Origin: an uncultured Alteromonadaceae bacterium
GTDB lineage: Bacteria; Pseudomonadota; Gammaproteobacteria; Enterobacterales; Alteromonadaceae
DNA: 64,000 nucleotides
Direction of reading: 5' to 3'
Assembly: GCA_947494925.1 (NCBI GenBank)
Contig: CANLWS010000008.1
Coordinates: 172,394-236,393, forward strand
Shown: in pieces, positions 1-64,000 of the stretch
How the letters are laid out: each line of letters opens with the position of its first letter
How positions within the stretch are numbered: position 1 is the stretch's first letter
The notes under the pieces: model-generated
The model's input: only the letters and a program-made list of their open reading frames with translations
Database searches by the model: none
Told to the model about the DNA's origin: nothing
Program-made: the position numbers and the translations under genes

Positions 1-136
1 AGTTACAAAAAGTGAATCGAATTGGCTCTCTCTAATTAGCAGGTTTATGCTTTTTCGAGGCGTTTCCGGCTGGATCACATGGTCAGAATCGCAAATCAAA
101 GGGAAATCTATGCAGACCAGGTAGTGTGATTCACTT

Positions 137-1174
137 ATGATAAGGCTAATTAACTCAGTCTATTTTTGGTTACTTATGACGCTGCCTTTCTCTATTTTAG
201 ACCTCGCTCCAATAACTGCCGGATCAAACCTGGCCACTGCCTTCGATAATTCCCGCAGGTTGGCGATTCAGGCCGAAACAAGCGGATATAATCGGGTTTG
301 GTTGGCAGAACACCACGGAATGCATGCTGTTGCCAGTTCTGCCACAGCAGTAGTTTTGGGGCATATAGCGTCTGCAACGACTAACATCAGAATTGGTTCA
401 GGTGGAGTTATGTTGCCTAATCACTCCCCCCTTGTAATTGCAGAACAATTTGGAACGCTGGCTACCTTATTTCCTGACCGAGTGGATTTGGGGTTGGGTC
501 GAGCGCCTGGGACGGATATGGCGACTGCCAGGGCTCTGAGGCGCAATTTGAATACTGATGTGGATAGTTATCCTGACGATATTCGAGAACTTCAGCATTA
601 TTTGAGCACACCTCAGACAGGGCAAAAAATTGTCGCGATACCTGGGGCAGATACCCATATCCCGCTCTGGTTATTGGGTTCGAGTCTATACAGTGCACAA
701 TTAGCTGCCAAACTTGGGCTTCCTTATTCATTTGCATCTCATTTCGCGCCCGACCAGTTGTTTGATGCAATTAGCCTTTACCGCACAAACTTTCAGAAAT
801 CGATTCAATCTATCGAGCCCTATGTGATGGCCGGTGTAATGGTAGTAGTGGCTGACACCGATGAAGAAGCAGAGTATTTGTTTACATCTGTTCAACAGCA
901 ATTCATCAATCTTCGCCGTGGCCTCAATCGAGCATTTGCAAAACCTGTGGACGATCTGTCACAAATTTGTACAGATGACGATCTCGCCATGTTGTCACAT
1001 ACTTTGCGTTATGCTGCCGTTGGCTCAAAACAGTCAGTGACAGAAAAGCTAAGCCAATTTATTGCCGCAACTGAGGTGGATGAACTCATTGTTTCAATGC
1101 CAATTCATGATATTGACGCCCGCATTAAAAGCGTTGAATTATTGGCTGACACAGGCTTGATGTCAGTTTTTTAA
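137..1174 (+). CDS. Luciferase-like (LLM-class) flavin-dependent oxidoreductase. The true start may be the internal Met at 176 ([10 protein letters not shown]...).
   Basis: ORF translation carries LLM family hallmarks (…SILDLAPI…, [33 protein letters not shown]). Neither candidate start has a strong RBS. Confidence 0.75.
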
Positions 1175-1176
1175 TA

Positions 1177-1199
1177 GCTAACCCCAACTCGGGGTTAGC
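1177..1199. terminator. Bidirectional hairpin terminator between the convergent LLM and argA genes. It is a member of the AACCCCAACTCG palindromic element family.
   Basis: GCTAACCCC-aactc-GGGGTTAGC, a perfect 9-bp stem with a 5-nt loop, lies in the 47-bp gap between convergent stop codons and follows TTTTTT on the + strand. Confidence 0.6.
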
Positions 1200-1221
1200 C
1201 AACAAAGTTAAATTGGGGCTT

Positions 1222-2532
1222 CTACAAGGTCAAAGTAAATACTTTGGAATTTCGCTGGAAATTATAAAGCTGTTTTTTGCTGTCAGGTAAATCGTCCAGA
1301 CTGGATTGAATGAATCCTTGCTCCTGAAACCAATGTGCCGTTACCGTTGTGAGGACAAAAATGCGATCTAAACCTTTCTGGCTGGCATCAGCCTTAATTG
1401 CATCAAGCAAACGCCCTCCGCGATTCTTTCCGCGGTAGTCTCTGTGAGTTGCTACACACGCCAGTTCTCCGCTGCCGTGTTCCACAAAAGGATAAAATGC
1501 TGCACAGGCGACGACAGTTCCATCGCGTTCAATAACAGTAAAACACTCTATTTCCCGTTCCAGCATTTCCCTTGAGCGTTTAACCAGAATACCTTGTTGC
1601 TCAAGAGGATTGATAAGCTTCAATATCCCGCCCACATCATCAATGCTCGCTTGTCGTAGTTGCTCATAGTGACGTTGTGAAACCAGAGAACCGGCTCCAT
1701 CGCGGGTAAATAATTCTTGAAGTAATGCACCATCTTTTTGATAGCTGACGCAGTGGCAGCGACTCACACCCGATTCAAGGCTGGTGGCAATAGCGTTAAG
1801 TATAGGTTTTTGTTCTGATTGATAATCGTCCGCAAGCATGTCCTGCAGGCTACTGTAATCGATAGTACGACGCAGTTTTCCTTCTTCATCAAGAATGCCT
1901 TCCTGCTCACTGAAAATAATCAGCTTATCTGCATCCAATGCACTGGCAGCCTGAGTTGCCACATCTTCATGAGAAAGGTTGAATACTTCTCCGGTGGAGG
2001 AATACCCCATAGGCGAAAGCAGCACAATAGCGCCATCGTTTAGGTGACCATTGACACCACTTACATCAATACGTCTAACCAAACCAGTATGCTCGTAGTC
2101 AATGCCGTCTATCACGCCCATAGGCATAGCTACCACCAGATTGCCGGAGCAGACGCGAATCTGCGCACCATGCATAGGCGAATTTGCGAGTCCCATGGTT
2201 AACAATGCTTCTATCTGAGAGCGAACAGAACCAGCGGCATCCTTAACTGACTCAAGAGTTTCTTTGTCCGTCAGACGAATATTGTTTGCGAAGCGTTTGT
2301 CCACACCCCGCAATGCAATACGCTGATCAATTTGCGGACGCGCACCATGCACCAATATCAGTCTGACACCTAAACTGTTGAGCAGCGCGATGTCGTGAAT
2401 GATATTGGCAAAGTTCTCGCTTTCAACCGCTTCACCCCCGAACATAAGGACAAAGGTTTTGCCCCGATGTGCATTGATGTAGGGAGCTGAATGACGAAAT
2501 AGTCTTACGCTGTCATTGTGAGAAACAACCAT
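1222..2532 (-). CDS. argA: Amino-acid N-acetyltransferase (N-acetylglutamate synthase)
   Basis: 436 aa with an N-terminal amino-acid kinase fold (FVLMFGGEAV…LILVHGARPQID) and a C-terminal GNAT domain. It is the last gene of the arg cluster. Confidence 0.9.
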   Translation of the reverse strand: MVVSHNDSVRLFRHSAPYINAHRGKTFVLMFGGEAVESENFANIIHDIALLNSLGVRLILVHGARPQIDQRIALRGVDKRFANNIRLTDKETLESVKDAAGSVRSQIEALLTMGLANSPMHGAQIRVCSGNLVVAMPMGVIDGIDYEHTGLVRRIDVSGVNGHLNDGAIVLLSPMGYSSTGEVFNLSHEDVATQAASALDADKLIIFSEQEGILDEEGKLRRTIDYSSLQDMLADDYQSEQKPILNAIATSLESGVSRCHCVSYQKDGALLQELFTRDGAGSLVSQRHYEQLRQASIDDVGGILKLINPLEQQGILVKRSREMLEREIECFTVIERDGTVVACAAFYPFVEHGSGELACVATHRDYRGKNRGGRLLDAIKADASQKGLDRIFVLTTVTAHWFQEQGFIQSSLDDLPDSKKQLYNFQRNSKVFTLTL

Positions 2533-2546
2533 GCTGGTCCTAGTCC

Positions 2547-3917
2547 TTACAACTGATCGAGTTCGTTTTGCAATGCAATTGAAACAGGCTCAACCCCTGT
2601 TCCTCCCACGATGTTTCGTTTGTCCACCAGATACTCCAACTGCAGCACCGGGTATACATCATTATCAATCAAGGGTGAGAAAGTCTGCAAAGTTGTCAAT
2701 GGCAGATCTTCAATCGGTTTATTCTCCTCAAGAGCTTTTAATACCACTTGTCCGGAAATATCGTGAGCCGTCCTGAAGGGCACACCTTTTGCGACAAGGT
2801 AATCTGCCAGCTCAGTGGCATTTGCATAACCTTGCTTTGCAGCTTCGGCGCAACGATCCACATCAAGTTCTACGCTATCAAGCACCTCGCAGGCAATACA
2901 CAGGCAAATATGCCATTGATTGACTGCATCGAAGGCACCTTCTTTGTCTTCCTGCATATCTTTGTTATAAGCCAGAGGCAGACCTTTCATCGTCACTAAA
3001 AGTGCCTGTAAACTGCCAAATACACGCCCACATTTGCCGCGCATTAATTCCAAGGCGTCTGGGTTTTTCTTTTGTGGCATGAGGGACGAACCTGAAGTTA
3101 CCTGATCACCCAACCTGATAAAGCTGGCTTCGCCGGAATTGAAGAAAATCAGATCTTCCGCCAAACGGGATAAATGCATCATGCTGGTGCTGGCACAAAA
3201 CATCAGTTCCAACACATAGTCACGATCAGACACTGCGTCCAGGCTATTGACGCATGGAGAGGCAAAGCCTAATTGTTCTGCTATCAACTGCCGGTCAATA
3301 GGGTAGGTTGTGCCGGCCAGGGCCCCGCAGCCCAAGGGGCTCTGATTCATCCTTTGCTGCAAATCTTCCAGTCGACTGATATCACGTTTTAACATTTCTA
3401 CATAGGCCAGACACCAGTGGGGAAATCTCACAGGTTGTGCACGCTGTAAATGGGTATAGCCGGGCAAAATCGCCAATTTGAATTTATCTGCCAGTTTAAC
3501 CAGGGAAGTTTTAGCGTTCACCAGATCCTTGATTAAAAACTCGATATGCTCTTTGCACCATAAACGGAAGTCGGTCGCAACCTGGTCATTCCGGCTGCGG
3601 CCTGTGTGAAGCTTGCGCCCCAGGTCGCCAAGTTTTTCGATCAGGGCTGCTTCGATGAAACTATGAATGTCTTCTTCCGGGCTTGCGTCAAAATCCAGTT
3701 CATTGGATTCAGCAAGCGCTAGCAACTCATTTAATGCGTTCTCTATTTCCTGCTGTTCCGCAACAGTTAACACACCTGCTGCCGCGATTGCTCTGGACCA
3801 GACAATAGAACCAGTAATATCCTGCTTTACCAGAATGCGGTCAAAGGGCAGCGAATCATTGACTTGCCTGAACATGTCACTGCTGCCTTGTTGAAAACGC
3901 CCGCCCCATAAACTCAT
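2547..3917 (-). CDS. argH: Argininosuccinate lyase
   Basis: 456 aa starting [26 protein letters not shown]…, with fumarate-lyase signature [12 protein letters not shown]. Its start overlaps the argG stop by 1 nt. Confidence 0.95.
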
Positions 3918-5155
3918 TATTCTATTCCTGTATTTTTAAATGGTATGCCGCTTTTGTTCATCGCTTCAATGCGACTGGACAGGCTGAATAAACGAATAAA
4001 CCCTTCAGCATGACTCTGGTCATATACATCGTCAGCCCCAAAGGTGGCAAAATCTTCAGAGTACAGGCTATTCGGTGAACGGCGTTGGGTGACTGTCGCC
4101 TGACCTTTATAAAGCTTAACTACAATGTCGCCTGTAACTTTCTGAGCAAAGCTGGCCGCGCCAGCTAACAAGGCATCGTTTAACGCTGTGAACCACCTTC
4201 CGTCATACATCACATGGGAGTACTCAAGACCTATTTGTTCTCTGTATTTTAAAGCTGATTTGTCCAGCACCAGGCACTCCAGGGCCTTGTACGCGGCCAT
4301 AATGACTGTGCCTCCTGGTGTTTCATAACAGCCTCTGGATTTCATACCAACCAAACGATTTTCAACTATGTCGATGCGACCTACGCCATGGGCGGCCGCC
4401 AGACCATTGAGTTTCATGAGAGCTTGATAAGGACTCAAAGATTCGTCATTAACTTTTACCAGACGACCTTTTTCGAAACTTAGCTGCACGCGCTCAGGCG
4501 TATCCGGAGCGTCTTCTGGGTCAACAGTCATTGTCCAGATTTGTTTGGTTGGCTCGCTCCACGGGTCTTCTAACTCACCGCCTTCATGGGAAATGTGCCA
4601 TGCATTGGCATCCCGGCTGTAAATTTTTGTCGCTGAGGCGCTCGTTTTGATATCTCTCTCTGCAAGATAATCAAGCAGGTCTTCACGGGATACCATATCC
4701 CATTCACGCCAAGGTGCTATAACAGCCAGGTCGGGAGCCAAGGCTGAAAAAGTGCCTTCAAAACGTACCTGATCATTGCCTTTACCTGTGCAGCCATGAC
4801 ATAAAGCATCAGCGCCAACTTTTCGCGCAATTTCTACCTGGGCTTTAGCAATGATGGGTCTGGCCATCGACGTACCTAGCAAATACTCGCCTTCGTAAAC
4901 TGCACCAGTGGTGATAGTGGGGAAAACATAATCGGAAATGAATTCTTCTTTCAGGTCGACTATGTAACACTCGCTTGCACCAGTTTTAATAGCCTTTTCA
5001 TACAGGCCTTCAAGCTCTTCTTCCCCTTGACCCACATCGGCTGCAAAGGCGACAACTTCACAGTCATAATTTTCCTTTAACCAGGGAATAATGGCTGATG
5101 TATCGAGGCCGCCAGAATAGGCCAATACCACTTTTTTAAATGATTGTTTAGACAT
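3917..5155 (-). CDS. argG: Argininosuccinate synthase. The start is trimmed to the Met of MSKQSF…, which has an AAGGAA RBS 8 nt upstream; the table ORF extends 10 codons further.
   Basis: [11 protein letters not shown]-loop ATP pyrophosphatase motif and about 410 aa of ArgG-like sequence. 'cat' at 5153-5155 with an upstream AAGGAA. Confidence 0.93.
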
Positions 5156-5165
5156 GAATAATTCC

Positions 5166-6086
5166 TTACTGTGAATCGCTGCCAAATAGGTGCGTTAAAA
5201 TGGCGTTTTGGCCATGCATTCTGTTTTCTGCCTGTTGCAACAGTAATGATTGCTCTGAATCAATCAGGTTGCCACTAATTTCTAAATCACGATGTGCTGG
5301 CTGACAGTGCATGACATATTTTGCGCCTGTCGCCTGCATCATCTGTTCATTGACCATGTAAGGGTCAAAAGTCTTGCGAATTTGTTCAAGTGGAGTTGTA
5401 TCTCCCATGGATAACCAGGTATCAGTGTAGAGAACATTGGCACCTTTGGCTGCGCCTATGTCATTGCTTTGCGAAATACTTGCACCACTATTTGTTGCCA
5501 GCTCTTTGGCAACAGCAACTAATTCGCTATCAGCCTCGTAGCCAGGTGGCGTTACAGAAACAACATTTACTCCCAATATAGCGCCCACAATCATCAATGA
5601 GTGAGTCACGTTATTTCCGTCTCCGACGTAAGCCAGAGTTAGGCCTTCCAACTCGCCATGGATTTCTCTTAAGGTGAGAAAATCAGCAAGCGCCTGGCAA
5701 GGGTGATAAAGATCGCAGAGTGCATTGATAACCGGAACTGAGGCGGCCTCTGACATCTGTTGCAATGTTGAGTGAGAATATACACGTGCAATAATCGCAT
5801 CGGCCCAACAGGCGAGATTAGCCCCCATATCTTTGGCATCCTCTCGTCCTGCCAATTTGCCAGCCTGGCTATCAAGGTAGACCATGTGTCCGCCCAGTTT
5901 GTTGATTCCGATGTCAAAACTCACCCTAGTTCTAAGTGACGGTTTCTCAAACAAGGCAACGATAGATTTGCCCTGGAGAACCTCACTGAACTCCGCTGGA
6001 TTCTGTTTAATCTTTGTGGCCAGCGTTAAAAGGTTTTCTAACCCGTCTTTTGACCATTCTTTAAAGGTTAATAAGTCCTGTTTCAT
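5166..6086 (-). CDS. argF: Ornithine carbamoyltransferase
   Basis: 306 aa with the STRTR carbamoyl-phosphate-binding motif ([10 protein letters not shown]), HCLP-like motif (HCQPAHR) and DxxxSMG-like motif. It overlaps argB by 4 nt. Confidence 0.92.
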
Positions 6087-6868
6087 TGTTGTTCCTGAGT
6101 GGGTAAGGGTAAAATTTGTGTGCCAACGTTACCGCTTTGGTAGTCGAGCAGATGATGAGGTGATTGCCAGCTTGCAATAGTCACAGCTTTTCCAAGTTCA
6201 GTGGCAGCTTGCTGTGCTGCTTTTACTTTTACCACCATGCCATCCGTAATTATATTGTCACTAATCATCTCTTCTGCCTGCTGGGCCGATAATGAAGAAA
6301 GCAGCTTTTTACCGCCATCCAAAACACCTGCTACATCGGACAATAAACACAAATCGGCATCCAGTAAATTCGCAATTGCTGTCGCCGCATCATCAGCATT
6401 AACATTAAGCAAATTGCCTTCTTGATCTGCGCCAATTGAGCTTATAACTGCAAACAATCCATTCGACAATAGTGATTTAAGAAAGGCCGGATCCTTGGGT
6501 TTTGCTGAACCTACCTGGCCCAGTTTTGGACTGATTTGTTCACATCTAAGGCTGTCTCCATCGAAAAGGCTTAAGCCAACCGGGTTGAGTCCTGCCTTTT
6601 TGGCCAGTGCACAAAGTTTTTTATTGGCACTTCCGGCCAGGGCACCCACTACGTAGTCTATCTGGTCTGGTGGTGTGACTCTCAGGCCATGTAGTTTTTC
6701 ACTTTTCAGCCCCAATTTTACAAATAAGCTTTCGACGCCTTTTCCGCCGCCATGCACCAATACAACATGATGCTTAGCCTGCATGTCTTTGAGCACAGTA
6801 AATAGTGAGAAGGCAAGTTCCAGGTCATCCAGAATAGCACCTCCGACTTTTATCACGACTGTCTTCAT
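6083..6868 (-). CDS. argB: Acetylglutamate kinase. The start is trimmed to [10 protein letters not shown]; its ATG overlaps the argC stop in an ATGA arrangement.
   Basis: Amino-acid kinase family N-terminus [10 protein letters not shown] and about 260 aa of ArgB-like sequence. 'tcat' at 6865-6868 gives translational coupling to argC. Confidence 0.9.
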
Positions 6869-7893
6869 GCAGGTGCTCCTGACACAAGGTTTTGCTCGCT
6901 GGCAAAACCGAAGCTGATATTGGCGCACTGAATTGCCTGGGAGGCTGCGCCTTTGAGCAGGTTATCAATAGCACTGCTGACAACCAGATATCCGCTGCTC
7001 TGATCAAACTTCCAATGGAGATCGCAAAATGGAGTATTGACTACATCATCAAGTTTGGGCCAGCTGGATTGCAGACGCACAATAGGGTTTCCAGAATAGG
7101 CTTGCTCAAATGCGTCATCAACAGATTGCGAAGTAGCAGCTGGGCAAAGCTTTACGGTAATAGTGGCAAGAATACCACGTTTGAAGTTACCCAAATGGGG
7201 AGTGAAAATGACTTCACTTCCGAGGTGTGCAGCAATTTCGGGTTGGTGACGATGCCCCAACACGCCATATGCCTGCAAACTCACTTCGCAAAAACTATTT
7301 CCAAGGGCTGCTTTGCGTCCTGCTCCGCTGACACCGGATACAGCGTTAATTACCGGGCGTTGATCTTTAGCAAGTAATTGGTGTTCAAACAGAGGTTTTA
7401 ATGCTGTGAGCGCCGCAGTAGGGTAGCAACCCGGAACGGCAATCAAAGCCGCTTGAGCAATAGCCTGTTGATTCCAGTCAGCCAAACCATAGACTGCTTC
7501 GGAAAGGATGTCTGAGTGCTTGTGCTCAAAGCCATAATATTGCGAAAATGTCGGCAAGTGCTGAAGTCTGAATGCACCTGACAAATCGAATATCTTTGCT
7601 CTTTTACCCAATAGCGCAGGCATCCAGTCATGACTAGCTTCATGGGGAGTTGCCAGAAAAATAGCATCCATCTCAGCAGACAATTGGACTAACTTATCTT
7701 CGGTTAACGCTTGTAGCGGCAAATTAATCAGGCCAGACAAATTGCCATGTAGTACATCAATGGTTTTGTCAGCATCCTGGCTATTCGCCGAAACAAACAG
7801 CCCACTGAGTTCGAAATTATTGTGTTGGTTTAGTAATCTCGACAATTCAGCGCCCGTGTAACCACTAGCGCCAATTACGCATGTTTTCAGCAT
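6865..7893 (-). CDS. argC: N-acetyl-gamma-glutamyl-phosphate reductase. The start is trimmed to [14 protein letters not shown], with a GAGGG RBS upstream.
   Basis: NAD(P)-binding GASGYTG motif and active-site region …[11 protein letters not shown]…; about 342 aa, typical of ArgC. 'cat' at 7891-7893. Confidence 0.92.
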
Positions 7894-7942
7894 GACCTGA
7901 GGATCCCTCTTTGCAAAATTGATAATTGGAAAAATAAAAAAG

Positions 7943-7987
7943 CGCTCTTTGCCTTTGATCACTACCCTATATCAAAGGCAAAGAGCG
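7943..7987 (-). promoter_or_regulatory. Strong hairpin followed by a U-run in the argC 5' leader, read on the minus strand. It looks like an intrinsic terminator or attenuator, or the 3' end of a small RNA.
   Basis: CGCTCTTTGCCTTTGAT-(11 nt)-ATCAAAGGCAAAGAGCG forms a 17-bp perfect stem. On the minus strand it is followed by CTTTTTTATTTTT, about 45 nt upstream of the argC ATG. Confidence 0.5.
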
Positions 7988-8191
7988 TGCTACGCAACCA
8001 GTGTGTGTTATCGTCGCTTAGACGTTAAGGCATAGCAAGGCAGGGAAAATTGATTTACTTTCATTTCGTTCGTGGTCTTATGCTTAGTTAGTTGTTCGAA
8101 TTCGAATATTGTTGGTATTCGCTAGTTGGTTTGTAGAATGCCACGTGTTATATAATTATGCAATAAAAGTGAATAAGTATTTTAAAAAATT

Positions 8192-9340
8192 ATGCAATCA
8201 AAACGCTCGTTTATCGAAACCTATCAAAATCTGATCAAGATTCCTTCTATCAGTGCCTTCGATGGAAGTATAGATCAGCCGAACCAGGCTTTAATTGAAC
8301 TCCTTGGGAACTACTTCAGGGATTATGGATTTGACATAAGTATTCACTCTGTTCCTGATTCGCGAGGGAAATTTAACCTGTTGGCGAGGATTGGTCGCGG
8401 GGAAGGCGGACTTTTATTAGCTGGGCATAGTGATACTGTGCCGTTCGATGAAGGTAAATGGCAGCAAGATCCCTTTGTTGTAAAGCAGCAAGATGACAAG
8501 TTGTTCGGATTGGGAACCTGCGACATGAAAGGTTTTTTTGCTTTTATACTCGAAGCGATTAAAGAAGTTCCACTGCAAAAACTGAAAAAACCGCTCTATG
8601 TGCTCGCTACAGCTGATGAAGAAACCTCAATGGCTGGTGCCCGTTTTTTTGCTCAGCAGCAATTGATCAAACCGGATATGGCAATTATTGGTGAGCCAAC
8701 AGAATTAAAACCCATAGTTAAACATAAAGGACATATGGCGCATACGTTATCGGTGCTAGGGAAAGCGGGGCACTCCAGTGATCCGGAAAAAGGTGTTAAT
8801 GCGATTGAGATCATGCATTTGGCCATTGCCAATCTTATTCAGTTGAAACAGGACCTTGCCAGTAATTATCGTGATGACAGCTTTTCGGTGCCGCAGGCAA
8901 CGATGAATTTAGGCCATATTCACGGCGGTGACGGTGAAAATCGAATTTGTGGCCACTGTCAGCTTAATTTTGATTTACGTAGCGTCCCCGGATTGTCTGA
9001 TAATGAGGTTATATCCCAAATAGACCAGGCTTTGGCACCGATTGGCTTGGCTTATCCTGGCAGACTTGAACGGCATCTCATGTATCCAACTTCTCCTCCC
9101 TTTGCCTGTAAAAATGAGCTAGGTATCATAGAGCTCGCAGAAAAATTTACTGGTTTCTCAGCAGACAATGCCAATTACGCAACTGAAGCGCCATTTATTA
9201 ATGAATTGGGTTGTGACACGCTAATATTGGGTCCCGGCAGCATCGAGCAGGCTCACCAGCCTGATGAGTTTATTTCCCTGGCCTACGTCAACCCGACCGT
9301 GTCGCTACTACGAAATATGATTAAGGCAGTATGTTTTTGA
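8192..9340 (+). CDS. argE: Acetylornithine deacetylase (M20 peptidase family)
   Basis: 382 aa with the M20 metal-binding motifs (LLAGHSDTVP, GTCDMKG, ATADEE) and ArgE-like length. It is divergent from argCBFGHA, the same arrangement as E. coli argE-argC. Confidence 0.9.
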   Translation: MQSKRSFIETYQNLIKIPSISAFDGSIDQPNQALIELLGNYFRDYGFDISIHSVPDSRGKFNLLARIGRGEGGLLLAGHSDTVPFDEGKWQQDPFVVKQQDDKLFGLGTCDMKGFFAFILEAIKEVPLQKLKKPLYVLATADEETSMAGARFFAQQQLIKPDMAIIGEPTELKPIVKHKGHMAHTLSVLGKAGHSSDPEKGVNAIEIMHLAIANLIQLKQDLASNYRDDSFSVPQATMNLGHIHGGDGENRICGHCQLNFDLRSVPGLSDNEVISQIDQALAPIGLAYPGRLERHLMYPTSPPFACKNELGIIELAEKFTGFSADNANYATEAPFINELGCDTLILGPGSIEQAHQPDEFISLAYVNPTVSLLRNMIKAVCF

Positions 9341-10425
9341 TGAATAAATGGACAACTCAACTTTTACTTGGCGCTTTGCTTAGTACTTCCGGGCTACTGT
9401 GTTTCGCCAAAACGCTGCCTTCAATGCCGGAGCCCGTCACTAATAATGCGGTGACCTTGGTGGACACAGATCAAGGGCAATATCTTCTGAGCTTTATGGG
9501 TCTCGGACCTGGAAAAGATTATCAGGCCGTTCACAATAAAGTATGGGCGCTAAAGCTTGGACAATCATCCTGGCAGTCTAAAAAGCCGGTCCCTTCATCG
9601 CTGACATTAAAAGGACGACTTGCCAGTATCGCAGTTTCAGTTGGGCAGTACGCATATATTTTTGGTGGTTATACTGTGGATAAAGATCACAGCGAAATAT
9701 CCAGCCCAGATAATTTTCGATTTGATGTAACCAAAAATCAGTACATGAAAATCGCTAAAACACCAGTACCGGTAGATGACTCTGTGGCGTTGGTTTATCA
9801 GGACAGATACATTTATCTGATTAGCGGTTGGCACAATGATGGCAACGTCAATCTAGTCCAAATCTACGATTCGAATACTGATAGTTGGTCACAGGGTTCG
9901 CCCTTTCCCGGTCATGCCGTTTTTGGCCAGGCTGGTGGAATCGTTGGCAATTTTATGCTGATCTGTGATGGAGTTCGCGTGAAGCCGCGGGAAACACAAC
10001 GGAGGACTTTTGCTGCAGAAACTGCATGTTACTCAGGAACTATCGACCAGAAAAACTTCACCAAAGTGGATTGGCGTGTCATTACGCACCCAACCGGGAA
10101 AGCACGTTATCGTATGGCAGCCACAGGGCTTACTGACTTGCATGAAATCGTGTTCTTGGGGGGATCTGGCAATCCTTACAATTATAATGGTATTGGTTAC
10201 GATGGCCGGCCTTCTGAACCCGATAACAAACTCTGGCGCTTCAACATGTCCCAGGGAACCTGGTTGGTACAAAAATCAGATGTTGCCAGTATGGATCACA
10301 GGGGACTTATCCTTATTGGTGATAGTTTGCTAGTGCCGGGGGGCATGGGCCGAAATCAGAAAGTTCTGAACACTATTACGCAAATATCGATTGTTCCTCT
10401 ATCTACAGCGGAAGAGAGCAGGTGA
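9331..10425 (+). CDS. Secreted Kelch-repeat / beta-propeller protein (NanM/YjhT-like mutarotase family is possible). An alternative start at 9340 would overlap the argE stop as TGATG.
   Basis: Signal peptide (LLLGALLSTSGLLCFA) followed by repeated Kelch-like blades (…YIFGGY…, …YLISGW…, …VFLGGSG…, …LLVPGG…). Confidence 0.55.
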   Translation: MFLMNKWTTQLLLGALLSTSGLLCFAKTLPSMPEPVTNNAVTLVDTDQGQYLLSFMGLGPGKDYQAVHNKVWALKLGQSSWQSKKPVPSSLTLKGRLASIAVSVGQYAYIFGGYTVDKDHSEISSPDNFRFDVTKNQYMKIAKTPVPVDDSVALVYQDRYIYLISGWHNDGNVNLVQIYDSNTDSWSQGSPFPGHAVFGQAGGIVGNFMLICDGVRVKPRETQRRTFAAETACYSGTIDQKNFTKVDWRVITHPTGKARYRMAATGLTDLHEIVFLGGSGNPYNYNGIGYDGRPSEPDNKLWRFNMSQGTWLVQKSDVASMDHRGLILIGDSLLVPGGMGRNQKVLNTITQISIVPLSTAEESR

Positions 10426-10443
10426 GAACTAGCATGCAAAAAA

Positions 10444-10476
10444 GGCTAGACCTCAGATAGATCTGAGGCTAGCCAA
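10444..10476. terminator. Bidirectional hairpin terminator between the kelch protein gene and the cpxP-like gene
   Basis: GGCTAGACCTCAGAT-ag-ATCTGAGGCTAGCC, a 14-15 bp stem with a one-base bulge, preceded by AAAAAA and located between convergent stops. Confidence 0.6.
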
Positions 10477-10507
10477 GCAGGATCGCATAAAGCGAAGTTG
10501 GAAGTAC

Positions 10508-11266
10508 TTAAACGCTGCCTTTCGAGTCTCGTTGTTGACGCTTTTTAAAGCGTTTCTTCATCATTTTTTCAGCTTTTGCCTGCTGATCCTCTGTAAGCAA
10601 GTTCCAAACCTGATGCCGGGCTTGAGCACGAAGAACTCCGTTTTGAACCATCTGAACCTGTTGTTGTTCGAACAGCGCTTGCCATGCTTCCTGGTCAAAC
10701 TCTTCTGCTTTAATGAGTTCTGCCTGAGCTGCTTTGAATACGCTTCGCTGAGCCTTAGCTGCTTCTCTTTGCACGAGATTCTCAGCCATGATTTGGTTGA
10801 TTTGTGTTTGTTGCTCTTCAGTTAAGTCAAGCTTGGCCAATCTCCTTGCGATGCGGTCTTTTGGATCTCTTACCTCTCGCTCACTTAATTGTTGTTCAAA
10901 TTCGTTTTTCTGTTCGTCTGATAGCAGTTGCCACACCTGATGCCGGCGCTGAGCGCGTTCTAAAGCAAGTTCTGCACGTAAGTCACTGCGCCCTTGCAAA
11001 AGTGCTTTAACTGCGTCTGAGTCAAAAGAATCGCTTTGAACCTGGGCGCGCAATTGTTGACCAAAGTCACGGAAGTCTGCTTTAAATACTGAACGGTCCT
11101 GACGCCCATCTTGCAATATTTGTTGAATATCCTGACGTTGCTCGGTAGACAAATCCAACTGTTTGAGGATTTTCCTCATTCCGTCTCGATCTGATTTGCC
11201 TGGCCCTGCAATGACAGTCGCAGAGAGAATTGCTGAAATACTTAGTACCAATACTTTTTTAAACAT
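10508..11266 (-). CDS. cpxP: CpxP/Spy-family periplasmic LTXXQ-motif protein with a duplicated module (about 250 aa mature-plus-signal, against about 166 aa for E. coli CpxP). The start is trimmed to MFKKVLVLSIS…
   Basis: Signal peptide, three LTXXQ-type motifs (LSTEQRQDI, LTEEQQTQI, LTEDQQAKA) and a highly charged helical sequence. It sits divergent to the cpxRA-like genes exactly as in E. coli. GGAGAA RBS present. Confidence 0.7.
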   Translation of the reverse strand: MFKKVLVLSISAILSATVIAGPGKSDRDGMRKILKQLDLSTEQRQDIQQILQDGRQDRSVFKADFRDFGQQLRAQVQSDSFDSDAVKALLQGRSDLRAELALERAQRRHQVWQLLSDEQKNEFEQQLSEREVRDPKDRIARRLAKLDLTEEQQTQINQIMAENLVQREAAKAQRSVFKAAQAELIKAEEFDQEAWQALFEQQQVQMVQNGVLRAQARHQVWNLLTEDQQAKAEKMMKKRFKKRQQRDSKGSV

Positions 11267-11431
11267 AAGATGGTTCTCCAGTCGGTTTTTAACGTTGAGT
11301 TGATTTAAATAGTAGCGTTTGCAATGCAAAGAAACGTCTAGGCAATGTAAAGCTTGTGTAAATTTGCCTTATTAAGGCTACGTGAGATGCATTTGAGTGA
11401 TTAAAATAGAGAACAGTGAATGGAGGATATA

Positions 11432-12127
11432 ATGAGCAAAAAGTCACTGTTGTTGATTGATGACGATAAGGATTTAACCGACTTGTTGGAAGAATACTTA
11501 AGCGCTCAAGGTTATGAAATTCTTGTGGCACATGATGGTGAGTCAGGTCTGGCGATGGCAACAGGTGCTCAACATTTAGATCTGATATTGCTTGATGTCA
11601 TGCTGCCCAAAATGGATGGCTTCGAAGTCTTAAAGAAACTGCGTGTAAGCCACTTAACGCCTGTATTGATGCTGACGGCGAAAGGCGACGACTTCGACCG
11701 CATATTCGGGCTTGAAATGGGGGCGGATGACTACCTGGCTAAGCCATTTAATCATCGGGAGTTGTCTGCAAGAATTAAAGCTATTGTCAGGCGTATGGAT
11801 TATTTACCTAGCGCCGGACAACAACAGGAACTGGTATTGGATGACGTCAGTTTAAATCCATCCAATCAACAAGTTGTCTGCGCCGGAAACACTTTGGAGC
11901 TGACAGCAACTGAGTTTTTGGTATTGCAGTTGTTAATGATTAATAAGACCAAAATTGTCAGTAAGCAGGATATCAGTGAAAAAATTCTGGGCCGAAAATT
12001 GATGGCGTTTGATCGCAGTATTGATATGCATGTCAGCAACTTACGCAGGAAACTGGCGAATTTCTCATCTACAGAGAAAATTAAAACCGTTAGAGGGTCT
12101 GGTTACATGTATCTGGTGCAAGCTTGA
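11432..12127 (+). CDS. cpxR: OmpR-family response regulator, CpxR-like. The start is placed at MSKKSLLLIDDD, which has a GGAGGA RBS.
   Basis: The receiver domain closely resembles E. coli CpxR (LDVMLPKMDGFEVLKKLR…LTAKGDDFDRIFGLEMGADDYLAKPFNHRELSARIKAIVRR), and there is a winged-helix C-terminus. Confidence 0.85.
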   Translation: MSKKSLLLIDDDKDLTDLLEEYLSAQGYEILVAHDGESGLAMATGAQHLDLILLDVMLPKMDGFEVLKKLRVSHLTPVLMLTAKGDDFDRIFGLEMGADDYLAKPFNHRELSARIKAIVRRMDYLPSAGQQQELVLDDVSLNPSNQQVVCAGNTLELTATEFLVLQLLMINKTKIVSKQDISEKILGRKLMAFDRSIDMHVSNLRRKLANFSSTEKIKTVRGSGYMYLVQA

Positions 12128-13521
12128 GATTACTAAAAAAATTAAATCCGATAAATAGCCTGTTTGGCAGAATATTCCTGTGGTTCTGGTTGGCCACTTT
12201 CCTCATGATTGCGTCTGCATTTTGGATGGCAAAACAGTTGAGCGATGGTTATGAAATCGCACCGTTAACTCAACGGGGAGTCGCCAAACTTGAAGCTTCG
12301 GCTGAACGGATAAGTCGGGCATTAAGTCGTCATGGTGCTGACAACCTACCTCAATTGCTAGAAAGATTGGGGCGTAGGAGCAACGCCGCCATGATGCTGG
12401 TTAATATGGACAATAAAAAATTTATTTATGGTTTTCCCAGGCCTCTGCGTCCAGAGAAAGAGCCATTTATGCAACTACTGACCCAAACAAGCCCGCTCAA
12501 AGTCAGGACGCCTATAGGTCCCTTTTTTGGCCCTATCGAATTGATGGTTAATGACCAACCTCACAAATTGTTTGTTGGGGATAAATTACGCCCTGGTTTT
12601 GTTCAGCAAATTCGTCATCGTCACCCAGGTATCTTTATCGCCAGTGCCCTATTCGTTAGCGGACTGCTTTGCGCGCTACTTGCATGGTCTCTGGTCAGCC
12701 CACTTCAGCAGTTACGAAAAGCAGCTAAACAGATGGCTGGCGGAGACTTGGGAGCGCGAGTCGGATCTGCCAGTCAGCGTGGTGACGAAATTGGCCAATT
12801 GGGCGAAGATTTTAATGTGATGGCCACACAGGTTGAATCTGCCGCGCAAAGGCAAAAGCGACTACTGGCAGACATTTCTCATGAATTGCGTTCACCATTG
12901 GCACGTTTACAGGTGGCCATTGGCATTGCAGACCAGGAAGCGTCAGCAACTAATACACCCCTGCATGGACAACTTCCCAGAATCGAAAAAGAAGCTCGGC
13001 AAATTGACAAGATGTTGGAGCAATTGCTCCAATTATCCAAGTTAGAAGGCATACAACAAGTTCCTGAAAAACAGAGCTTTGATTTCCAGGAGCTGATACA
13101 TGGACTCGTAGATGATGCGCAGTATGAAGCGAATGCAGCAGGCAAACAGGTTTCACTAGAGTTTGATCAGAAAGTTAGCGTTAGTGGCGACCCGCAGCTT
13201 CTTTCAAGTGCGATTGGAAACGTTTTAAGTAATGCCGTCAAATATTGTTCGACTAAAGTTCAAGTGAAGGTCAGTATTGAAGAGAGTACTATCCGTATCA
13301 ACGTAATGGATGATGGTGAAGGTGTCCCAGAAGATTTACTGAATGAAATTTTCACACCGTTTTACCGTCTGTCCGCATCCAGGACCCGAAAGTCTGGTGG
13401 TGTCGGCTTAGGTCTGGCAATCGCCAAGCAAGCGGTTCTAACGCACAATGGACAGATCAGCGCTGTTAACGACGGGCTAGGTGGTCTTAATGTGACCATT
13501 TTTTTGCCGCTTGAAAGCTAG
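12124..13521 (+). CDS. cpxA: Sensor histidine kinase, CpxA-like. It apparently uses a TTG start that overlaps the cpxR stop.
   Basis: Two TM segments flank a periplasmic domain, followed by a HAMP domain, the H-box LLADISHELRSPLARLQ and N/G boxes (GGVGLGLAIAK). At 465 aa it is similar in length to CpxA (457 aa). Confidence 0.8.
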   Translation: MRLLKKLNPINSLFGRIFLWFWLATFLMIASAFWMAKQLSDGYEIAPLTQRGVAKLEASAERISRALSRHGADNLPQLLERLGRRSNAAMMLVNMDNKKFIYGFPRPLRPEKEPFMQLLTQTSPLKVRTPIGPFFGPIELMVNDQPHKLFVGDKLRPGFVQQIRHRHPGIFIASALFVSGLLCALLAWSLVSPLQQLRKAAKQMAGGDLGARVGSASQRGDEIGQLGEDFNVMATQVESAAQRQKRLLADISHELRSPLARLQVAIGIADQEASATNTPLHGQLPRIEKEARQIDKMLEQLLQLSKLEGIQQVPEKQSFDFQELIHGLVDDAQYEANAAGKQVSLEFDQKVSVSGDPQLLSSAIGNVLSNAVKYCSTKVQVKVSIEESTIRINVMDDGEGVPEDLLNEIFTPFYRLSASRTRKSGGVGLGLAIAKQAVLTHNGQISAVNDGLGGLNVTIFLPLES

Positions 13522-13562
13522 ACCAACGGGCGCTGAAAAAGATTTATACAGGTTTTATTGGC

Positions 13563-14570
13563 ATGACAACTTTGACGTTAGAAACAGAATTAGATGCGAT
13601 CAAGAAAGATGATGTAATTATGCAACGACACAAAAATTACATTGAACCTTTCTGGAAGAGTCGTGTGAGCCAAGGCGTATTTGGCGGGAAAGATGGCGTC
13701 GAAATTTGTTATGCATTTGCTATCAACGCATCAGCAACCGGCAGTATCGTGATAAGCAGCGGCAGGATAGAATCCTTCATTAAGTACAAAGAACTGGTCT
13801 ACAACCTTTATCATGCCGGGTTTTCAGTGTTTATACATGATCATAGAGGGCAGGGGTTATCTGGACGCATGACACCAAATGTACAACAAGGATTTGTGCG
13901 TGACTTTGATGATTACGTGAGTGATTTAAAATTATTTTATGACAAAGTAGTTGCACCTAAAAGCGAACATGTCCCGATGTTGCTTTGCCATTCTATGGGA
14001 TCAGCAATTGGCGCTCTATACGCCATGAAGCACCCCAATGATTTTGGTCGAATTGCTTTTTCCGCTCCTATGTTTGGGATCAAACCTGCCTTACCAGATT
14101 GGTTTGCTTGCTGTCTGGTTAAATTCCATTTGGCGATTAACCTTTTTTTCAGTAAACGTCCCTGGTATTTCTTCGGCCAAAACAACTATATTGAAGAAGC
14201 ATTTCAAAATAATCGGCTGACCCATTGCGAGACGCGCTATCAGATATTCAGAGAAGCCTATGAATCTCATCCCGAAGCTAAATTGGGTGGTGTAACCGGA
14301 CGCTGGTTAATGGCCGCTCATGAAGCGATGATGGACATAAGAGCAAATGCTGAATCTTTTCCGATCCCGGCTCTCATATTACAGGCGGGGCAAGATGCGA
14401 TAGTGGACAACACTCGTCAAAATGAAGTCGCCAACAAAATTAATGATTGCGAATTTCTTAGAATTCCGGGAGCCAGGCATGAAATACTGATGGAATCCGA
14501 TGAATATCGAGATATTGCATTACGCGCTGTATTGAACTTTTTTAGTGACGCTGACCAAAACAATTCCTAA
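13563..14570 (+). CDS. pldB: Lysophospholipase L2 (alpha/beta hydrolase)
   Basis: 335 aa with the GHSMG lipase nucleophile elbow (LLCHSMGSAIG), HDHRGQG, and a PldB-like length. Confidence 0.7.
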   Translation: MTTLTLETELDAIKKDDVIMQRHKNYIEPFWKSRVSQGVFGGKDGVEICYAFAINASATGSIVISSGRIESFIKYKELVYNLYHAGFSVFIHDHRGQGLSGRMTPNVQQGFVRDFDDYVSDLKLFYDKVVAPKSEHVPMLLCHSMGSAIGALYAMKHPNDFGRIAFSAPMFGIKPALPDWFACCLVKFHLAINLFFSKRPWYFFGQNNYIEEAFQNNRLTHCETRYQIFREAYESHPEAKLGGVTGRWLMAAHEAMMDIRANAESFPIPALILQAGQDAIVDNTRQNEVANKINDCEFLRIPGARHEILMESDEYRDIALRAVLNFFSDADQNNS

Positions 14571-14740
14571 TTAACCTGAAGTTTGGATAAGAAATGTCGA
14601 CATCTCCAAATTTACTAATACTCCAAAACTTTAAGCTCATATAATTTTACATACTCTGCTTGTATCAGGGAAAATAGCGCTGATTATCTAAAGCCCGGGT
14701 TAATTGATACCGGTGCCTTCTGTATTCCCCAAAAGCGACC

Positions 14741-14774
14741 TAACCCCAACTCGCTTATTCTGAGTTGGGGTTAA
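14741..14774. repeat. Palindromic intergenic element (terminator-like) between pldB and the MCP gene. It is a member of the AACCCCAACTCG family.
   Basis: TAACCCCAACTC-(9 nt)-GAGTTGGGGTTA, a 12-bp perfect inverted repeat. Confidence 0.6.
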
Positions 14775-14782
14775 CCTGTGCT

Positions 14783-16477
14783 CTATGTTTGAAAGACGTT
14801 CAAACTCGTATGCAAATCAACCAGGCTTCTTGCAATCCGCTGATTGGCCTGTTCGGTTTTTTTCGCCCCTGCAGTAGTTTCTTCTGCCACTTCTTTGATA
14901 CGGGTGAGATTGCGGTTAATTTCTTCAGCAACCATTGATTGTTGTTCGGCTGCCGCGGCAATTTGTATATTCAAGCTTGAAATTTGACCAACAGAAGCAG
15001 CTGCTTTTTCAAATGTTTGGGCAGTGGAGGTGGCCTTTGCCAAACATAATTGAGCACTTTCACTGCCTTTTTCCATACTGCTTACGGCATTGTTAGCCTC
15101 ATTTTGTAACCGGCCAACTAAGTCCTGAATATCCACTGTGGACGTTTGAGTGCGCTGAGCCAGAGATCTGACTTCATCAGCAACTACAGCAAATCCTCGA
15201 CCACTTTCTCCCGCTCTGGCAGCCTCAATTGCAGCGTTTAGTGCCAGTAGATTAGTCTGTTCTGCAATGCCCTGGATATTATCAAGAACGCTGCCTATTT
15301 TGTTCGTTTCTGATACCAATGCCTGAATAACGGAAGATGCAACGCCTACTTCTTCTGTAAGTTGTGTGATGATCGCTTGTGTTTCGAGGGCTTCTTTTCG
15401 ACCACTGACGACATTATCACTGACATTCTCAGTTACTTCTGCAGCTGAATTCGCGTTGTTGGCAACCTCTTGTGTGGTGGCACTCATCTGATTGACGGCT
15501 GTCGCAACCTGTTCGGTCTCACAGCGTTGTTGCTCAACATCGCGCAGCGTGCGTTGCATAACGTCTAATGCAACCTCTGCTGACTCTCCCAGCGTATCAG
15601 CTTGATTGCTTGTGCCCGAAATCAATTTCCGTAGTTTATCCATAAAATGATTGAATGCCCTAGCTACATCCCCTGTTTCATCGTGAGCGTTGTCAGGTAA
15701 GGTCACTGTCAGGTCTCCATCACCATCAGCAATTTGAATCAATCTTTTTTCGAGGTCAATAACAGGTGCACTAATAGCGCGCGCGATAAAAAACGGTGCG
15801 GTTATACCAAATAATACAGCAATAACAAACACGACTGTCATCCACACAATCGCTGTTTGTTCATCATGTTCTGCCTGTAGAGTGCTTTTAAGCGTAAAGT
15901 TTGCAACTTTGACCGATAAAGCTATCAGCTCTTCTTCCAATACATGTTCTATTCTTTCAATCTCAGTGCTTAAACTAATAAGTGCTTCCAGCTGGTTGTT
16001 TCGAATGAATCCGATTGTCGACTGAATGTGCCCGCCAAGTTCAAGATAGTGTCCTTCGATTTTAGTCAGCTCCGCCAAGACAGCTCTAAACTCATCTTCT
16101 GCCTCTTTAGAATGAAGTTCAGACATTGAGGCTTGGACAAAATTTTCTGCCTCTTTGATTTCTTTGAGAATCTTTTTGTCAAATTCTGTCAGCTTTTGTA
16201 CCAACTGATTAATCTTCTGCTGGGCATTCGAATGTCCAGCGTTCAGCCTGGCAGATTGAAACAGTAAGGTTTGAAATGCGATTGTTTGCTCTAATTGATG
16301 TTCGGTAAGCAGGTTTATTGCATTTGAAAGTGGAATATCTTTTTCGGCTATATCTACCAGCTCCGCACCTATTTTATCCATCTGGCCAAGAGAAACCGCG
16401 CCCATAAGCAACATGAATAACAACTGGAGTATGGCCAGAAAATAAACTTTTTGAGAAATTTTTAATTTTTGCAGCAT
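14783..16477 (-). CDS. Methyl-accepting chemotaxis protein
   Basis: An N-terminal TM segment, a ligand-binding region, a second TM plus HAMP domain, and the highly conserved MCP signalling domain (…[34 protein letters not shown]…). Confidence 0.9.
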
Positions 16478-16914
16478 TAACTTTTCTCCGGTTCACGTAA
16501 TTTAGACTTAAAGTAAGTCAACATATCCAGCGCAAAACCTTTGTGAGTCAGCAGATGATCGTCTTTGCTGTCTGTTTCAAGAAATTCTGAATACCCGTTT
16601 AACTCGCTCGCCGAAATATTACCTATATTGCGGAAAGCCATTTTCCAGTCTGGAAAGCCCCTGCTGGTTATCTTGTTTCGCCACAAAACGTTCACCCGGC
16701 TATGGCGGTCATCACGTTTGATTTTTTCGAATAAGGGCTCTACATCTTCACTGTCTCCTTCAAGAGCTTGCATAAAAGTGCCTTGGCCGTCATACAAAAG
16801 TATGCCTGTGATGTCTTTATCGGCATTATTCTTTCGGGCAACAGCCAGCATTTCTGCCAACTGAGGTTCCTGGAATCTACTTTCTGCCCTGCTCACATAA
16901 ATTAATTCGATCAT
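16477..16914 (-). CDS. Short BLUF-domain (blue-light FAD) photoreceptor
   Basis: 145 aa with BLUF signature residues: Y in LIYVSRA, ITGILLY, Q in [11 protein letters not shown], and W in FPDWKMAF. Its stop overlaps the MCP start (TAATG). Confidence 0.75.
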
Positions 16915-16967
16915 TAAAGCTCCCCACCATTTGAAAAGTGAACGCTAAGAATGGACTAACATTAGTG

Positions 16968-17432
16968 TTAGAAGGGTCTGACAAAGGCCACGCCGAGTAC
17001 CCAAGCTTCTTCACCATCGATAAAGTCAACGGCTAAAGTGGGTTCAATATTGAAGTCTCCAAGGTGATAATCGTAATTTATGCTGAGACGGTACAGATCC
17101 TCAGTGTGAGGGTGGTCACCGCCAATTTTCTCTTCGCCAAATCCGACACCAATTCTGAGGTAACTGAAGGGGTGGTAGTAGAGTGCCGCTAGTTTGACGG
17201 TAACCCCATCACCATGATGCGCATCGTCGGTTTTTTCATACACTGCGCCTACCCCCCACTGGGGCTTAAACTTGTATTCATACTCGATACCATAGGTAAA
17301 CTCAGTATCACTTTCTGCATGTGTAGCCCCCAGAAAAATACCCGGGAAATGTTTGGCGTCGCCAGCAGCGTAAAGGTTTAGCGGTAGAAGTGTAACGAAT
17401 AAAATGCACAGTAATTTAGAAACTTTAGACAT
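16968..17432 (-). CDS. Small outer-membrane beta-barrel protein of uncertain family. The start is trimmed to MSKVSKLL…
   Basis: A signal peptide is followed by alternating aromatic/hydrophobic beta-strand patterns and a C-terminal …AFVRPF (terminal Phe). An AGGA RBS precedes the trimmed start. Confidence 0.5.
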   Translation of the reverse strand: MSKVSKLLCILFVTLLPLNLYAAGDAKHFPGIFLGATHAESDTEFTYGIEYEYKFKPQWGVGAVYEKTDDAHHGDGVTVKLAALYYHPFSYLRIGVGFGEEKIGGDHPHTEDLYRLSINYDYHLGDFNIEPTLAVDFIDGEEAWVLGVAFVRPF

Positions 17433-17684
17433 AGCAATCCTAGGTTTTTTATATAAGGGAACGGCCAATCAACGAACGCGAATGATCCTAACCCATTGTT
17501 ATTAATCAATATCAGTATCGCTCATTATTACGTAAGAGCAATGTTCGCAGAGTAATTTATTAGCCAAATAGGTGAAAAAGTAGACTAAAGTTGAATACCA
17601 GTGAGGAGCGAACAGCTTGTTTTGTCCAAATGGGGAGAGCTTTTTGCTATTATCCGGGTAGCTTTTTACTACGATGAATGTTTG

Positions 17685-18149
17685 ATGTTAGATATCGTTT
17701 TATACCAACCAGAAATACCGCCTAATACTGGCAATATAATCCGACTATGCGCCAACAGTGGTTTCGGTTTGCACCTGATAGAACCACTTGGTTTTGATTG
17801 GGACGACAAGAAAGTCAGGCGAGCGGGACTGGATTATCATGAATTTGCAGAAGTGATTCGTCACCCCTCGCTGCAGGCTTATCTGGATAGCCGCAATCCG
17901 AAAAGAGTGTTCGCCTGTACGACTAAAGGCAAAGCATTTCACGCTGAGGTCAATTACGAAGCTGGCGATGCTTTACTATTCGGTCCTGAAACGCGCGGAC
18001 TACCTAACGAAGTAATTGAGTCATTACCTGCTGAGCAGCGCGTCAGAATACCGATGTTACCCGATAGTCGAAGTATGAATTTATCCAATGCTGTGTCGGT
18101 TTTCGTTTACGAGGCCTGGCGACAGCTTGGTTTTAAAGGTGCAGTCTGA
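17685..18149 (+). CDS. trmL: tRNA (cytidine34/5-carboxymethylaminomethyluridine34-2'-O)-methyltransferase (SpoU/TrmL). The start is trimmed to [10 protein letters not shown]…
   Basis: Near-identical motifs to E. coli TrmL ([37 protein letters not shown]). Confidence 0.88.
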
Positions 18150-18183
18150 CCACGAAGATTTCTCGTGCAGAGATACCTGAAGA

Positions 18184-19182
18184 CTACTCGTGTTTCTGCT
18201 CTCGTCCCAGCAAATCTAGAGCGGCTTCTTTGGGCGATTTTTGCTGATAAAGTACCTGATAAATCTGTTCAGAAATAGGCATTTCCACATTCAGTTTTTT
18301 GGCCAGAATGTACACTTCATCGGTATTTCGGTAGCCTTCGACTACCTGTCCTATGCTATCAATGGCTTCCTCAACGGCCAAACCTTTGCCCAAGGCCAAA
18401 CCAAAGCGACGATTGCGCGACTGATTATCGGTACAGGTCAAAATCAGGTCGCCCAGACCAGCCATGCCCATAAAGGTTTCTGGTTTAGCGCCTAGCTTGA
18501 CGCCTAATCGTGTCAACTCGGCCAGACCTCGGGTAATCAGAGCTGTCCTGGCATTTGCACCAAAACCAAGTCCATCAGCCAGACCGGCGCCAATGGCGAT
18601 GACATTTTTCACTGCACCGCCCAGCTGAACACCAATAAAATCATTATTTCTGTATACGCGAAAAGACTTAGCACAGTGCAACTTGTCGGCAAATTCGCTG
18701 GCCAGGGTGTCATCGGTTGATGACAAGGAAATTGCAGTGGGCAAGCCCGCGACCATTTCTTTGGCAAAGGTTGGTCCTGATAAAACGGCCATTGGTCTTT
18801 TACTGCCAACAACTTCTTTAGCGACATCCTGCAACAATCTGCCAGTACCTGGTTCCAACCCCTTGGTTGCCCAAATAACTCTATGTTCACTACTAAGTAA
18901 CGGCGCAATTTGAGCCAACATCTGGTGAAACGCATGACTAGGTGTCACCACCAGAATATCATTGCTCGCCTTGATTGCTGAGGCCAAATCAGACTCTATC
19001 TTAAGGGGATCCGGAAATTTAGCATCAGGCAAATAACGCTGGTTGCAACGATCTTTAGCCATCGCTTCCATTTGCTCTTGGTCTCTTCCCCACAAATAGG
19101 TATCCACCCCATTTCTGGCCAGACAAAAAGCAAGGGCGGTGCCATACGACCCCGCCCCCAATACCGTCACACTATTGTTCAT
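18184..19182 (-). CDS. gpsA: Glycerol-3-phosphate dehydrogenase [NAD(P)+]
   Basis: 332 aa with [12 protein letters not shown] Rossmann motif and the full-length GpsA pattern. The yibN-grxC-secB-gpsA context is conserved. Confidence 0.92.
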
Positions 19183-19188
19183 ATCTGA

Positions 19189-19704
19189 CTATGCGTCCAG
19201 TTTAGGTGCCGCTTCAGTTGCGCCTTCAGCTTGTAGTTGCTCGGCACGCTTTTGCATGTATTGAGCAAATATTGCGTCGAAATTAACAGGCTGGAGATTC
19301 AGTACCGGGAAAGTACCACGGTTAACCAGGTTTGAAATTGTCTCACGTGCATAAGGAAACAACATGTTAGGGCAGAAAGACCCGATAGTGTGTGCTTTGT
19401 TTTGCTCAGGCATTTCGCCTATTGTGAAAATACCGGCTTGCTGAACTTCACACAAAAATGCAGTTTCTTCACCTAGCATCGCAGTCACAGTTACAGCAAG
19501 AACGACTTCATAGGTGTTTTCTTCAATCACATTAGAACGTGTGTCAAGATCCAGCTTTATTTCCGGCTTCCATTCTTTCTTGAAGATGCCTGGTGAATTA
19601 GGGGTCTCAAAAGAAATATCTTTAGTATAAATACGTTGAATTGCGAATTGTGCGTTCTGCGTCTGTGGCGCGCCTGCTGCCGCTGCTTGGTTTTCTTCAG
19701 CCAT
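19189..19704 (-). CDS. secB: Protein-export chaperone SecB
   Basis: 171 aa containing [14 protein letters not shown]… and an acidic C-terminus. Confidence 0.92.
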
Positions 19705-19734
19705 GGTACTTCCTATTTTCTATTTTGTGCCGCC

Positions 19735-19992
19735 TTACGCAGCGAATAATTTGTCCAGCTTATTCTGTGATTCAAGTGCATACATGTCATCACAGCCGCC
19801 AATATGTTGGTTATTTATAAATATTTGAGGAACAGTGAATCCACCATTCGCTCTTTCTATCATGATGTCTCTGAGACCAGGTTGTTCGTCAACTTTAAAC
19901 TCTTGATAGGAAATTCCCTTCTTTTCCAACAATGCCTTGGCACGATGGCAGTAGGGACAATATCCCTTGGTATAAATCTCAACTTTGCTCAT
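19735..19992 (-). CDS. grxC: Glutaredoxin 3
   Basis: 85 aa with the CPYC active site (YTKGYCPYCHRAK) and GGCDD. Confidence 0.92.
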   Translation of the reverse strand: MSKVEIYTKGYCPYCHRAKALLEKKGISYQEFKVDEQPGLRDIMIERANGGFTVPQIFINNQHIGGCDDMYALESQNKLDKLFAA

Positions 19993-20013
19993 AATCTCGT
20001 GACCTGAATCTGC

Positions 20014-20439
20014 TTATTTCGAAACTGGCAAGTTAGCCGCTTGCCACGAATTCATTCCGCCTTTAAGGACGGATACCTTAGTAAAGCCAGCTTTAAGCAT
20101 CTGCGATGCCGTGCGTTTTGCTGTCATTCCCATGGCACAAGCTACAATAATGGGTTTATCTTTACTTTTTTCAAGGGGGCTGAAATCAGCCTGATTAATT
20201 TGTTCAGTCTTGAGCTGTTTAGCGCCCAGGATATGACCTTTTTTGAACTCCGCTGCCGGGCGAATGTCCAGCAAAACCGCGTCTTCCTTATTCATCAAAA
20301 AGGTAGCTTCCTGAGGACTCAGTTGTTTTATGGCAGACAGTGTGCTGCTGGCAAAGCTGTAAACGATTAAAATTACGATCACGATCCATGCGCTGGATAA
20401 TATATAGTGATTACCGACAAATTCGATAAACTGCTCCAT
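20014..20439 (-). CDS. yibN: Rhodanese-domain inner-membrane protein YibN. The start is trimmed to MEQFIEFVGNH…
   Basis: An N-terminal TM segment plus rhodanese domain; collinear with E. coli YibN (MQEIMQFVGRHP…). A GAGGGG RBS precedes the trimmed start. Confidence 0.8.
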   Translation of the reverse strand: MEQFIEFVGNHYILSSAWIVIVILIVYSFASSTLSAIKQLSPQEATFLMNKEDAVLLDIRPAAEFKKGHILGAKQLKTEQINQADFSPLEKSKDKPIIVACAMGMTAKRTASQMLKAGFTKVSVLKGGMNSWQAANLPVSK

Positions 20440-20678
20440 AACTGCATTGCCCCTCTGGCCTGTCAAAAAAAGAGTGCAAAGTATATAGAAATTCAGGTCA
20501 GAAACCAGTCTTATGCGGGTATCAAGGCGCATTTTTGGGAAAATACTATGACGAAATGGTATATCTAATTGGTTATTGATAATTTTTGCTGGATAAATCT
20601 TATAGCGATGTTTTCAGTCAAAGGATAAACTGTAATAAAATTACGAACTCAACCGCATAACTGAATCTGGAGCTCTGC

Positions 20679-22211
20679 ATGAACCAACCCAAAAAAACAC
20701 TAGCGCTGATTATCTTAGATGGGTGGGGCCACAGAGAAGACACCTCTAACAATGCCATTGCCAATGCCAATACACCTGTGATGGATAAGCTGGCTCGCGA
20801 TTACCCCAGCACCTTCATATCTGGTTCCGGACTGGACGTGGGCTTACCGGATGGGCAAATGGGCAATTCTGAAGTTGGTCATGTTAATTTAGGGGCTGGA
20901 AGAGTTGTGTACCAGGACTTTACCAGAATCAGTAAAGCTATTGATGATGGTGAGTTCGAACAGAACCCTGCATTGTGCGCGGCGGTTGAAAAAGCAGTTA
21001 GTCAAGACAAAGCGGTTCATGTGATGGGGCTGATGTCTCCAGGCGGTGTGCATAGTCATGAAGAGCATATTTTTGCGATGTTGAGAATGGCAGCTAACAA
21101 AGGTGCTACACAGATTTATCTGCATGCTTTTCTTGATGGTCGAGACACACCACCACGAAGCGCAAAAGCATCGCTTGAAAAAGCCGATCAGGTATTCAGG
21201 GAAATTGGCGTGGGGAAAACCGCATCGCTGATTGGAAGATACTATGCAATGGACAGAGACGAGCGCTGGGACAGGGTTCAACAAGCTTATGATTTATTAA
21301 CTCTGGGTAAAGGTGAATATAGTGAAGATGACGCTGTATCTGGCCTGCAGGCAGCTTACAGCCGGGATGAAAACGACGAGTTTGTCAAACCAACAACTAT
21401 CGGCGACCCCGTTCAGATACAGAATGGCGACGCAATGATCTTTATGAATTTCAGGGCAGACCGTGCCAGAGAAATTACCCGTGCCTTTGTGGATAAGGAT
21501 TTTGATGGCTTTGAACGTACCTTGGCGCCTGAGTTGTCGACATTCCTGATGTTGACTCAATATGCTGCAAATATCGACGCCCCAAGTGCCTATCCTCCTG
21601 AGCCTTTAATCAACGTTATGGGAGATTGGCTGGCCAAACATGATAAAACCCAGCTGCGGATTTCTGAGACTGAAAAGTATGCCCACGTGACCTTCTTTTA
21701 CAGTGGTGGAAGAGAGGAGCTCTACCCTGGAGAAGACAGGATTTTAGTCCCATCCCCTAAAGTCGCAACCTATGATTTGCAACCTGAAATGAATTCCGAG
21801 GAATTGACTGACAAGCTGGTAGAAGCCATTGAATCAGGAAAATATGATGCAGTGGTGTGTAACTACCCTAATGGCGATATGGTGGGCCACACTGGGGTTT
21901 ATGAAGCTGCGGTTAAGGCTGTAGAGGCTGTTGATGCCTGCATTGGTCGTGTTGTTGCAGCCTTAGAAAAAACGGGTGGGGAATGTTTGATTACTGCGGA
22001 TCATGGTAATGCGGAAGAGATGCTTAACGAAGAAACCGGACAGGCCCATACCGCTCATACAAGTGAATTGGTCCCCTTTATTTACTTTGGTCGCGATGCC
22101 GCAACAAGACAGGGCGGTACCCTGAGTGATGTGGCACCTACTATGTTGCACTTGATGGGAATGCCGCAACCAGATGAAATGACCGGAAAGCCCATTATGA
22201 CGTTAAAATAG
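20679..22211 (+). CDS. gpmI: 2,3-bisphosphoglycerate-independent phosphoglycerate mutase
   Basis: 510 aa with typical iPGM motifs ([36 protein letters not shown]). Confidence 0.95.
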
Positions 22212-22215
22212 CGTT

Positions 22216-23367
22216 TTGAAGTTAAATACGATCTTGCTCAGAAAGCCCGGACTGGCACTGTCTCTGATAGTGCTTCTGTGCGTTGTATCAAGTTTTCAGG
22301 CTTCATCTCAACAAGATCAGGAGCAACTCCAGGATTTACAGCAGCAGATAAAACAGAAGCAACAAGAGCTGGACAAGCAGCTGGAAAACGCCAAGCGTTT
22401 GCAACAGCAGTTGAAGCAGGATGAGCTCAGAATAGCCGAAACAGCAAAAGCGCTGAATAGCACCCAGGTCAATCTTGAAAACAACGTTCAGCAACAAAAG
22501 CAGTTACGGGAAGAAAAGGCATCTCTAACGACTAAACAGCAGCAACAACAATCCTTGTTGGCCAGACAATTACGCAGCGCATTTACCGCTGGCAACTATG
22601 ATTATGCCAAGATGCTGTTCAATCAACAGGAAGCGGGAAAGTTCGAGCGAGTAATTACTTACTATCAATATCTCAATAAGGCCCGATTGGAGCAGATAGA
22701 ATTATTCAAATCTTTGGTAGCTCAGCTCCTACAAGTGAATGCAGATCTGGTTCAAAAGCAGCAGGAACTGGAGACATTACAACAAACCCAGAAAAATCAA
22801 CGGCAAACACTGACCAGCCAGCAAGCATCTCGTCAAGGGACCTTGTCCTCACTGGAGAAAAGTATCGACTCGGATGCTGCACAAATTGAACAACTACAAA
22901 TCAATGAGCAAGCACTTCGCAAGGCAATCAGCGACGCACAACGCATAGCTAGCCAGCGGCCTGAAGAATTGAAAGGGTTAGAAAATCTGCAGGGTAAACT
23001 ATTGAAGCCAACCAAGGGACGTATGCGTACCTTATTCGGCAAAAGGCGCCAGGGGCAGGTGCGTTGGAAAGGCGTGTTGTTTAATGGCAGCGCCGGGAAC
23101 CCGGTACGAGCGGTGCATTACGGGAAGGTTCTGTTTGCTGATTGGTTGCGTGGATTCGGCTTAGTGACCGTACTCGACCATGGCGAAGGTTACATGAGCC
23201 TTTATGGGCATAACCAGGCGCTTTTAAAACAAGTCGGGGAAACGGTAGAAGCCGGTGAAACTATCGCTTTGGTAGGGCAAAGTGGTGGGCAGAGTTCTCC
23301 TAACCTGTATTTTGAAATCCGCCATAAAGGTGAAGCTATTAATCCTGGCAAATGGTTGCGAAAATAA
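22216..23367 (+). CDS. envC: Murein hydrolase activator EnvC (coiled-coil plus degenerate M23 peptidase domain)
   Basis: A signal peptide, a long Q-rich coiled coil, and a C-terminal LytM/M23 domain. The gpmI-envC-yibQ order matches E. coli. Confidence 0.85.
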   Translation: MKLNTILLRKPGLALSLIVLLCVVSSFQASSQQDQEQLQDLQQQIKQKQQELDKQLENAKRLQQQLKQDELRIAETAKALNSTQVNLENNVQQQKQLREEKASLTTKQQQQQSLLARQLRSAFTAGNYDYAKMLFNQQEAGKFERVITYYQYLNKARLEQIELFKSLVAQLLQVNADLVQKQQELETLQQTQKNQRQTLTSQQASRQGTLSSLEKSIDSDAAQIEQLQINEQALRKAISDAQRIASQRPEELKGLENLQGKLLKPTKGRMRTLFGKRRQGQVRWKGVLFNGSAGNPVRAVHYGKVLFADWLRGFGLVTVLDHGEGYMSLYGHNQALLKQVGETVEAGETIALVGQSGGQSSPNLYFEIRHKGEAINPGKWLRK

Positions 23368-23491
23368 TTGCAAACCAGCAGGTGGAGAATTCCTGCTGAC
23401 TGATTGCCCCCCACTAGTATTCTTCTTCTATCACTCTATAATCAATGTCATAAAAACTGACAAGCATCCCACTAAAATAATAAGAAACATT

Positions 23492-24256
23492 GTGCGCTTT
23501 TATAAAATTATAAGATTCCTAGCCATTCTGGTCTCGTTCAATTCGTCCGCAGCGGACATAGCATTGATCATAGATGATATGGGAAATCGCTCCCGAGATG
23601 CGTTGGCATTCTCATTGCCTAAAGAAGTGGCGTTTTCTATTCTTCCCCACAAACCACTTTCTTCGGTTTATTCGCAACGCGCTGCCAGTCAGCAAAGAGA
23701 AGTCATGCTGCACATTCCAATGGAATCTCTTGCCGGAAAGAGATTGGGCCCAGGTTCTTTGACCGCAGACATGCATCCAATGAAAATACATCAGGTTTTG
23801 CAAGATGCTCTTAGTACCGTTCCCGACGCGATTGGTATGAACAACCATATGGGTAGCAAATTGACTCAATTGACGCTTCCAATGTCATCAACAATGGACT
23901 TTTTGCAACAACACAACTTGTTTTTTGTAGACAGCCGGACCACCAGATTCAGTAAAGCTGAACAAATTGCCCGACAAAAAGGGGTAATGAGCACCAAGCG
24001 CAATGTCTTTTTGGACCATGACGCAGACATCACTGAAATCGATGCTCAGTTCAGACGATTGCTTCGTCTGGCTAAGAAATATGGATTTGCTGTGGGCATT
24101 GCTCACCCCTACCCACAAAGCGTGAATTATCTGAAGCAACAACTGCCGACCTTGGCAGATAAAGGAGTTCGACTCGTTCCCCTGAGTGACGTTCTTGTAT
24201 CACAGGAATTGGCCAGATCGAACAGACGCGAACAATTGGAACAACAACTGGACTAA
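23492..24256 (+). CDS. yibQ: Divergent polysaccharide deacetylase family protein (YibQ-like). A GTG start is proposed; the table ORF begins upstream inside envC without a plausible ATG.
   Basis: Signal peptide (RFLAILVSFNSSAA), IALIIDDMGN, and conserved SILPH…HIPMES…NHMGS motifs of the YibQ/DUF610 family. Confidence 0.6.
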   Translation: MRFYKIIRFLAILVSFNSSAADIALIIDDMGNRSRDALAFSLPKEVAFSILPHKPLSSVYSQRAASQQREVMLHIPMESLAGKRLGPGSLTADMHPMKIHQVLQDALSTVPDAIGMNNHMGSKLTQLTLPMSSTMDFLQQHNLFFVDSRTTRFSKAEQIARQKGVMSTKRNVFLDHDADITEIDAQFRRLLRLAKKYGFAVGIAHPYPQSVNYLKQQLPTLADKGVRLVPLSDVLVSQELARSNRREQLEQQLD

Positions 24257-24283
24257 CTAGTTCAGGGAATACAGGAGTTAACA

Positions 24284-25231
24284 ATGCCAGGAGCTAACTT
24301 ACTTGCTTTAGTCGATGACATCGCCACCATTTTGGATGATGTCGCAGTATTGTCTAAAGTTGCAGCAAAAAAGACTGCAGGCGTGCTGGGCGATGACCTG
24401 GCATTAAATGCTGAGCAGGTCTCAGGTGTCAAAGCAGACCGTGAGCTTCCTGTGGTTTGGGCGGTGGCAAAAGGATCCATGTGGAATAAGGTCATTCTTG
24501 TGCCGTCCGCACTGCTTATCAGTGCTTTGTATCCACCTCTGATTACCGTATTGATGGTCATTGGCGGTCTATATCTTTGTTTTGAAGGATTTGAAAAAGT
24601 CGCCCATAAGTTCTTGCATAGCAAGGAAGACATAGCACAGGAGCACAAGCATAAGCTTGAAGCGCTGGCTGATCCCAAGGTCGATCTTGTTGCCTTGGAA
24701 AAAGACAAAATAAAAGGTGCTATCCGCACGGATTTCATCTTATCCGCGGAAATAATAGTGATCATTCTCGGCTCAGTGCAAAATGAAGCCTTTGCAACTC
24801 AGGTCGCTGTTGTTTCAGGTTTAGCCGTGGCCTTCACTGTAGGCGTATATGGTTTGGTCGCCGGAATTGTTAAACTGGATGATGCAGGTTTGTATTTACT
24901 GAGAAAATCCGTATCAGGTTCATTTGATGGGATTCAGCGGTTTTTCGGTCGGTTGTTGCTTCGCACTGCGCCATTGCTGATGAAAAGCCTGGCGATCATA
25001 GGTACTGCCGCGATGTTCCTGGTAGGTGGTGGTATCATTGTGCATAGCATTCCAAGTATTCACCATATTGTGGAGGACAGTGTTGCAGCGATAACAAATG
25101 TATTAGGCAGCTGGTTTGATGCAATTGGCCCCATATTGTTGGAAGGAATAACAGGTATTATTGCTGGTGGATTAGTATTGGCAATTGTTAGTTTAGGTCA
25201 AACTATCTGGAAGCCCAAAAAAGCAGCTTAA
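24284..25231 (+). CDS. DUF808-family (YedI-like) inner-membrane protein
   Basis: 315 aa with an N-terminus LLALVDDIATILDDVAVLSK characteristic of DUF808 and several TM segments. Confidence 0.6.
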   Translation: MPGANLLALVDDIATILDDVAVLSKVAAKKTAGVLGDDLALNAEQVSGVKADRELPVVWAVAKGSMWNKVILVPSALLISALYPPLITVLMVIGGLYLCFEGFEKVAHKFLHSKEDIAQEHKHKLEALADPKVDLVALEKDKIKGAIRTDFILSAEIIVIILGSVQNEAFATQVAVVSGLAVAFTVGVYGLVAGIVKLDDAGLYLLRKSVSGSFDGIQRFFGRLLLRTAPLLMKSLAIIGTAAMFLVGGGIIVHSIPSIHHIVEDSVAAITNVLGSWFDAIGPILLEGITGIIAGGLVLAIVSLGQTIWKPKKAA

Positions 25232-25244
25232 AGGAGAAAAAATA

Positions 25245-25793
25245 ATGCGTTGTACAAGTTGTAAGTCCGGAAACTTGAACCCGAGTTATCTGGACAAGTT
25301 ATTTCGTGCCCACACCTGTGATAATTGTGGTGGAAATTGGGTTCTGATTGAAGACTATGTGAGTTGGAAAGAGAATAATCCTGAACATGAGTTCGTCGCT
25401 GTTGAGGTGGAGTCAGTGGAAGATTCTGACAAAGCTATTTTGTGCCCAATGACAGGGACAATAATGCGTAAGCTGCACATTTCTAAAGACAGTCAACATA
25501 AAGTCGACTATAGCGTTGCTGTTGGTGGCGTGTGGCTTGACAAAGGAGAATGGGAATTACTCAAGGCTGCAGGGATGGCGGGCTCGCTGAATGGCATTTT
25601 AACTCAGCAATGGCAAACTAAAATTCAAGATGAAAAAGCCTATCAGACCTTTGAAAGTTTATACCTTTCGAAATTCGGAGAACAGGATTACGAAAAAATC
25701 AAAGAGCTGAGAGAATGGCTAACTAACCATCCTCGCAAATCTGATTTACGTTCTTATCTATTGGCTGACGATCCCTATTCTGCGAAACGATGA
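25245..25793 (+). CDS. Zinc-ribbon domain protein (hypothetical)
   Basis: N-terminal CxxC…CDNCGG four-Cys ribbon and a second Cys/His-rich segment (CPMTG…H…H). No confident family assignment. Confidence 0.4.
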   Translation: MRCTSCKSGNLNPSYLDKLFRAHTCDNCGGNWVLIEDYVSWKENNPEHEFVAVEVESVEDSDKAILCPMTGTIMRKLHISKDSQHKVDYSVAVGGVWLDKGEWELLKAAGMAGSLNGILTQQWQTKIQDEKAYQTFESLYLSKFGEQDYEKIKELREWLTNHPRKSDLRSYLLADDPYSAKR

Positions 25794-25854
25794 TCAGAGC
25801 TAAACATTTGCCAGGGCTGGTATGCCAGCCCTGGCACTAATCTTTTGGCCCTGG

Positions 25855-28800
25855 TTATTTCTTGGAATCAACGTCCACACCTTCCCACACTTTACTGAGC
25901 AATTGCATCGCTGCCGCGACACGGTTAATCGGTTTGATAAGATCGCTGGTGTCAGATTGTTGAACATCCAGCTTAATTGCTTCCAGTGATGCTGCCATGT
26001 GGCCCAATTGTTTGACTGCCTGGACAGATGGGTCGCCTTCAATATTCTGGCCCTGTTTACTGTCAAACGCTGAGCAGATATGTTCCCAACGTGCTTTTTG
26101 TTTGTCTGACATGGTGCCTCGAAGCAGAGCCAGTTTGAGCAGATTTTCTTCCGCGCCAGACGTCAACGTTTGGGCTTCACCAGTATAATGATCACCGATT
26201 AACTGCATAAGTTCATCATGATTCATCACAGCTGAAATCTTTTCAGCCATTTTGTTCATGTTTCGGTAACTACCCTGTAGTTTGAAGGGCGGTTCCTCAC
26301 GATAATCCTCGGCCGTTGCTGCAGATTCTATATATTGCAGGTTGACCTTTAGAATGACTTCCTGAATAGCGAACAAATGCCTGAGAACGGCAGTGATTTC
26401 ATTGACTTCTGCACCACTGTACTGATGGCTAAGATCTGTGCTGGCGATATTGTCACCCTGAGCCATTTTAATCAGCTTATAAACATCCTGCATATCCCTC
26501 AACGCCAGTGGAGCCAATACAGGATTTGAGGTCAGGCTGTTTTCGATGTAACTCAGAGCGAACTGTTCTTCTTTGCCGCCAAGAACGTCACCCAGATTAT
26601 AAATATCTGCACGGTTAGCGAGCATATCGGGCACTTTGAATACGTCGCCAGATTCTGTGTAGGGGTTTCCAGCCATGACAACGCAGAATTTCTTACCGCG
26701 CATATCATAGGTTTTACTTTGACCCTTCCAGACTCCTTCGATACGTCGTGTTCCGTCACATAGCGCGATGAATTTTTGCAGAAATTCAGGGTGAGTGTGT
26801 TGTATATCATCCAGATACAACATCACATTGTTACCCATCTCCAGGCCCAAATTGAGCTTTTCCAATTCTTGCCTGGCTGTTGCATTGGGGGCATTTTGCG
26901 GATCGATCGAAGTCACATCATGACCCAGTGACGGGCAGTTTATTTTCATAAACACCAAGCCAAGTCTGTCAGCCACGTACTCCATTAACGTTGTTTTACC
27001 GTACCCAGGAGGAGAAATGAGTAACAACAAGCCCATTAAATCTGTGCGTTTGCTGTCACCCACTGTGCCCATCTGTTTGGCCAGATTGTCGCCAATGATT
27101 GGCAAATAGACTTCATCAATCAGGCGGTTTCGGACAAACGAACTCAGAGGTTTGGCTGCGTAGGCATCTAGCTGCAATTCAGCTTTGCTGGCTTGCATGA
27201 CCTCATGGCGCAATGCATGGTAGCGGGTAAAGTTGCTAACGTGAACGCCGTGATAGTGCGCAAGACGTTGGTTAAATTCATCTAGCACTACCTCTAAACT
27301 GCCATCGGTAATATTTTTGTGCTCACTGAGCATGTCTTTTACTGTGACCTGCATGGACAGGTCAGTTGTACGTGTCGGTAGCTTGTCACGACATATCATC
27401 AAGGCTGCGGCTTCGGGCAAATAATGTGCAACTGCTACGCTACTTTTTTCATTCATTTGCTGAAGCGCATTCAACCAGGCCATTCCCAGTGTCCATTGTT
27501 CTTCCAGTCCGGCAATATGTTCAGCAGCAGGTTCAGTTTCGTCGATCAGCTTGCCGAATTGACTCATGGTAGTGTGAAATTCGCGATCATGGCCTAATTC
27601 TGAGAGCTTCGACTCGAACGATTTTATCTGTTCCAGGGCGACTTTGCTGGTGACAAATGCCACTTTGTTTTCTGCTAACTCCTGACTCAGATAATCAACG
27701 GCAAGTTGCACAGAATTTGGCGTAAAAGACAATTTGAATCGAGCCGCAAAAGCCGCAAGTTCGCTGGCCAATGTTGCTCTTAGTTGTTCAAAACCTTTCA
27801 GGCTGTGTAGTGTATTCGCCAGCATTTGTGCACTGAGCGCATGACTCTGCCAAATCTGCTTCTGGGTTTTACTGTGACCTGCGTAACACCAGAACAGCAT
27901 TGCCAAAGCCCTTGATTCTGGCGGATAGCGCAGCAAGCCCGCTTTTTGATGCACCGGAAGAAGGGCACTCAGCAAAGAAACTGTATCTTGGTCGTGTACG
28001 CCTTTTTCGTAGCCTTCCTGATATCGGGAAGACATGTATTCTCTCACCAGTTTGGCTAGTCCTGTCTTGTCTTCAACCAAGGTGTAGAGTTGGTCAATGG
28101 TCAGTCCATTGCGTTGTTGTTCTGCGTCTTGAATAATAGTGGAGGTAAGGAACTCAACCCGACTAACATCATCATTTTCCGAGACCAGTGGTTGTTGCCA
28201 ATAAGGTTTCAGCTCATTGAGCTCTTCATGTTCAAGTTGTTCAAAGTAATCTGTGCCCACCAGATGTCGATACAGGCCCTCATTCCGAGGTAAGAGCGTC
28301 AAATCCAAGGCTTGGGTGTTCACGCTGAATTTGTGTTTACCCAACTTAATAATTGAACCGCCATCTTCAAAAATATCCTGTTTATCCCGCAGACTTCGGA
28401 TACCTTGTTCTTTGGCTGATTTAAGCTGAGCTTCCAAATCATCGGCTTTAATCTGATCATTCAACTCCCGAAGTTGTGCCACCAGATCAGCGATTTTTAA
28501 CACCATAGGATCCGATGCAAAGTAGGTATTCATCTGGTCTGTATCGGAAAAAGTGTTTGCCCGGCGGCTTATCCCTTTAATGATGCGCTCAGCTGCGCTG
28601 AATATGTTCTGCGAACGACGTTGTTGGTCTTCGATCAATGCCTGTTTGCGACTTTCAAATGCACTATGCAATTCCTCACGTTTGTCCATGATGTCAGACA
28701 GAAACTGGTCATATTCACTGAATTTGGATTCCAGTTCTTCCAGTTGAATCATCAAGCGAGATAGTTGCTCATCTGATTTTTCCGGTGTGTCAGCCATAGC

Positions 28801-30921
28801 TAATGCGCTGGTGATACTTTGTGAGAACAACCTGAATTGGGCGGCAAATTCGGCACTGGCTTCGCCCGAACCTAGTTCTTTCCTGCGTTTTCTTCCTTGC
28901 GCCTTAACCTGGTTTAATTTGGCGTAGAGTTCCGAGATGTCATCAAGGATCTGTGTTCTGACTGTGGCATCCTCAACTTTCAAGCCGTTGAGAATTTCGG
29001 TTAGTAAATCTAACCCTACAGAAAGTTTTTCCAACTCTTCGTTTATAGGCGTTATTTCAACTACCAATTCTACCTGAGTAAGTGTTTTCTCAAGATCTGC
29101 CATTTTGGATTGATAGGGCTCCAGCGCTTTGTCACTGGCGAGGAAGTCAACAGTAGCGGTACTGACTTTATCAAATTGTTCTGTGACATCCTGATCGAGC
29201 GTTTGAATGCGGTCACTATCTATGTAGCGTTGATCCTTCAACGTGATTAAATGTCCACGCTGCTGACGCAATGATGTCAGGCAATCGACAAATTGTTCCG
29301 GTGATTTCCAGTTGCTGATATTAATCGAGCCCAGAATCTCGGCTTGTTGCTTTTCTGCATCGAGTAATGCTTTGCTGGCCTGGGCTCTTATCTGTTCTAC
29401 TTTCTCGAATTCGTCAATCACCAGCTCAGCAGTTGAAGTGATTTCCTTAACGATTTCGCCGATGCCATCGGTGTCTTTTTCATTTAACCAGAAATAGCTG
29501 TCGAATAAGCTACGACAGGTTTTTATCAGATCTTCGTAAAGGTTTCTGGTTGGAGTGGGAGAGGAGATATTGCGATGGATGGACAAAAGATCTGATATGC
29601 CTCGCACTAATTCTTTATTGCCAATCCTGCTATAGAAACTATCTGTCGTCGGTTGCTTGGACGCAAATTCCTGACTGTAGTAGGGCGTTTCCCAAACTTG
29701 CATTGGATGCACTCGGGTGGCTTCGTCTTCTGCGTTAAGCACCACCATGTGTCCATCGTCAAACACACTGTAGCCGTGCGCATAGATTGGATTCTGTAGT
29801 GTTTTACTGATCAAATTGTATGAGTACAGTCCCCGTAAACCGGATTCTGGTTCATAAAATACATATAATACGTCTTCGCCATTCGGAGAACGAATACTGC
29901 GTTTGAAGCGCAAGCCCTCTATCTGATCAGGAAAGGATTTGGTTTCACCATTTTGCAGGTAATATCCACCTGGAAAAATAATGCCATGGTCTTCTGGAAG
30001 AGAAATACAGGCAAGGCCAATAGCATCGATTCTGTTGACCTGGTTGGTACGTGTGTTAAATACCAGATAACGATATTGCTTCTCCCGGTACGGCTGGATT
30101 TTCAACAATACCAATGTGCCAACTTCTGCGTATTGTATGTCAGCGTCAGCCAGACTCTGCGTTGTATCTTCTACCGGTTCGTTGTATATCCCCAGCCCAT
30201 CTTCCGTATTATTCTCAACTTTAATCGTCAGTTGACCGTTAATGGTTTCAACAAACACTTTATCGCAGACATTGATGTGGGGATGGCTTCCCGAGACATG
30301 TTGCTCCCGATCAACCGATTGCCATTCAAAGTCATGGGTCGGCACCTTCTGGATGGCACGCTCACCTCGATTATCTATGTAACTGGCGCTGCCGTCTTTA
30401 TTAACTCGCCACTGAAATACGCGGGTGTCGTCTATTTTTCTGCCGATCTGAAACACGGCAAACAGAGTTTGATTCTGTATTTTTAGTTGTATCAGCCTGG
30501 CTTCTTTGTAATAAACGTAAAGTTCGTTAAATTCCTTGATGAACTGGGGATCTGCCAGAAAGGTACCTGCTGTATCCGCCGGCGTGAGTTCAACGCCGGT
30601 TTCTTTTTTGTCTAACTTAAACAGGCCGAATACATCGGCAACCTGAGTTTCTTTTTTCAGGCCGATAAATACATTGTAACCAAACAGGATATTAGCGCCG
30701 ACAGGCACGATATCCCGTGCCACGCAGTTGTTTTCTGTACGGACTCGGGCGCGAGCCAGCACATCCAGCTTGGCCTGACCAAATTCTTCGATCCGGGCCT
30801 GATTGAGACCGTCTACTTTGTTTTTTAGTGTCTTCGCCTGCTCAACCAGCCGCCCATGAATGACTTCATAAGCTCCGCCTTCAGCAACGGCTTGATCCAC
30901 TTGATTCTGATCTGCTGACAT
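25855..30921 (-). CDS. Giant (1688 aa) multidomain protein with a C-terminal MoxR/AAA_5-type AAA+ ATPase. The N-terminal and central regions are uncharacterised.
   Basis: Uninterrupted 5.07-kb ORF. Walker A LLLISPPGYGKTTL is encoded at ~26986-27027, Walker B VMLYLDDIQ at ~26806-26826, and sensor-1 is CVVMAGNP. The central ~800 aa is rich in heptad/E-Q-L repeats, and the first ~470 aa are beta-rich. It sits downstream of the flotillin gene in the same orientation with a 71-bp gap. Confidence 0.8.
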   Translation of the reverse strand: MSADQNQVDQAVAEGGAYEVIHGRLVEQAKTLKNKVDGLNQARIEEFGQAKLDVLARARVRTENNCVARDIVPVGANILFGYNVFIGLKKETQVADVFGLFKLDKKETGVELTPADTAGTFLADPQFIKEFNELYVYYKEARLIQLKIQNQTLFAVFQIGRKIDDTRVFQWRVNKDGSASYIDNRGERAIQKVPTHDFEWQSVDREQHVSGSHPHINVCDKVFVETINGQLTIKVENNTEDGLGIYNEPVEDTTQSLADADIQYAEVGTLVLLKIQPYREKQYRYLVFNTRTNQVNRIDAIGLACISLPEDHGIIFPGGYYLQNGETKSFPDQIEGLRFKRSIRSPNGEDVLYVFYEPESGLRGLYSYNLISKTLQNPIYAHGYSVFDDGHMVVLNAEDEATRVHPMQVWETPYYSQEFASKQPTTDSFYSRIGNKELVRGISDLLSIHRNISSPTPTRNLYEDLIKTCRSLFDSYFWLNEKDTDGIGEIVKEITSTAELVIDEFEKVEQIRAQASKALLDAEKQQAEILGSINISNWKSPEQFVDCLTSLRQQRGHLITLKDQRYIDSDRIQTLDQDVTEQFDKVSTATVDFLASDKALEPYQSKMADLEKTLTQVELVVEITPINEELEKLSVGLDLLTEILNGLKVEDATVRTQILDDISELYAKLNQVKAQGRKRRKELGSGEASAEFAAQFRLFSQSITSALAMADTPEKSDEQLSRLMIQLEELESKFSEYDQFLSDIMDKREELHSAFESRKQALIEDQQRRSQNIFSAAERIIKGISRRANTFSDTDQMNTYFASDPMVLKIADLVAQLRELNDQIKADDLEAQLKSAKEQGIRSLRDKQDIFEDGGSIIKLGKHKFSVNTQALDLTLLPRNEGLYRHLVGTDYFEQLEHEELNELKPYWQQPLVSENDDVSRVEFLTSTIIQDAEQQRNGLTIDQLYTLVEDKTGLAKLVREYMSSRYQEGYEKGVHDQDTVSLLSALLPVHQKAGLLRYPPESRALAMLFWCYAGHSKTQKQIWQSHALSAQMLANTLHSLKGFEQLRATLASELAAFAARFKLSFTPNSVQLAVDYLSQELAENKVAFVTSKVALEQIKSFESKLSELGHDREFHTTMSQFGKLIDETEPAAEHIAGLEEQWTLGMAWLNALQQMNEKSSVAVAHYLPEAAALMICRDKLPTRTTDLSMQVTVKDMLSEHKNITDGSLEVVLDEFNQRLAHYHGVHVSNFTRYHALRHEVMQASKAELQLDAYAAKPLSSFVRNRLIDEVYLPIIGDNLAKQMGTVGDSKRTDLMGLLLLISPPGYGKTTLMEYVADRLGLVFMKINCPSLGHDVTSIDPQNAPNATARQELEKLNLGLEMGNNVMLYLDDIQHTHPEFLQKFIALCDGTRRIEGVWKGQSKTYDMRGKKFCVVMAGNPYTESGDVFKVPDMLANRADIYNLGDVLGGKEEQFALSYIENSLTSNPVLAPLALRDMQDVYKLIKMAQGDNIASTDLSHQYSGAEVNEITAVLRHLFAIQEVILKVNLQYIESAATAEDYREEPPFKLQGSYRNMNKMAEKISAVMNHDELMQLIGDHYTGEAQTLTSGAEENLLKLALLRGTMSDKQKARWEHICSAFDSKQGQNIEGDPSVQAVKQLGHMAASLEAIKLDVQQSDTSDLIKPINRVAAAMQLLSKVWEGVDVDSKK

Positions 30922-30992
30922 AAATGACTCCTTGTTAATTGCCCAGTATCGACGACCAAAGACTCAACAGGCCTTGGCCGTCACACTTCTCA

Positions 30993-33008
30993 CTAACTGG
31001 CAGGAGAATCCTTCTTATTAAGAACTTTGCCTATTACATCAAGTACTTGAGGGTTATCTTTACTCTCTTGAAGGAATTTGGCAATCAGCGCAGTCATCGC
31101 GGTGTCCTTGGCATTGCCACTGGCACTACCAAAGCCGGCTACGAGTTCTTTGGCATCTTCAACGAAGCTGGCTTTACCATCTAAATGGTCCTTAAACGCG
31201 GTACTAAGGGCTTCACTTTTGCCAATCGTTCCATCAATAGATTTACCAACAGAAATAGATTTGATAAAGCTATCCAAATAGCCAGTATCTCCACCAACAA
31301 TATCGATATTGGCTTCTTTAAGCGCTTCGGACAACACTAAGGCCTGTTGTTTCGCAATTTCTACATTGGTACGAATGGATTCCATCTGCTCTTCGTGTTG
31401 TTTATCAAGGCGCATTCTGAATTCTTCGTGTGAACGTTGTTCCTCAGACATGGTAGCCATGGCTTCGAACTTCTTGGTCATGCCTTCTGCTTCTGCTGCA
31501 GCCATCTTGGCCGACACTTCTGCTTTCGCACTACCGGTCTTTTCTATGGCATCAGCTTTGGCCTCATCTACGCGCACTTCTGCCATGCCCTCTTGCTCTT
31601 TAGCAGCAGCCTGAGCTTCCATCACTTTAGCAGTAGCTAGGCCACTGGCTGCTTCCAATGCTTCTTTACCTTCCGCTTCTTTACGTCGCGACTGAGCCAG
31701 TTTTTCGGCTACTTCCAGATCAGCGGCTGCAATGATGGCTTTTTCTTTCGCAACGTATTCAGCTGACTTCTCCGCCGCTTCTGCCGCTTTAATGTCTTTA
31801 ACCAAAGCTTCTTCCGCTTCAGCTTCGGCCATAATTACCTTGGCGCGTTTGTTACGCTCGGCTTCTGACACGACGCGCACATCGTTTATTTCTTCTTCTT
31901 TCTCTGCTACGGTTTTATCCACTTCAACTCGACTACGTATTACATCAGCAATTTCGCGCTTCTCGTGTTCAATGAGCTTTTCATTGGCAATACGTTGTAA
32001 TGAAGCTTCCTTCTCTCGCTCAATCTGCTCCAATTCACGAGCTTTAGTAACACGTTCTTCTTCAATGGCAACTGCACGCAGGCGGTTGTTTTCAGCCACT
32101 TCCACTTCACGTTGTTTATTTTGTTCCTGAACTTGAATTTCCTGCTCAGCTTGCACACGCGCCTGGTCAGCCTTAAGGCGTTCTTCATGCTGAACTCGTT
32201 CCGTCTCGGCCATTTCACGAGCCTGCACAGTATCCACTTCGCGTTTTTGCTTCGCTTCTGCATCTGCCTGCTGACGTTCCAATTCAAGAATCGCTTCCCG
32301 TGTTTCCACGTCTTTGCGTTTTATCTTCATTTCTTCATCGCGTCTGAACACATTGGTCTGAATGTGTTGCTCTGCAGTTAACTCGGTGATCTTACGGATA
32401 CCTTGAGAATCAAGAATGTTATTCGGGTCGAGTTTTTCAAGTGGCGTCTGTTCCAGATAGTCGATAGCTACATCTTCCAGAATATAACCATTCAAATCGG
32501 TGCCTATGTTATCGATAATCATGTCACGGAAGTTATCACGCTTGGCATACAGGTCTTCGAATTCAAGGGATTTACCCACAGTTTTCAACGCTTCTGAAAA
32601 CTTGGCGCTGAATAGATCTTCCAGCGTTTCAATATTCGAGGCACGCTCACAACCAATGGCCTGTGCGACTTTCATGACATCTTCTCGGTTTTTATTCACA
32701 CGGACAAAGAAACCCACCTTAATATCAGCGCGTATGTTGTCTTTACAAATCAATCCATCTGAACCACTTCGGTCGACTTCAATGGTTTTCAGGGAGATAT
32801 CCATTATTTCCATTTTATTGAAGACAGGTATGACGACACCGCCGGTGAAGGTTACATTAGGCTCGTTACCCATTTTATTGATGATCATGGCTTTGCCCTG
32901 TTCGACTTTTTGATAAAGTCGGGCGAGCATGAGAATAACGCCCATCACCAGGACAAATGCCCCGACAGCAAGGGAAATCCAAAAAATTACATCACTTTCG
33001 TTGTTCAT
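30993..33008 (-). CDS. yqiK: Flotillin-family SPFH/band-7 protein (YqiK-like) with an extended EA-rich coiled-coil C-terminus
   Basis: An N-terminal TM anchor, an SPFH domain (…MIINKMGNEPNVTFTGGVVIPVFNKME…), a long charged coiled coil with flotillin-type EA repeats (AEAEAEEAL…), and 671 aa in total. It follows a yqiJ-like gene, as in E. coli yqiJK. Confidence 0.8.
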   Translation of the reverse strand: MNNESDVIFWISLAVGAFVLVMGVILMLARLYQKVEQGKAMIINKMGNEPNVTFTGGVVIPVFNKMEIMDISLKTIEVDRSGSDGLICKDNIRADIKVGFFVRVNKNREDVMKVAQAIGCERASNIETLEDLFSAKFSEALKTVGKSLEFEDLYAKRDNFRDMIIDNIGTDLNGYILEDVAIDYLEQTPLEKLDPNNILDSQGIRKITELTAEQHIQTNVFRRDEEMKIKRKDVETREAILELERQQADAEAKQKREVDTVQAREMAETERVQHEERLKADQARVQAEQEIQVQEQNKQREVEVAENNRLRAVAIEEERVTKARELEQIEREKEASLQRIANEKLIEHEKREIADVIRSRVEVDKTVAEKEEEINDVRVVSEAERNKRAKVIMAEAEAEEALVKDIKAAEAAEKSAEYVAKEKAIIAAADLEVAEKLAQSRRKEAEGKEALEAASGLATAKVMEAQAAAKEQEGMAEVRVDEAKADAIEKTGSAKAEVSAKMAAAEAEGMTKKFEAMATMSEEQRSHEEFRMRLDKQHEEQMESIRTNVEIAKQQALVLSEALKEANIDIVGGDTGYLDSFIKSISVGKSIDGTIGKSEALSTAFKDHLDGKASFVEDAKELVAGFGSASGNAKDTAMTALIAKFLQESKDNPQVLDVIGKVLNKKDSPAS

Positions 33009-33054
33009 GCGTTTACTCCATTAACTGCTTTTTAAAGGAAATTTGGGGGAAAAA

Positions 33055-33696
33055 TTATTCGGTTACAGATGACATAGACATGAGTTCGGTTTCTGTAACA
33101 ACCGAATACACATCTTCATCAGGTTTATATTCAATCAAGGCGATGCGGGTGCCTTTTTTAATCTCGTTCGGTGTTGCACAGCGCACACTCAATACCATGC
33201 CGTCATCTGTTGTGGCCTGGCCAAAACTTTCCGTTACTGTTTGGGTAGTCGAGGTGCAAATTGTGCCGATTAAGTCGTTCTTTGATACACCTTCATGGGT
33301 TTTGAAAAATTGCCTGAGAGGACGAATACTAACTGCCGCTATTGGCAAGGCAATTATCACAGCTACCAGCGCAACCAATGCACCTATTGCTGTCGCAGTG
33401 AGTATGCCATCAAATAAGGGCATAATGTATTTGCGAGCTAGATAGGTAAGGGCCAGCGCATAAATGTCAATCAGTGTGATTGCTACTGTCAGGGGAACGC
33501 CATCCAGCCCGAGCTTTTCAAGCCAGGATCCACCTGTGTCAGCGTCAGAATCTGCTTCAATGTCAGCATCGAAATCGAGGATCTCAAAGTCGGCCAGTCC
33601 AGCAAACACCATTACCCAATAAAGCATTAGAAATATAAAAGGGACTGAGAAGTACAAAGAGGGCGTACTAAACATCTGATTAAGAAAAGTTTCCAT
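33055..33696 (-). CDS. yqiJ: NfeD-like / YqiJ-family membrane protein (OB-fold C-terminus)
   Basis: 213 aa with multiple TM helices, then a soluble C-terminal domain (…LIGTICTSTTQTVTESFGQATTDDGMVLSVRCATP…) typical of NfeD short homologues. It is the first gene of the flotillin operon. Confidence 0.6.
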   Translation of the reverse strand: METFLNQMFSTPSLYFSVPFIFLMLYWVMVFAGLADFEILDFDADIEADSDADTGGSWLEKLGLDGVPLTVAITLIDIYALALTYLARKYIMPLFDGILTATAIGALVALVAVIIALPIAAVSIRPLRQFFKTHEGVSKNDLIGTICTSTTQTVTESFGQATTDDGMVLSVRCATPNEIKKGTRIALIEYKPDEDVYSVVTETELMSMSSVTE

Positions 33697-34010
33697 TTAT
33701 TACTGCTCCATTTTTAACTGGGCATACTGCAAAACTAGCCTGCCAAGTGCAGGTCAAAATACTAATATGTGGCTAATTTGTCAATTCACTGGCAATTGTG
33801 TTGAGGAGATATATTGCGCCGCGAGCCTCCTCCAGACAAGGCTCAATTAGCGGTTCCATAGACCTATATCTTTGATAAAAAGAAGGTTTTCTTGGTATAG
33901 GACAGGTGTGATTTCGCAGATAGTAAAAATCATCTCACGACAAAAAAATGCGCTTGCAAAAACCGGGAAATGTTATATTATAACGTCCGTTTTCAGCAGG
34001 TGGTTTAAAC

Positions 34011-34412
34011 ATGGCATTAAGCAGCAAAAAATCGATTAAAGACAGATTAGGAATATGGGCGTCAAGTCTATGCGCCTTGCATTGTCTTTTGCTGCCTATA
34101 CTGATCCCTGTGCTGCCTTTTGTAAGCGCCAGCTTTTTCGCACAGGACTGGTTTGAGAAAACCATTTTGTCTTTATCAATGATTATTGGATTCTGGGCGT
34201 TGTTATCGGGTTTCTATCGATATCACAGACAGTTGTATCCCCTGTACAGTTTGTTGTTGGGTGGTTTGATATATTGGAATAAAGATATGTTTGGTGAAGC
34301 TTACGAACCTTTCACTATCGCAGTGGGTGCAATGCTTATCGTTGCTGCACATATTACTAACATTAATTTGTGCAAAAACTGTAGCGATTGCCAGAGTTGC
34401 GAAACTAACTAA
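34011..34412 (+). CDS. MerC-family-like small membrane protein with a Cys-rich C-terminus
   Basis: Four predicted TM segments, LCALHC in TM1, and C-terminal CKNCSDCQSC. A candidate TTGCAA…TATATTATA promoter lies upstream. Confidence 0.4.
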   Translation: MALSSKKSIKDRLGIWASSLCALHCLLLPILIPVLPFVSASFFAQDWFEKTILSLSMIIGFWALLSGFYRYHRQLYPLYSLLLGGLIYWNKDMFGEAYEPFTIAVGAMLIVAAHITNINLCKNCSDCQSCETN

Positions 34413-34416
34413 AGTA

Positions 34417-35115
34417 TCAGGTACATTCCGCGAGTACTTTGCGCGCAGCTTCTGGATCATTGGCAAAAATTCCGTCTATCCCCCAATCATAAAGCCTTTT
34501 GATATCGTCCTTTTGATCAACAGTGTAACTATATATTTTCAGGCCACGTTGTTTGGCATCCTGCACAAATTTTTGGTCAAGGAAGCCGACATCTGCATTA
34601 ACCGATTCAGCACCCAAATCGGCAGCAAATCTTGCGTAATTTAGCGGAATACTCGCTGTGAGTGCTCCTATTCTGGCGTTCGGTGACAGGGATTTCAAAA
34701 GTGCTAGCGCCGGGTGGTTAAAGGATGAGTAGACTATTTGGCGTTGCTCGAACCCAAAGCGTTGAGCGCAGAGGTTAGTATAGTGGAGGAGTTTCTCAAT
34801 GTGCTGAACACCCTTGATTTCTATGTTCAACAGACACTGGCCAGCAATTAACTTCATGGCTTCACTAAGGGTCGGGACTGCTTGCCCCTGACCTGCGTCT
34901 AGCTGTTTTATTTCGTCCAGACTAAGCTGGCTTAAGTGACCTTGACCGCTTGTTGTTCTATGCAGCCACTGGTCATGAATAACTACAAATTCCTCACCGT
35001 GCTGATGAATATCCAGTTCAATGCCATTGGCTTTTTGTGTTAGCGCTTTTTCGATGGCTAGTAAGGTGTTTTCCGGAGCATGGGCGCTGGCGCCGCGATG
35101 AGCATAAATAAACAT
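34417..35115 (-). CDS. Glycerophosphodiester phosphodiesterase
   Basis: 232 aa with the GDPD signature FIYAHRGASAHAPENTLLA…GIELDIHQ…HD. Confidence 0.85.
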   Translation of the reverse strand: MFIYAHRGASAHAPENTLLAIEKALTQKANGIELDIHQHGEEFVVIHDQWLHRTTSGQGHLSQLSLDEIKQLDAGQGQAVPTLSEAMKLIAGQCLLNIEIKGVQHIEKLLHYTNLCAQRFGFEQRQIVYSSFNHPALALLKSLSPNARIGALTASIPLNYARFAADLGAESVNADVGFLDQKFVQDAKQRGLKIYSYTVDQKDDIKRLYDWGIDGIFANDPEAARKVLAECT

Positions 35116-35139
35116 ATTTCCGTCTGAAGGGGTGACCCC

Positions 35140-36006
35140 CTATTTACCATGTAGTTTCTGGGCGTTGATAGTTTCGTAGATAGCGGCCGAAATTACCAGC
35201 ATGCCACCAACCAAGGTTTTCCAGTTTGGTGTTTCATCAAGAATCAGTATGGCAAGAATAACGCCATAAAATGGCTGCATGCAGGCCACAAGAGCAAAGG
35301 TCTTAACCCGCAAGTGTTTTAAGCTAGTAGCAATTAAGGCGTGTGGAATAGCAGTCAGGAAAATCCCAAGTACTATCAGCGATAAGTAGGTATCAGTACT
35401 GGCGCTTAACAGATCGCCTGATATAAAAAACAGCAAACAGATGAATATTACCAGGGTCTGGTAAGCCATCGCATGAGCACCACTGTAGTGTGAGAAATAT
35501 TTGCGATGATAAAGGTTTCTCAAGGCATAAAGCAGGGCGGAAACAACCCCTATCACAATCCCGAGAGTGATGTCATTTTCCAGCGATACCTCTGGCACGA
35601 TGAGATAAATTCCAAACAAAACAACAAGAGCACTGACAATGTCTTGCCAGACAAGACGAATTCGTTCGAAAAAAGGTTCCAGCAACACAGCAATCACAGG
35701 GAAAGTAAATAAGGCAATCATCCCTACTGACACCGAAGAGTACTGCATCGCGGCAAAGTAGCTGACCCAGTGCGCAGCCATCAAGACACCTAGCCCAAGA
35801 GCAATCAGATAATCCTTGCGGCACTCTAGTCTGAGTTTTTGTCCCGACAGTTTAACAATTAAAACCAGCACCACACAGGCAACGATAGAGCGCCCAAAGG
35901 TGATGTCAGTCGCTGATAATGGAATGATTTTTGAAAAAAGCGCTGTTGCACCCAATAATGCAACTGTCAGGTGCAAGGACCATAAACTTTTCTTAACCTG
36001 ATCCAC
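35140..36006 (-). CDS. EamA/DMT-superfamily transporter
   Basis: 288 aa with about ten TM helices and a two-fold EamA repeat pattern. Confidence 0.7.
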   Translation of the reverse strand: MDQVKKSLWSLHLTVALLGATALFSKIIPLSATDITFGRSIVACVVLVLIVKLSGQKLRLECRKDYLIALGLGVLMAAHWVSYFAAMQYSSVSVGMIALFTFPVIAVLLEPFFERIRLVWQDIVSALVVLFGIYLIVPEVSLENDITLGIVIGVVSALLYALRNLYHRKYFSHYSGAHAMAYQTLVIFICLLFFISGDLLSASTDTYLSLIVLGIFLTAIPHALIATSLKHLRVKTFALVACMQPFYGVILAILILDETPNWKTLVGGMLVISAAIYETINAQKLHGK

Positions 36007-36010
36007 GAAA

Positions 36011-36871
36011 TCAGTCTTTTAGCGTGGCAAACAAATCACCGAGTCGAGTGATATCTCCAGGTTGTTGATCTGCAAATTCAATCATGCCGGGCTCAAAACA
36101 TGCAACAATAGTCGATCCCAATTTAAACAGACCCATCTCATCACCTTTTGTTAGTGCTACCGAATTCTCGCAGCCTTCTGGGTAAGTCCAATGTTGAACA
36201 TTTTTCCCAGCGGGAGGGGTGATATTGCCTGCCCATTTTGTTTCAATGCTGGCGACGATAGTCGCGCCCACTAACACCAAGGCCATTTTTCCTTTAGGCG
36301 TATCAAAAATGCTGACGACCCGCTCATTTCTGGCAAACAGGCCAGGAACATTTTCAGTGGTCAAAGGATTAACCGAAAAAAGCTCGCCGGGCACATGTAG
36401 CATGTCAGTCAACTTTCCATCCATTGGCATGTGGATACGGTGATAATCTTTGGGTGACAAGTAGATAGTGGCAAACTTCCCACCTTTAAAAGGTGCTGCC
36501 AATTCAGGTTTTCCGCCAAGTAAAGTTGTCAGACTATAGTCGTGGCCTTTTGCCTGAAACACACGATCATGTTCTATATCTCCCAGTTGGCTGACGGTGC
36601 CATCCACCGGGTAAGCCAGATTCTCGTCGCCCTCTATGATAGTTCTAACCCCAGGTTTCAGTTCACGGGTAAAGAACTCGTTAAACGACCGATAGTCTTC
36701 AGGATCTGATTTGATGGCTTCTGACATATCAATGCCAAATTGTTTGATGAATACTTTGATTAACCCCGTAGTCAAGGCGCCGGCTTCAGCCGCTGCTAGG
36801 CCTCCCACAAGACGGGATAATGCGTGCTTTGGCATAACATATTGAAGTTTCACTTTTAACCAGTTAATCAA
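36011..36871 (-). CDS. psd: Phosphatidylserine decarboxylase proenzyme
   Basis: Collinear with E. coli Psd from the N-terminus ([15 protein letters not shown]…), including the LGST self-cleavage site (FKLGSTIV). Confidence 0.92.
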
Positions 36872-36994
36872 TGTCTTGGACTCCTATCTCAATTCAGCGC
36901 GGATTGTACAACATTAACTGAGTTTCTGTGATACTCAGTGCGTCTATGTAATGCATTTTTATCCAATGATGTAGTCAATTCAGTGAAGGGAAAT

Positions 36995-38023
36995 TTACAC
37001 CTTGGTATGGCTGGGGCGTTGTTCATCCATGCCGTCCAGGATCCTGTGGTAACTGTCAAAACGCGATTGGTTGATTTTTCCCTGTTCAACTGCCTGGCGC
37101 AATAAACACCCGGGATCTGAACCGTGTTTGCAATCTCTGAATTTGCATCCACCCAAGTAGTCTCTGAATTCAACAAACCCTGAAGTAACACGCTCTACTG
37201 GTAAATGCCACAGGGCAAATTCACGTACACCAGGAGAATCAATCAGGTCACCACCTTGTGGGAAGTGCAATAATTTGGCCGCAGTAGTGGTGTGAGTTCC
37301 AAGCCCGGAATTATCTGAAATATCACCAATGGTTTCATCGGCGTCAGGGAGTAATCGATTGACCAGACTTGATTTCCCTACACCTGACTGACCTACAAAG
37401 ACACTGGTTTTGCCTTTCAAAATCGCGTTAAACTGTTCCAGCCCTTCATCTGTTTTACAACTTGTCAGCAGAACCTGGTAACCAATATCTGTGTATACCT
37501 TCAGTTGTTGTTCCACTTCTTCTCGCTGGGCATCAGTAAGCAACTCAACTTTATTAAGCAGCACCACTGGTTCAATTTGCACGTCTTCAGCAGCGACAAG
37601 GTAGCGGTCAATAATATTGAGCGATAAGGCCGGCAATACTGAGCTGACCACAATGATTTGATCTATATTGGCCGCAACCGGTTTAACACCATCATAAAAA
37701 TCCGGACGGGTGAGTACCGATTGTCTGTCTTCAACTAATTCGATAACGCCATTGACGTTGACGCTGGGATCAACTCCAGGGCGAAAAATTACCTTGTCGC
37801 CACATACCACGCTTTCGATTGTGCGGCGTATATGACAACGTATAGTTGTTCCATCATCGCCTTCTACATCTGCGTGTTTGCCGAATCGACCAATCACAGT
37901 GCCTTTTTGCTGTTCACCCAGTTGTTCGTCCACGGGGCCAGTTTTCTGGCTTTTAAGACGCTTGTTCCGGTTAACAGAGACTTGTCTTTTTTGTCGATGA
38001 GTTAGTTTAGGTTTCTTTGCCAC
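36995..38023 (-). CDS. rsgA: Ribosome small-subunit-dependent GTPase A
   Basis: A basic N-terminus, an OB domain, a circularly permuted GTPase ([11 protein letters not shown]4 before G1), and a C-terminal Zn finger CKFRDCKH. The psd-rsgA / orn arrangement matches E. coli. Confidence 0.92.
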
Positions 38024-38123
38024 GGTTGCCTTTTAGTTAATTTGGCCTGACTCCTTTTACATGGTAACGTCAGCGCATTCGGAATGGTACTACTTCGTTA
38101 ACCACTAACCTGGGTAGATATTT

Positions 38124-38669
38124 ATGACAGTCAAAGACGACAACTTGGTTTGGATTGATATGGAGATGACCGGGCTTGATCCTGAAGTGGATCTTGTACT
38201 GGAGATTGCCACTATAGTGACAGACGCACAGCTCAATATCTTAGCTGAAGGGCCTGTACTGGCTATTCATCAACCAGATTCGGTATTGAACAATATGGAC
38301 CCCTGGTGCATTGATACGCATGGGAAATCAGGGTTGACGGAGCGCTGCAGGCAAAGTGACGTTGACCTTGATAGTGCAACTCGACAGACAATTGCCTTCC
38401 TGCAAAATTACGTACCGGCTAAAAAGTCACCACTGTGTGGTAACACAATCGGCCAGGACAGACGTTTTATGGTGAAGTACATGCCGGAACTGGAAGAGTA
38501 CTTCCACTATAGAAGTATAGATGTCAGCACGATTAAGGAACTTGTGCAGCGTTGGCAACCGGAAATATTAGGTGGTTTCAAGAAAAAAGGAGCGCATCTG
38601 GCCCTTGATGACATCAGGGAATCTATTGCTGAACTGGTTTATTATCGCCAGCACGTTTTCAGTATTTAG
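38124..38669 (+). CDS. orn: Oligoribonuclease
   Basis: 181 aa with DEDDh exonuclease motifs ([14 protein letters not shown], …H…D). Confidence 0.93.
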
Positions 38670-38723
38670 CTGTCAAAAACAGCAAATAAACGAAGGCAAT
38701 TTAAAAAATAGTGCAAATAACGC

Positions 38724-38751
38724 TTGCGTCATGGCGGTATTTTTGTAAAAT
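38724..38751 (+). promoter_or_regulatory. Candidate sigma70 promoter for the tRNA-Gly genes, with a GC-rich discriminator
   Basis: TTGCGT-(16 nt)-TAAAAT is followed by GCGCACCCGC, about 50 nt upstream of the first tRNA. This is the stringent-control-type architecture typical of stable-RNA promoters. Confidence 0.4.
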
Positions 38752-38802
38752 GCGCACCCGCTTCAGGATGAAGCGCACCAAATGAATCTGGATTGATGGT
38801 AT

Positions 38803-38878
<76 letters not shown>

Positions 38879-38899
38879 ATTATCAAGCCAGCATCAAAT

Positions 38900-38975
<76 letters not shown>

Positions 38976-39418
38976 AACTTCTTTATAATCAATGTCTTTG
39001 TAATTTCAATGCGCCATTATAGTGCGTACTTTGCACCATTTTGAACGACTCCCAATCATTAATCACTCATTAAGGTCCACTTTGATGAGCAGAATTGACT
39101 ATTTTGCAAAAAAAGTATGAAAAAGTTTTGTGTGAATAAATATTCATCCTAACAATTGCCTGTATTTGTGATGTATTGCTTAAATCAGTCCGCGTAAGTG
39201 GCTTTTTCTTCTGTAAAAGGCAGTTATTCGCACACAAATAGTGCGAGTTATCATTCTGAGTACCTTGGCAATTGGGCCATCCTGCATAAATTCCGCATAT
39301 TCATGCAAGCATTTACTCTTTTCGTCCCTCGAATTGCACTTCAGGTGCTTGATTTAGGCATAAAATGTGCTGATTATCCCTATGGGCGTTAGTTTCGTCC
39401 CACATCAGGAGAAAACAC

Positions 39419-42400
39419 ATGAAAACCAACAACAATAGATTGTTAAGACTCACCGCGCTGGCAACGGCGGTATCTTCAACATTCATTTCAGGGAATATAC
39501 TAGCGCAGGAAGCTGCTCAAGATGCTGAAGCACAAGACGTCGAACGCGTCGTTATAACAGGTTCACGCATTGCTCGCGACGCGAATCTGGCGTCAGGATC
39601 ACCCATTCAGTCCGTTAGTGCTGAAGATATTCAATCATCAGGCGAATTTAGTGTAGTTGACGTAATCAACGATGTACCAGCGCTTTTCTCCTCTACCACA
39701 ACAGGTGAATCAAACTCAAACAATGGAGGTGGATTTGCCGATGGTGCCAATATTCTGAATTTACGAGGTCTGGGCGCAAACCGGACTTTAGTGCTTGTTA
39801 ATGGCAAACGCCATGTAGGTGGTGCCCAGGGATCATCAGCAGTTGATGTGGGGTCAATACCAGTCAAATTAATCCAGGACGTGGAAGTTCTCACTGGTGG
39901 TGCCTCAGCTGTTTATGGTGCAGATGCAGTTACTGGTGTGGTTAACTTTATCCTTAAAGAAGATTACGAAGGATTTGAATTCGATGCACGAGTAGGCTCA
40001 TCCACTGAGGGCGATGCAACTCAATATACCTTGAGTTCGACCTTTGGAAAGAACTTTGATAATGACAGAGGTAATGTCGCTATCAGCGTAGAATATGCCA
40101 ATGATGAAGGGTTGCGTGCGAATCAGCGCGATGGCGGAGCTTTGATTGGATCCGGACGTGACTGGGTTAACCCGGCAAAACGGTTCCAGCAAGGTGATAT
40201 TGATTCGTCTATGCCTAACTTTGCGCAGTTCTTTAATGCGGCTAATGACAGAAGTGCATTTGGTCTGGCGGTTCCAGGTAGTGCCGATGCCTTTGCTGAA
40301 GCTTTTGCTGCTTCGTTTGGAAGTGCACCTAATTTGACCCAGGCTGAGCTTGATTTTATTGCAAACGCGGCTGCAGCACCCCAACGCGCTGTATTGCCAG
40401 GTCGTACCTTCCCATTTACCTCAGGTTATGGATTGATCGCACCCGGTAATGCCTTTACTTTTTCAGGATTTGATGCAGCAACACCAATTGATTTGAATAA
40501 TAACGGTACTCCGGATTGCTACGATTCCTGGACTGGTTATAACTCCTCATTTGGTGCTGAGGCATTCGGTGCCCTAGGTGGTTGCTGGAATGTGACGGCT
40601 GATGGTCAATATCGTCCTGTTCAAGATGGTCTGGTTGCTAATGGCTTTCAGGGTTTTGGTGGGGATTCGTTCAATACTATTCAGCAGGATGATGGCTACA
40701 TTCTAATCCCTGAAGAAAAAATCACAGTAAACCTGATCAGTAGTTATGAACTTGACGATGACACATCGATTTTCGGCGAATTGAAATACGCAACGCAAAA
40801 AGTGGAAAACCGTGCTCAACCCACCTCTTTCTGGGATTTATTGCTAGGTGCACCTGATAACCCCTTCTTGCCTGAATTTATTCGTCCTATTGCCCAGGAA
40901 ACTGGCGGGGTTAGTATAACAATAGACCCTATTGGAATAGGATCTGGAACAAACGAAAATACCCGTACCACAATCAGAGCGGTAGCTGGTATCGAAGGTT
41001 ATTTAGACAATGGTTGGAACTATGAAGTCAGTGCGGTGTACGGAAAATTCAAACGTGAAACCGTGCAAAGAAACTCAATTATCAATGACCGTTTCTTTGC
41101 TGCTATTGATGCGGTAACTGATCCGACAACGGGTGAAGCTACATGCCGCTCCAATGTAGATGCTAATGCACCTGCACAGACAACGCCGTTTAATATTCCG
41201 GCCTATGATCCAGGTTATTTTTCCTTCACCCCAGGTGACGGACAGTGTGTGCCACTTAATATTTGGGCTGGTACTACCGGAATTACACAAGAGGCAGTTG
41301 ACTGGGTGACAGTGGATTCCACTACAGACCTGACGCTCGAACAAACCGTTCTGTCAGCAACCATGGCTGGTGACTCCACTGATTACTTCGAATTACCGGC
41401 TGGTCCTGTTGCCTTTGCCTTTGGTGGTGAATACCGCAAAGAAGAGTCAGAAGCAGAGTTTGACCCATGGCAACGAGGCGTGATCCCGGCAGGAGCTCCT
41501 TTTGCAGAGGGAACCAGCCTAGGTGACGTCTCGGGCAATAATAACCTGACATTCCGACCGGCATTAATTGTTGCAAATGAAACGGGTGATTATGACGTTA
41601 CTGAAGTCTTCGGTGAGGTCTCTATTCCTTTGTTGGTTGACACGCCTGCTTTCTATGAGCTGACCCTTGATTTGGCGGCACGTTACTCTGACTACTCAAC
41701 AATTGGCGAAACCACTACCTGGTTGGCCAAATTGACCTGGTCGCCGTTCGAGGATTTACGCATCCGAGCAAACTTCTCTGAAGCAGTGCGTGCACCAAAT
41801 ATAACGGAATTATTTGGTCCCCAGACAGGTACAACTTTCCGTCCGAACGACCCTTGTGACGCGGCTCAGTTGACTGCTCTGCGAGATGCAGGTCAGACTG
41901 AATTGGCTAACAATACTCAGGCTAACTGTATTGCCGCGTTTAATGCTATTGGTTACACCGGATTCGATGCAGACGGTGACGGTGTTTATGACTTTGCCGA
42001 TCCTTTGACTGCTGCATTTGGTGGCGTCACTGGTGGTAACCCCAATTTGCAGGAAGAAACTGCAGAGACAACAACTATCGGTTTTGTCTATCAACCTGGG
42101 TTTTTGGATGGCTTCAGCCTAAGCCTGGATTACTGGGATATCCAATTGGAAGATGCTATCAACGCTGTTAGCGGACAAAATATTGCTGATGGTTGTTATC
42201 AAGGCTCCGGATTAAATGATCAGTTTTGTTCATTGCTTCAACGTAGCAGCGATACGGGCGGATTTATCTTCATGAACTCCACATCCATTAACTTTGCCAA
42301 ACGTGAAACCAGTGGGTATGACTTCTCAATTGGCTATGTATTCAGCATTGAAGAGCATGAATTTGATTTCGGCATTACAGGTACCAAAGTGGATGAGTTG

Positions 42401-42778
42401 AATGATTTCACTAATCCACTTGATCTGACAGACGTTGACGTTGAGTTGGGCGAGATTCGCCGTCCAGAGTTAGCTGGTAATGTGACTCTTGACTGGACTT
42501 ACGGTGACCTGAAAGTTGGTTATCAAGCACAATATGTGGATAGCATGTTACTTGGATTCCTGGAAATTGATACGGCTCGTGATTTGTATGGAGATTCTGT
42601 TTTTCAAGATGAGATGTGGATCCATGACTTGAATGTACGTTATAACCTTGATGATAACTTGCAAGTCTACGGTGGTATCAACAATATCAGTGACGAAGAA
42701 CCTTACATCACCAACTTCGCTTACCCGGTAAGTGCTAGAGGGCGATCAGTGTTCCTGGGTTTCAACGTTAAGATCTGA
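39419..42778 (+). CDS. Large TonB-dependent outer-membrane receptor (1119 aa)
   Basis: Signal peptide, plug domain (VVITGSRIARD…, NILNLRGLGANRTLVLVNGKRH, IERVEVLTGGASAVYGADAVTGVVNFILK), and long beta-barrel repeats rich in G/Y/N/D. Its own hairpin terminator follows. Confidence 0.88.
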   Translation: MKTNNNRLLRLTALATAVSSTFISGNILAQEAAQDAEAQDVERVVITGSRIARDANLASGSPIQSVSAEDIQSSGEFSVVDVINDVPALFSSTTTGESNSNNGGGFADGANILNLRGLGANRTLVLVNGKRHVGGAQGSSAVDVGSIPVKLIQDVEVLTGGASAVYGADAVTGVVNFILKEDYEGFEFDARVGSSTEGDATQYTLSSTFGKNFDNDRGNVAISVEYANDEGLRANQRDGGALIGSGRDWVNPAKRFQQGDIDSSMPNFAQFFNAANDRSAFGLAVPGSADAFAEAFAASFGSAPNLTQAELDFIANAAAAPQRAVLPGRTFPFTSGYGLIAPGNAFTFSGFDAATPIDLNNNGTPDCYDSWTGYNSSFGAEAFGALGGCWNVTADGQYRPVQDGLVANGFQGFGGDSFNTIQQDDGYILIPEEKITVNLISSYELDDDTSIFGELKYATQKVENRAQPTSFWDLLLGAPDNPFLPEFIRPIAQETGGVSITIDPIGIGSGTNENTRTTIRAVAGIEGYLDNGWNYEVSAVYGKFKRETVQRNSIINDRFFAAIDAVTDPTTGEATCRSNVDANAPAQTTPFNIPAYDPGYFSFTPGDGQCVPLNIWAGTTGITQEAVDWVTVDSTTDLTLEQTVLSATMAGDSTDYFELPAGPVAFAFGGEYRKEESEAEFDPWQRGVIPAGAPFAEGTSLGDVSGNNNLTFRPALIVANETGDYDVTEVFGEVSIPLLVDTPAFYELTLDLAARYSDYSTIGETTTWLAKLTWSPFEDLRIRANFSEAVRAPNITELFGPQTGTTFRPNDPCDAAQLTALRDAGQTELANNTQANCIAAFNAIGYTGFDADGDGVYDFADPLTAAFGGVTGGNPNLQEETAETTTIGFVYQPGFLDGFSLSLDYWDIQLEDAINAVSGQNIADGCYQGSGLNDQFCSLLQRSSDTGGFIFMNSTSINFAKRETSGYDFSIGYVFSIEEHEFDFGITGTKVDELNDFTNPLDLTDVDVELGEIRRPELAGNVTLDWTYGDLKVGYQAQYVDSMLLGFLEIDTARDLYGDSVFQDEMWIHDLNVRYNLDDNLQVYGGINNISDEEPYITNFAYPVSARGRSVFLGFNVKI

Positions 42779-42809
42779 TTAACTCAAACTCCAATCTGAA
42801 TTAGAGACA

Positions 42810-42846
42810 AATGCCATTCGGTTTATCCGACTGGCATTTTTTTTAT
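42810..42846 (+). terminator. Rho-independent terminator of the TonB-dependent receptor gene
   Basis: AATGCCATTCGG-ttta-TCCGACTGGCATT hairpin followed by TTTTTTTTAT. Confidence 0.65.
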
Positions 42847-43028
42847 CTTTTAGTTTCATTTCTGATGCTTTCCGGTTTTACGCTGGTATTCGACTACACT
42901 TAGTCACTTTAATTAGTGCACGTTGGGTTGAGACAGCAGATTACAACATGTAAATCTTTTCCTATTTGAACCTTATAAGCATTGCAGTCATAACGTTCAA
43001 CCAGCATACCTACTCAAGGAGCAGATAG

Positions 43029-44822
43029 ATGGGCATCACCAATGTTAATCCCGATCCAGGGTTGATTTCCCTCAGTGTAAAAGTCAATGAAACCGAGATC
43101 CCAGCAGAATATCAAGTTGTGGATCTGCGTGTGGAAAAGGCCATTAATCACATAAGTGTCGCGTATGTCACTTTGTTAGATGAGGGAGACACAGGGATAA
43201 ATTTCGCCATCAGTTCGGAGGCGAATTTTGTGCCTGGCAAGGAAATCGAGATTGAAGCAGGTTATGACAATAATACTCACTCTATTTTCAAGGGCATCAT
43301 CACAGGTCAAAGATTAAAGATGGACGGAGTTTTGGGCCAATCGCTCATTCTGGAATGTCGTGATCTTGCGGTAAAAATGAATGTGAGTCGCAAGAGTAAG
43401 GTGTTCGTCAATATCAGTGACAATGAACTGATTTCGCAAATTATCTCTCAATATTCCGGACTTAATATTGATATTGGTAGTACGCAAAATAGCTACACCG
43501 AGATGGTGCAGTATGACTGTTCAGACTGGGACTTAGTTTTATCACGAGCTCAGGCCAATGGGCTGGTTGTCACTACCCAGGACAACAAAGTCCGGGTTTT
43601 TGACCCCTTGGCAGCCACCAAGTCTGCAGTGGGTATTATCTACGGGGATAATCTACTGGACTTTGATGCCACCCTGGACGCTACTACTCAGTTCGAGCTG
43701 GTAGATGCTAAGGCTTGGGATTTCCAACATCAACAATTGAGATCAAAACAAGCCCGAAATAACGATTCTGGACCCGGTAATCTCTCCAGCAATACTTTAT
43801 CAGAAGTGACTGGGGAGTCACCATTTCAATTATCATCTACCGCCCCCGTGAGCGAAAATGAATTGGCAGGTTGGGCTGAGAGCTACATGACTAGGACAGA
43901 GCTAGCTAAAATAGTTGGTGAGGCCAGAATTCAAGGTACTAGATCAGTTAACCCCGGAGAAAGTATTTCCTTGTCAGGAATGGGGGAGCGCTTTGATGGT
44001 GATCACTTTGTGTCAAAAGTCATTCACCTTGTATCCGATGGCAGTTGGACCACTGAGCTTGGTCTCGGTCTTGCCCTGGAGTCAGTTACCCCAGCAGCTC
44101 AACACACAAGGCCACAGGCCTCAGATTTGGTGCCTGGCGTAAGCGGTTTGTACAATGCAAAAGTTACTAAAATCCAGGAAGATCCAGAGTCACAATTCCG
44201 CATCCAGATTGAAATCCCTTTATTTAGTGAGAGCGAACCAATATGGGCTCGACTCAGTCAGTTCTATGCATCTCAGGGACAGGGGGCGTTCTTTTCTCCT
44301 GAAGTGGGCGATGAAGTCATAGTAGGGTTTCTGAATGGTGACCCTCGATTTCCCATCATATTGGGTAGCGTTTACAGCCAGTCGATTCCACCCGACTGTG
44401 CGTTGCACCCTGACCAGAATACCAATCAAAAGGGAATAGTGACCAAAAGTGGACTGAAGATATTGTTTGATGACGAGAACAAAATCACCAGCATATTAAC
44501 TCCTGACGACAATCGATTTAGTCTGGATGATAAAAACCAACAGATCAGCATCACTGACAAACATCACAATGATGTATTGTTGTCGAAAAACGGGATTAAC
44601 CTGAATAGCGCAAAGAATATCAGTATCCATTCTGATCAGGTTGTGAATATTCAAGGAAAAGAAGGGGTTAGTATTCAAGGGACAAAAGGAGTCAATATTC
44701 AATCTGATTCCGCTGACGTTACCGTTAAAGGCATGAACATCACGGCAAAAGCCAAAGCCAGTGCGTCTGTCCAAGGGGCAGGTGAGTTGACCCTGAAAGG
44801 GGCAATGGTTTTCATTAATTAG
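43029..44822 (+). CDS. vgrG: VgrG-like spike protein (phage gpD/gp27-like plus gp5-like OB/beta-helix) of a type VI secretion or related contractile system
   Basis: 597 aa. The N-terminus resembles the Phage_GPD/VgrG family, and the conserved gp5/VgrG OB-fold motif is present (PEVGDEVIVGFLNGDPRFPIILGSVYS). A C-terminal beta-helix repeat is present (…ISIHSDQVVNIQGKEGVSIQGTKGVNIQSD…). A PAAR gene lies immediately downstream. Confidence 0.8.
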   Translation: MGITNVNPDPGLISLSVKVNETEIPAEYQVVDLRVEKAINHISVAYVTLLDEGDTGINFAISSEANFVPGKEIEIEAGYDNNTHSIFKGIITGQRLKMDGVLGQSLILECRDLAVKMNVSRKSKVFVNISDNELISQIISQYSGLNIDIGSTQNSYTEMVQYDCSDWDLVLSRAQANGLVVTTQDNKVRVFDPLAATKSAVGIIYGDNLLDFDATLDATTQFELVDAKAWDFQHQQLRSKQARNNDSGPGNLSSNTLSEVTGESPFQLSSTAPVSENELAGWAESYMTRTELAKIVGEARIQGTRSVNPGESISLSGMGERFDGDHFVSKVIHLVSDGSWTTELGLGLALESVTPAAQHTRPQASDLVPGVSGLYNAKVTKIQEDPESQFRIQIEIPLFSESEPIWARLSQFYASQGQGAFFSPEVGDEVIVGFLNGDPRFPIILGSVYSQSIPPDCALHPDQNTNQKGIVTKSGLKILFDDENKITSILTPDDNRFSLDDKNQQISITDKHHNDVLLSKNGINLNSAKNISIHSDQVVNIQGKEGVSIQGTKGVNIQSDSADVTVKGMNITAKAKASASVQGAGELTLKGAMVFIN

Positions 44823-44830
44823 GAGATATT

Positions 44831-45130
44831 ATGCCACTTGCAGCTCGAATAACTGATATGCATACATGTCCTATGCAGACACCTGGTGTTCCGCCAATCC
44901 CCCACGTTGGTGGACCTGTTATAGGACCTGGCGAATCCACAGTCTTGATAGGGAGTTTGCCCGCCGTCACATTAGGGGATAGCGCCGTATGTGTTGGTCC
45001 ACCTGACAGTATTGTTGAGGGGTCTGCGACAGTGATGATTGGTGGCAAGCCTGCAGCTCGTATGGGGGACAAAACAGCACACGGGGGAAGTATTGTTATG
45101 GGCTGCCCCACCGTGATAGTGGGAGATTGA
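44831..45130 (+). CDS. PAAR-domain protein (minimal, 99 aa; no effector extension)
   Basis: PAAR-repeat motifs (TDMHTCPMQTPG…PHVGGPV, SLPAVTLGDSAVCVGPPDSIV, GKPAARMGDKTAHGGSIVMG). A GGAGA RBS is 9 nt after the vgrG stop. Confidence 0.85.
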   Translation: MPLAARITDMHTCPMQTPGVPPIPHVGGPVIGPGESTVLIGSLPAVTLGDSAVCVGPPDSIVEGSATVMIGGKPAARMGDKTAHGGSIVMGCPTVIVGD

Positions 45131-45151
45131 ATGTGCCTTGATTTGCAATGA

Positions 45152-45655
45152 TTATTCTATCCAACGCAGTTTTTCCAATGGATAGCCCAGACACCATTTT
45201 GCTCTCTCAAGAATAACTCTTGTATTCAATCGACTTATCCCAAGTGCCGAGTCGGCAGCCAATTGATTACAACAATGGTTTAGCGCCTTGATATCCTGGA
45301 AGCAGGTAAAAGAAATGTAATCAATATCGCCACTTACACGAACGCAATCCATAAACTCCGGAATTTCCGAGATAGCGTGTTCAAAGGCCTGTCGTCCCAT
45401 AGGTGTATTGTCATGAAGGTTAAATTCAACATAGGCCAGGACATGCTCGCATATCCGATCCAAATCCATTTCAGTCTGAAAGTTAATAAAGTAACCCGCT
45501 TCCTTTAATGCTTTAACACGCTGAAAGCAGGCACTGGGTGAAAGTGCCACTTTGTCAGCCAGATCCTGATTGGACATATCTGCGTGTTGATGGAGTGTTG
45601 CCAGTATTTTCTTGTTAATGGCATCCAGCTTTATAGAAGATTTGTTTGATTTCAT
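45152..45655 (-). CDS. Lrp/AsnC-family transcriptional regulator. The start is trimmed to MKSNKSS…; the upstream Met at 45703 is possible.
   Basis: N-terminal HTH (LDAINKKILATLHQHADMSNQDLADKVALSPSACFQRVKAL) plus a C-terminal RAM/AsnC_trans domain. It is divergent from the permease operon. Confidence 0.8.
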   Translation of the reverse strand: MKSNKSSIKLDAINKKILATLHQHADMSNQDLADKVALSPSACFQRVKALKEAGYFINFQTEMDLDRICEHVLAYVEFNLHDNTPMGRQAFEHAISEIPEFMDCVRVSGDIDYISFTCFQDIKALNHCCNQLAADSALGISRLNTRVILERAKWCLGYPLEKLRWIE

Positions 45656-45821
45656 TGGATTTTCGTCCCTCAAACGCCTGCACGAAAGATGATTTTGTAT
45701 CACCTTAGCATAGCTAAATAATCAATGGATTTGTCCTGATAGTTCAGTAGGATATTTTTTGTCGATTGAATTAGCATAAATCGTAGTCGGAAAAGACAAT
45801 TTCTATCCAAAAGGCGGAACT

Positions 45822-47129
45822 TTGGAAAATTCTACTCAAACATCATTGCTAGTTGTGCGCGACGAGCAATTGGTTGCCTGGCCCAGAGTTGCTGCGATTT
45901 CATCTATGGTTGCCTTTTCTTTGCCTACTTTCATAACTGGACTGGAGGTGTATGCCGGGTTGACAGTTCAGGAGGGCTTTTTAGCACTCATTATAGGTTC
46001 TGTGTTACTCACTTTAATTGGTGGCACCATGGGTGTGATTGGTGCTAAAACGCGAATGAGTTCTTATCTTCTGGTACGGGTCGCTTTTGGAGACAAAGGT
46101 GCTGGGCTGGTGAACATTGCCTTTGCTCTTTCTCTCATAGGTTGGTTCGGTGTCAATATTGATCTGTTTTCCAGCGCGGTGAGCAGGCTGGCTTCGGACT
46201 TTACTGAACTGACTATACCTGAATGGGTAATAGAGGTCATTGCTGGACTGTGCATGGTGGCTACCACAGTATTTGGCTTCAAGGCTATAAACATACTAGC
46301 TTCCTTGCTGATCCCTGTTCTTGCCTTTGTGACTTTTTACATGTTTTTTGTTGCGAAAGGTCATATGTCATTGAGTGAGTTCTGGCTGTTTGATAAAACA
46401 GCTAGTCTGACCTTGAGTGATGGTGTTGGCGCCATAGTAGGCGCAATCATTATTGGTGCCATCATACTGCCGGATATCACACGGTTCAGTCGTCATTGGA
46501 CAGGCGGTATTCATACCGCATTCTGGTCTTACATGGTTGTGGAATTGATTGTCATTTTTGTTGCAGGGTTTGCCGCAGCCGCAATAGGGGAAATTGAAAT
46601 CCTCGATCTCATGCTGGCGTTAGGATTGGGAACCGTTGCATTTATCATAGTGATAGCAGGAAGTTGGGTGCTCAACTCTCTTAACCTTTACAGCACCATG
46701 TTGAGCCTCGAAGCTACGTGGCCGAAATGCAAGGGTAGAGGACTAACCTGTTTGGTGGGCCTAATAGGTGTATTGGCAGCTTTTCTTAATATACTGGATA
46801 TGTTCATCAGCTTTCTGGTTTTTCTGGCGGCGATCTTTGTTCCAGTTGCTGGAATCATTATTGCTGATTACCTCTTTATCAAACCGCAAAAATATTGCAT
46901 TTCAACCCTTGAGAACAATTTCAAATTTTCAAAGCCTGCGTTTATCGCCTGGTCTCTCGGAGCCGCCCTGTCAGTCCTGAGTGATATCAGTTGGGTGCCT
47001 TCAGTAACATCTATAAAGGTATTGGATGCAATATTATTATCAGCAATGATCTATGTGATTTTGTATAAGCTCTTGCCGCATCCTGAATTGAATATTCAAA
47101 CAGCTACCAAAGGTGAAGTATGCGAATAG
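45822..47129 (+). CDS. NCS1-family nucleobase/cytosine-type permease (CodB-like)
   Basis: 435 aa with 12 TM segments and a CodB-like N-terminal region. Its 3' end overlaps the start of the next gene. Confidence 0.7.
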   Translation: MENSTQTSLLVVRDEQLVAWPRVAAISSMVAFSLPTFITGLEVYAGLTVQEGFLALIIGSVLLTLIGGTMGVIGAKTRMSSYLLVRVAFGDKGAGLVNIAFALSLIGWFGVNIDLFSSAVSRLASDFTELTIPEWVIEVIAGLCMVATTVFGFKAINILASLLIPVLAFVTFYMFFVAKGHMSLSEFWLFDKTASLTLSDGVGAIVGAIIIGAIILPDITRFSRHWTGGIHTAFWSYMVVELIVIFVAGFAAAAIGEIEILDLMLALGLGTVAFIIVIAGSWVLNSLNLYSTMLSLEATWPKCKGRGLTCLVGLIGVLAAFLNILDMFISFLVFLAAIFVPVAGIIIADYLFIKPQKYCISTLENNFKFSKPAFIAWSLGAALSVLSDISWVPSVTSIKVLDAILLSAMIYVILYKLLPHPELNIQTATKGEVCE

Positions 47130-48676
47130 GTATTGATGTTGGTGGTACTCACACCGACGCAGTTTTGTTAAACAATAGAGAAGTCCTGGCTACGACCAAA
47201 GCCCTGACTACTGCTGATGTTTTTGGCGGTGTTGCAACGGCCTTGGATACCATCTTAAAACACACTGAAGTATCAAAAACCGATATCCAAGCTGTGATGA
47301 TAGGTACTACCCAGTTCACCAATGCGGTTGTAGAGCGCCGTGAGTTGTCGCAAGTCGCGGCCGTGAGGATAGGATTGCCCTCAGGAAATGGACTACTGCC
47401 TATGTTGGATTGGCCTGAGGATTTGGCATCCGCAGTCGGCGAGCATTGCTATTTAGTTCATGGCGGCTTTTTGTATGATGGCTGGCCTGTGGCTGAACTT
47501 GATGACCTTGAAATAGATAACCTGATTAAGGATTTGCTCACAAAAGGCATAAAGAACATTGTCTTATCCTCAGCGTTTTCGCCAATGAATGCTGAACCAG
47601 AAGAGTTGGTTGCAGAAAAAATTCAACAGGCCATACCTGATGCACGTATCACTCTTTCACACCATATTGGTCGACTGGGATTAATAGAGCGGGAAAACGC
47701 GGCCATATTAAATGCTTCATTGTTACCCTTTGCTGATCGTGTAGTAGAGGCATTTACAAAAGGTCTTCTCAAACACGGATTAACCTGTCCGATGTTTGTC
47801 AGCCAAAATGACGGCACCTTAATGAGCGCAGATTTTGTCAGACAATTCCCCGCTCTCACTTTCGCTTCCGGGCCGACAAATTCATTGCGTGGCGCTTGTA
47901 TGTTATCTGGATTGGATAACGCGATTGTGGTCGACATAGGAGGCACGACCTCAGATATTGGCGTACTACAGGATGGTTTCCCAAGAGAATCTAATGTTGT
48001 TGTAGACGTAGGCGGAGTGAGAACTAACTTCAGAATGCCAGATATAACGGCAGTTGGATTGGGAGGGGGCAGTATAGTTAGCGCGGATGGCCTCACAATA
48101 GGACCGAGGTCAGTAGGGCATCGTTTAGTACAAGAGGCCAAAGTATTTGGTGGCAACACTCTCACTGCTACCGACCTAATCGTAGCTGCTGGTTACACTG
48201 ATATCGGTGAATTAGGTGCAGCAGAAATACCAGAACAAACTGTTGTCAGCGGTATTTCGCGTATCAGTGAAATGCTTGATCAACACATCGACATGATGAA
48301 ACCCAGTAGCGAACCTATGCCGGTTATTCTTGTAGGTGGAGGGTCTATCTTGGTTCACGACAAGTTAGCCAGTGCGTCGCGGATAATCAGGCCTGAAAAT
48401 GCCGGCGTTGCTAATGCAATTGGTGCTGCAATAGCCCAAATAGGAGGCGAAGCCGAGCGCATGTTGTCTTATCAGTCTATTTCCAGAGAGGATGCTATTG
48501 CGTTGGTTACCCAAGATGCTAGAACACTTGCAATAGAGGCTGGTGCTGAGGCAGATAGTTTACGAGTGGCAGATATTGAGGAAACGGTTATCCCTTATAT
48601 GGATGACGGCAATACGCGTATTCGGGTAAAAGTCATCGGTGACATCAGCGTATTAGAGCAAGGGGGAAATCACTAA
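47120..48676 (+). CDS. Hydantoinase/oxoprolinase-family (HyuA-like, ASKHA-fold) protein
   Basis: MRIGIDVGGTHTDAVLL N-terminus typical of Hydantoinase_A; 518 aa. It overlaps the downstream DUF917 gene start (ATGG/TAATGG). Confidence 0.65.
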   Translation: MRIGIDVGGTHTDAVLLNNREVLATTKALTTADVFGGVATALDTILKHTEVSKTDIQAVMIGTTQFTNAVVERRELSQVAAVRIGLPSGNGLLPMLDWPEDLASAVGEHCYLVHGGFLYDGWPVAELDDLEIDNLIKDLLTKGIKNIVLSSAFSPMNAEPEELVAEKIQQAIPDARITLSHHIGRLGLIERENAAILNASLLPFADRVVEAFTKGLLKHGLTCPMFVSQNDGTLMSADFVRQFPALTFASGPTNSLRGACMLSGLDNAIVVDIGGTTSDIGVLQDGFPRESNVVVDVGGVRTNFRMPDITAVGLGGGSIVSADGLTIGPRSVGHRLVQEAKVFGGNTLTATDLIVAAGYTDIGELGAAEIPEQTVVSGISRISEMLDQHIDMMKPSSEPMPVILVGGGSILVHDKLASASRIIRPENAGVANAIGAAIAQIGGEAERMLSYQSISREDAIALVTQDARTLAIEAGAEADSLRVADIEETVIPYMDDGNTRIRVKVIGDISVLEQGGNH

Positions 48677-49773
48677 TGGAATTTATTGAAGAGTCGCATT
48701 TGGAAGACCTGGCTCTGGGGGCTGTGTTTCTTGCTACAGGAGGAGGCGGTGACCCTTATTTGCCTAAATTGCTAACCTATGAGACGTTGAAAAAATACGG
48801 ACCGGTTAAACTTCTCCAACCCCAAGATCTGGACGATGACGCCCACGTGATTACATTGGGAGGGGTAGGGGCGCCTACCGTCAGTCTTGAACTACTGCCT
48901 TCTATCGAGGATAGCCTCAATACATTGAACGCCTATGAAGCACAAACCGGAAAATCGGTTGATGCTGTTGCTTCTTTCGAAATCGGTGGAGGCAATTCTT
49001 TGCTGCCCATTATGGCAGCTGCTGGTAAAGGTATACCAGTGCTGGATGGTGATGGAATGGCGCGCGCATTGCCGGAAGCACAAATGATGACATATGCCAT
49101 TTTCGGCGCCTGTCCTACTCCCGCTGTTGCATATGATTATGAAGGAAATATCACTGTATTTAATACTAAAACTACAGCAACTTATGAACGTCATATCCGG
49201 AGTTTAGCCTTGGCATCAGGTGGGATGATTACAACTGCTGAACATCCCATGACAGGAGAGTTTGTCAAACAATCTATCATTCCGGGCACACTCAGTTTTT
49301 CTATCCAACTTGGCCGAGTGTTGCGCGAGAACAAAGGCAATGCAGAGGAACTATTGAACCCCCTACAGAATATTTTTGAGCCCTCGATTTATGGTGAGTG
49401 TCGACTACTTTATTGTGGCAAAGTAACAGACAAAGCCACAAGAATAGAAGGTGGTTTTGACATAGGCGAAGCGATTATCAGTGACTTTAATCATCAAGAA
49501 GCACCAATGAAAATCAGTATCAAGAATGAATTTTTAGTGGCAACTATCGGAGATCGTATTTTAGCCAGCGTACCGGATTTGATCGTTTTGGTTGACTACG
49601 AGAGCAGCACGCCCATTAATGCAGAACGATTACGTTATGGCCAAAGAGTTGCTGTATTTGCGGTAGGCTGCCCGCAGGTATTTCGTAGCAAAGTGGCATT
49701 GGCTGCAGTAGGGCCTAAATGTTTTGGATTTGATTTTGATTATGTCCCACTTGAGGAAATTCAGCAGTTTTAG
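48676..49773 (+). CDS. DUF917-family protein
   Basis: The GAVFLATGGGGDPY motif and IGGGNS motif are characteristic of DUF917, and the protein is translationally coupled to the hydantoinase-like gene. Confidence 0.6.
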   Translation: MEFIEESHLEDLALGAVFLATGGGGDPYLPKLLTYETLKKYGPVKLLQPQDLDDDAHVITLGGVGAPTVSLELLPSIEDSLNTLNAYEAQTGKSVDAVASFEIGGGNSLLPIMAAAGKGIPVLDGDGMARALPEAQMMTYAIFGACPTPAVAYDYEGNITVFNTKTTATYERHIRSLALASGGMITTAEHPMTGEFVKQSIIPGTLSFSIQLGRVLRENKGNAEELLNPLQNIFEPSIYGECRLLYCGKVTDKATRIEGGFDIGEAIISDFNHQEAPMKISIKNEFLVATIGDRILASVPDLIVLVDYESSTPINAERLRYGQRVAVFAVGCPQVFRSKVALAAVGPKCFGFDFDYVPLEEIQQF

Positions 49774-49833
49774 CACTTGAAAATACCAGCTAGTGCAGGC
49801 ACACTCATCTGGTCCAACCAGATTAGGTGAATT

Positions 49834-50325
49834 ATGTCAGTCAATAACCCTCTCAGAAACTTTGTTGATAAGGTCAACCAGTATCCCGACTGGTTGAGTA
49901 GTAAATTGATGACCTGGGTATTTAGGCACAAGGTGAAATTGGCCGGTACTGTGGGTGTTGAAATTCTCGAAACTGACGGCAAACGTGTGGTTTATCGTCA
50001 GCGCAACCGTAAAAAAGCGCAAAATCATATCGGTAGCGTTCACGCCGCCGCCACCGCGCTTTTAGCTGAGTCTGCATCAGGCTTTATTGTTGGAATAAAT
50101 TTGCCAGGGGATAAATTACCCTTAATAAAAAACATGAACCTTAACTATGTGAGGCGTTCAGCTGGCGATATCACCGTAGTCGCTTCATTGACGGATGAAC
50201 AGATTGGTCTGCTAAATACGGAACCCAAAGGTGAAGTCAATGTGAAGGTGAAAGTAACCGACGCCACAGGAGAAGTTCCAGTGGAAGCAGAAATGTTGTG
50301 GGCATGGGTACCCAAATCGCGATAA
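49834..50325 (+). CDS. Hot-dog fold thioesterase-like protein (DUF4442-like)
   Basis: 163 aa; the sequence pattern around IGSVHAAATALLAESASG is consistent with a PaaI/YiiD-type hot-dog domain. Confidence 0.45.
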   Translation: MSVNNPLRNFVDKVNQYPDWLSSKLMTWVFRHKVKLAGTVGVEILETDGKRVVYRQRNRKKAQNHIGSVHAAATALLAESASGFIVGINLPGDKLPLIKNMNLNYVRRSAGDITVVASLTDEQIGLLNTEPKGEVNVKVKVTDATGEVPVEAEMLWAWVPKSR

Positions 50326-50494
50326 AAAAGGAATTTCTTGTTTTAAGACCAATACTGTCCAGCCAACAGTCCGATAGTTCAACAAAGATTCATATAAAAT
50401 TTGTTGACAGAATTTAAATTTAAATCTATTTACAAAACCAGACGTGAGTATTTTTCTTTAATTTAGTCCTTTTAAATTGATTGGAATTGCAGCG

Positions 50495-50866
50495 ATGGCA
50501 AATGTTATTCGAGAAAAGTTAGTCAAGAGAATGTTCAGTGATGCCAAGAACTACCCCTACGGCTTCTCTAGATCAGGTGATTTTTCCATAAGTGAGAGCA
50601 AGGCACTGAGTCAGTATGGCTGCCTTATTGCGGCATTGGTTGACGGTGAGTTGAAGGCTGAGTCGGCAGAAGAACATGGTTTCATTGAAGCAGCTTTCGG
50701 GCAGCGAGAACCTGAAAGTGTGGCGGAAAAAGCCTGGGTTAAATACCAGAAACGTATTAACCGTCCACGACTGGGAAATATTAATGGGACCAAGGCATCC
50801 AGTTTCGAAAGCGATACCGACAGCGAAGATATGTCGACAGATCTCGAAATAGAAATAGATGACTAA
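50495..50866 (+). CDS. maoP: Macrodomain Ter protein organiser MaoP (YifE). The start is trimmed to MANVIREK…
   Basis: Collinear with E. coli YifE (KNYPYGFSRSGDFSISE…, GQREPESVAEKAWVKYQKRINRP, acidic C-terminal tail). It sits upstream of ilv genes, as in enterics. Confidence 0.8.
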   Translation: MANVIREKLVKRMFSDAKNYPYGFSRSGDFSISESKALSQYGCLIAALVDGELKAESAEEHGFIEAAFGQREPESVAEKAWVKYQKRINRPRLGNINGTKASSFESDTDSEDMSTDLEIEIDD

Positions 50867-51088
50867 TATTTGTTAATTATATGTAAATACATCCTATTTG
50901 ACTGCTGTTAAAAAGCCATTGATAGGATGTTCATCCTAAAAAATCGGTATATAGGGATATGTATCTCACTTTTATGCTGATTACTGTTTTATCTTCCTAA
51001 ACGCTCACGTATAGTCTGGAAAACGTGCTCCGTTTCACTCTCAATGTGGCGGAGCTTAGATTTGTAAAAGCTCTCAGGAGATTCTCTG

Positions 51089-52807
51089 GTGGAAATGATG
51101 TCAGGCGCGGCAATGGTTGTGCGCGCGCTAAAAGATTCAGGCGTTAAACATGTTTTTGGGTACCCAGGTGGTGCCGTACTCGATATTTATGATGCATTAT
51201 ATGCTCAGGATTCTGTCGAACATGTCCTCGTCCGCCACGAGCAAGCAGCTGCCCATATGGCAGACGGTTACGCCAGATCAACTGGGCAGACCGGGACAGT
51301 TCTGGTCACCTCTGGACCTGGTGCTACTAATACCATTACGGGTATCGCAACCGCTTATATGGATTCCATACCAATGGTGGTTTTATCCGGTCAGGTACCG
51401 TCAAAACACATTGGTGAAGACGCGTTCCAGGAAACTGATATGGTTGGGTGTTCTCGCCCAATAGTGAAACACAGTTTTCTGGTTAAACGTGCAGTTGATA
51501 TTCCCATGGCAATTGCCAAAGCCTATTACATTGCCAATACAGGCAGACCAGGGCCAGTAGTGGTGGATTTACCGAAAGATATTGTCAATATTCAGGAAGA
51601 GCATCCATACGAGTATCCTGACGAAATTAAAATGCGCTCTTACAATCCGACTTTGAAAGGGCATAGTAAACAGATTAAAAAAGCGGTACGGACCCTGTTG
51701 GAAGCCAAAAGGCCAGTGCTGTATGTGGGAGGCGGTTCAATAGCCTCTGATGCAAGTGAAGTGATCACTGAGTTGGCAGAGAAATTGAAATCCCCAGTTA
51801 CGTCAACTTTGATGGGACTGGGTGCGTTTTCAAGTGTTCATGAACAGTTTGTAGGCATGTTAGGCATGCATGGCACACTTGAAGCTAATAAAACGATGCA
51901 TAATGCTGATTGTATTTTGGCGTTGGGCGCCAGGTTTGATGACCGGGTTACTAACAATGTTGAAAAGTTTTGCCCTCATGCAACTATTATCCATGTGGAT
52001 ATTGATCCTGCTTCAATATCAAAAACTGTTGCAGTGCATATTCCGGTGGTCGGCTCAGTGAAAAATGTTGTCGAGCAATTGCTGAATGTGATTGAAGATA
52101 GCGATCTCGCAGAGCAAAACGAAAAAGTATCCGACTGGTGGGAACAGATTAATCAATGGCGCTCACGTAAATGCCTTGAATATAAAAAAGATCCTGAGCA
52201 AATAAAGCCGCAAGAAGTCATTGAATCCCTTTACAAACATACCCAAGGTGATGCGTACATCAGTTCCGATGTGGGACAACATCAAATGTTTGCCGCTTTG
52301 TATTATCCATTTGCCAAACCAAGGCGTTGGATAAACTCAGGCGGGTTAGGCACCATGGGATTTGGCTTACCAGCTGCAATGGGGGTTCAAATGGCTAATC
52401 CTGATGCTGTGTCTGCGGTGGTGACAGGAGATGGCAGTATTCAAATGAATATTCAGGAACTCTCCACCTGTCTGCAGTACAATTTGCCAGTTAAAATTAT
52501 CTCCCTTAACAACCGGGCTTTGGGCATGGTTCGTCAATGGCAGGACATGATTTATAAAGGACGCCATTCCCATTCTTACATGGATTCAATGCCTGATTTT
52601 GTAAAACTTGCGGAAGCTTATGGTCACGTTGGAATCAAAGTGAATCATCCCTCAGAGTTGGATGATGCAATGGCGCGCTGTTTTGCAGAAAAAGATCGTC
52701 TGGTCTTTATGGATATTGCAATCGATCAAAATGAACACGTTTATCCGATGCAGATTAAATTTGGGGCGATGGATGATATGAGACTGAGTAAAACGGAGCG
52801 CACTTAA
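51089..52807 (+). CDS. ilvI: Acetolactate synthase III large subunit
   Basis: 572 aa ThDP enzyme ([14 protein letters not shown], …GDG…N ThDP motif [16 protein letters not shown]). Confidence 0.95.
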
Positions 52808-53307
52808 TGAGACGTATTATTTCTGTATTAATGGAAAATGAACCAGGCGCTTTGTCACGTATAGTGGGCGTTTTTTCTCAGCGTGCATACAATGTGGATT
52901 CGTTATGCGTAGCTGCCACTGATGATCCCAGTCTGTCGCGGTTAACTATTGTCAGTCATGGTAATGATAAAGTTATTGAACAAATCACTAAACAAGTTAA
53001 TAAGCTTATAGATGTACTTAAGGTCTCCGACTTAACTGAAGGCACCCATATAGAGCGTGAATTAATGCTCATTAAGGTTGCGACTAAAACAGAACTGACA
53101 AGATCTGAAGTCAAACGAACTGTGGATATATTCAGAGCGCAGATTGTTGACGTCAATGCAAAGAATTACACCATTCAGATTACTGGTACCAGCGACAAGT
53201 TGGATGCTTTTTCGGCAACCATGGCAGAGCACACAGAAATTATAGAGTCTTCGAGAACAGGTGTGTGTGGTTTGGCTAGAGGTGAGAAAGCTTTGCGAGC
53301 TCAATAA
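52807..53307 (+). CDS. ilvH: Acetolactate synthase small (regulatory) subunit
   Basis: 166 aa with an ACT domain (ISVLMENEPGALSRIVGVFSQRAYNV). Its start overlaps the ilvI stop (TAATG). Confidence 0.95.
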   Translation: MRRIISVLMENEPGALSRIVGVFSQRAYNVDSLCVAATDDPSLSRLTIVSHGNDKVIEQITKQVNKLIDVLKVSDLTEGTHIERELMLIKVATKTELTRSEVKRTVDIFRAQIVDVNAKNYTIQITGTSDKLDAFSATMAEHTEIIESSRTGVCGLARGEKALRAQ

Positions 53308-53333
53308 TAGTCATAAAATTGTAATATAATTAC

Positions 53334-53366
53334 AAAACCGACCTTTGATGGTCGGTTTTTTTGTTA
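53334..53366 (+). terminator. Rho-independent terminator of ilvIH
   Basis: AAAACCGACC-tttgat-GGTCGGTTTTTTTGTT. Confidence 0.8.
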
Positions 53367-53662
53367 ATATTGATTAACATACATCCAATATTCGCCTGTT
53401 TTACCGATAATAATGTAATTAAATTACATTATTTTAATACCAATATGTAATATATAAATATCTTATGGTTATATTAAATGTTGGTATATTCAATACAAAC
53501 AGTTAGTTATGAAGTTGGGTGTTGATTTTTTAGTTCGTTAACACTTTCTTCAATTAATTCGATCAGTAAAAAAACAAACATTTTCTGAAATATAATTACA
53601 ATTATCGGCGTTGGAGATTGTTCTCTAGCGATATTAAGTAGTTATCAACTGAGGAAAGTAAA

Positions 53663-53986
53663 ATGAAAAAAGTTATTTTAGCAACTGTACTATCTGCAAC
53701 TGTTTCTATTAGCGCAAATGCAGCAATGGAAAAACAAGGTAATTTCAAATTTGTTGGTGACACCCAGTACGCAAGCTTCTGTAAAGCAGTATTGAACGAC
53801 AATGTGAAGTTGTTCAAGCGTTCTTTAAATCGTTTCGTTGGTCCTTTAGGAACAAATAGAAAAATAGTTCTTGAGCGTGTGTTAGACAATAACAACGTAC
53901 AATGTGCGGGTCAGGGAATTGTTGAATTTTCTCAACAGCGTAATGCGAGCAAAGTTGCCGCGTACCTAAGCAAAGCTCAGGCATAA
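53663..53986 (+). CDS. Small secreted protein (DUF3718-like)
   Basis: 107 aa with a signal peptide (ILATVLSATVSISANA). It contains two Cys residues and resembles small periplasmic proteins found in Vibrio/Alteromonas. Confidence 0.45.
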   Translation: MKKVILATVLSATVSISANAAMEKQGNFKFVGDTQYASFCKAVLNDNVKLFKRSLNRFVGPLGTNRKIVLERVLDNNNVQCAGQGIVEFSQQRNASKVAAYLSKAQA

Positions 53987-54142
53987 AAATGAATTTTGAT
54001 AGCTGACAGATCGGTATCTTCTAATATCGATCTGTTATCTATTCCATCAGGTTTTACCCTTCTACACATCATATCCGCGAATTATTTGTTTTTCTGGACT
54101 AAATTAGGATAACCCCTTTTTAAATCTGGAGCCGTCGATTCT

Positions 54143-54391
54143 ATGGATAAAGCAACAATAGCTGCCACCTTCCCAGCCAAAGTTACGCTGGAAGCCGATC
54201 AATATTACTTTTTTTGCACCTGTGGGCGTTCTGCAAGTCAGCCGTTTTGTGATGGTGCACACAAAGGTACTAGTTTGGTGCCAAAACCATTTAAAGTGGA
54301 ACAGCAGCAGGAAGCCTATTTATGTCAGTGCAAACAAACGTCGAACCCACCGTTTTGCGATGGGTCGCACAAGGCTTGTGAACAAGAATAA
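54143..54391 (+). CDS. CDGSH-type iron-sulfur domain protein (two CDGSH motifs)
   Basis: Two copies of the C-x-C-x(8-10)-CDG(A/S)H motif (CTCGRSASQPFCDGAHKG and CQCKQTSNPPFCDGSHK). Confidence 0.85.
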   Translation: MDKATIAATFPAKVTLEADQYYFFCTCGRSASQPFCDGAHKGTSLVPKPFKVEQQQEAYLCQCKQTSNPPFCDGSHKACEQE

Positions 54392-54414
54392 CAAATATAT
54401 CAACCGAAACTAAA

Positions 54415-54454
54415 TTAACTCCAACTCGGGATAAGAGAGGTCGATTGGGGTTAA
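54415..54454. repeat. Imperfect palindromic element of the AAC(C/T)CCAACTCG family at the convergent CDGSH / Hpt-HD-GYP gene ends
   Basis: TTAACTCCAA-(20 nt)-TTGGGGTTAA has 10-bp arms with one mismatch. The left arm plus loop start (AACTCCAACTCGGG) matches the elements at 1178-1199 and 14741-14774. Confidence 0.5.
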
Positions 54455-54458
54455 ATCA

Positions 54459-55607
54459 TTACGCTTTGGTCAGCAAGGAAGCCATTGCCCGATTGAAATG
54501 TTGCATCCATTCTTTACTGAATTGCCCTTCGGCAACTTTATTAATTTCCAGGACCGCTTTCTTCTTGGGACGCTTCTCATGGCCAGTATGCGCTCTGGTA
54601 TGGGTTAAAGCATCAAAAGTATCAAGGATTGCCAGCAACTTTGCGCCATCGCAAATGTCCGCTTCCTTAAGCCCAAGGGGGTAACCAGTCCCATCTACGC
54701 GCTCATGATGTTGCATCACAATTTTTCTGGCTTCGTTCCATTGGTCGAGATGTTCCAGAAGACGGGAACTTTTGTAGACGTGAGAACGCATCAAGTTGAA
54801 CTCATTGTTATCTAACTTCCCCTGTTTATGTAACAACTTCAAAGGCATAAATGCCATGCCGAAATCATGCACGTAACAAGCGACAGCCAATTGATCTTCA
54901 TCGATAGGCGTACCCGCTACTTTATTGACGAAAAATGCAAGTTTGGCAATTCTGTCTCCACGGCCTTCCCAATACATGGAGCGACGTTCTATAGGTTTCA
55001 TCAGTTCCCGGAAAAACAGAATATCTACCTGTTTTTCCTTACTAATATCTTTTGGAATACCGGTATTGGCGAGAGTAACTGACGTTTTAGGCTTAGCCGC
55101 TTCGGGTGCTTGTGCAGCCTCTTCAGGTGAACTTATATCCAGGCTAGGGTCGAGCAACAAAACGGCTTCAGTTAACAACTTTTCATGATCCGTAGAGTTA
55201 TCTGGTGAAATCTTCGAAATATGATTCACCAGATGCCCATAAAGCTCAGCATCGTACTCAGCTGATCCAGAACGAATGCAACTCTCAACAAAGACTTTTA
55301 CACGGTCCATTGTCAGCAAGACGAGGTCGCTCATCGTACTGGTATATTTAATCTGACCCTTTCGCAGGAAATCAAGCAAGTCTTCAACGTGCTGCAACAA
55401 GGGGATCATTGGGGTAAAACTTACCAGCCCAAGATCACCCTTAATGGTATGAATTGAACGGAACAATGACCGCTGGAGCTCATTGTCTTCAGGACGCAAC
55501 TCAAGTTCAATCAGCGTTTGTTCACTGGCTTCGTAAAGCTCGTTAATTTCTTCGAGAAGATCATTGAGAATATCGTCTTCCAGATCTTCGTGTTTAAAAG
55601 TTTGCAT
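54459..55607 (-). CDS. Hpt-domain plus HD-GYP-domain protein (predicted c-di-GMP phosphodiesterase with phosphotransfer input)
   Basis: The N-terminal Hpt motif has a phospho-accepting His (SIHTIKGDLGLVSF). The C-terminal HD domain (ACYVHDFGM) is followed by the HD-GYP signature HHERVDGTGYPLGL. Confidence 0.8.
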   Translation of the reverse strand: MQTFKHEDLEDDILNDLLEEINELYEASEQTLIELELRPEDNELQRSLFRSIHTIKGDLGLVSFTPMIPLLQHVEDLLDFLRKGQIKYTSTMSDLVLLTMDRVKVFVESCIRSGSAEYDAELYGHLVNHISKISPDNSTDHEKLLTEAVLLLDPSLDISSPEEAAQAPEAAKPKTSVTLANTGIPKDISKEKQVDILFFRELMKPIERRSMYWEGRGDRIAKLAFFVNKVAGTPIDEDQLAVACYVHDFGMAFMPLKLLHKQGKLDNNEFNLMRSHVYKSSRLLEHLDQWNEARKIVMQHHERVDGTGYPLGLKEADICDGAKLLAILDTFDALTHTRAHTGHEKRPKKKAVLEINKVAEGQFSKEWMQHFNRAMASLLTKA

Positions 55608-55875
55608 GCAGTCAGATTACCCCGGTACAAGTTACTTCAAGATGTACATAGCTAATAATATCGACACACTGCCTCTATTATTGAGCTAAACAGCAATTAT
55701 AGTCACAGATGTCACCAGAGTAGGATAAATTAAGTAAGATAGCCCATTTTTTTACGCATAGACTTACCTTAAAGCGGTTGCCATGCACCACACCTAATTA
55801 TCCTGAGCTTGAGTCAACTAGATTTTCATGTGTAAAACAGCTGAAAATCTGTATACTCTGCGGCCTGATTTTTAA

Positions 55876-56613
55876 TTGAGAGTACAAGTGTTAGCTGTAA
55901 TCAGGGTCATTTCCGTTTTCTTCTATTTTCTGTTGATCAACCTTTTGCTCATCTTGATCTGCCTCGTCCGTCCGTTTCATCGGGACAATGTCTATGCGGC
56001 CGCAATGCTTTACAGCAGCGTGGCAAAATTAATAGGTGTCAAACTGGAATTGCGCGTTCCCGACAGTGTGCGAAACGGTGGCCCCTATGTGTTTATATGT
56101 AATCACCAGAATAGTTATGACCTAATTACCGTATGCAGGGCGGCTCAGCGCGGCATGGTAACTGTGGGTAAAAAGAGCTTGAAGTGGATCCCGGTTTTCG
56201 GCTGGGTTTACTGGTTGTCCGGCAACATTATGATAGACAGAAAAAATAAAGGTAAAGCTCACGATACTTTAAAGGCTACTGTGGACAAGATTAATGAAAG
56301 ACGTTTGTCTGTTTGGTTTTTCCCTGAGGGTACCCGAAGTCGTGGAAGAGGACTACAATCTTTTAAAACGGGAGCATTTCGTATCGCGCAAGCGACTAAT
56401 GAGCCGATTGTCACCGTAAGTGTTAGTGAGCTGCACAATAAAATTAAATTAAATCGCTGGGACAACGGAACACTATTTATCGACATTGCTGAACCTGTGG
56501 AAGTTGACTTAGAAGCGTCGGCGAAAGATCTGGCTCAATTTTTCCAGGCTAAAATGCAAGCGAAAATTCATCAACTGAATCAAGAAGTCGCCGAATTGGA
56601 AAATCCACGCTAA
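55876..56613 (+). CDS. plsC: 1-acyl-sn-glycerol-3-phosphate acyltransferase
   Basis: The HX4D acyltransferase motif (ICNHQNSYD), FPEGTRS, and a PlsC-like length of 245 aa. Confidence 0.88.
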   Translation: MRVQVLAVIRVISVFFYFLLINLLLILICLVRPFHRDNVYAAAMLYSSVAKLIGVKLELRVPDSVRNGGPYVFICNHQNSYDLITVCRAAQRGMVTVGKKSLKWIPVFGWVYWLSGNIMIDRKNKGKAHDTLKATVDKINERRLSVWFFPEGTRSRGRGLQSFKTGAFRIAQATNEPIVTVSVSELHNKIKLNRWDNGTLFIDIAEPVEVDLEASAKDLAQFFQAKMQAKIHQLNQEVAELENPR

Positions 56614-56645
56614 ACTGAATTCCCCCTGTAAAAAAGGAAAACAAC

Positions 56646-56999
56646 ATGACAAATGCGCAAGAAAAACTGGAATGGTATGACTTCAATGCTGAGACGATTG
56701 AGGCCTTGGTTGAAGACGGAAGTAACAGCGAACTAGCGCATACAATTGAATATCATTTTGCCAGTGCAGACTTTGATGCACTTGAAAAAGCTGCGGTGGA
56801 TGCCTTTAAGGCAGGTTTTGAAGTTGGTGATGCGGAAGAACTGATGTTAGATGATGGTGGAACCATTTTGTGTTTTGATGCCGTTGTTGAACGCATGCTG
56901 CAAGTGGATCTGATCAACCAGGATACTGACAAATTGCTTGCTATCGCTGAAAAGCACAGCGTTCATTATGATGGCTGGGGCACCTACTTCATCGAGTAG
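56646..56999 (+). CDS. rraB: RNase E inhibitor RraB (YjgD family)
   Basis: Collinear with E. coli RraB (…EDGS…HTIEYHF…LEKAAVDAFKAGFEV…YDGWGTYF). Confidence 0.85.
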   Translation: MTNAQEKLEWYDFNAETIEALVEDGSNSELAHTIEYHFASADFDALEKAAVDAFKAGFEVGDAEELMLDDGGTILCFDAVVERMLQVDLINQDTDKLLAIAEKHSVHYDGWGTYFIE

Positions 57000-57131
57000 G
57001 ACATTCAGTCGACCCTGCTTAAAATGCACCTTCTTACCTTGATTAAGTTAATCTTCAGCTTTCATTCATGATCTAACGCCCAAACTGTTAGCCAATAGTC
57101 CACACCAACTAAAGTTGGTCACCTGGTTCAA

Positions 57132-57860
57132 TTGGAGGAACAGATGAAAGCATTAATTTTATTCTCTGCTATTGCGTTGTCGGGATTGAATTTCGCCTAC
57201 GCAGAGGAAATCAAAGTCAAATCAGTGGAGCGTCAATTTGACAAACAGTCTGACGCTATAGTTAAGACCAATGCTGTCGGCGCTAAAGAAAATTCTAATG
57301 CTGATAAATCGTCGTCGGTACAGCACCAGCTTAAGCAGGCTGCGCCTTCAAGAAAAATTTCCAGAGAATCCGCACAAGTATCGAATCCCGACTTCTGGAT
57401 TTACGATGCCTTTGTTACTTTGAATGTTGACGAAGATTTTGACGGCTACTACTCAGATTTCAGCGTGGAGTTTGATGCAGATTCCGTTTATACCAATGCT
57501 GCGGTTTATGCACGTCTATACCTCAGCAGAGGGGATGTTTTCGAGGAATACCATACTACGTCGATTTTCTACATAGATGGCGATAGTAGTCAGGATGCCT
57601 TTATTGTGGATAGTGAACTTCTTAGCGGTTTTCCACCTGGTGACTACGAAGTATTAATTGAGCTCTACGATGCAATAGACGATTCCCTGGTGGCCATATT
57701 CGACGGCAATAATGACGCAGATCTGACGTTTATAAGCCTAGAAAGCAAAACCTTTGAAGAAGTGGAAACCGTTATCATCATAGATGAAGGGGGCAGTTTC
57801 GGATATCTGGTGTTACTTGTTGTACCCATATTGATCAGGAGACAGATCAGTCGGTGTTAA
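57132..57860 (+). CDS. Secreted protein with a C-terminal GlyGly-CTERM sorting signal (predicted rhombosortase substrate)
   Basis: An N-terminal signal peptide, and a C-terminal …DEGGSFGYLVLLVVPILIRRQISRC (GG motif, then hydrophobic helix, then a basic tail). Confidence 0.6.
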   Translation: MEEQMKALILFSAIALSGLNFAYAEEIKVKSVERQFDKQSDAIVKTNAVGAKENSNADKSSSVQHQLKQAAPSRKISRESAQVSNPDFWIYDAFVTLNVDEDFDGYYSDFSVEFDADSVYTNAAVYARLYLSRGDVFEEYHTTSIFYIDGDSSQDAFIVDSELLSGFPPGDYEVLIELYDAIDDSLVAIFDGNNDADLTFISLESKTFEEVETVIIIDEGGSFGYLVLLVVPILIRRQISRC

Positions 57861-57879
57861 CACTGGATTTTGGGAGACG

Positions 57880-58083
57880 TCAGTCTCCCTTTTTTTGCCT
57901 TTCAATTTCCACTACTTCCGTGACGACCTTGTCCACAAGTTTAACTCTTCCCTGTTTCACTAATGCGTCCCTAAGTACATATTCTATTTGTGCATTCAGG
58001 CTGCGCAGCTCATCGTCGGACCAGCGTTGCATAGCTGCCAGGACGTCTGCATTTATCCTTAAGGGATAGGCTTTTTTAGGCAT
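57880..58083 (-). CDS. Small ribbon-helix-helix (Arc/MetJ-like) DNA-binding protein
   Basis: 67 aa with an N-terminal MPKKAYPLRINADVLAAMQRW pattern typical of Arc-like RHH beta-strand plus helix. No partner toxin gene is evident. Confidence 0.4.
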   Translation of the reverse strand: MPKKAYPLRINADVLAAMQRWSDDELRSLNAQIEYVLRDALVKQGRVKLVDKVVTEVVEIERQKKGD

Positions 58084-58297
58084 ACTAAAAACTACTCAGT
58101 TTTCTTCGAAATTCGAGCCTATCCCGTGTAGGCAAACTCAAATGAGCGGGGAAATAGTATTGAACCCACCCCCGACATTCATTCCTTAACCTAGCCAGAG
58201 AACAGACAGTGTTGCTATATTCAGAGCGGGTTATCAAATAACCAAGCATATTCAGATTTATCTGCAAAAGCTTAAATGTCCTGCACATAATTAACTC

Positions 58298-59146
58298 CTA
58301 ATACAATGTCCCGGTGTTAACTATGGGCTGGGTACTTTTGTCACCACACAAGACAACCAGCAGGTTGCTAACCATCACCGCTTTGCGCTCTTCATCAAGG
58401 TCTACTACGTTTTTATCTTTAAGGCGTTCCAGCGCCATCTCAACCATGCCAACGGCACCCTCAACAATTTTGCTCCGAGCAGCAATGATAGCGGTTGCCT
58501 GTTGACGTTGTAACATCGCACTGGCTATCTCCTGGGCATAGGCTAGGTGACTTATACGGGCCTCATGCACCGTTACTCCCGCTTTACCCAGCCTTTCCTG
58601 TATTTCTTCCTTGAGCTTTTCAGAAATCTGCAACGGATGACTTCGTAAAGCTACATCCTCTTCTTCCTGCGGATCATATGGAAAACAGCTGGTCAGATTT
58701 CTGAGTGCCGCTTCACTTTGAATGGTGACGTAGCTTTCATAGTCATCCACTTCAAACATGGCTTCTGCAGTATCCGTAACCGACCACACAACGATAGTAG
58801 CAATTTCAATTGGGTTCCCCAGGTTATCGTTTACTTTAATTTTTCCGCTTTCGAAATTTCGCACTCGCAATGAAATAGCTTTACGCATAAAAAATGGTAT
58901 CGTCCAACGTAAACCGTTTTGTTTTACGGTTCCTACGTAACTCCCGAACAGAGTCATGACTTTCCCCTGATTGGGTTGCACCATGAAAAATCCTGCGAAA
59001 CAAATAAGAGTGATGATTGCCAGTGGAATTGAAATGCCCAGCGCCAGCTGATTAGCGATCAAATAAATAGAAACAAGTTGGATTATGGGTAACACCAAAA
59101 CCAATGCATAACCATTAAGTGAAAATCCTTGTTTTTCAGAAATCAT
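58298..59146 (-). CDS. SPFH/band-7 domain membrane protein (second, shorter paralogue)
   Basis: N-terminal TM helices and an SPFH core (…GLRWTIPFF…[37 protein letters not shown]…). Confidence 0.7.
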
Positions 59147-59300
59147 AACTACCTCTATGTGATATCATAATGATATCACTATAGTGATGTTTCAGGAATG
59201 AGGCAAATTTTTAGCATCCAGCGATTGTAACAAGTTAATTCATTGATAATTGACGGCAGTTTGCTAGGGTGGTCTTTTACAACCAAGATCGAGAGCAGAC

Positions 59301-59861
59301 ATGACCATTCGCAGATTTGCAGTACTATCTTTAGTCTTTTTTCTTTCAGCCTGTGTAACAGGGCCCAAAAAAACCGATGATCAACGTCGCAATGAAATTA
59401 ATAACATGCGTGTATCAACGGTTGCTGGCGTGCAAAAATTTCAGCCGGATATTCGTGATCGCATAGCCAGGGCACCAGGATATGCAGTGTTCAGTAATGC
59501 CAATGTCAACGTCATCTTTGCAAGCTTTTCCGGCGGATATGGTGTGGTGAAGAACAATAAAACCGGCAAAGATACTTATATGAAAATGGCCGAAGCTGGT
59601 ATTGGTCTTGGCCTGGGAATAAAAGACTTCAGAGCCATTTTCGTTTTTCGTTCCGAAACGGCTTTAAATAACTTTGTTGATAAAGGCTGGACGTTCGGCG
59701 CCCACGCTGACGCAGCAGCTAAAAGCGGAGATAAGGGGGATGCAGCCAGCGCAGAGGTTGTAGTTGACGATGTAGAAATTTACCAACTGACTGACAATGG
59801 CCTGGCATTGCAAGCAACCATAAAAGGCACTAAATACTGGAAGGATGAGTCATTGAATTGA
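59301..59861 (+). CDS. SYLF-domain (YSC84-like / DUF500) lipoprotein
   Basis: Lipobox LSAC, then a SYLF-like core (…GYAVFSNANVNVIFASFSGGYGVV…GWTFGAHADAAA…). Confidence 0.6.
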   Translation: MTIRRFAVLSLVFFLSACVTGPKKTDDQRRNEINNMRVSTVAGVQKFQPDIRDRIARAPGYAVFSNANVNVIFASFSGGYGVVKNNKTGKDTYMKMAEAGIGLGLGIKDFRAIFVFRSETALNNFVDKGWTFGAHADAAAKSGDKGDAASAEVVVDDVEIYQLTDNGLALQATIKGTKYWKDESLN

Positions 59862-59960
59862 TAGATAGGTTTGGCGTTAAACATCGTTTCTTTGTCATTT
59901 AGCCAAAAAAGCAGATGTGATACCTTTCGACGTTAACTGCTAAACGAAAGCAAACTAATT

Positions 59961-60911
59961 ATGCTTAAGCGAAAAATAGGATTTCTTCTTTTTCACGATT
60001 TCACTGCCATGGACGTGTCAGGCCCTCTGGAAGTGTTTGCAAGTGTGTCGGAAGTCGCAAGTGAACATTACGAACTGGTGACGATTGGGATCAAGCCAGA
60101 AATCGTGAGGGCTGAATCTGGCATAAAGTTTGTGGCAGACTTGTCAATTTCTGAGGTTCGCGAGCTGGATACACTTGTGATCCCAGGTGGTAAAGGTACT
60201 CGAAACAGGGAATTGCAGAGTCAGATCTCACCCTGGCTACAACAGTTGTTGCCAAGTTGTCGGCGCATAGTCAGTGTTTGCACAGGTTCATTTATTTTGG
60301 CGGCCAGTGGACTACTTGATGAGCAGAAAGCAACTACTCACTGGGCATACGCCGATGAATTCAGACAACATTTCCCTAAAGTTCGATTGTCAGAAGATGC
60401 CCTTTTTATTATTAACGAAAAACTGGCGACCTCTGCCGGAATTGCATCGGGAATTGATCTGAGTTTGAAGCTGGTGGAAGATGATTTAGGCAGTGAAATC
60501 GCAGCCAAGGTCGCCAGATTCATGGTAGTACATTTTCGTCGAACGGGTTCCCAGGCGCAATATTCGGAACCTTTGCAATACCAGAGCAAAGTGGAAGGGA
60601 AGTTTGCTAATCTGACTTCCTGGATACTGGACAATCTGAAGGCCGACTTGTCGTTACAACAACTGGCTGATCAATGCGGTATGAGTACACGAAATTTTTG
60701 TCGTCGATTCAATGAGCAAATGGGTTGTCCGCCCGGTCGCTATGTTGAAAGTCTCAGGCTGGATTTTGCGCGACAGCTGTTAGTGGAAAAAAGCTGGCCA
60801 GTCTCGAGAATTGCAGGCGCCTGCGGATATGAAAGTGTGGATGTATTCCGTCGCGCTTTTGAACGAAGATTTGTTGTTACTCCGAAAAATTATCAGGCTA
60901 CTTTCAGATAG
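59961..60911 (+). CDS. GlxA-type transcriptional regulator (DJ-1/PfpI domain plus AraC-type HTH)
   Basis: N-terminal class-I glutamine amidotransferase-like domain with Cys (VSVCTGSFILAASGLL) and a C-terminal AraC HTH (…QLADQCGMSTRNFCRRF…). Confidence 0.8.
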   Translation: MLKRKIGFLLFHDFTAMDVSGPLEVFASVSEVASEHYELVTIGIKPEIVRAESGIKFVADLSISEVRELDTLVIPGGKGTRNRELQSQISPWLQQLLPSCRRIVSVCTGSFILAASGLLDEQKATTHWAYADEFRQHFPKVRLSEDALFIINEKLATSAGIASGIDLSLKLVEDDLGSEIAAKVARFMVVHFRRTGSQAQYSEPLQYQSKVEGKFANLTSWILDNLKADLSLQQLADQCGMSTRNFCRRFNEQMGCPPGRYVESLRLDFARQLLVEKSWPVSRIAGACGYESVDVFRRAFERRFVVTPKNYQATFR

Positions 60912-63750
60912 GGTTATCTTCACCTTGGGTTGTGTTGTACTTACGCTGATAGAAAAACGCTGCCAGCAACATGAACACGCCAATCCCAATCATCAGCACC
61001 ACTTTTTGCCATAACTCGGCCACAGTGACATCAAGCAACCCTAATTTTGCCAGCGAAGCCATTATCATCGTCAAGGCAAGTTTCGCGAGTTTTTTGTCCT
61101 CCTGACTTAAAAACAACAGAAGGCTACCATGAATTATAATGATTGGTGTGATTAAGATATCCCACTGCCACTGGATAAGTAATAGCGTATAACTGACCAT
61201 CAGCATAAGATTAAATTGCGTTAAAAAGCTCAAAAATGCTGCCATCTTGCTTCTGAATATTTTGCTGCTGGGCAGGGATGGAACAAAGCTACAGCTTAAC
61301 ACCAGAAAACTGACCATCAGGTAAATTGAATCTATAGTACTTCCGCTGGATACAACCAATACCCAACTCGCTGCGAGACTAGCAAACAAAAAGTTAACCA
61401 AGATTGATTGATGTTTCCTGACCGCATAAAGGGAATGTATCTGTGCGATTGAAAAAACCGTCAGGGTTGCCACAATCAAGCCCAGTTGCAAGTTAAAAGC
61501 ATGCATGGCTATCGCCCCAAGGCTTACTGGCAAGAAGTAAAGAAACAGAGCGGCGATTTTGCTCTCAAGCTTTGCACAGTGCATTTTAGACTGTCGATAC
61601 AAAAAATAACCTGTCAGCAAATTGCCTAGTATGAGAGAGAGCATTGCTGGCCAGAAGTCTGAATTAGCAAAGAGTAAGAATGAAATCAGACTTATAAAAC
61701 TTGCTATGGTCGCCAGACATAAGGTTTCAAATCGCAATTTTGTCAGGCGTACTCGAGTGCTGATGAAATAGCTGACAATTGTGGAAACCCACAAAGCCGA
61801 TGCTAGCCATTCGGGGTAAATTCTTGTTATCGAGGGAAGGGCAACTATTGGTAATAATGCGTAGAACAGGACGCGCAGCTTTTCCGCCACACCAGCAAGT
61901 TGCCCTGAAGGCATAAATCGACGATAGAACTCGGCTAACAGCCATAGCTCAGCAAAGAGTGTTACCAGTGCAATTTTGCCATACAAGGGGAGCTTAGAGA
62001 ATCTTAACGAGTCCGATTCCGTAACTCCCTGGAACCAGATAAAGATTGTCATAACGGCACTTAGAACGACTAGTATTTCAGACCATTTGCAATGTGCTAA
62101 ACGAGATCGGTATAACAGTAGGATCTGAACCATGGGAACACCAACTATTGCCCAGACACCAAAATGCACCCACAATCCAGCCAATGCAAGAATGGTCATC
62201 CAAACGGACTCGGCGGGATACAAACCAGAAAACAATCTGTCTTCCCATTCAGAAAGTTGTTTTGCGGTGCTGAGTATTTTTCGCCATAAAAACAGCAATA
62301 CGCCTATTACCAGGCATATTGCCCATCCTTTCACACTTAACAGAGCGGGTGCGGGGAAATACGGAATGACCGAGGCGATAGCGATTAGTAAGGCAACCAG
62401 GAGCAAACCCTGGGCTTCCATGCGAATGGATCTTAATTTTTCGTTGATGGCAAAGTACAACAGGAATAAACCCTCGACGCCCAAGCCGACACTCCAAAAA
62501 TCGGCGGACAACCAAAATACAATGGCTATGGTAGCCCAAACACTGGCGATGGCGGTACAAAGGGTGAACAGCAGCTTGTTTTGCCGCCCTACCTTTAATA
62601 TAACCACCAGGCTAATGACCAAATTCAGTATCGCCATCAGGCTTAAGTACACTTCATTCTGCAAGGCAAAGAATAATTGGCTGGAGGACGCTGCTAAAAT
62701 AGCTGCAAGCATAACCAGGTTTGGCTTGGTCAATGTTTTTTGTCTGGCAATACTTAACAACGCATACGCCATAAATATCAAATAGTAGGCTTCAGTGGGA
62801 AAGGCAATAACCCAATTTGAAATCTGTTGTTGCTGCATCGATTCAACACAAGCAAAAGCCACGACCGCTGCCAGGTATCCGTACCAATGCCAATTTTGTT
62901 TATATGAATGGCGTAATCCGGCCAGAATAATCATTCCAAGGCCAACCATAAAGGTCGCACCGGTGACTGCGGTTAATGAGATAACAAAGGGAGCCAATCC
63001 TGCACCAAGCAGAGAGATAACGCTGACGAGTTTGGTATCGAACCTGGCCGACACCCAATAGCCAACATAACCGATAAGTACATATCCCAACAGATTCAGC
63101 CAGTTTGGCATTAATTGATAAAAACTCCCTGCCACGTACAAAGTGGTGAAATTGAGAACCAGGCCTAACCCAATAATACTGGAACCAAAATCTGCGTATT
63201 TCCGCCCACCGTTTAACTTGATCCCAGCAAAGGTTATCGCCATTGCAACCACAAACAATGCCAGTGTTTTACTTTGCGCACCGAGTTCGCTGACCAGTAA
63301 TTGAGTCAGATAACCAAATCCAAATACCATTAATGTGATACCGATAATAATGAACAGAAAAATCGGTCCCTGACCTCGGGTCTGGTACTTTTTGTAGGTC
63401 GTCAGAATCGGTGTATAAATCGCCATAAAAGGTTGGAAGTTTGAGAGCCAGGACCAGAGTATGGATAGCACATTTATCTTGTGTTTTATTGCTTTGTCTG
63501 CCGCTGATTCTAGTACGGTATTTGGTTCAGAAATTTTAGGTGTAATAGTCGTTTGTGGGATATTGGCGGACAAAGAAGACGACTGCTCTTCTGCATCTGG
63601 TTCGTCAGAAGAGAACTGTGTAATGGTCTTTTCTAAGGACGAAATGCGCTGACTGAATTCTTTTTTTACACTCTCAAGTTCAGCCTTTAATTGTGTGATT
63701 TGCTCCTTTTCCTTCACTGCAGTTCCTTTTCCGCGTGTTAATCTGGCCAA
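60904..63750 (-). CDS. DUF2339-like giant polytopic membrane protein (948 aa) with an N-terminal cytoplasmic coiled coil
   Basis: N-terminal coiled coil (KEKEQITQLKAELESVKKEFSQRISSLEK), then more than 25 predicted TM helices with no soluble catalytic domain. Confidence 0.55.
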   Translation of the reverse strand: MARLTRGKGTAVKEKEQITQLKAELESVKKEFSQRISSLEKTITQFSSDEPDAEEQSSSLSANIPQTTITPKISEPNTVLESAADKAIKHKINVLSILWSWLSNFQPFMAIYTPILTTYKKYQTRGQGPIFLFIIIGITLMVFGFGYLTQLLVSELGAQSKTLALFVVAMAITFAGIKLNGGRKYADFGSSIIGLGLVLNFTTLYVAGSFYQLMPNWLNLLGYVLIGYVGYWVSARFDTKLVSVISLLGAGLAPFVISLTAVTGATFMVGLGMIILAGLRHSYKQNWHWYGYLAAVVAFACVESMQQQQISNWVIAFPTEAYYLIFMAYALLSIARQKTLTKPNLVMLAAILAASSSQLFFALQNEVYLSLMAILNLVISLVVILKVGRQNKLLFTLCTAIASVWATIAIVFWLSADFWSVGLGVEGLFLLYFAINEKLRSIRMEAQGLLLVALLIAIASVIPYFPAPALLSVKGWAICLVIGVLLFLWRKILSTAKQLSEWEDRLFSGLYPAESVWMTILALAGLWVHFGVWAIVGVPMVQILLLYRSRLAHCKWSEILVVLSAVMTIFIWFQGVTESDSLRFSKLPLYGKIALVTLFAELWLLAEFYRRFMPSGQLAGVAEKLRVLFYALLPIVALPSITRIYPEWLASALWVSTIVSYFISTRVRLTKLRFETLCLATIASFISLISFLLFANSDFWPAMLSLILGNLLTGYFLYRQSKMHCAKLESKIAALFLYFLPVSLGAIAMHAFNLQLGLIVATLTVFSIAQIHSLYAVRKHQSILVNFLFASLAASWVLVVSSGSTIDSIYLMVSFLVLSCSFVPSLPSSKIFRSKMAAFLSFLTQFNLMLMVSYTLLLIQWQWDILITPIIIIHGSLLLFLSQEDKKLAKLALTMIMASLAKLGLLDVTVAELWQKVVLMIGIGVFMLLAAFFYQRKYNTTQGEDNPI

Positions 63751-63803
63751 TCAATCATAATAGCCCTGCCTGTCGCATGCAGAGTGCACCAGTGCGGCGT
63801 TAT

Positions 63804-64000
63804 TCATTGTTCACCACTGTCTTTGCTGTGGCTGACCAGTCTGTTCCGGCCTTGTTTTTTGGCTTCGTAAAGGGCGTTATCAGCCAATTTTAATAACACC
63901 TGTGGACCGGACATGTCGCTGCTGTCCGGATACAGTGTTGCGATACCAATGCTGACAGTAACATGGGGCGCAACACTACTATATTCATGTACGATATTTT
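63804..64000 (-). CDS. C-terminal fragment of a GGDEF-domain (diguanylate cyclase) protein; it continues beyond the window edge
   Basis: The reverse-strand translation ends …VTVSIGIATLYPDSSDMSGPQVLLKLADNALYEAKKQGRNRLVSHSKDSGEQ*, which is the canonical GGDEF C-terminal segment. This gene is not in the supplied ORF table because it is truncated at the window edge. Confidence 0.7.
   Translation of the reverse strand, partial: NIVHEYSSVAPHVTVSIGIATLYPDSSDMSGPQVLLKLADNALYEAKKQGRNRLVSHSKDSGEQ

Follow-up and report, generated by a model that had tools for sequence, protein, structure and literature searches.

To our knowledge, partners are known for only a handful of short BLUF proteins, no transducer of PYP has ever been found, and the mechanism by which blue light changes swimming in non-photosynthetic bacteria is poorly understood. 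The blue-light response of E. coli is indirect, and proceeds via the proton-motive force and the receptors Aer and Tar. The closest structural match to the BLUF protein analyzed here is found in PixD-PixE of Synechocystis (Slr1694/Slr1693) and in TePixD, where the protein is likewise a short BLUF that ends in two C-terminal helices and lacks an output domain. PixD also resembles the pair proposed here in that its control of light-directed motility goes through a separately encoded partner. The partners differ, however: PixE is of the PATAN-REC type and controls type IV pili, whereas here the partner would be a transmembrane methyl-accepting chemotaxis protein (MCP) acting on the flagellar Che pathway, and PixD shares only ~25% sequence identity with the BLUF protein of this locus. 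The same stand-alone BLUF architecture is found in PapB (of PapB-PapA), BlsA and BlrB, which act by protein-protein interaction, but the partners of PapB and BlsA, i.e., the EAL phosphodiesterase PapA and transcription regulators, respectively, are not chemoreceptors.

Two further cases combine BLUF with chemotaxis. In Spongiibacter nanhainus CSC3.9, FAD binding and a spectral change have been shown for the BLUF protein I6N98_15960, light-dependent growth and migration in soft agar were altered when its gene was deleted, and a connection with chemotaxis genes was suggested (PMC8805636). As in the present case, this is a short BLUF protein of a marine gammaproteobacterial heterotroph, but the che/mot genes are kilobases away, neither an MCP partner nor a direct mechanism was proposed, and the reported effects were on expression (PMC8805636). 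BLUF-domain MCP fusions have been annotated in Achromatium (bioRxiv 10.64898/2026.03.30.715255). The fusions contain the same two modules and are presumed to serve blue-light taxis, but they are single polypeptides described by annotation only, whereas the modules considered here are separate proteins. A direct BLUF-MCP partnership had been called uncharacterised in the initial annotation of this DNA, and literature searches likewise found no characterised pair.

Gene content and predicted transcription of the locus

The features of the locus are collected in Table 1; the window referred to throughout is the whole stretch of DNA analyzed, 64 kb in length, for which synteny and the best hits suggest an Alteromonadales-like marine gammaproteobacterium as source. 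The table includes a Shine-Dalgarno sequence belonging to the MCP gene itself, which the initial annotation had overlooked.

Table 1. Features of the BLUF-MCP locus and their positions in the window
Feature	Position	Strand	Details	Basis
Secreted His-rich 8-stranded outer-membrane beta-barrel gene ('HP')	16968..17432	minus	154 aa	
Shine-Dalgarno sequence of the BLUF gene, GGGGAG	16920..16925	minus	upstream 25-mer ACTTTTCAAATGGTGGGGAGCTTTA	
Stand-alone short (PixD-type) BLUF photoreceptor gene	16477..16914	minus	145 aa	ORF list and Pfam
Shine-Dalgarno sequence of the MCP gene, GGAG	16486..16489	minus	9-12 nt before the ATG, inside the coding end of BLUF; upstream 25-mer AATTACGTGAACCGGAGAAAAGTTA	
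Stop/start overlap of BLUF and MCP, TAATG	16475..16479	minus	one shared base	
Transmembrane methyl-accepting chemotaxis protein gene	14783..16477	minus	564 aa	ORF list and Pfam
Codons of MCP residues 553-556 (V-D-L-H)	14810..14821	minus	within the '[IV][DE]LHxxLNxF' motif	specificity-position scan and alignments
Stem-loop	14741..14773	minus	12-13 bp with a short U run, just past the MCP stop	RNA fold

The BLUF protein matched the Pfam BLUF profile (PF04940) over its entire length (positions 1-92 of 92), with E=5.2e-31 and 107 bits, the curated cut-off being 25 bits. No second Pfam domain, enzymatic or DNA-binding, was found in the 145-aa protein. Its photocycle residues are Tyr6 in LIYVS, Gln49 in FMQALEG, and Trp90 and Met92 in FPDWKMAF, together with the flavin-contacting Asn30; the photocycle residues line up with the corresponding positions of bPAC, and all five are invariant or at least 97% kept among 36 MCP-linked BLUF homologues. 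The description of the gene product as a stand-alone BLUF with a complete set of photocycle residues is therefore confirmed by the open reading frame, the Pfam match and the motifs. The sequence matches in the PDB were bPAC, TePixD, BlrB, PixD, BlsA and AppA. The AF2 model (pLDDT 85) has the order beta-alpha-beta-beta-alpha-beta-beta followed by C-terminal helices: the core consists of strands at residues 2-10, 36-41, 46-53, 71-81 and 93-96 and helices at 16-32 and 55-66, and is followed by ~50 aa carrying helices at 108-113, 117-123 and 125-138. In Foldseek searches the top matches of the model were all BLUF structures, the best being TePixD/PixD over the full length (TM 0.75-0.84), with full-length TM values of 0.79-0.84 for TePixD.

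Hydropathy analysis found no hydrophobic segment in the BLUF protein, which is therefore predicted to be cytoplasmic, and a short BLUF without an output domain must act through a partner. That it works via a protein partner had been suggested initially, and the PixD-type assignment from the AF2 model and Foldseek agrees with this. In the loci examined, no PixE-like (PATAN-REC) partner was found near BLUF, and the sole conserved neighbour gene was the MCP. Residues specific to this BLUF clade are Ile2, Glu3, Arg13, Leu38, Asp42, Gly43, Ser109 and Phe127, a pattern that is inseparable from shared ancestry.

The adjacent gene was initially described as a full-length MCP, in agreement with the open reading frame and with Pfam matches above the curated cut-offs for MCPsignal (PF00015, E=7.4e-39) and HAMP (residues 230-283, E=1.4e-13). 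Hydropathy places TM1 at about residues 10-33 and TM2 at about 206-237 (hydrophobic windows begin at 10-15 and 206-219), on either side of a periplasmic sensor of the four-helix-bundle type (about residues 34-205). Weak TarH/4HB_MCP_1 matches were seen in 12/15 orthologous MCP sensor domains, and a homologue search with the sensor region returned two proteins only. The signalling hairpin (residues 284-564) has its tip at Glu424 and arms of 140+140 residues, equal to 20+20 heptads, which by arm length only assigns the receptor to the 40-heptad (40H) class. This class is typical of Vibrio/Pseudomonas-type flagellar systems. The hairpin-tip sequence is 95-98% conserved among the orthologues, and the cytoplasmic part resembles CtpM-type receptors, with CtpM as the best NCBIfam similarity; a pattern scan of the MCP for the E. 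coli-type methylation consensus gave no match.

At the junction the minus strand reads ...AAAAGT TAATG CTG, with the BLUF TAA at 16479..16477 and the MCP ATG at 16477..16475, so that the stop/start overlap proposed earlier is correct. The accompanying claim of 1:1 co-expression is not supported, because the MCP gene has its own Shine-Dalgarno sequence and the distance between the two genes varies between -8 and +23 nt among those orthologous loci whose MCP gene is intact. BLUF and MCP are predicted from this arrangement to be co-transcribed; what appears to be conserved is their placement on the same transcript, and not the overlap itself or a fixed BLUF:MCP ratio. The stem-loop past the MCP gene (-22.5 kcal/mol, z = -3.4 relative to shuffles) is likely to mark the end of the transcription unit. 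It was not picked up by a scan for consensus terminators, in our view on account of a 9-nt loop and a weak T run. Promoter scans gave neither a sigma-70-like match near the operon on the minus strand nor a sigma-28 consensus in the window as a whole, and Rfam gave no matches near the locus.

The outer-membrane barrel gene is encoded on the same strand, 53 nt ahead of the BLUF gene, and probably opens the operon. Its product begins with a hydrophobic leader that ends in ...LNLYA/AGD, has Phe as its last residue, and is modelled by AF2 with 8 strands (pLDDT 90.5). The best Foldseek matches were Ail, NspA, OmpA-TM and OmpX (E 5e-7 to 2e-5), and the Pfam match to OMP_b-brl was under its cut-off. 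With its signal peptide, modelled strands and C-terminal aromatic residue, the protein has the predicted features of the small 8-stranded OmpX/Ail/NspA/OmpA-TM type. Homologues form at least 200 clusters, all unnamed or called 'OMP beta-barrel', and the gene is often found ahead of MCP genes of this family, whether BLUF is present or absent. Thus the two-gene unit first annotated holds for the BLUF/MCP pair but missed a third co-oriented gene, and the unit here comprises three genes.

Conservation of the BLUF-MCP pair and its exceptions

Conservation was analyzed by a locus scan of species-representative genomes seeded with an 11-sequence BLUF alignment; an 18-sequence alignment was set aside as a seed because it was too diverse. 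An orthologous MCP gene directly follows the BLUF gene on the same strand in 19/20 of the closest BLUF loci. Among more distant BLUF loci, no MCP was found within 5 kb (0/60). Identity of the MCPs is 45-55% over residues 1-563, sensor domain included, in the 18 intact loci, and in one locus (L020) the MCP is split into pieces of 38% and 55% identity. The loci belong to eight Vibrio (including V. coralliilyticus) and to eight other gammaproteobacterial genera or families, i.e., Aliiglaciecola, Rheinheimera, Bacterioplanes (two loci), Cellvibrionaceae (two loci), Oleiphilaceae/Oleiphilus, Pseudoalteromonas, Alteromonas and Thalassotalea. BLUF and MCP are the only genes that these loci share, and the flanks vary between genera. 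The same arrangement was present in independent gene calls in other contexts, and in a receptor-seeded metagenome scan, which served as the reciprocal test, BLUF, where present, was always directly upstream of the MCP on the same strand. Orthologous pairs number roughly 50 in total. The pair is therefore strictly and widely conserved, adjacent and co-oriented, in answer to the initial proposal that its conservation be checked in related genomes. None of the loci examined had che genes linked to the pair.

Either gene can nevertheless occur alone. Members of the MCP clade without BLUF comprise one subclade preceded only by the barrel gene and three isolated members; judged from gene content, BLUF is an accessory that is dispensable for the receptor family. 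Conversely, two BLUFs of the clade (L019 and L162) have no MCP, and in the second of these, which is syntenic, a nucleotidyltransferase-like gene takes the place of the MCP. BLUF may therefore have other partners. Among the 150 nearest BLUF cluster representatives, a domain scan of the eight longest found tandem BLUFs, a BLUF-cyclase and a BLUF-PsiE protein but no BLUF-MCP fusion; the length of the remaining representatives leaves no room for an MCP domain. Close relatives thus provide no Rosetta-stone support.

The persistence of two clade BLUFs without an MCP would fit a co-expression of the two proteins with no contact between them, in which BLUF acts on another target, such as a transcription factor, an enzyme of c-di-GMP metabolism or a regulator of the CheY-like or PATAN type (cf. 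PixD-PixE), and the MCP merely belongs to the same light-behaviour regulon. The known short BLUFs do have partners other than MCPs, namely PixE, PapA and, for BlsA, transcription regulators (PMC5812497, and as is generally known), and the effect of the Spongiibacter BLUF was seen on gene expression and growth. However, no other gene is common to the loci, the tight adjacency with constant order and strand is maintained in at least 9 genera or families amid unrelated flanks, and a motif of the MCP tracks the presence of BLUF. We consider co-expression without contact unlikely, although it retains an appreciable chance of being correct.

A candidate docking motif and the proposed mechanism

The motif in question, [IV][DE]LH, is present in 28/30 BLUF-linked MCPs and in the MCP of the window, versus 1/40 BLUF-less relatives. 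It is located next to HAMP, where the 140+140-residue hairpin ends and the cytoplasmic bundle is closest to the membrane, and Glu301, on the helix facing it, is 100% conserved in BLUF-linked MCPs. The comparison of motif and BLUF presence covers about four independent losses on a rough NJ tree: the motif has diverged in 3/4 apparently independent BLUF-less lineages inside the clade, whereas the fourth (L083) keeps VDLH. The Bacterioplanes MCPs have kept IDLH, but with the FKTE ending of the BLUF-less receptors. From this distribution [IV][DE]LH is a candidate docking determinant for BLUF; alternatively, it could be a signature of the clade and not an interface.

We propose that the locus encodes a split photoreceptor-chemoreceptor, and consider the following mode of action reasonably probable, in which co-transcription, flavin photochemistry, direct contact of BLUF with the MCP, the site of docking and the response of the cells are inferred. 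The soluble PixD-type BLUF would bind flavin in the cytoplasm and be produced from the same transcript as the 40-heptad transmembrane MCP. Blue light would cause a hydrogen-bond rearrangement around Tyr6/Gln49/Met92 and thereby a shift of the beta5 strand and the C-terminal helices, after which the contact of BLUF with the cytoplasmic part of its cognate MCP would be altered. Contact is likeliest just below HAMP, at the end of the four-helix bundle nearest the membrane, where the [IV][DE]LH..LNxF motif is found. Control of CheA by the MCP would be biased as a result, leading via flagellar reversals to a photophobic or phototactic response; the Che pathway is assumed here, as no che or flagellar genes were noted in the window. 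Since the periplasmic four-helix-bundle sensor is kept, the MCP probably integrates light with a chemical cue, and the His-rich outer-membrane barrel encoded alongside may be connected with this cue.

Tethering would also be consistent with the conservation of the pair and with a C-terminal motif specific to the receptor: the cognate MCP would serve only as a scaffold while BLUF acts on the array, for example through light-dependent binding of CheW/CheA, CheR/CheB or CheV; the C-terminal ends of other receptor classes tether adaptation enzymes in this way (the NWETF pentapeptide). The motif, though, is found at the end of the bundle close to HAMP, with ~140 residues between it and the kinase-binding tip, and che genes are unlinked to the pair in all the loci examined, which makes action on the array improbable. 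A cytoplasmic flavoprotein beside a HAMP receptor is likewise reminiscent of the PAS-FAD/HAMP arrangement of Aer (a receptor mentioned in PMC12214676), and BLUF might on that basis be a flavin or redox sensor working in the dark, giving an Aer-like energy taxis input instead of a light input. This is very improbable given that Tyr6, Gln49, Met92 and Trp90, which serve light-driven proton-coupled electron transfer, are invariant across the clade, as expected for a photoreceptor and needless for a redox sensor. Marine gammaproteobacteria have many MCP genes, so that in any one genome an MCP gene could come to lie beside BLUF at random, but chance adjacency or a recent local insertion without function was rejected on account of the MCP in 19/20 closest versus 0/60 distant loci, the full-length orthology and the varying flanks.

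The split photoreceptor-chemoreceptor can be extended, more tentatively, to a unit of three parts, which we regard as possible but short of probable. BLUF would dock reversibly on [IV][DE]LH, making this the first flavin-based two-polypeptide photoreceptor-transducer by which marine heterotrophs, among them the coral pathogen Vibrio coralliilyticus, control true flagellar photo-behaviour. A periplasmic cue linked to the His-rich barrel, perhaps a metal, would be integrated with light in one receptor dimer.

Relation to described photoreceptor-transducer and flavin receptor systems

The recurrence of the BLUF-MCP unit in many marine bacteria points to an undescribed form of light steering in non-photosynthetic bacteria, and provides a specific receptor-partner pair that is conserved in culturable, genetically tractable Vibrio coralliilyticus, other Vibrio, Pseudoalteromonas and Rheinheimera baltica. 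If the proposal is true, MCPs would be added to the few direct targets of BLUF proteins, the light-dependent positioning of abundant marine heterotrophs would be explained, and a compact module would be available for optogenetic control of chemotaxis signalling. The pair would also be the flavin counterpart of the archaeal sensory-rhodopsin/transducer pairs.

In the haloarchaeal SRI-HtrI and SRII-HtrII systems, as here, the photoreceptor and an MCP-type transducer are separate polypeptides, and the corresponding genes in the present locus are adjacent, co-oriented and conserved as a unit. The SR-Htr pairs are likewise encoded by neighbouring genes, which are co-transcribed, and light alters the contact of receptor and transducer near HAMP and thereby the output through CheA. 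Their receptor, however, is a retinal protein of seven helices that makes contacts through membrane helices, whereas BLUF is a soluble flavoprotein for which any contact must be cytoplasmic. The BLUF-MCP pair is thus neither homologous to SR-Htr nor a member of that family, but by analogy it may work in a similar manner. A second point of comparison is Aer of E. coli, in which a cytoplasmic flavin-binding module acts laterally on HAMP and the proximal signalling region, as is proposed for BLUF. Aer differs in being one polypeptide that senses redox state through PAS-FAD and has no periplasmic sensor; in the locus described here, BLUF is a separate protein, light is the predicted stimulus, and the periplasmic bundle of the receptor is kept.

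Organization of the gene unit and properties of its products

The BLUF and methyl-accepting chemotaxis protein (MCP) genes lie behind a third gene encoding an outer-membrane barrel, and from their arrangement in the window the unit reads as barrel-BLUF-MCP. The two open reading frames and their TAATG overlap, as described in the initial annotation, were confirmed from the sequence. A consensus scan found no promoter consensus for the unit. The annotation had also proposed translational coupling of the two genes and a 1:1 ratio of their products. The overlap would allow coupling, but in orthologues the genes are separated by small positive gaps and have Shine-Dalgarno sequences of their own; since the window MCP also has its own Shine-Dalgarno sequence, the 1:1 ratio cannot be deduced. 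Co-transcription, rather than overlap or a fixed ratio, appears to be the conserved feature of the pair.

Features of the window and of the encoded receptor
Feature	Position	Strand	Remarks
Barrel gene	16968..17432	minus	154 aa; 53 nt upstream of BLUF gene
BLUF Shine-Dalgarno GGGGAG	6-11 nt 5' of BLUF ATG	minus	
BLUF gene	16477..16914	minus	ORF, 145 aa
MCP Shine-Dalgarno GGAG	9-12 nt 5' of MCP ATG	minus	within 3' coding end of BLUF
TAATG junction BLUF/MCP	16475-16479	minus	one base common to stop and start
MCP gene	14783..16477	minus	ORF, 564 aa
Strong hairpin closing the unit	14741..14773		-22.5 kcal/mol, z = -3.4
MCP TM1	~residues 10-33		hydropathy
MCP TM2	~residues 206-237		hydropathy
MCP HAMP	residues 230-283		
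MCP hairpin tip	centre Glu424		ten residues
Cpx-like genes	10508..13521		
tRNA genes	38803..38875 and 38900..38972	plus	25 nt apart; 70.4 bits each (Rfam)

The BLUF domain scored far above the curated threshold (Pfam, E=5e-31). The motifs quoted in the annotation were found, and their photocycle residues are conserved: Tyr6, Asn30, Gln49, Trp90 and Met92 show little or no variation across homologues and can be aligned with bPAC. An AlphaFold2 model built from 18 homologues (pLDDT 85, pTM 0.79) has a beta-alpha-beta-beta-alpha-beta-beta core followed by three short C-terminal helices. Its best structural matches in the PDB (Foldseek) were TePixD (1x0p, 8i98) and PixD (2hfn, 2hfo), with TM scores of 0.75-0.84 across the entire chain, and bPAC, BlrB, BlsA and AppA ranked lower. 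Because hydropathy analysis found no hydrophobic segment and Pfam no second domain, we assign the protein to the cytoplasmic, short PixD type; such BLUF proteins signal via separate partner proteins. When 1.84 billion cluster representatives were searched in full with HMMER, 14,062 proved to be BLUF relatives; only 7 of them reached E ≤ 1e-30, which places the window BLUF in a small, distinct subfamily. Other architectures were seen among the nearest database relatives: two or three tandem BLUF domains without an output domain (P0148, P0150, P0180, P0202, P0206, P0227), and two BLUFs with cyclase domains (P0188). Fusions of BLUF to a C-terminal PsiE-family membrane domain (290-297 aa; BLUF 3e-31, PsiE 1e-25) occur in P0250 and at scan loci L025, L026, L027, L035 and L044 (~5001-5890), whose hosts are Mariprofundus and other Zetaproteobacteria; no discussion of this architecture was found in the literature examined.

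In the receptor, the MCPsignal (E=7e-39) and HAMP (E=1e-13) matches were both far above curated Pfam thresholds, and the cytoplasmic half is similar to CtpM-type receptors at a score below the equivalog level (NCBIfam). Each arm of the hairpin comprises exactly 140 residues, to the C-terminus at 564, which places the receptor in the 40-heptad class. The periplasmic region is helical, and weak TarH/4HB_MCP_1 matches in 12 of 15 orthologous sensor domains indicate a Tar-like four-helix bundle. The N-terminal part of the sensor (MxKIGxELxDIAExDIPL...TEHQLEQA) is strongly conserved among orthologues.

The barrel protein is secreted, ends in Phe and carries the invariant His-rich motifs KHFPG, DDAHHGDG and GGxHPH (GGDHPH in the window). 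Its homologues, from marine gammaproteobacteria, fall into at least 200 clusters (55-77% identity) whose only label, where they have one, is 'OMP beta-barrel'. The AlphaFold2 model has eight strands (pLDDT 90.5) and best matches Ail, NspA, OmpA-TM and OmpX (Foldseek). If the protein follows the topology typical of these barrels, its His motifs would lie in extracellular loops 2 and 3. Metal binding is a guess.

Conservation of the BLUF-MCP pair

The initial annotation held that its proposal of a light-modulated chemoreceptor would fail if the pair were not conserved in relatives. A scan seeded with BLUF, taking a single genome for each species, yielded 80 loci, in which orthologous receptors were located by tblastn with the window MCP. 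The pair is conserved: a full-length orthologous MCP lies directly 3' of BLUF in 19 of the 20 top loci. Across the 18 intact loci, the MCPs are 45-55% identical over residues 1-563, a span that includes the sensor domain, and the spacing between the two genes runs from -8 to +23 nt. The pair occurs in Aliiglaciecola, eight Vibrio (including V. coralliilyticus, hepatarius, pectenicida, ostreicida and tetraodonis), Rheinheimera baltica, two Bacterioplanes, two Cellvibrionaceae, Oleiphilaceae/Oleiphilus, Pseudoalteromonas holothuriae, Alteromonas and Thalassotalea. The sole exception, a Paraglaciecola MAG (L019:5001-5414), encodes a BLUF belonging to the window BLUF's subfamily (43% identical), with no receptor downstream; its next ORF is large (506 aa) and on the opposite strand. 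In a long-read Cellvibrionaceae MAG (L020:5447-7140) the post-BLUF receptor is in two pieces in two frames (38% and 55% identity), apparently through a frameshift or an assembly error. At the other 60 BLUF loci, which are more distant (Bacteroidota, Zetaproteobacteria, Verrucomicrobiota and others), no MCP was found within 5 kb.

Clustering of all flanking ORFs revealed that only BLUF and MCP are common to loci across genera, with differing neighbours, and independent gene calls on metagenome contigs confirmed the arrangement in three different contexts. By its distribution, the pair appears to behave as a mobile two-gene module, and this recurrence with differing flanks is strong evidence for functional coupling. 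Adjacency by chance is less likely, since the conservation is both strict and exclusive.

In the close syntenic relative L161, barrel-BLUF-MCP lies between trmL and hydrolase/two-component genes. L162:6001-7354 shares the trmL, hydrolase and two-component neighbours and keeps a BLUF (58% identical), with a 275-aa adenylyl/nucleotidyltransferase-like ORF in the receptor's place and the barrel gene absent; contig coverage is ~2x. Beside the unit in the window, a gene for a periplasmic LTXXQ/Metal_resist (CpxP/Spy-like) protein is transcribed divergently from those for an OmpR-family response regulator and a HAMP histidine kinase, in what looks like a Cpx-type arrangement. These genes are syntenic in these two close relatives only and so probably unrelated to the BLUF module.

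The BLUF-linked receptor lineage and its C-terminal signature

Metagenome contigs were scanned with the receptor sensor domain as seed, and the 80 further loci were pooled with the genome loci. The barrel gene recurs directly 5' of receptors of this family whether or not BLUF is present: barrel-BLUF-MCP was found at 9 loci plus the window, BLUF-MCP at 21 (plus 4 whose upstream sequence was too short to assess the barrel gene), barrel-MCP without BLUF at 14, and MCP alone at 43, mostly with sensor identity ≤36%. In a neighbour-joining tree of 71 full-length receptors, one clade holds all BLUF-linked receptors, and both accessory genes are absent from all outgroup receptors. Inside this clade are a BLUF-less subclade of ten receptors, eight with the barrel gene alone confirmed upstream, and three isolated BLUF-less members (L083, L087, L096). 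From this topology, BLUF is an accessory of one receptor lineage and was lost, or less likely gained, on several occasions.

Linked and BLUF-less receptors of the clade were compared column by column. Few positions differ, most of them at the extreme C-terminus (window residues 553-556). Linked receptors with a complete C-terminus have IDLH (26/30), IELH (2/30), ITLN (1/30) or ISLH (1/30) here, and the window receptor has VDLH; [IV][DE]LH occurs in 1 of 40 BLUF-less relatives, L083 (MCP at 3001-4692), a near Vibrio-type relative that keeps VDLH and ends FRC. BLUF-less receptors nearly always end F-(K/R)-x and linked receptors mostly F-(Q/V/I/L)-x, with Bacterioplanes (FKTE) and L020 (FRI) as exceptions. 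An Oleiphilaceae MAG (L012:7441-9477) has a second, paralogous MCP after the linked receptor, with a BLUF-less-type C-terminus (HFKI). Glu301, on the helix facing residues 553-556 and offset from them by roughly one to two turns in hairpin register, is invariant in linked receptors. Because both arms have 140 residues, the patch is positioned directly beneath HAMP, at the bundle's membrane-proximal end. We regard it as a candidate BLUF docking surface with weak to moderate confidence, given the small number of independent events and the confounding effect of shared ancestry.

Mechanism and relation to known systems

The best-supported reading, which we judge moderately probable, is a split photoreceptor-chemoreceptor. 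Once activated by light, BLUF would contact its cognate receptor differently at the HAMP-proximal cytoplasmic bundle, thereby biasing the receptor's control of CheA, and the receptor's periplasmic bundle would supply a second, chemical input. The two proteins might instead be co-expressed without contact, BLUF might act on the chemoreceptor array or adaptation enzymes, or it might be a dark redox sensor; because conservation of the pair is both strict and exclusive, each of these is less likely. The light-sensing chemoreceptor hypothesis is sound, now has support from comparative genomics, and could be tested directly in cultured strains of Vibrio, Pseudoalteromonas and Rheinheimera.

Searches of open-access full texts yielded no report of a BLUF protein that acts on an MCP or is encoded alongside one. 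A short BLUF of Spongiibacter nanhainus binds FAD and influences light-dependent growth, soft-agar migration and che/mot expression; the che genes there are kilobases distant, and the paper names no receptor partner (PMC8805636). BLUF-domain MCP fusions are listed for Achromatium from annotation only (bioRxiv 10.64898/2026.03.30.715255), and for BLUF and motility, reviews give only PixD-PixE and YcgF (PMC5812497; PMC12627116). By fold and architecture, the BLUF described here belongs to the short-BLUF class; its proposed partner is of a new kind. The split photoreceptor-chemoreceptor would be a functional analogue of the sensory-rhodopsin/Htr pairs and of Aer, yet it stands outside both families.

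What the first reader, a model, noticed from the sequence alone, without database searches (positions are those of the whole stretch)
25855..30921. Giant protein: unassigned 470-aa N-terminal domain, ~800-aa coiled coil, and AAA_5-like ATPase with an intact catalytic motif set
Walker A (SPPGYGKTT, nt ~26986-27015), Walker B (LYLDD, nt ~26806-26820) and sensor-1 (VVMAGNP), plus a following LANRAD segment, are all intact, so the ATPase is probably active. The ATPase lies at the extreme C-terminal third, behind a very long helical region (heptad-like E/Q/L/K periodicity from about aa 480 to 1280). The N-terminal 470 aa is rich in beta-type sequence (YxY, GxxY, alternating hydrophobics) and has no motif I recognise. 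A single AAA+ module behind a long coiled coil is unusual. MoxR/AAA_5 proteins are usually compact, roughly 300-aa chaperone-like ATPases.
Basis: seen in the sequence. Interest (0 to 1): 0.7.

Follow-up and report, generated by a model that had tools for sequence, protein, structure and literature searches.

The report
Flotillin-linked giant AAA+ ATPase (BacE family)
The 1688-residue protein is real, but it is an ordinary member of a widespread, already catalogued and still functionally untested family (Pfam DUF3686, P. aeruginosa BacE/PA3728) that always sits behind a flotillin membrane-scaffold gene pair, so it most likely works on the membrane rather than in the DNA repair its database name suggests.

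Summary

- **N-terminus:** The "unassigned" domain is a full-length match to Pfam DUF3686 (E = 4e-201). AlphaFold2 models it as a beta-propeller.
- **"800-aa coiled coil":** This is really about 430 aa of broken helical bundles (which include DUF7902), followed by about 440 aa of compact globular domains packed on the ATPase.
- **Family and context:** More than 6000 homologues share the same architecture, and NCBI labels them "DNA repair ATPase". In every locus with enough upstream flank (74 of 80), the gene follows homologues of E. coli yqiJ and yqiK (flotillin). Half of the loci also carry a YjfI-PspA pair.
- **Prior description:** The arrangement was described by Ravi et al. 2024. It is the bacCDE core of the P. 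aeruginosa bacABCDEF operon.

The most likely function is a hexameric remodelling motor for flotillin and/or PspA membrane scaffolds during envelope stress. This is inferred and has not been tested. It is a new member of a known, uncharacterised family, and interest is low to moderate.

The parts
25855..30921 (-). Gene for the 1688-aa DUF3686-family giant AAA+ ATPase (orthologue of P. aeruginosa BacE / PA3728 / PA14_16190)
   Evidence: ORF. Pfam DUF3686 + DUF7902 + AAA/AAA_5. More than 6133 homologues. 51-52% identical to the P. paraeruginosa protein in L029, which has the same domains.
30928..30933 (-). Shine-Dalgarno AAGGAG, 6 nt before the ATG at 30921
   Evidence: Read directly from the sequence.
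30781..30918 (-). N-terminal long helix (aa 2-47)
   Evidence: AlphaFold2 secondary structure from DSSP.
29689..30765 (-). Beta-propeller (aa 53-411), the core of Pfam DUF3686 (match aa 32-477). It has about 27 strands, consistent with seven four-stranded blades.
   Evidence: Pfam E = 4e-201. AlphaFold2 pLDDT is about 90. The Foldseek PDB hits with E <= 1e-3 are predominantly beta-propeller proteins: IFT-A, Elp1, clathrin heavy chain, paraoxonase, prolyl oligopeptidase. The blade count is inferred from the strand list, not from coordinates.
28372..29673 (-). Helical-bundle arm (aa 417-850): 13 helices of 4-58 residues separated by short loops. It contains DUF7902 (aa 598-682, nt 28876-29130).
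   Evidence: AlphaFold2. Pfam DUF7902 E = 4e-28. Heptad-like periodicity is found only in aa 473-522 and 583-765.
28234..28353 (-). Small conserved beta domain (aa 857-896; D846, G861, F865, G889 and T890 are invariant or nearly invariant)
   Evidence: Both AlphaFold2 models. Conservation.
27052..28233 (-). Compact, mostly helical middle region with a second small beta sheet (aa 897-1290), packed against the ATPase
   Evidence: AlphaFold2 model of aa 780-1688: pLDDT 91.7, pTM 0.82. This is the most variable part of the family.
26596..27126 (-). AAA+ alpha/beta subdomain (aa 1266-1442). Walker A 1303-1311 (nt 26989-27015). Walker B LYLDD 1368-1372 (nt 26806-26820). Pre-sensor-1 beta hairpin 1393-1406 (nt 26704-26745). 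Sensor-1 N1419 (nt 26665-26667). Candidate arginine finger R1437 (nt 26611-26613).
25858..26595 (-). Helical lid with a long insert before the invariant GSYR motif (R1553, candidate sensor 2, nt 26263-26265), followed by C-terminal helices to aa 1688
   Evidence: DSSP. Invariance of Q1549-G-S-Y-R1553. The sensor-2 role is inferred.
30993..33008 (-). Upstream gene: 671-aa flotillin-family inner-membrane protein (YqiK / BacD / PaFlo3 type) with one N-terminal transmembrane segment, an SPFH region and a long Glu/Ala-rich helix
   Evidence: BLASTP to E. coli YqiK: 29% identity over 456 aa, E = 2e-44. Weak NCBIfam FloT hit. Directly upstream of the ATPase gene in 74 of 80 loci; the 6 exceptions are cut at a contig end.
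33055..33696 (-). First gene of the cassette: 213-aa three-transmembrane-segment protein with a C-terminal soluble domain (YqiJ / short-NfeD / BacC type)
   Evidence: hhalign of an 18-member alignment against E. coli YqiJ: probability 91.6%, E = 8e-7, 141 columns. Present in 67 of 80 loci in the same position and on the same strand.
33756..33784 (-). Sigma-70-like promoter candidate (TTGACA-17-TATTTT) upstream of the three-gene cassette
   Evidence: Consensus scan only. The number of such sites in the region is no higher than in shuffles, so this is weak evidence.
25809..25836 (.). 12-bp GC-rich hairpin between the convergent ATPase gene and the Zn-ribbon gene; likely a shared terminator
   Evidence: Terminator scan. 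Sequence.

Best explanation
**What it is**

This is the Alteromonadaceae orthologue of the DUF3686-family giant AAA+ ATPase, called BacE (PA3728 / PA14_16190) in P. aeruginosa. It is the third gene of a conserved cassette:
- a YqiJ-like membrane protein with three transmembrane segments (short NfeD type);
- a YqiK-like flotillin;
- the giant ATPase.

The window carries the 'abbreviated' form of the psp-like bac operon. It lacks the YjfI (DUF2170)-PspA (YjfJ) pair and the PLD-type hydrolase.

**What is shown**
- The protein has an N-terminal helix, a beta-propeller, a jointed helical-bundle arm, a compact alpha/beta region, and one MoxR/AAA_5-type AAA+ module.
- The Walker A Lys, an Asp-Asp Walker B, a sensor-1 Asn and two Arg residues are invariant.
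- The gene is genetically locked to the flotillin pair across several phyla.

**What is inferred**
- Like other single-module AAA+ proteins, it assembles into a ring, probably a hexamer of about 1.1 MDa.
- The propeller-tipped arms reach the cytoplasmic face of the flotillin/YqiJ scaffold.
- ATP binding and hydrolysis are used to remodel, disassemble or load the flotillin assembly. Where PspA is present, the PspA/ESCRT-III-like polymer is a likely target too.
- This would form part of an envelope-stress response, analogous to Vps4 acting on ESCRT-III or to FtsH held inside the HflK/C cage.
- The family-wide DD Walker B is the same DDIQ sequence as in DnaA. It suggests slow, partner-regulated hydrolysis rather than a fast unfoldase.
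For: **Family and architecture**
- Pfam finds DUF3686, DUF7902 and AAA_5.
- There are more than 6133 homologues, named 'DNA repair ATPase' or 'MoxR-like ATPase' by their sources.
- The N-domain alone finds 722 clusters at 50% identity. Full-length members are nearly all about 1550-1930 aa.

**Structure**
- The AlphaFold2 models have pLDDT 86.4 and 91.7.
- The Foldseek hits to the N-terminal model with E <= 1e-3 are predominantly beta-propeller proteins.
- The catalytic residues are invariant.

**Genomic context**
- The flotillin gene lies directly upstream on the same strand in 74 of 80 loci, and the YqiJ-like gene in 67 of 80. The misses for the flotillin gene are all at contig ends.
- The loci span Gamma-, Beta-, Delta- and Zetaproteobacteria, Longimicrobium and a Clostridia MAG. 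Other neighbours are not conserved.
- The flotillin protein matches E. coli YqiK at E = 2e-44. The membrane protein matches YqiJ by hhalign at 91.6% probability.
- The YjfI-PspA pair is upstream in 41 of 80 loci. A PLD gene is downstream in 16 of 80.

**Literature**
- Ravi et al. 2024 describe exactly this operon and its abbreviated form (PMC11237479).
- bacABCDEF is co-transcribed by RT-PCR, and BacB-F rise 6- to 13-fold in a bacA mutant (PMC10948618).
- PA3728-PA3732 are induced by phage infection (PMC12041424) and are up in a stress proteome (PMC13637947).
- E. coli DnaA has LLIDDIQF as its Walker B.
Against: - No experiment addresses the biochemical activity, oligomeric state, localisation or substrate of any family member.
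- Gene linkage shows a functional connection, not which partner is acted upon.
- The window has no PspA homologue of the YjfJ type within 64 kb, so a PspA-directed role cannot be obligatory.
- MoxR-type ATPases usually work with a VWA-domain partner. None is present in the protein or its neighbours, so the MoxR analogy is incomplete.
- The loop between beta2 and alpha2 has no aromatic pore-loop residue, which argues against classical substrate threading.
- The Asp-for-Glu Walker B could mean very low turnover.
- Single and multiple deletions of P. aeruginosa SPFH genes, including paFlo3, gave no strong phenotypes (PMC13086221).
Confidence: 0.55

Rival explanations
1. It is a MoxR-type chaperone for client proteins. 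The ATPase does not act on the flotillin/PspA scaffold itself. Instead it uses the flotillin microdomain as a platform and remodels or matures one or more client membrane complexes recruited there. The beta-propeller would be the client-binding module, replacing the VWA adaptor of canonical MoxR systems.
For: - The closest structural relatives, CbbQ and NorQ, are maturation or activation factors for specific enzymes.
- Beta-propellers are generic protein-binding platforms.
- Flotillins and NfeD proteins are described as scaffolds or chaperones for other proteins (PMC13086221; PMC11237479).
Against: - No candidate client gene is conserved next to the cassette. Only the flotillin pair, then PspA/YjfI and PLD, recur.
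- There is no VWA/MIDAS partner.
Confidence: 0.25
2. It is an anti-phage or abortive-infection defence module. The giant ATPase would sense infection and, together with the flotillin pair, alter the membrane to stop phage replication.
For: - PA3728-PA3732 are among 17 genes up-regulated in all phage-infected P. aeruginosa samples (PMC12041424).
- Large multidomain NTPases and SPFH proteins do occur in defence systems (general knowledge).
Against: - PADLOC gives no significant hit for any of the three proteins. The only matches are two sub-threshold P-loop hits, E > 1e-3.
- The window neighbours are housekeeping genes (gpmI, psd, rsgA, orn, DUF808), not a defence island or mobile element.
- Identity to relatives falls off with taxonomic distance, as for a vertically inherited core gene.
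- The induction is what is expected of any psp-type envelope-stress response.
Confidence: 0.1
3. It is a DNA repair ATPase, as the database name says: an SMC/Rad50-like long-coiled-coil ATPase acting on DNA.
For: - The Pfam title for DUF3686 is 'ATPase involved in DNA repair', and NCBI names the protein 'DNA repair ATPase'.
- There are weak sub-threshold P-loop matches to RuvB.
- recJ lies a few kb away in Pseudomonas loci.
Against: - The ATPase is an AAA+ module of MoxR type, not an ABC/SMC head.
- No DNA-binding or nuclease domain was found by Pfam or NCBIfam.
- The helical region is not a continuous antiparallel coiled coil.
- The RuvB matches are far below the family cut-offs (about 16 bits against 282) and cover only the P-loop.
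- recJ linkage is limited to 7 Pseudomonas loci at variable distance. Linkage to two membrane proteins is universal.
- No paper in the searched library supports a DNA role.
Confidence: 0.04

Closest known systems
P. aeruginosa BacE (PA3728 / PA14_16190) and the bacABCDEF 'biofilm-associated cluster' (Mace 2008; PMC10948618, 2024)
   Same: - The Pfam architecture is the same: DUF3686 + DUF7902 + C-terminal AAA/AAA_5. Identity to the P. paraeruginosa orthologue is 51-52% over the full length.
- The preceding genes are the same: a 213-aa membrane protein with three transmembrane segments (BacC) and a roughly 680-aa flotillin (BacD).
   Different: - The window lacks bacA (DUF2170/YjfI), bacB (PspA/YjfJ) and bacF (PLD).
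- The upstream region shows only a sigma-70-like site and an imperfectly spaced sigma-54-like motif, whereas the bac operon is reported to be sigma-54 dependent.
[quoted passage not shown] 2024, mSystems, PMC11237479)
   Same: The domain description, the operon partners and the existence of abbreviated PspA-less operons all match this locus.
   Different: - That paper gives only a comparative-genomic description.
- The analysis here adds that the AAA+ module is of MoxR/AAA_5 structural type.
- It also adds that the 'coiled coil' is a jointed helical-bundle arm followed by compact domains.
- It also adds that the Walker B is DD.
MoxR / AAA_5 ATPases (CbbQ, NorQ, RavA) and their giant relatives midasin and dynein
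   Same: - Pfam AAA_5 is above its cut-off.
- The motif spacing is MoxR-like: NP-x10-VP-D-M-L-x-N-R.
- A pre-sensor-1 hairpin is present, and there is a long insert before the GSxR sensor-2 motif.
   Different: - The protein is 1688 aa with a 1290-aa N-terminal extension, against about 300 aa for MoxR.
- It has no VWA/MIDAS partner.
- Its Walker B is DD, not DE.
- By sequence profile, the N-terminal half of the core looks more like classical AAA proteins (Rix7/NVL/p97, E = 3e-7, profile positions 11-83 only).
- It has one AAA module, not six concatenated ones as in midasin and dynein.
E. coli YqiJ-YqiK and B. subtilis YuaF-FloT (NfeD-flotillin pairs)
   Same: The two upstream genes are homologues of YqiJ and YqiK, in the same order.
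   Different: At the yqiJK locus, E. coli K-12 has no ATPase gene downstream; sibD/ibsD follow instead.
Vps4-ESCRT-III and FtsH-HflK/C (AAA+ motors coupled to membrane scaffolds)
   Same: This is a functional analogy only. In each case an AAA+ ring is genetically or physically coupled to a polymeric membrane scaffold: PspA is an ESCRT-III homologue, and flotillin and HflK/C are SPFH proteins.
   Different: - The AAA+ clade is different: Vps4 and FtsH are classical AAA proteins.
- There is no MIT or protease domain.
- The coupling here is inferred only from gene linkage.

Membership tests
DUF3686 / BacE (PA3728) giant ATPase family | Full-length N-terminal DUF3686 domain | tested here: met
   PF12458, aa 32-477 against profile positions 2-448 of 448, E = 4e-201, 669 bits against a cut-off of 25.
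DUF3686 / BacE (PA3728) giant ATPase family | DUF7902 in the helical region and a single C-terminal AAA+ module with SPPGYGKTT / DDIQH / AGNPYT / NR / GSYR motifs; total length about 1600-1900 aa | tested here: met
   PF25472, E = 4e-28. All of these motifs are invariant in 81 family members.
DUF3686 / BacE (PA3728) giant ATPase family | Encoded directly downstream of YqiJ-like and YqiK-like (flotillin) genes on the same strand | tested here: met
   Window genes at 33055..33696 and 30993..33008. The same order holds in 74 of 80 loci for the flotillin gene and 67 of 80 for the YqiJ-like gene.
Complete psp-like bac operon (bacABCDEF) | DUF2170/YjfI and PspA/YjfJ genes upstream; PLD-family gene downstream | tested here: not met
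   tblastn with the L029 proteins finds none of them anywhere in the 64-kb window. The window therefore carries the abbreviated bacCDE-type cassette.
MoxR / AAA_5 AAA+ ATPases | AAA_5 profile match and a MoxR-like fold of the AAA+ module | tested here: met
   [not shown]
MoxR / AAA_5 AAA+ ATPases | Compact protein of about 300 aa working with a VWA/MIDAS-domain partner encoded nearby | tested here: not met
   The protein is 1688 aa. No VWA domain is found in it or in the 15 neighbouring proteins scanned.
MoxR / AAA_5 AAA+ ATPases | Canonical Walker B hhhhDE | tested here: not met
   The motif is LYLDD. D1371 and D1372 are invariant family-wide.
Classical AAA clade (Vps4, p97, NSF, FtsH) | Second region of homology with two arginine fingers directly after sensor 1, and no pre-sensor-1 beta hairpin | tested here: not met
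   [not shown]
SMC/Rad50-type 'DNA repair ATPase' | ABC-type head split by a long antiparallel coiled coil; DNA-related domains or partners | tested here: not met
   The ATPase is an AAA+ module. The helices are short and broken. There are no DNA-related Pfam or NCBIfam domains. The partners are membrane proteins.
Known anti-phage defence systems (PADLOC) | Significant match to a defence-system protein model | tested here: not met
   Only two sub-threshold P-loop matches (mad8 E = 1.6e-3, IetA E = 5e-3). There is nothing for the flotillin or YqiJ-like proteins.
Functional AAA+ oligomer | Ring (hexamer) formation and ATP hydrolysis | not testable with these tools
   Only monomer fragments could be modelled. 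The invariant Walker A Lys, sensor-1 Asn and two Arg residues are consistent with activity but do not prove it.

The most novel reading that the evidence does not exclude
The DUF3686/BacE proteins could be a bacterial membrane-remodelling motor of a kind not yet studied. In this reading, a roughly 1.1-MDa ring of MoxR-type AAA+ modules carries six jointed helical arms, each tipped with a beta-propeller. The ring docks on the flotillin/YqiJ cage and uses slow, partner-gated ATP turnover (DD Walker B) to open, disassemble or reposition SPFH scaffolds, and PspA/ESCRT-III scaffolds where present. That would make it a functional counterpart of Vps4 for flotillin. No dedicated ATP-driven remodeller of flotillin turned up in the literature searched here. 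The propeller-plus-helical-arm layout also loosely recalls eukaryotic coat and IFT proteins, but that rests only on weak Foldseek hits with TM-scores of about 0.1.
Probability: 0.3. Interest if true: 0.7.

Novelty: new member of a known kind. Interest (0 to 1): 0.3.

Why it matters
This particular gene adds little. A 100% identical protein is already in public assemblies. The family is in Pfam, NCBI annotates it routinely, and a 2024 comparative-genomics paper and the P. aeruginosa bac operon work both describe it.

What is worth recording concerns the family.
1. The 'DNA repair ATPase' name, propagated to thousands of proteins, has no support. Every line of context points to the membrane.
2. 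The ATPase module is structurally of MoxR/AAA_5 type but has no VWA partner, and it carries a family-wide DD Walker B.
3. The YqiJ-flotillin-ATPase triplet, not the PspA pair, is the invariant core.

Bacterial flotillins have no known energy-consuming partner. In P. aeruginosa the operon is linked to biofilm formation and virulence and is induced on phage infection. PA3728 is also listed as non-synonymously mutated, with positive selection, in at least three longitudinal cystic fibrosis studies. A biochemical and structural study of one member would therefore be useful.

Tried and rejected
- **Literature searches.** Searches for 'DUF3686', 'PF12458' and 'flotillin' + 'DNA repair ATPase' found nothing. 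The family was reached only through PA locus tags and a PspA/flotillin/NfeD search.
- **PDB by sequence.** The full-length protein against PDB sequences gave only weak P-loop matches, E >= 0.015.
- **PADLOC.** No defence-system match.
- **Pfam on the two upstream proteins.** Nothing, even at E <= 10.
  - The flotillin identity was established by BLASTP to E. coli YqiK.
  - BLASTP of the 213-aa protein against YqiJ also failed (E = 1.8). A profile comparison succeeded.
- **Coiled-coil reading.** Tested with AlphaFold2 and a periodicity scan, and rejected for aa 850-1290.
- **Second, degenerate AAA domain in aa 1000-1250.** Considered and rejected. The model there is almost all helical, with only four short strands.
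- **Sigma-54 promoter upstream, as reported for bacA.** TGGCAG-N7-TTGCA at about 33729-33747 has a spacer 2 nt longer than the consensus TGGCAC-N5-TTGCA. It is not accepted.
- **recJ linkage as support for the DNA-repair label.** Limited to Pseudomonas.
Full report
**1. The observation**

The window has one uninterrupted ORF at 25855..30921 on the minus strand, 1688 aa with an ATG start. An AAGGAG ribosome-binding site lies 6 nt upstream. A 12-bp GC-rich hairpin at 25809-25836 is shared with the convergent downstream gene.

- SPPGYGKTT is aa 1303-1311 (nt 26989-27015).
- LYLDD is aa 1368-1372 (nt 26806-26820).
- VVMAGNP contains N1419.
- LANRAD contains R1437.

The sequence-level observation therefore holds. 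Three descriptive claims do not, as the next sections show.

**2. The N-terminal domain is assigned**

Pfam PF12458 (DUF3686, titled 'ATPase involved in DNA repair') matches aa 32-477 against its whole profile with E = 4e-201. PF25472 (DUF7902) matches aa 598-682 with E = 4e-28. AAA and AAA_5 are weak but above their cut-offs at aa 1299-1422.

An AlphaFold2 model of aa 1-1000, built on an 81-sequence alignment, has mean pLDDT 86.4. It shows a long helix (aa 2-47), then about 27 beta strands between aa 53 and 411. The Foldseek PDB hits with E <= 1e-3 are predominantly beta-propeller proteins: IFT-A, Elp1, clathrin heavy chain, paraoxonase, prolyl oligopeptidase and WD40 proteins. TM-scores are low, so this establishes only the fold class. 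The strand count fits seven four-stranded blades, but I could not check that on coordinates.

**3. The middle is not an 800-residue coiled coil**

In the same model, aa 417-850 consists of 13 helices separated by short loops. The longest are aa 652-709, 738-788 and 487-531. A small beta domain follows at aa 857-896.

A second model, of aa 780-1688, has pLDDT 91.7 and pTM 0.82. That means aa 850-1290 is a compact, mostly helical region with two small sheets, confidently packed against the ATPase.

A Fourier scan for 3.5-residue hydrophobic periodicity exceeds the 99th percentile of shuffles only in aa 473-522, 583-765, 1021-1069 and 1119-1154, plus a patch at aa 1353-1395 inside the ATPase core. 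The heptad-like part is therefore about 300 aa of jointed helical bundles, not a continuous rod.

**4. The ATPase**

The DSSP order in the model is as follows:

| Element | Residues | Note |
|---|---|---|
| beta1 | 1299-1302 | |
| P-loop | 1303-1311 | Walker A |
| beta2 | 1323-1328 | |
| beta3 | 1366-1371 | ends in D1371-D1372 (Walker B) |
| beta hairpin | 1393-1406 | pre-sensor-1 position |
| beta4 | 1412-1418 | followed by N1419 (sensor 1) |
| short helix | 1432-1437 | carries R1437 |
| beta5 | 1439-1442 | |
| helical lid | from 1443 | long insert before the invariant GSYR motif (R1553) |

A sequence profile of the core instead finds classical AAA proteins (Rix7, NVL, p97; E = 3e-7). That match covers only alpha0 to beta2.

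K1309, T1310, D1371, D1372, N1419, R1437 and R1553 are invariant across 81 sequences that reach about 30-35% overall identity. Nucleotide handling is therefore under selection.

The Walker B acid pair is Asp-Asp, not Asp-Glu, in every member. The same DDIQ sequence occurs in E. coli DnaA (LLIDDIQF). From established knowledge, DnaA is a slow, partner-regulated AAA+ ATPase. 'Probably active' is reasonable, but 'intact canonical motif set' is not quite right.

**5. The family**

The word-indexed search returned 6133 homologues among its 8000 candidates. The best 120 are 54-100% identical, cover the full length and have the same Pfam set. Where named, they are called 'DNA repair ATPase', 'MoxR-like ATPase' or 'AAA family ATPase'. 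The closest named ones are Paraglaciecola and other Alteromonadaceae at 77%. An identical protein occurs on four Logan contigs with the same neighbours.

The N-terminal 480 aa alone, searched against 1.84 billion representatives, finds 722 clusters. The full-length hits are nearly all 1550-1930 aa with the domain at the N-terminus, and the shorter ones look like contig fragments. The three-part architecture is thus the family norm.

No solved structure is related beyond the P-loop.

**6. The genomic context**

Upstream on the same strand lie two genes:
- A 671-aa protein at 30993..33008. It is 29% identical to E. coli flotillin YqiK over 456 aa, E = 2e-44.
- A 213-aa protein with three transmembrane segments at 33055..33696. 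A profile of its family aligns to E. coli YqiJ with 91.6% probability, E = 8e-7.

These come from Gamma-, Beta-, Delta- and Zetaproteobacteria, Longimicrobium and a Clostridia MAG.

The flotillin gene is directly upstream on the same strand in 74 of these loci. The other 6 are cut at the contig end. The YqiJ-like gene is found in 67. None of the other window neighbours is conserved beyond the closest relatives.

A DUF2170 (YjfI)-PspA (YjfJ) pair precedes the cassette in 41 loci, but not in the window or its three closest relatives. A PLD-family gene follows in 16 loci.

The window neighbours are housekeeping genes: gpmI, an M23 peptidase, DUF808, psd, rsgA and orn.

**7. What is already known**

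Ravi et al. 2024 (PMC11237479) describe operons that combine four elements:
- a CesT/Tir-like (YjfI)-PspA pair;
[quoted passage not shown] - a YqiJ/YuaF-type protein with three transmembrane segments, sometimes with a PLD hydrolase.

They note that abbreviated operons without PspA are more widely distributed. That is this locus.

In P. aeruginosa the cluster is bacABCDEF (PA3732-PA3727):
- bacE = PA14_16190 = PA3728 is co-transcribed with the others, and its protein rises 8.9-fold in a bacA mutant (PMC10948618).
- PA3728-PA3732 are induced by phage infection (PMC12041424) and in a stress proteome (PMC13637947).
- PA3728 recurs among genes mutated in cystic fibrosis isolates (PMC8190622).
- The P. 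paraeruginosa locus L029 shows exactly the expected order: DUF2170, PspA_IM30, a 213-aa protein, a 688-aa protein, a 1746-aa DUF3686 protein, then PLD.

I found no biochemical or structural study of any member.

**8. The mechanism**

Shown:
- the domain layout;
- the MoxR-like module with conserved catalytic residues;
- the obligatory linkage to a flotillin/YqiJ pair, and frequent linkage to PspA;
- co-transcription and co-regulation in P. aeruginosa, from the literature.

Inferred:
- the protein forms a ring through its single AAA+ module;
- it reaches the flotillin (and/or PspA) assembly with its propeller-tipped arms;
- it uses ATP to remodel that assembly during envelope stress.

I put about 0.95 on the family and cassette assignment and about 0.45 on this specific mechanism. 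The overall confidence is 0.55.

The main rival, at 0.25, is a MoxR-style chaperone for client proteins that merely uses the flotillin platform. A defence role (0.1) and the database's DNA-repair role (0.04) have little support. PADLOC is negative. The context is housekeeping. recJ linkage is limited to Pseudomonas. No DNA-related domain is present.

**9. Verdict**

The ORF is real and its motifs are correctly read, but it is a conventional member of a large, catalogued and previously described family. Novelty: new member of a known kind. Interest is low to moderate (0.3). What interest there is belongs to the family, not to this instance: a mislabelled, untested, flotillin-coupled giant MoxR-type ATPase.

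Noticed in passing
window 25245..25793 (+): A 182-aa protein with an N-terminal TFIIB-type zinc ribbon (PF13453) is convergent with the ATPase gene and shares its terminator hairpin. Homologues lie within a few kb of the cassette in 9 of 80 loci (L003, L004, L006, L007, L010, L015, L016, L021, L040), in varying position and orientation. This may be a loose association.
   Followed up: partly
window about 33729..33747 (-), upstream of the YqiJ-like gene: TTGGCAGGCTAGTTTTGCA resembles a sigma-54 -24/-12 element, but the spacer is 2 nt longer than the consensus. The P. aeruginosa bac operon is reported to be sigma-54 dependent. A sigma-70-like TTGACA-17-TATTTT lies just upstream at 33756-33784.
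   Followed up: partly
window 30993..33008 (-): The flotillin homologue gets no Pfam hit at all, even at E <= 10, and only a weak NCBIfam FloT hit (E = 2e-4). Yet it aligns to E. coli YqiK at E = 2e-44. Profile libraries miss this SPFH subfamily.
   Followed up: yes
L058, L062, L074 (and L063): In a zetaproteobacterial MAG and in Lampropedia and Vandammella, the flotillin gene ends 0.9-3.4 kb upstream of the ATPase gene rather than directly before it. One or more extra genes are therefore inserted into the cassette there.
   Followed up: no
L029 13213..13920 and 15 other loci: A PLD-family (PLDc_2) gene follows the ATPase gene in 16 of 80 loci, within a few bases in L029 and up to about 2 kb downstream elsewhere (bacF in P. 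aeruginosa). It is absent from the window. recJ lies further downstream only in 7 Pseudomonas loci, which may be the origin of the 'DNA repair' flavour of the annotation.
   Followed up: partly
window 20679..25231 and 34011..42778: The flanking genes are ordinary chromosomal genes: gpmI, M23 peptidase, divergent polysaccharide deacetylase, DUF808, MerC-like membrane protein, GDPD, EamA transporter, psd, rsgA, oligoribonuclease-like RNase_T and a TonB-dependent receptor. There are no mobile-element or defence-island signs. The listed ORFs 22216..23367 and 23282..24256 overlap by 86 nt, so the GVG-start of the second is probably too far upstream: public gene calls give a 254-aa product there.
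   Followed up: partly
proteins P0128, P0195, P0241, P0247: A few family representatives carry the DUF3686 domain well inside the protein, starting at residue 150-670, or are up to 2036 aa long. This suggests N-terminal extensions or fusions in some lineages.
   Followed up: no
window 25855..30921, aa 1329-1346: The loop between beta2 and alpha2 of the AAA+ core (CPSLGHDVTSIDPQNAPN) has no aromatic pore-loop residue but is well conserved. No beta hairpin (helix-2 insert) is predicted there, unlike in typical MoxR proteins.
   Followed up: no
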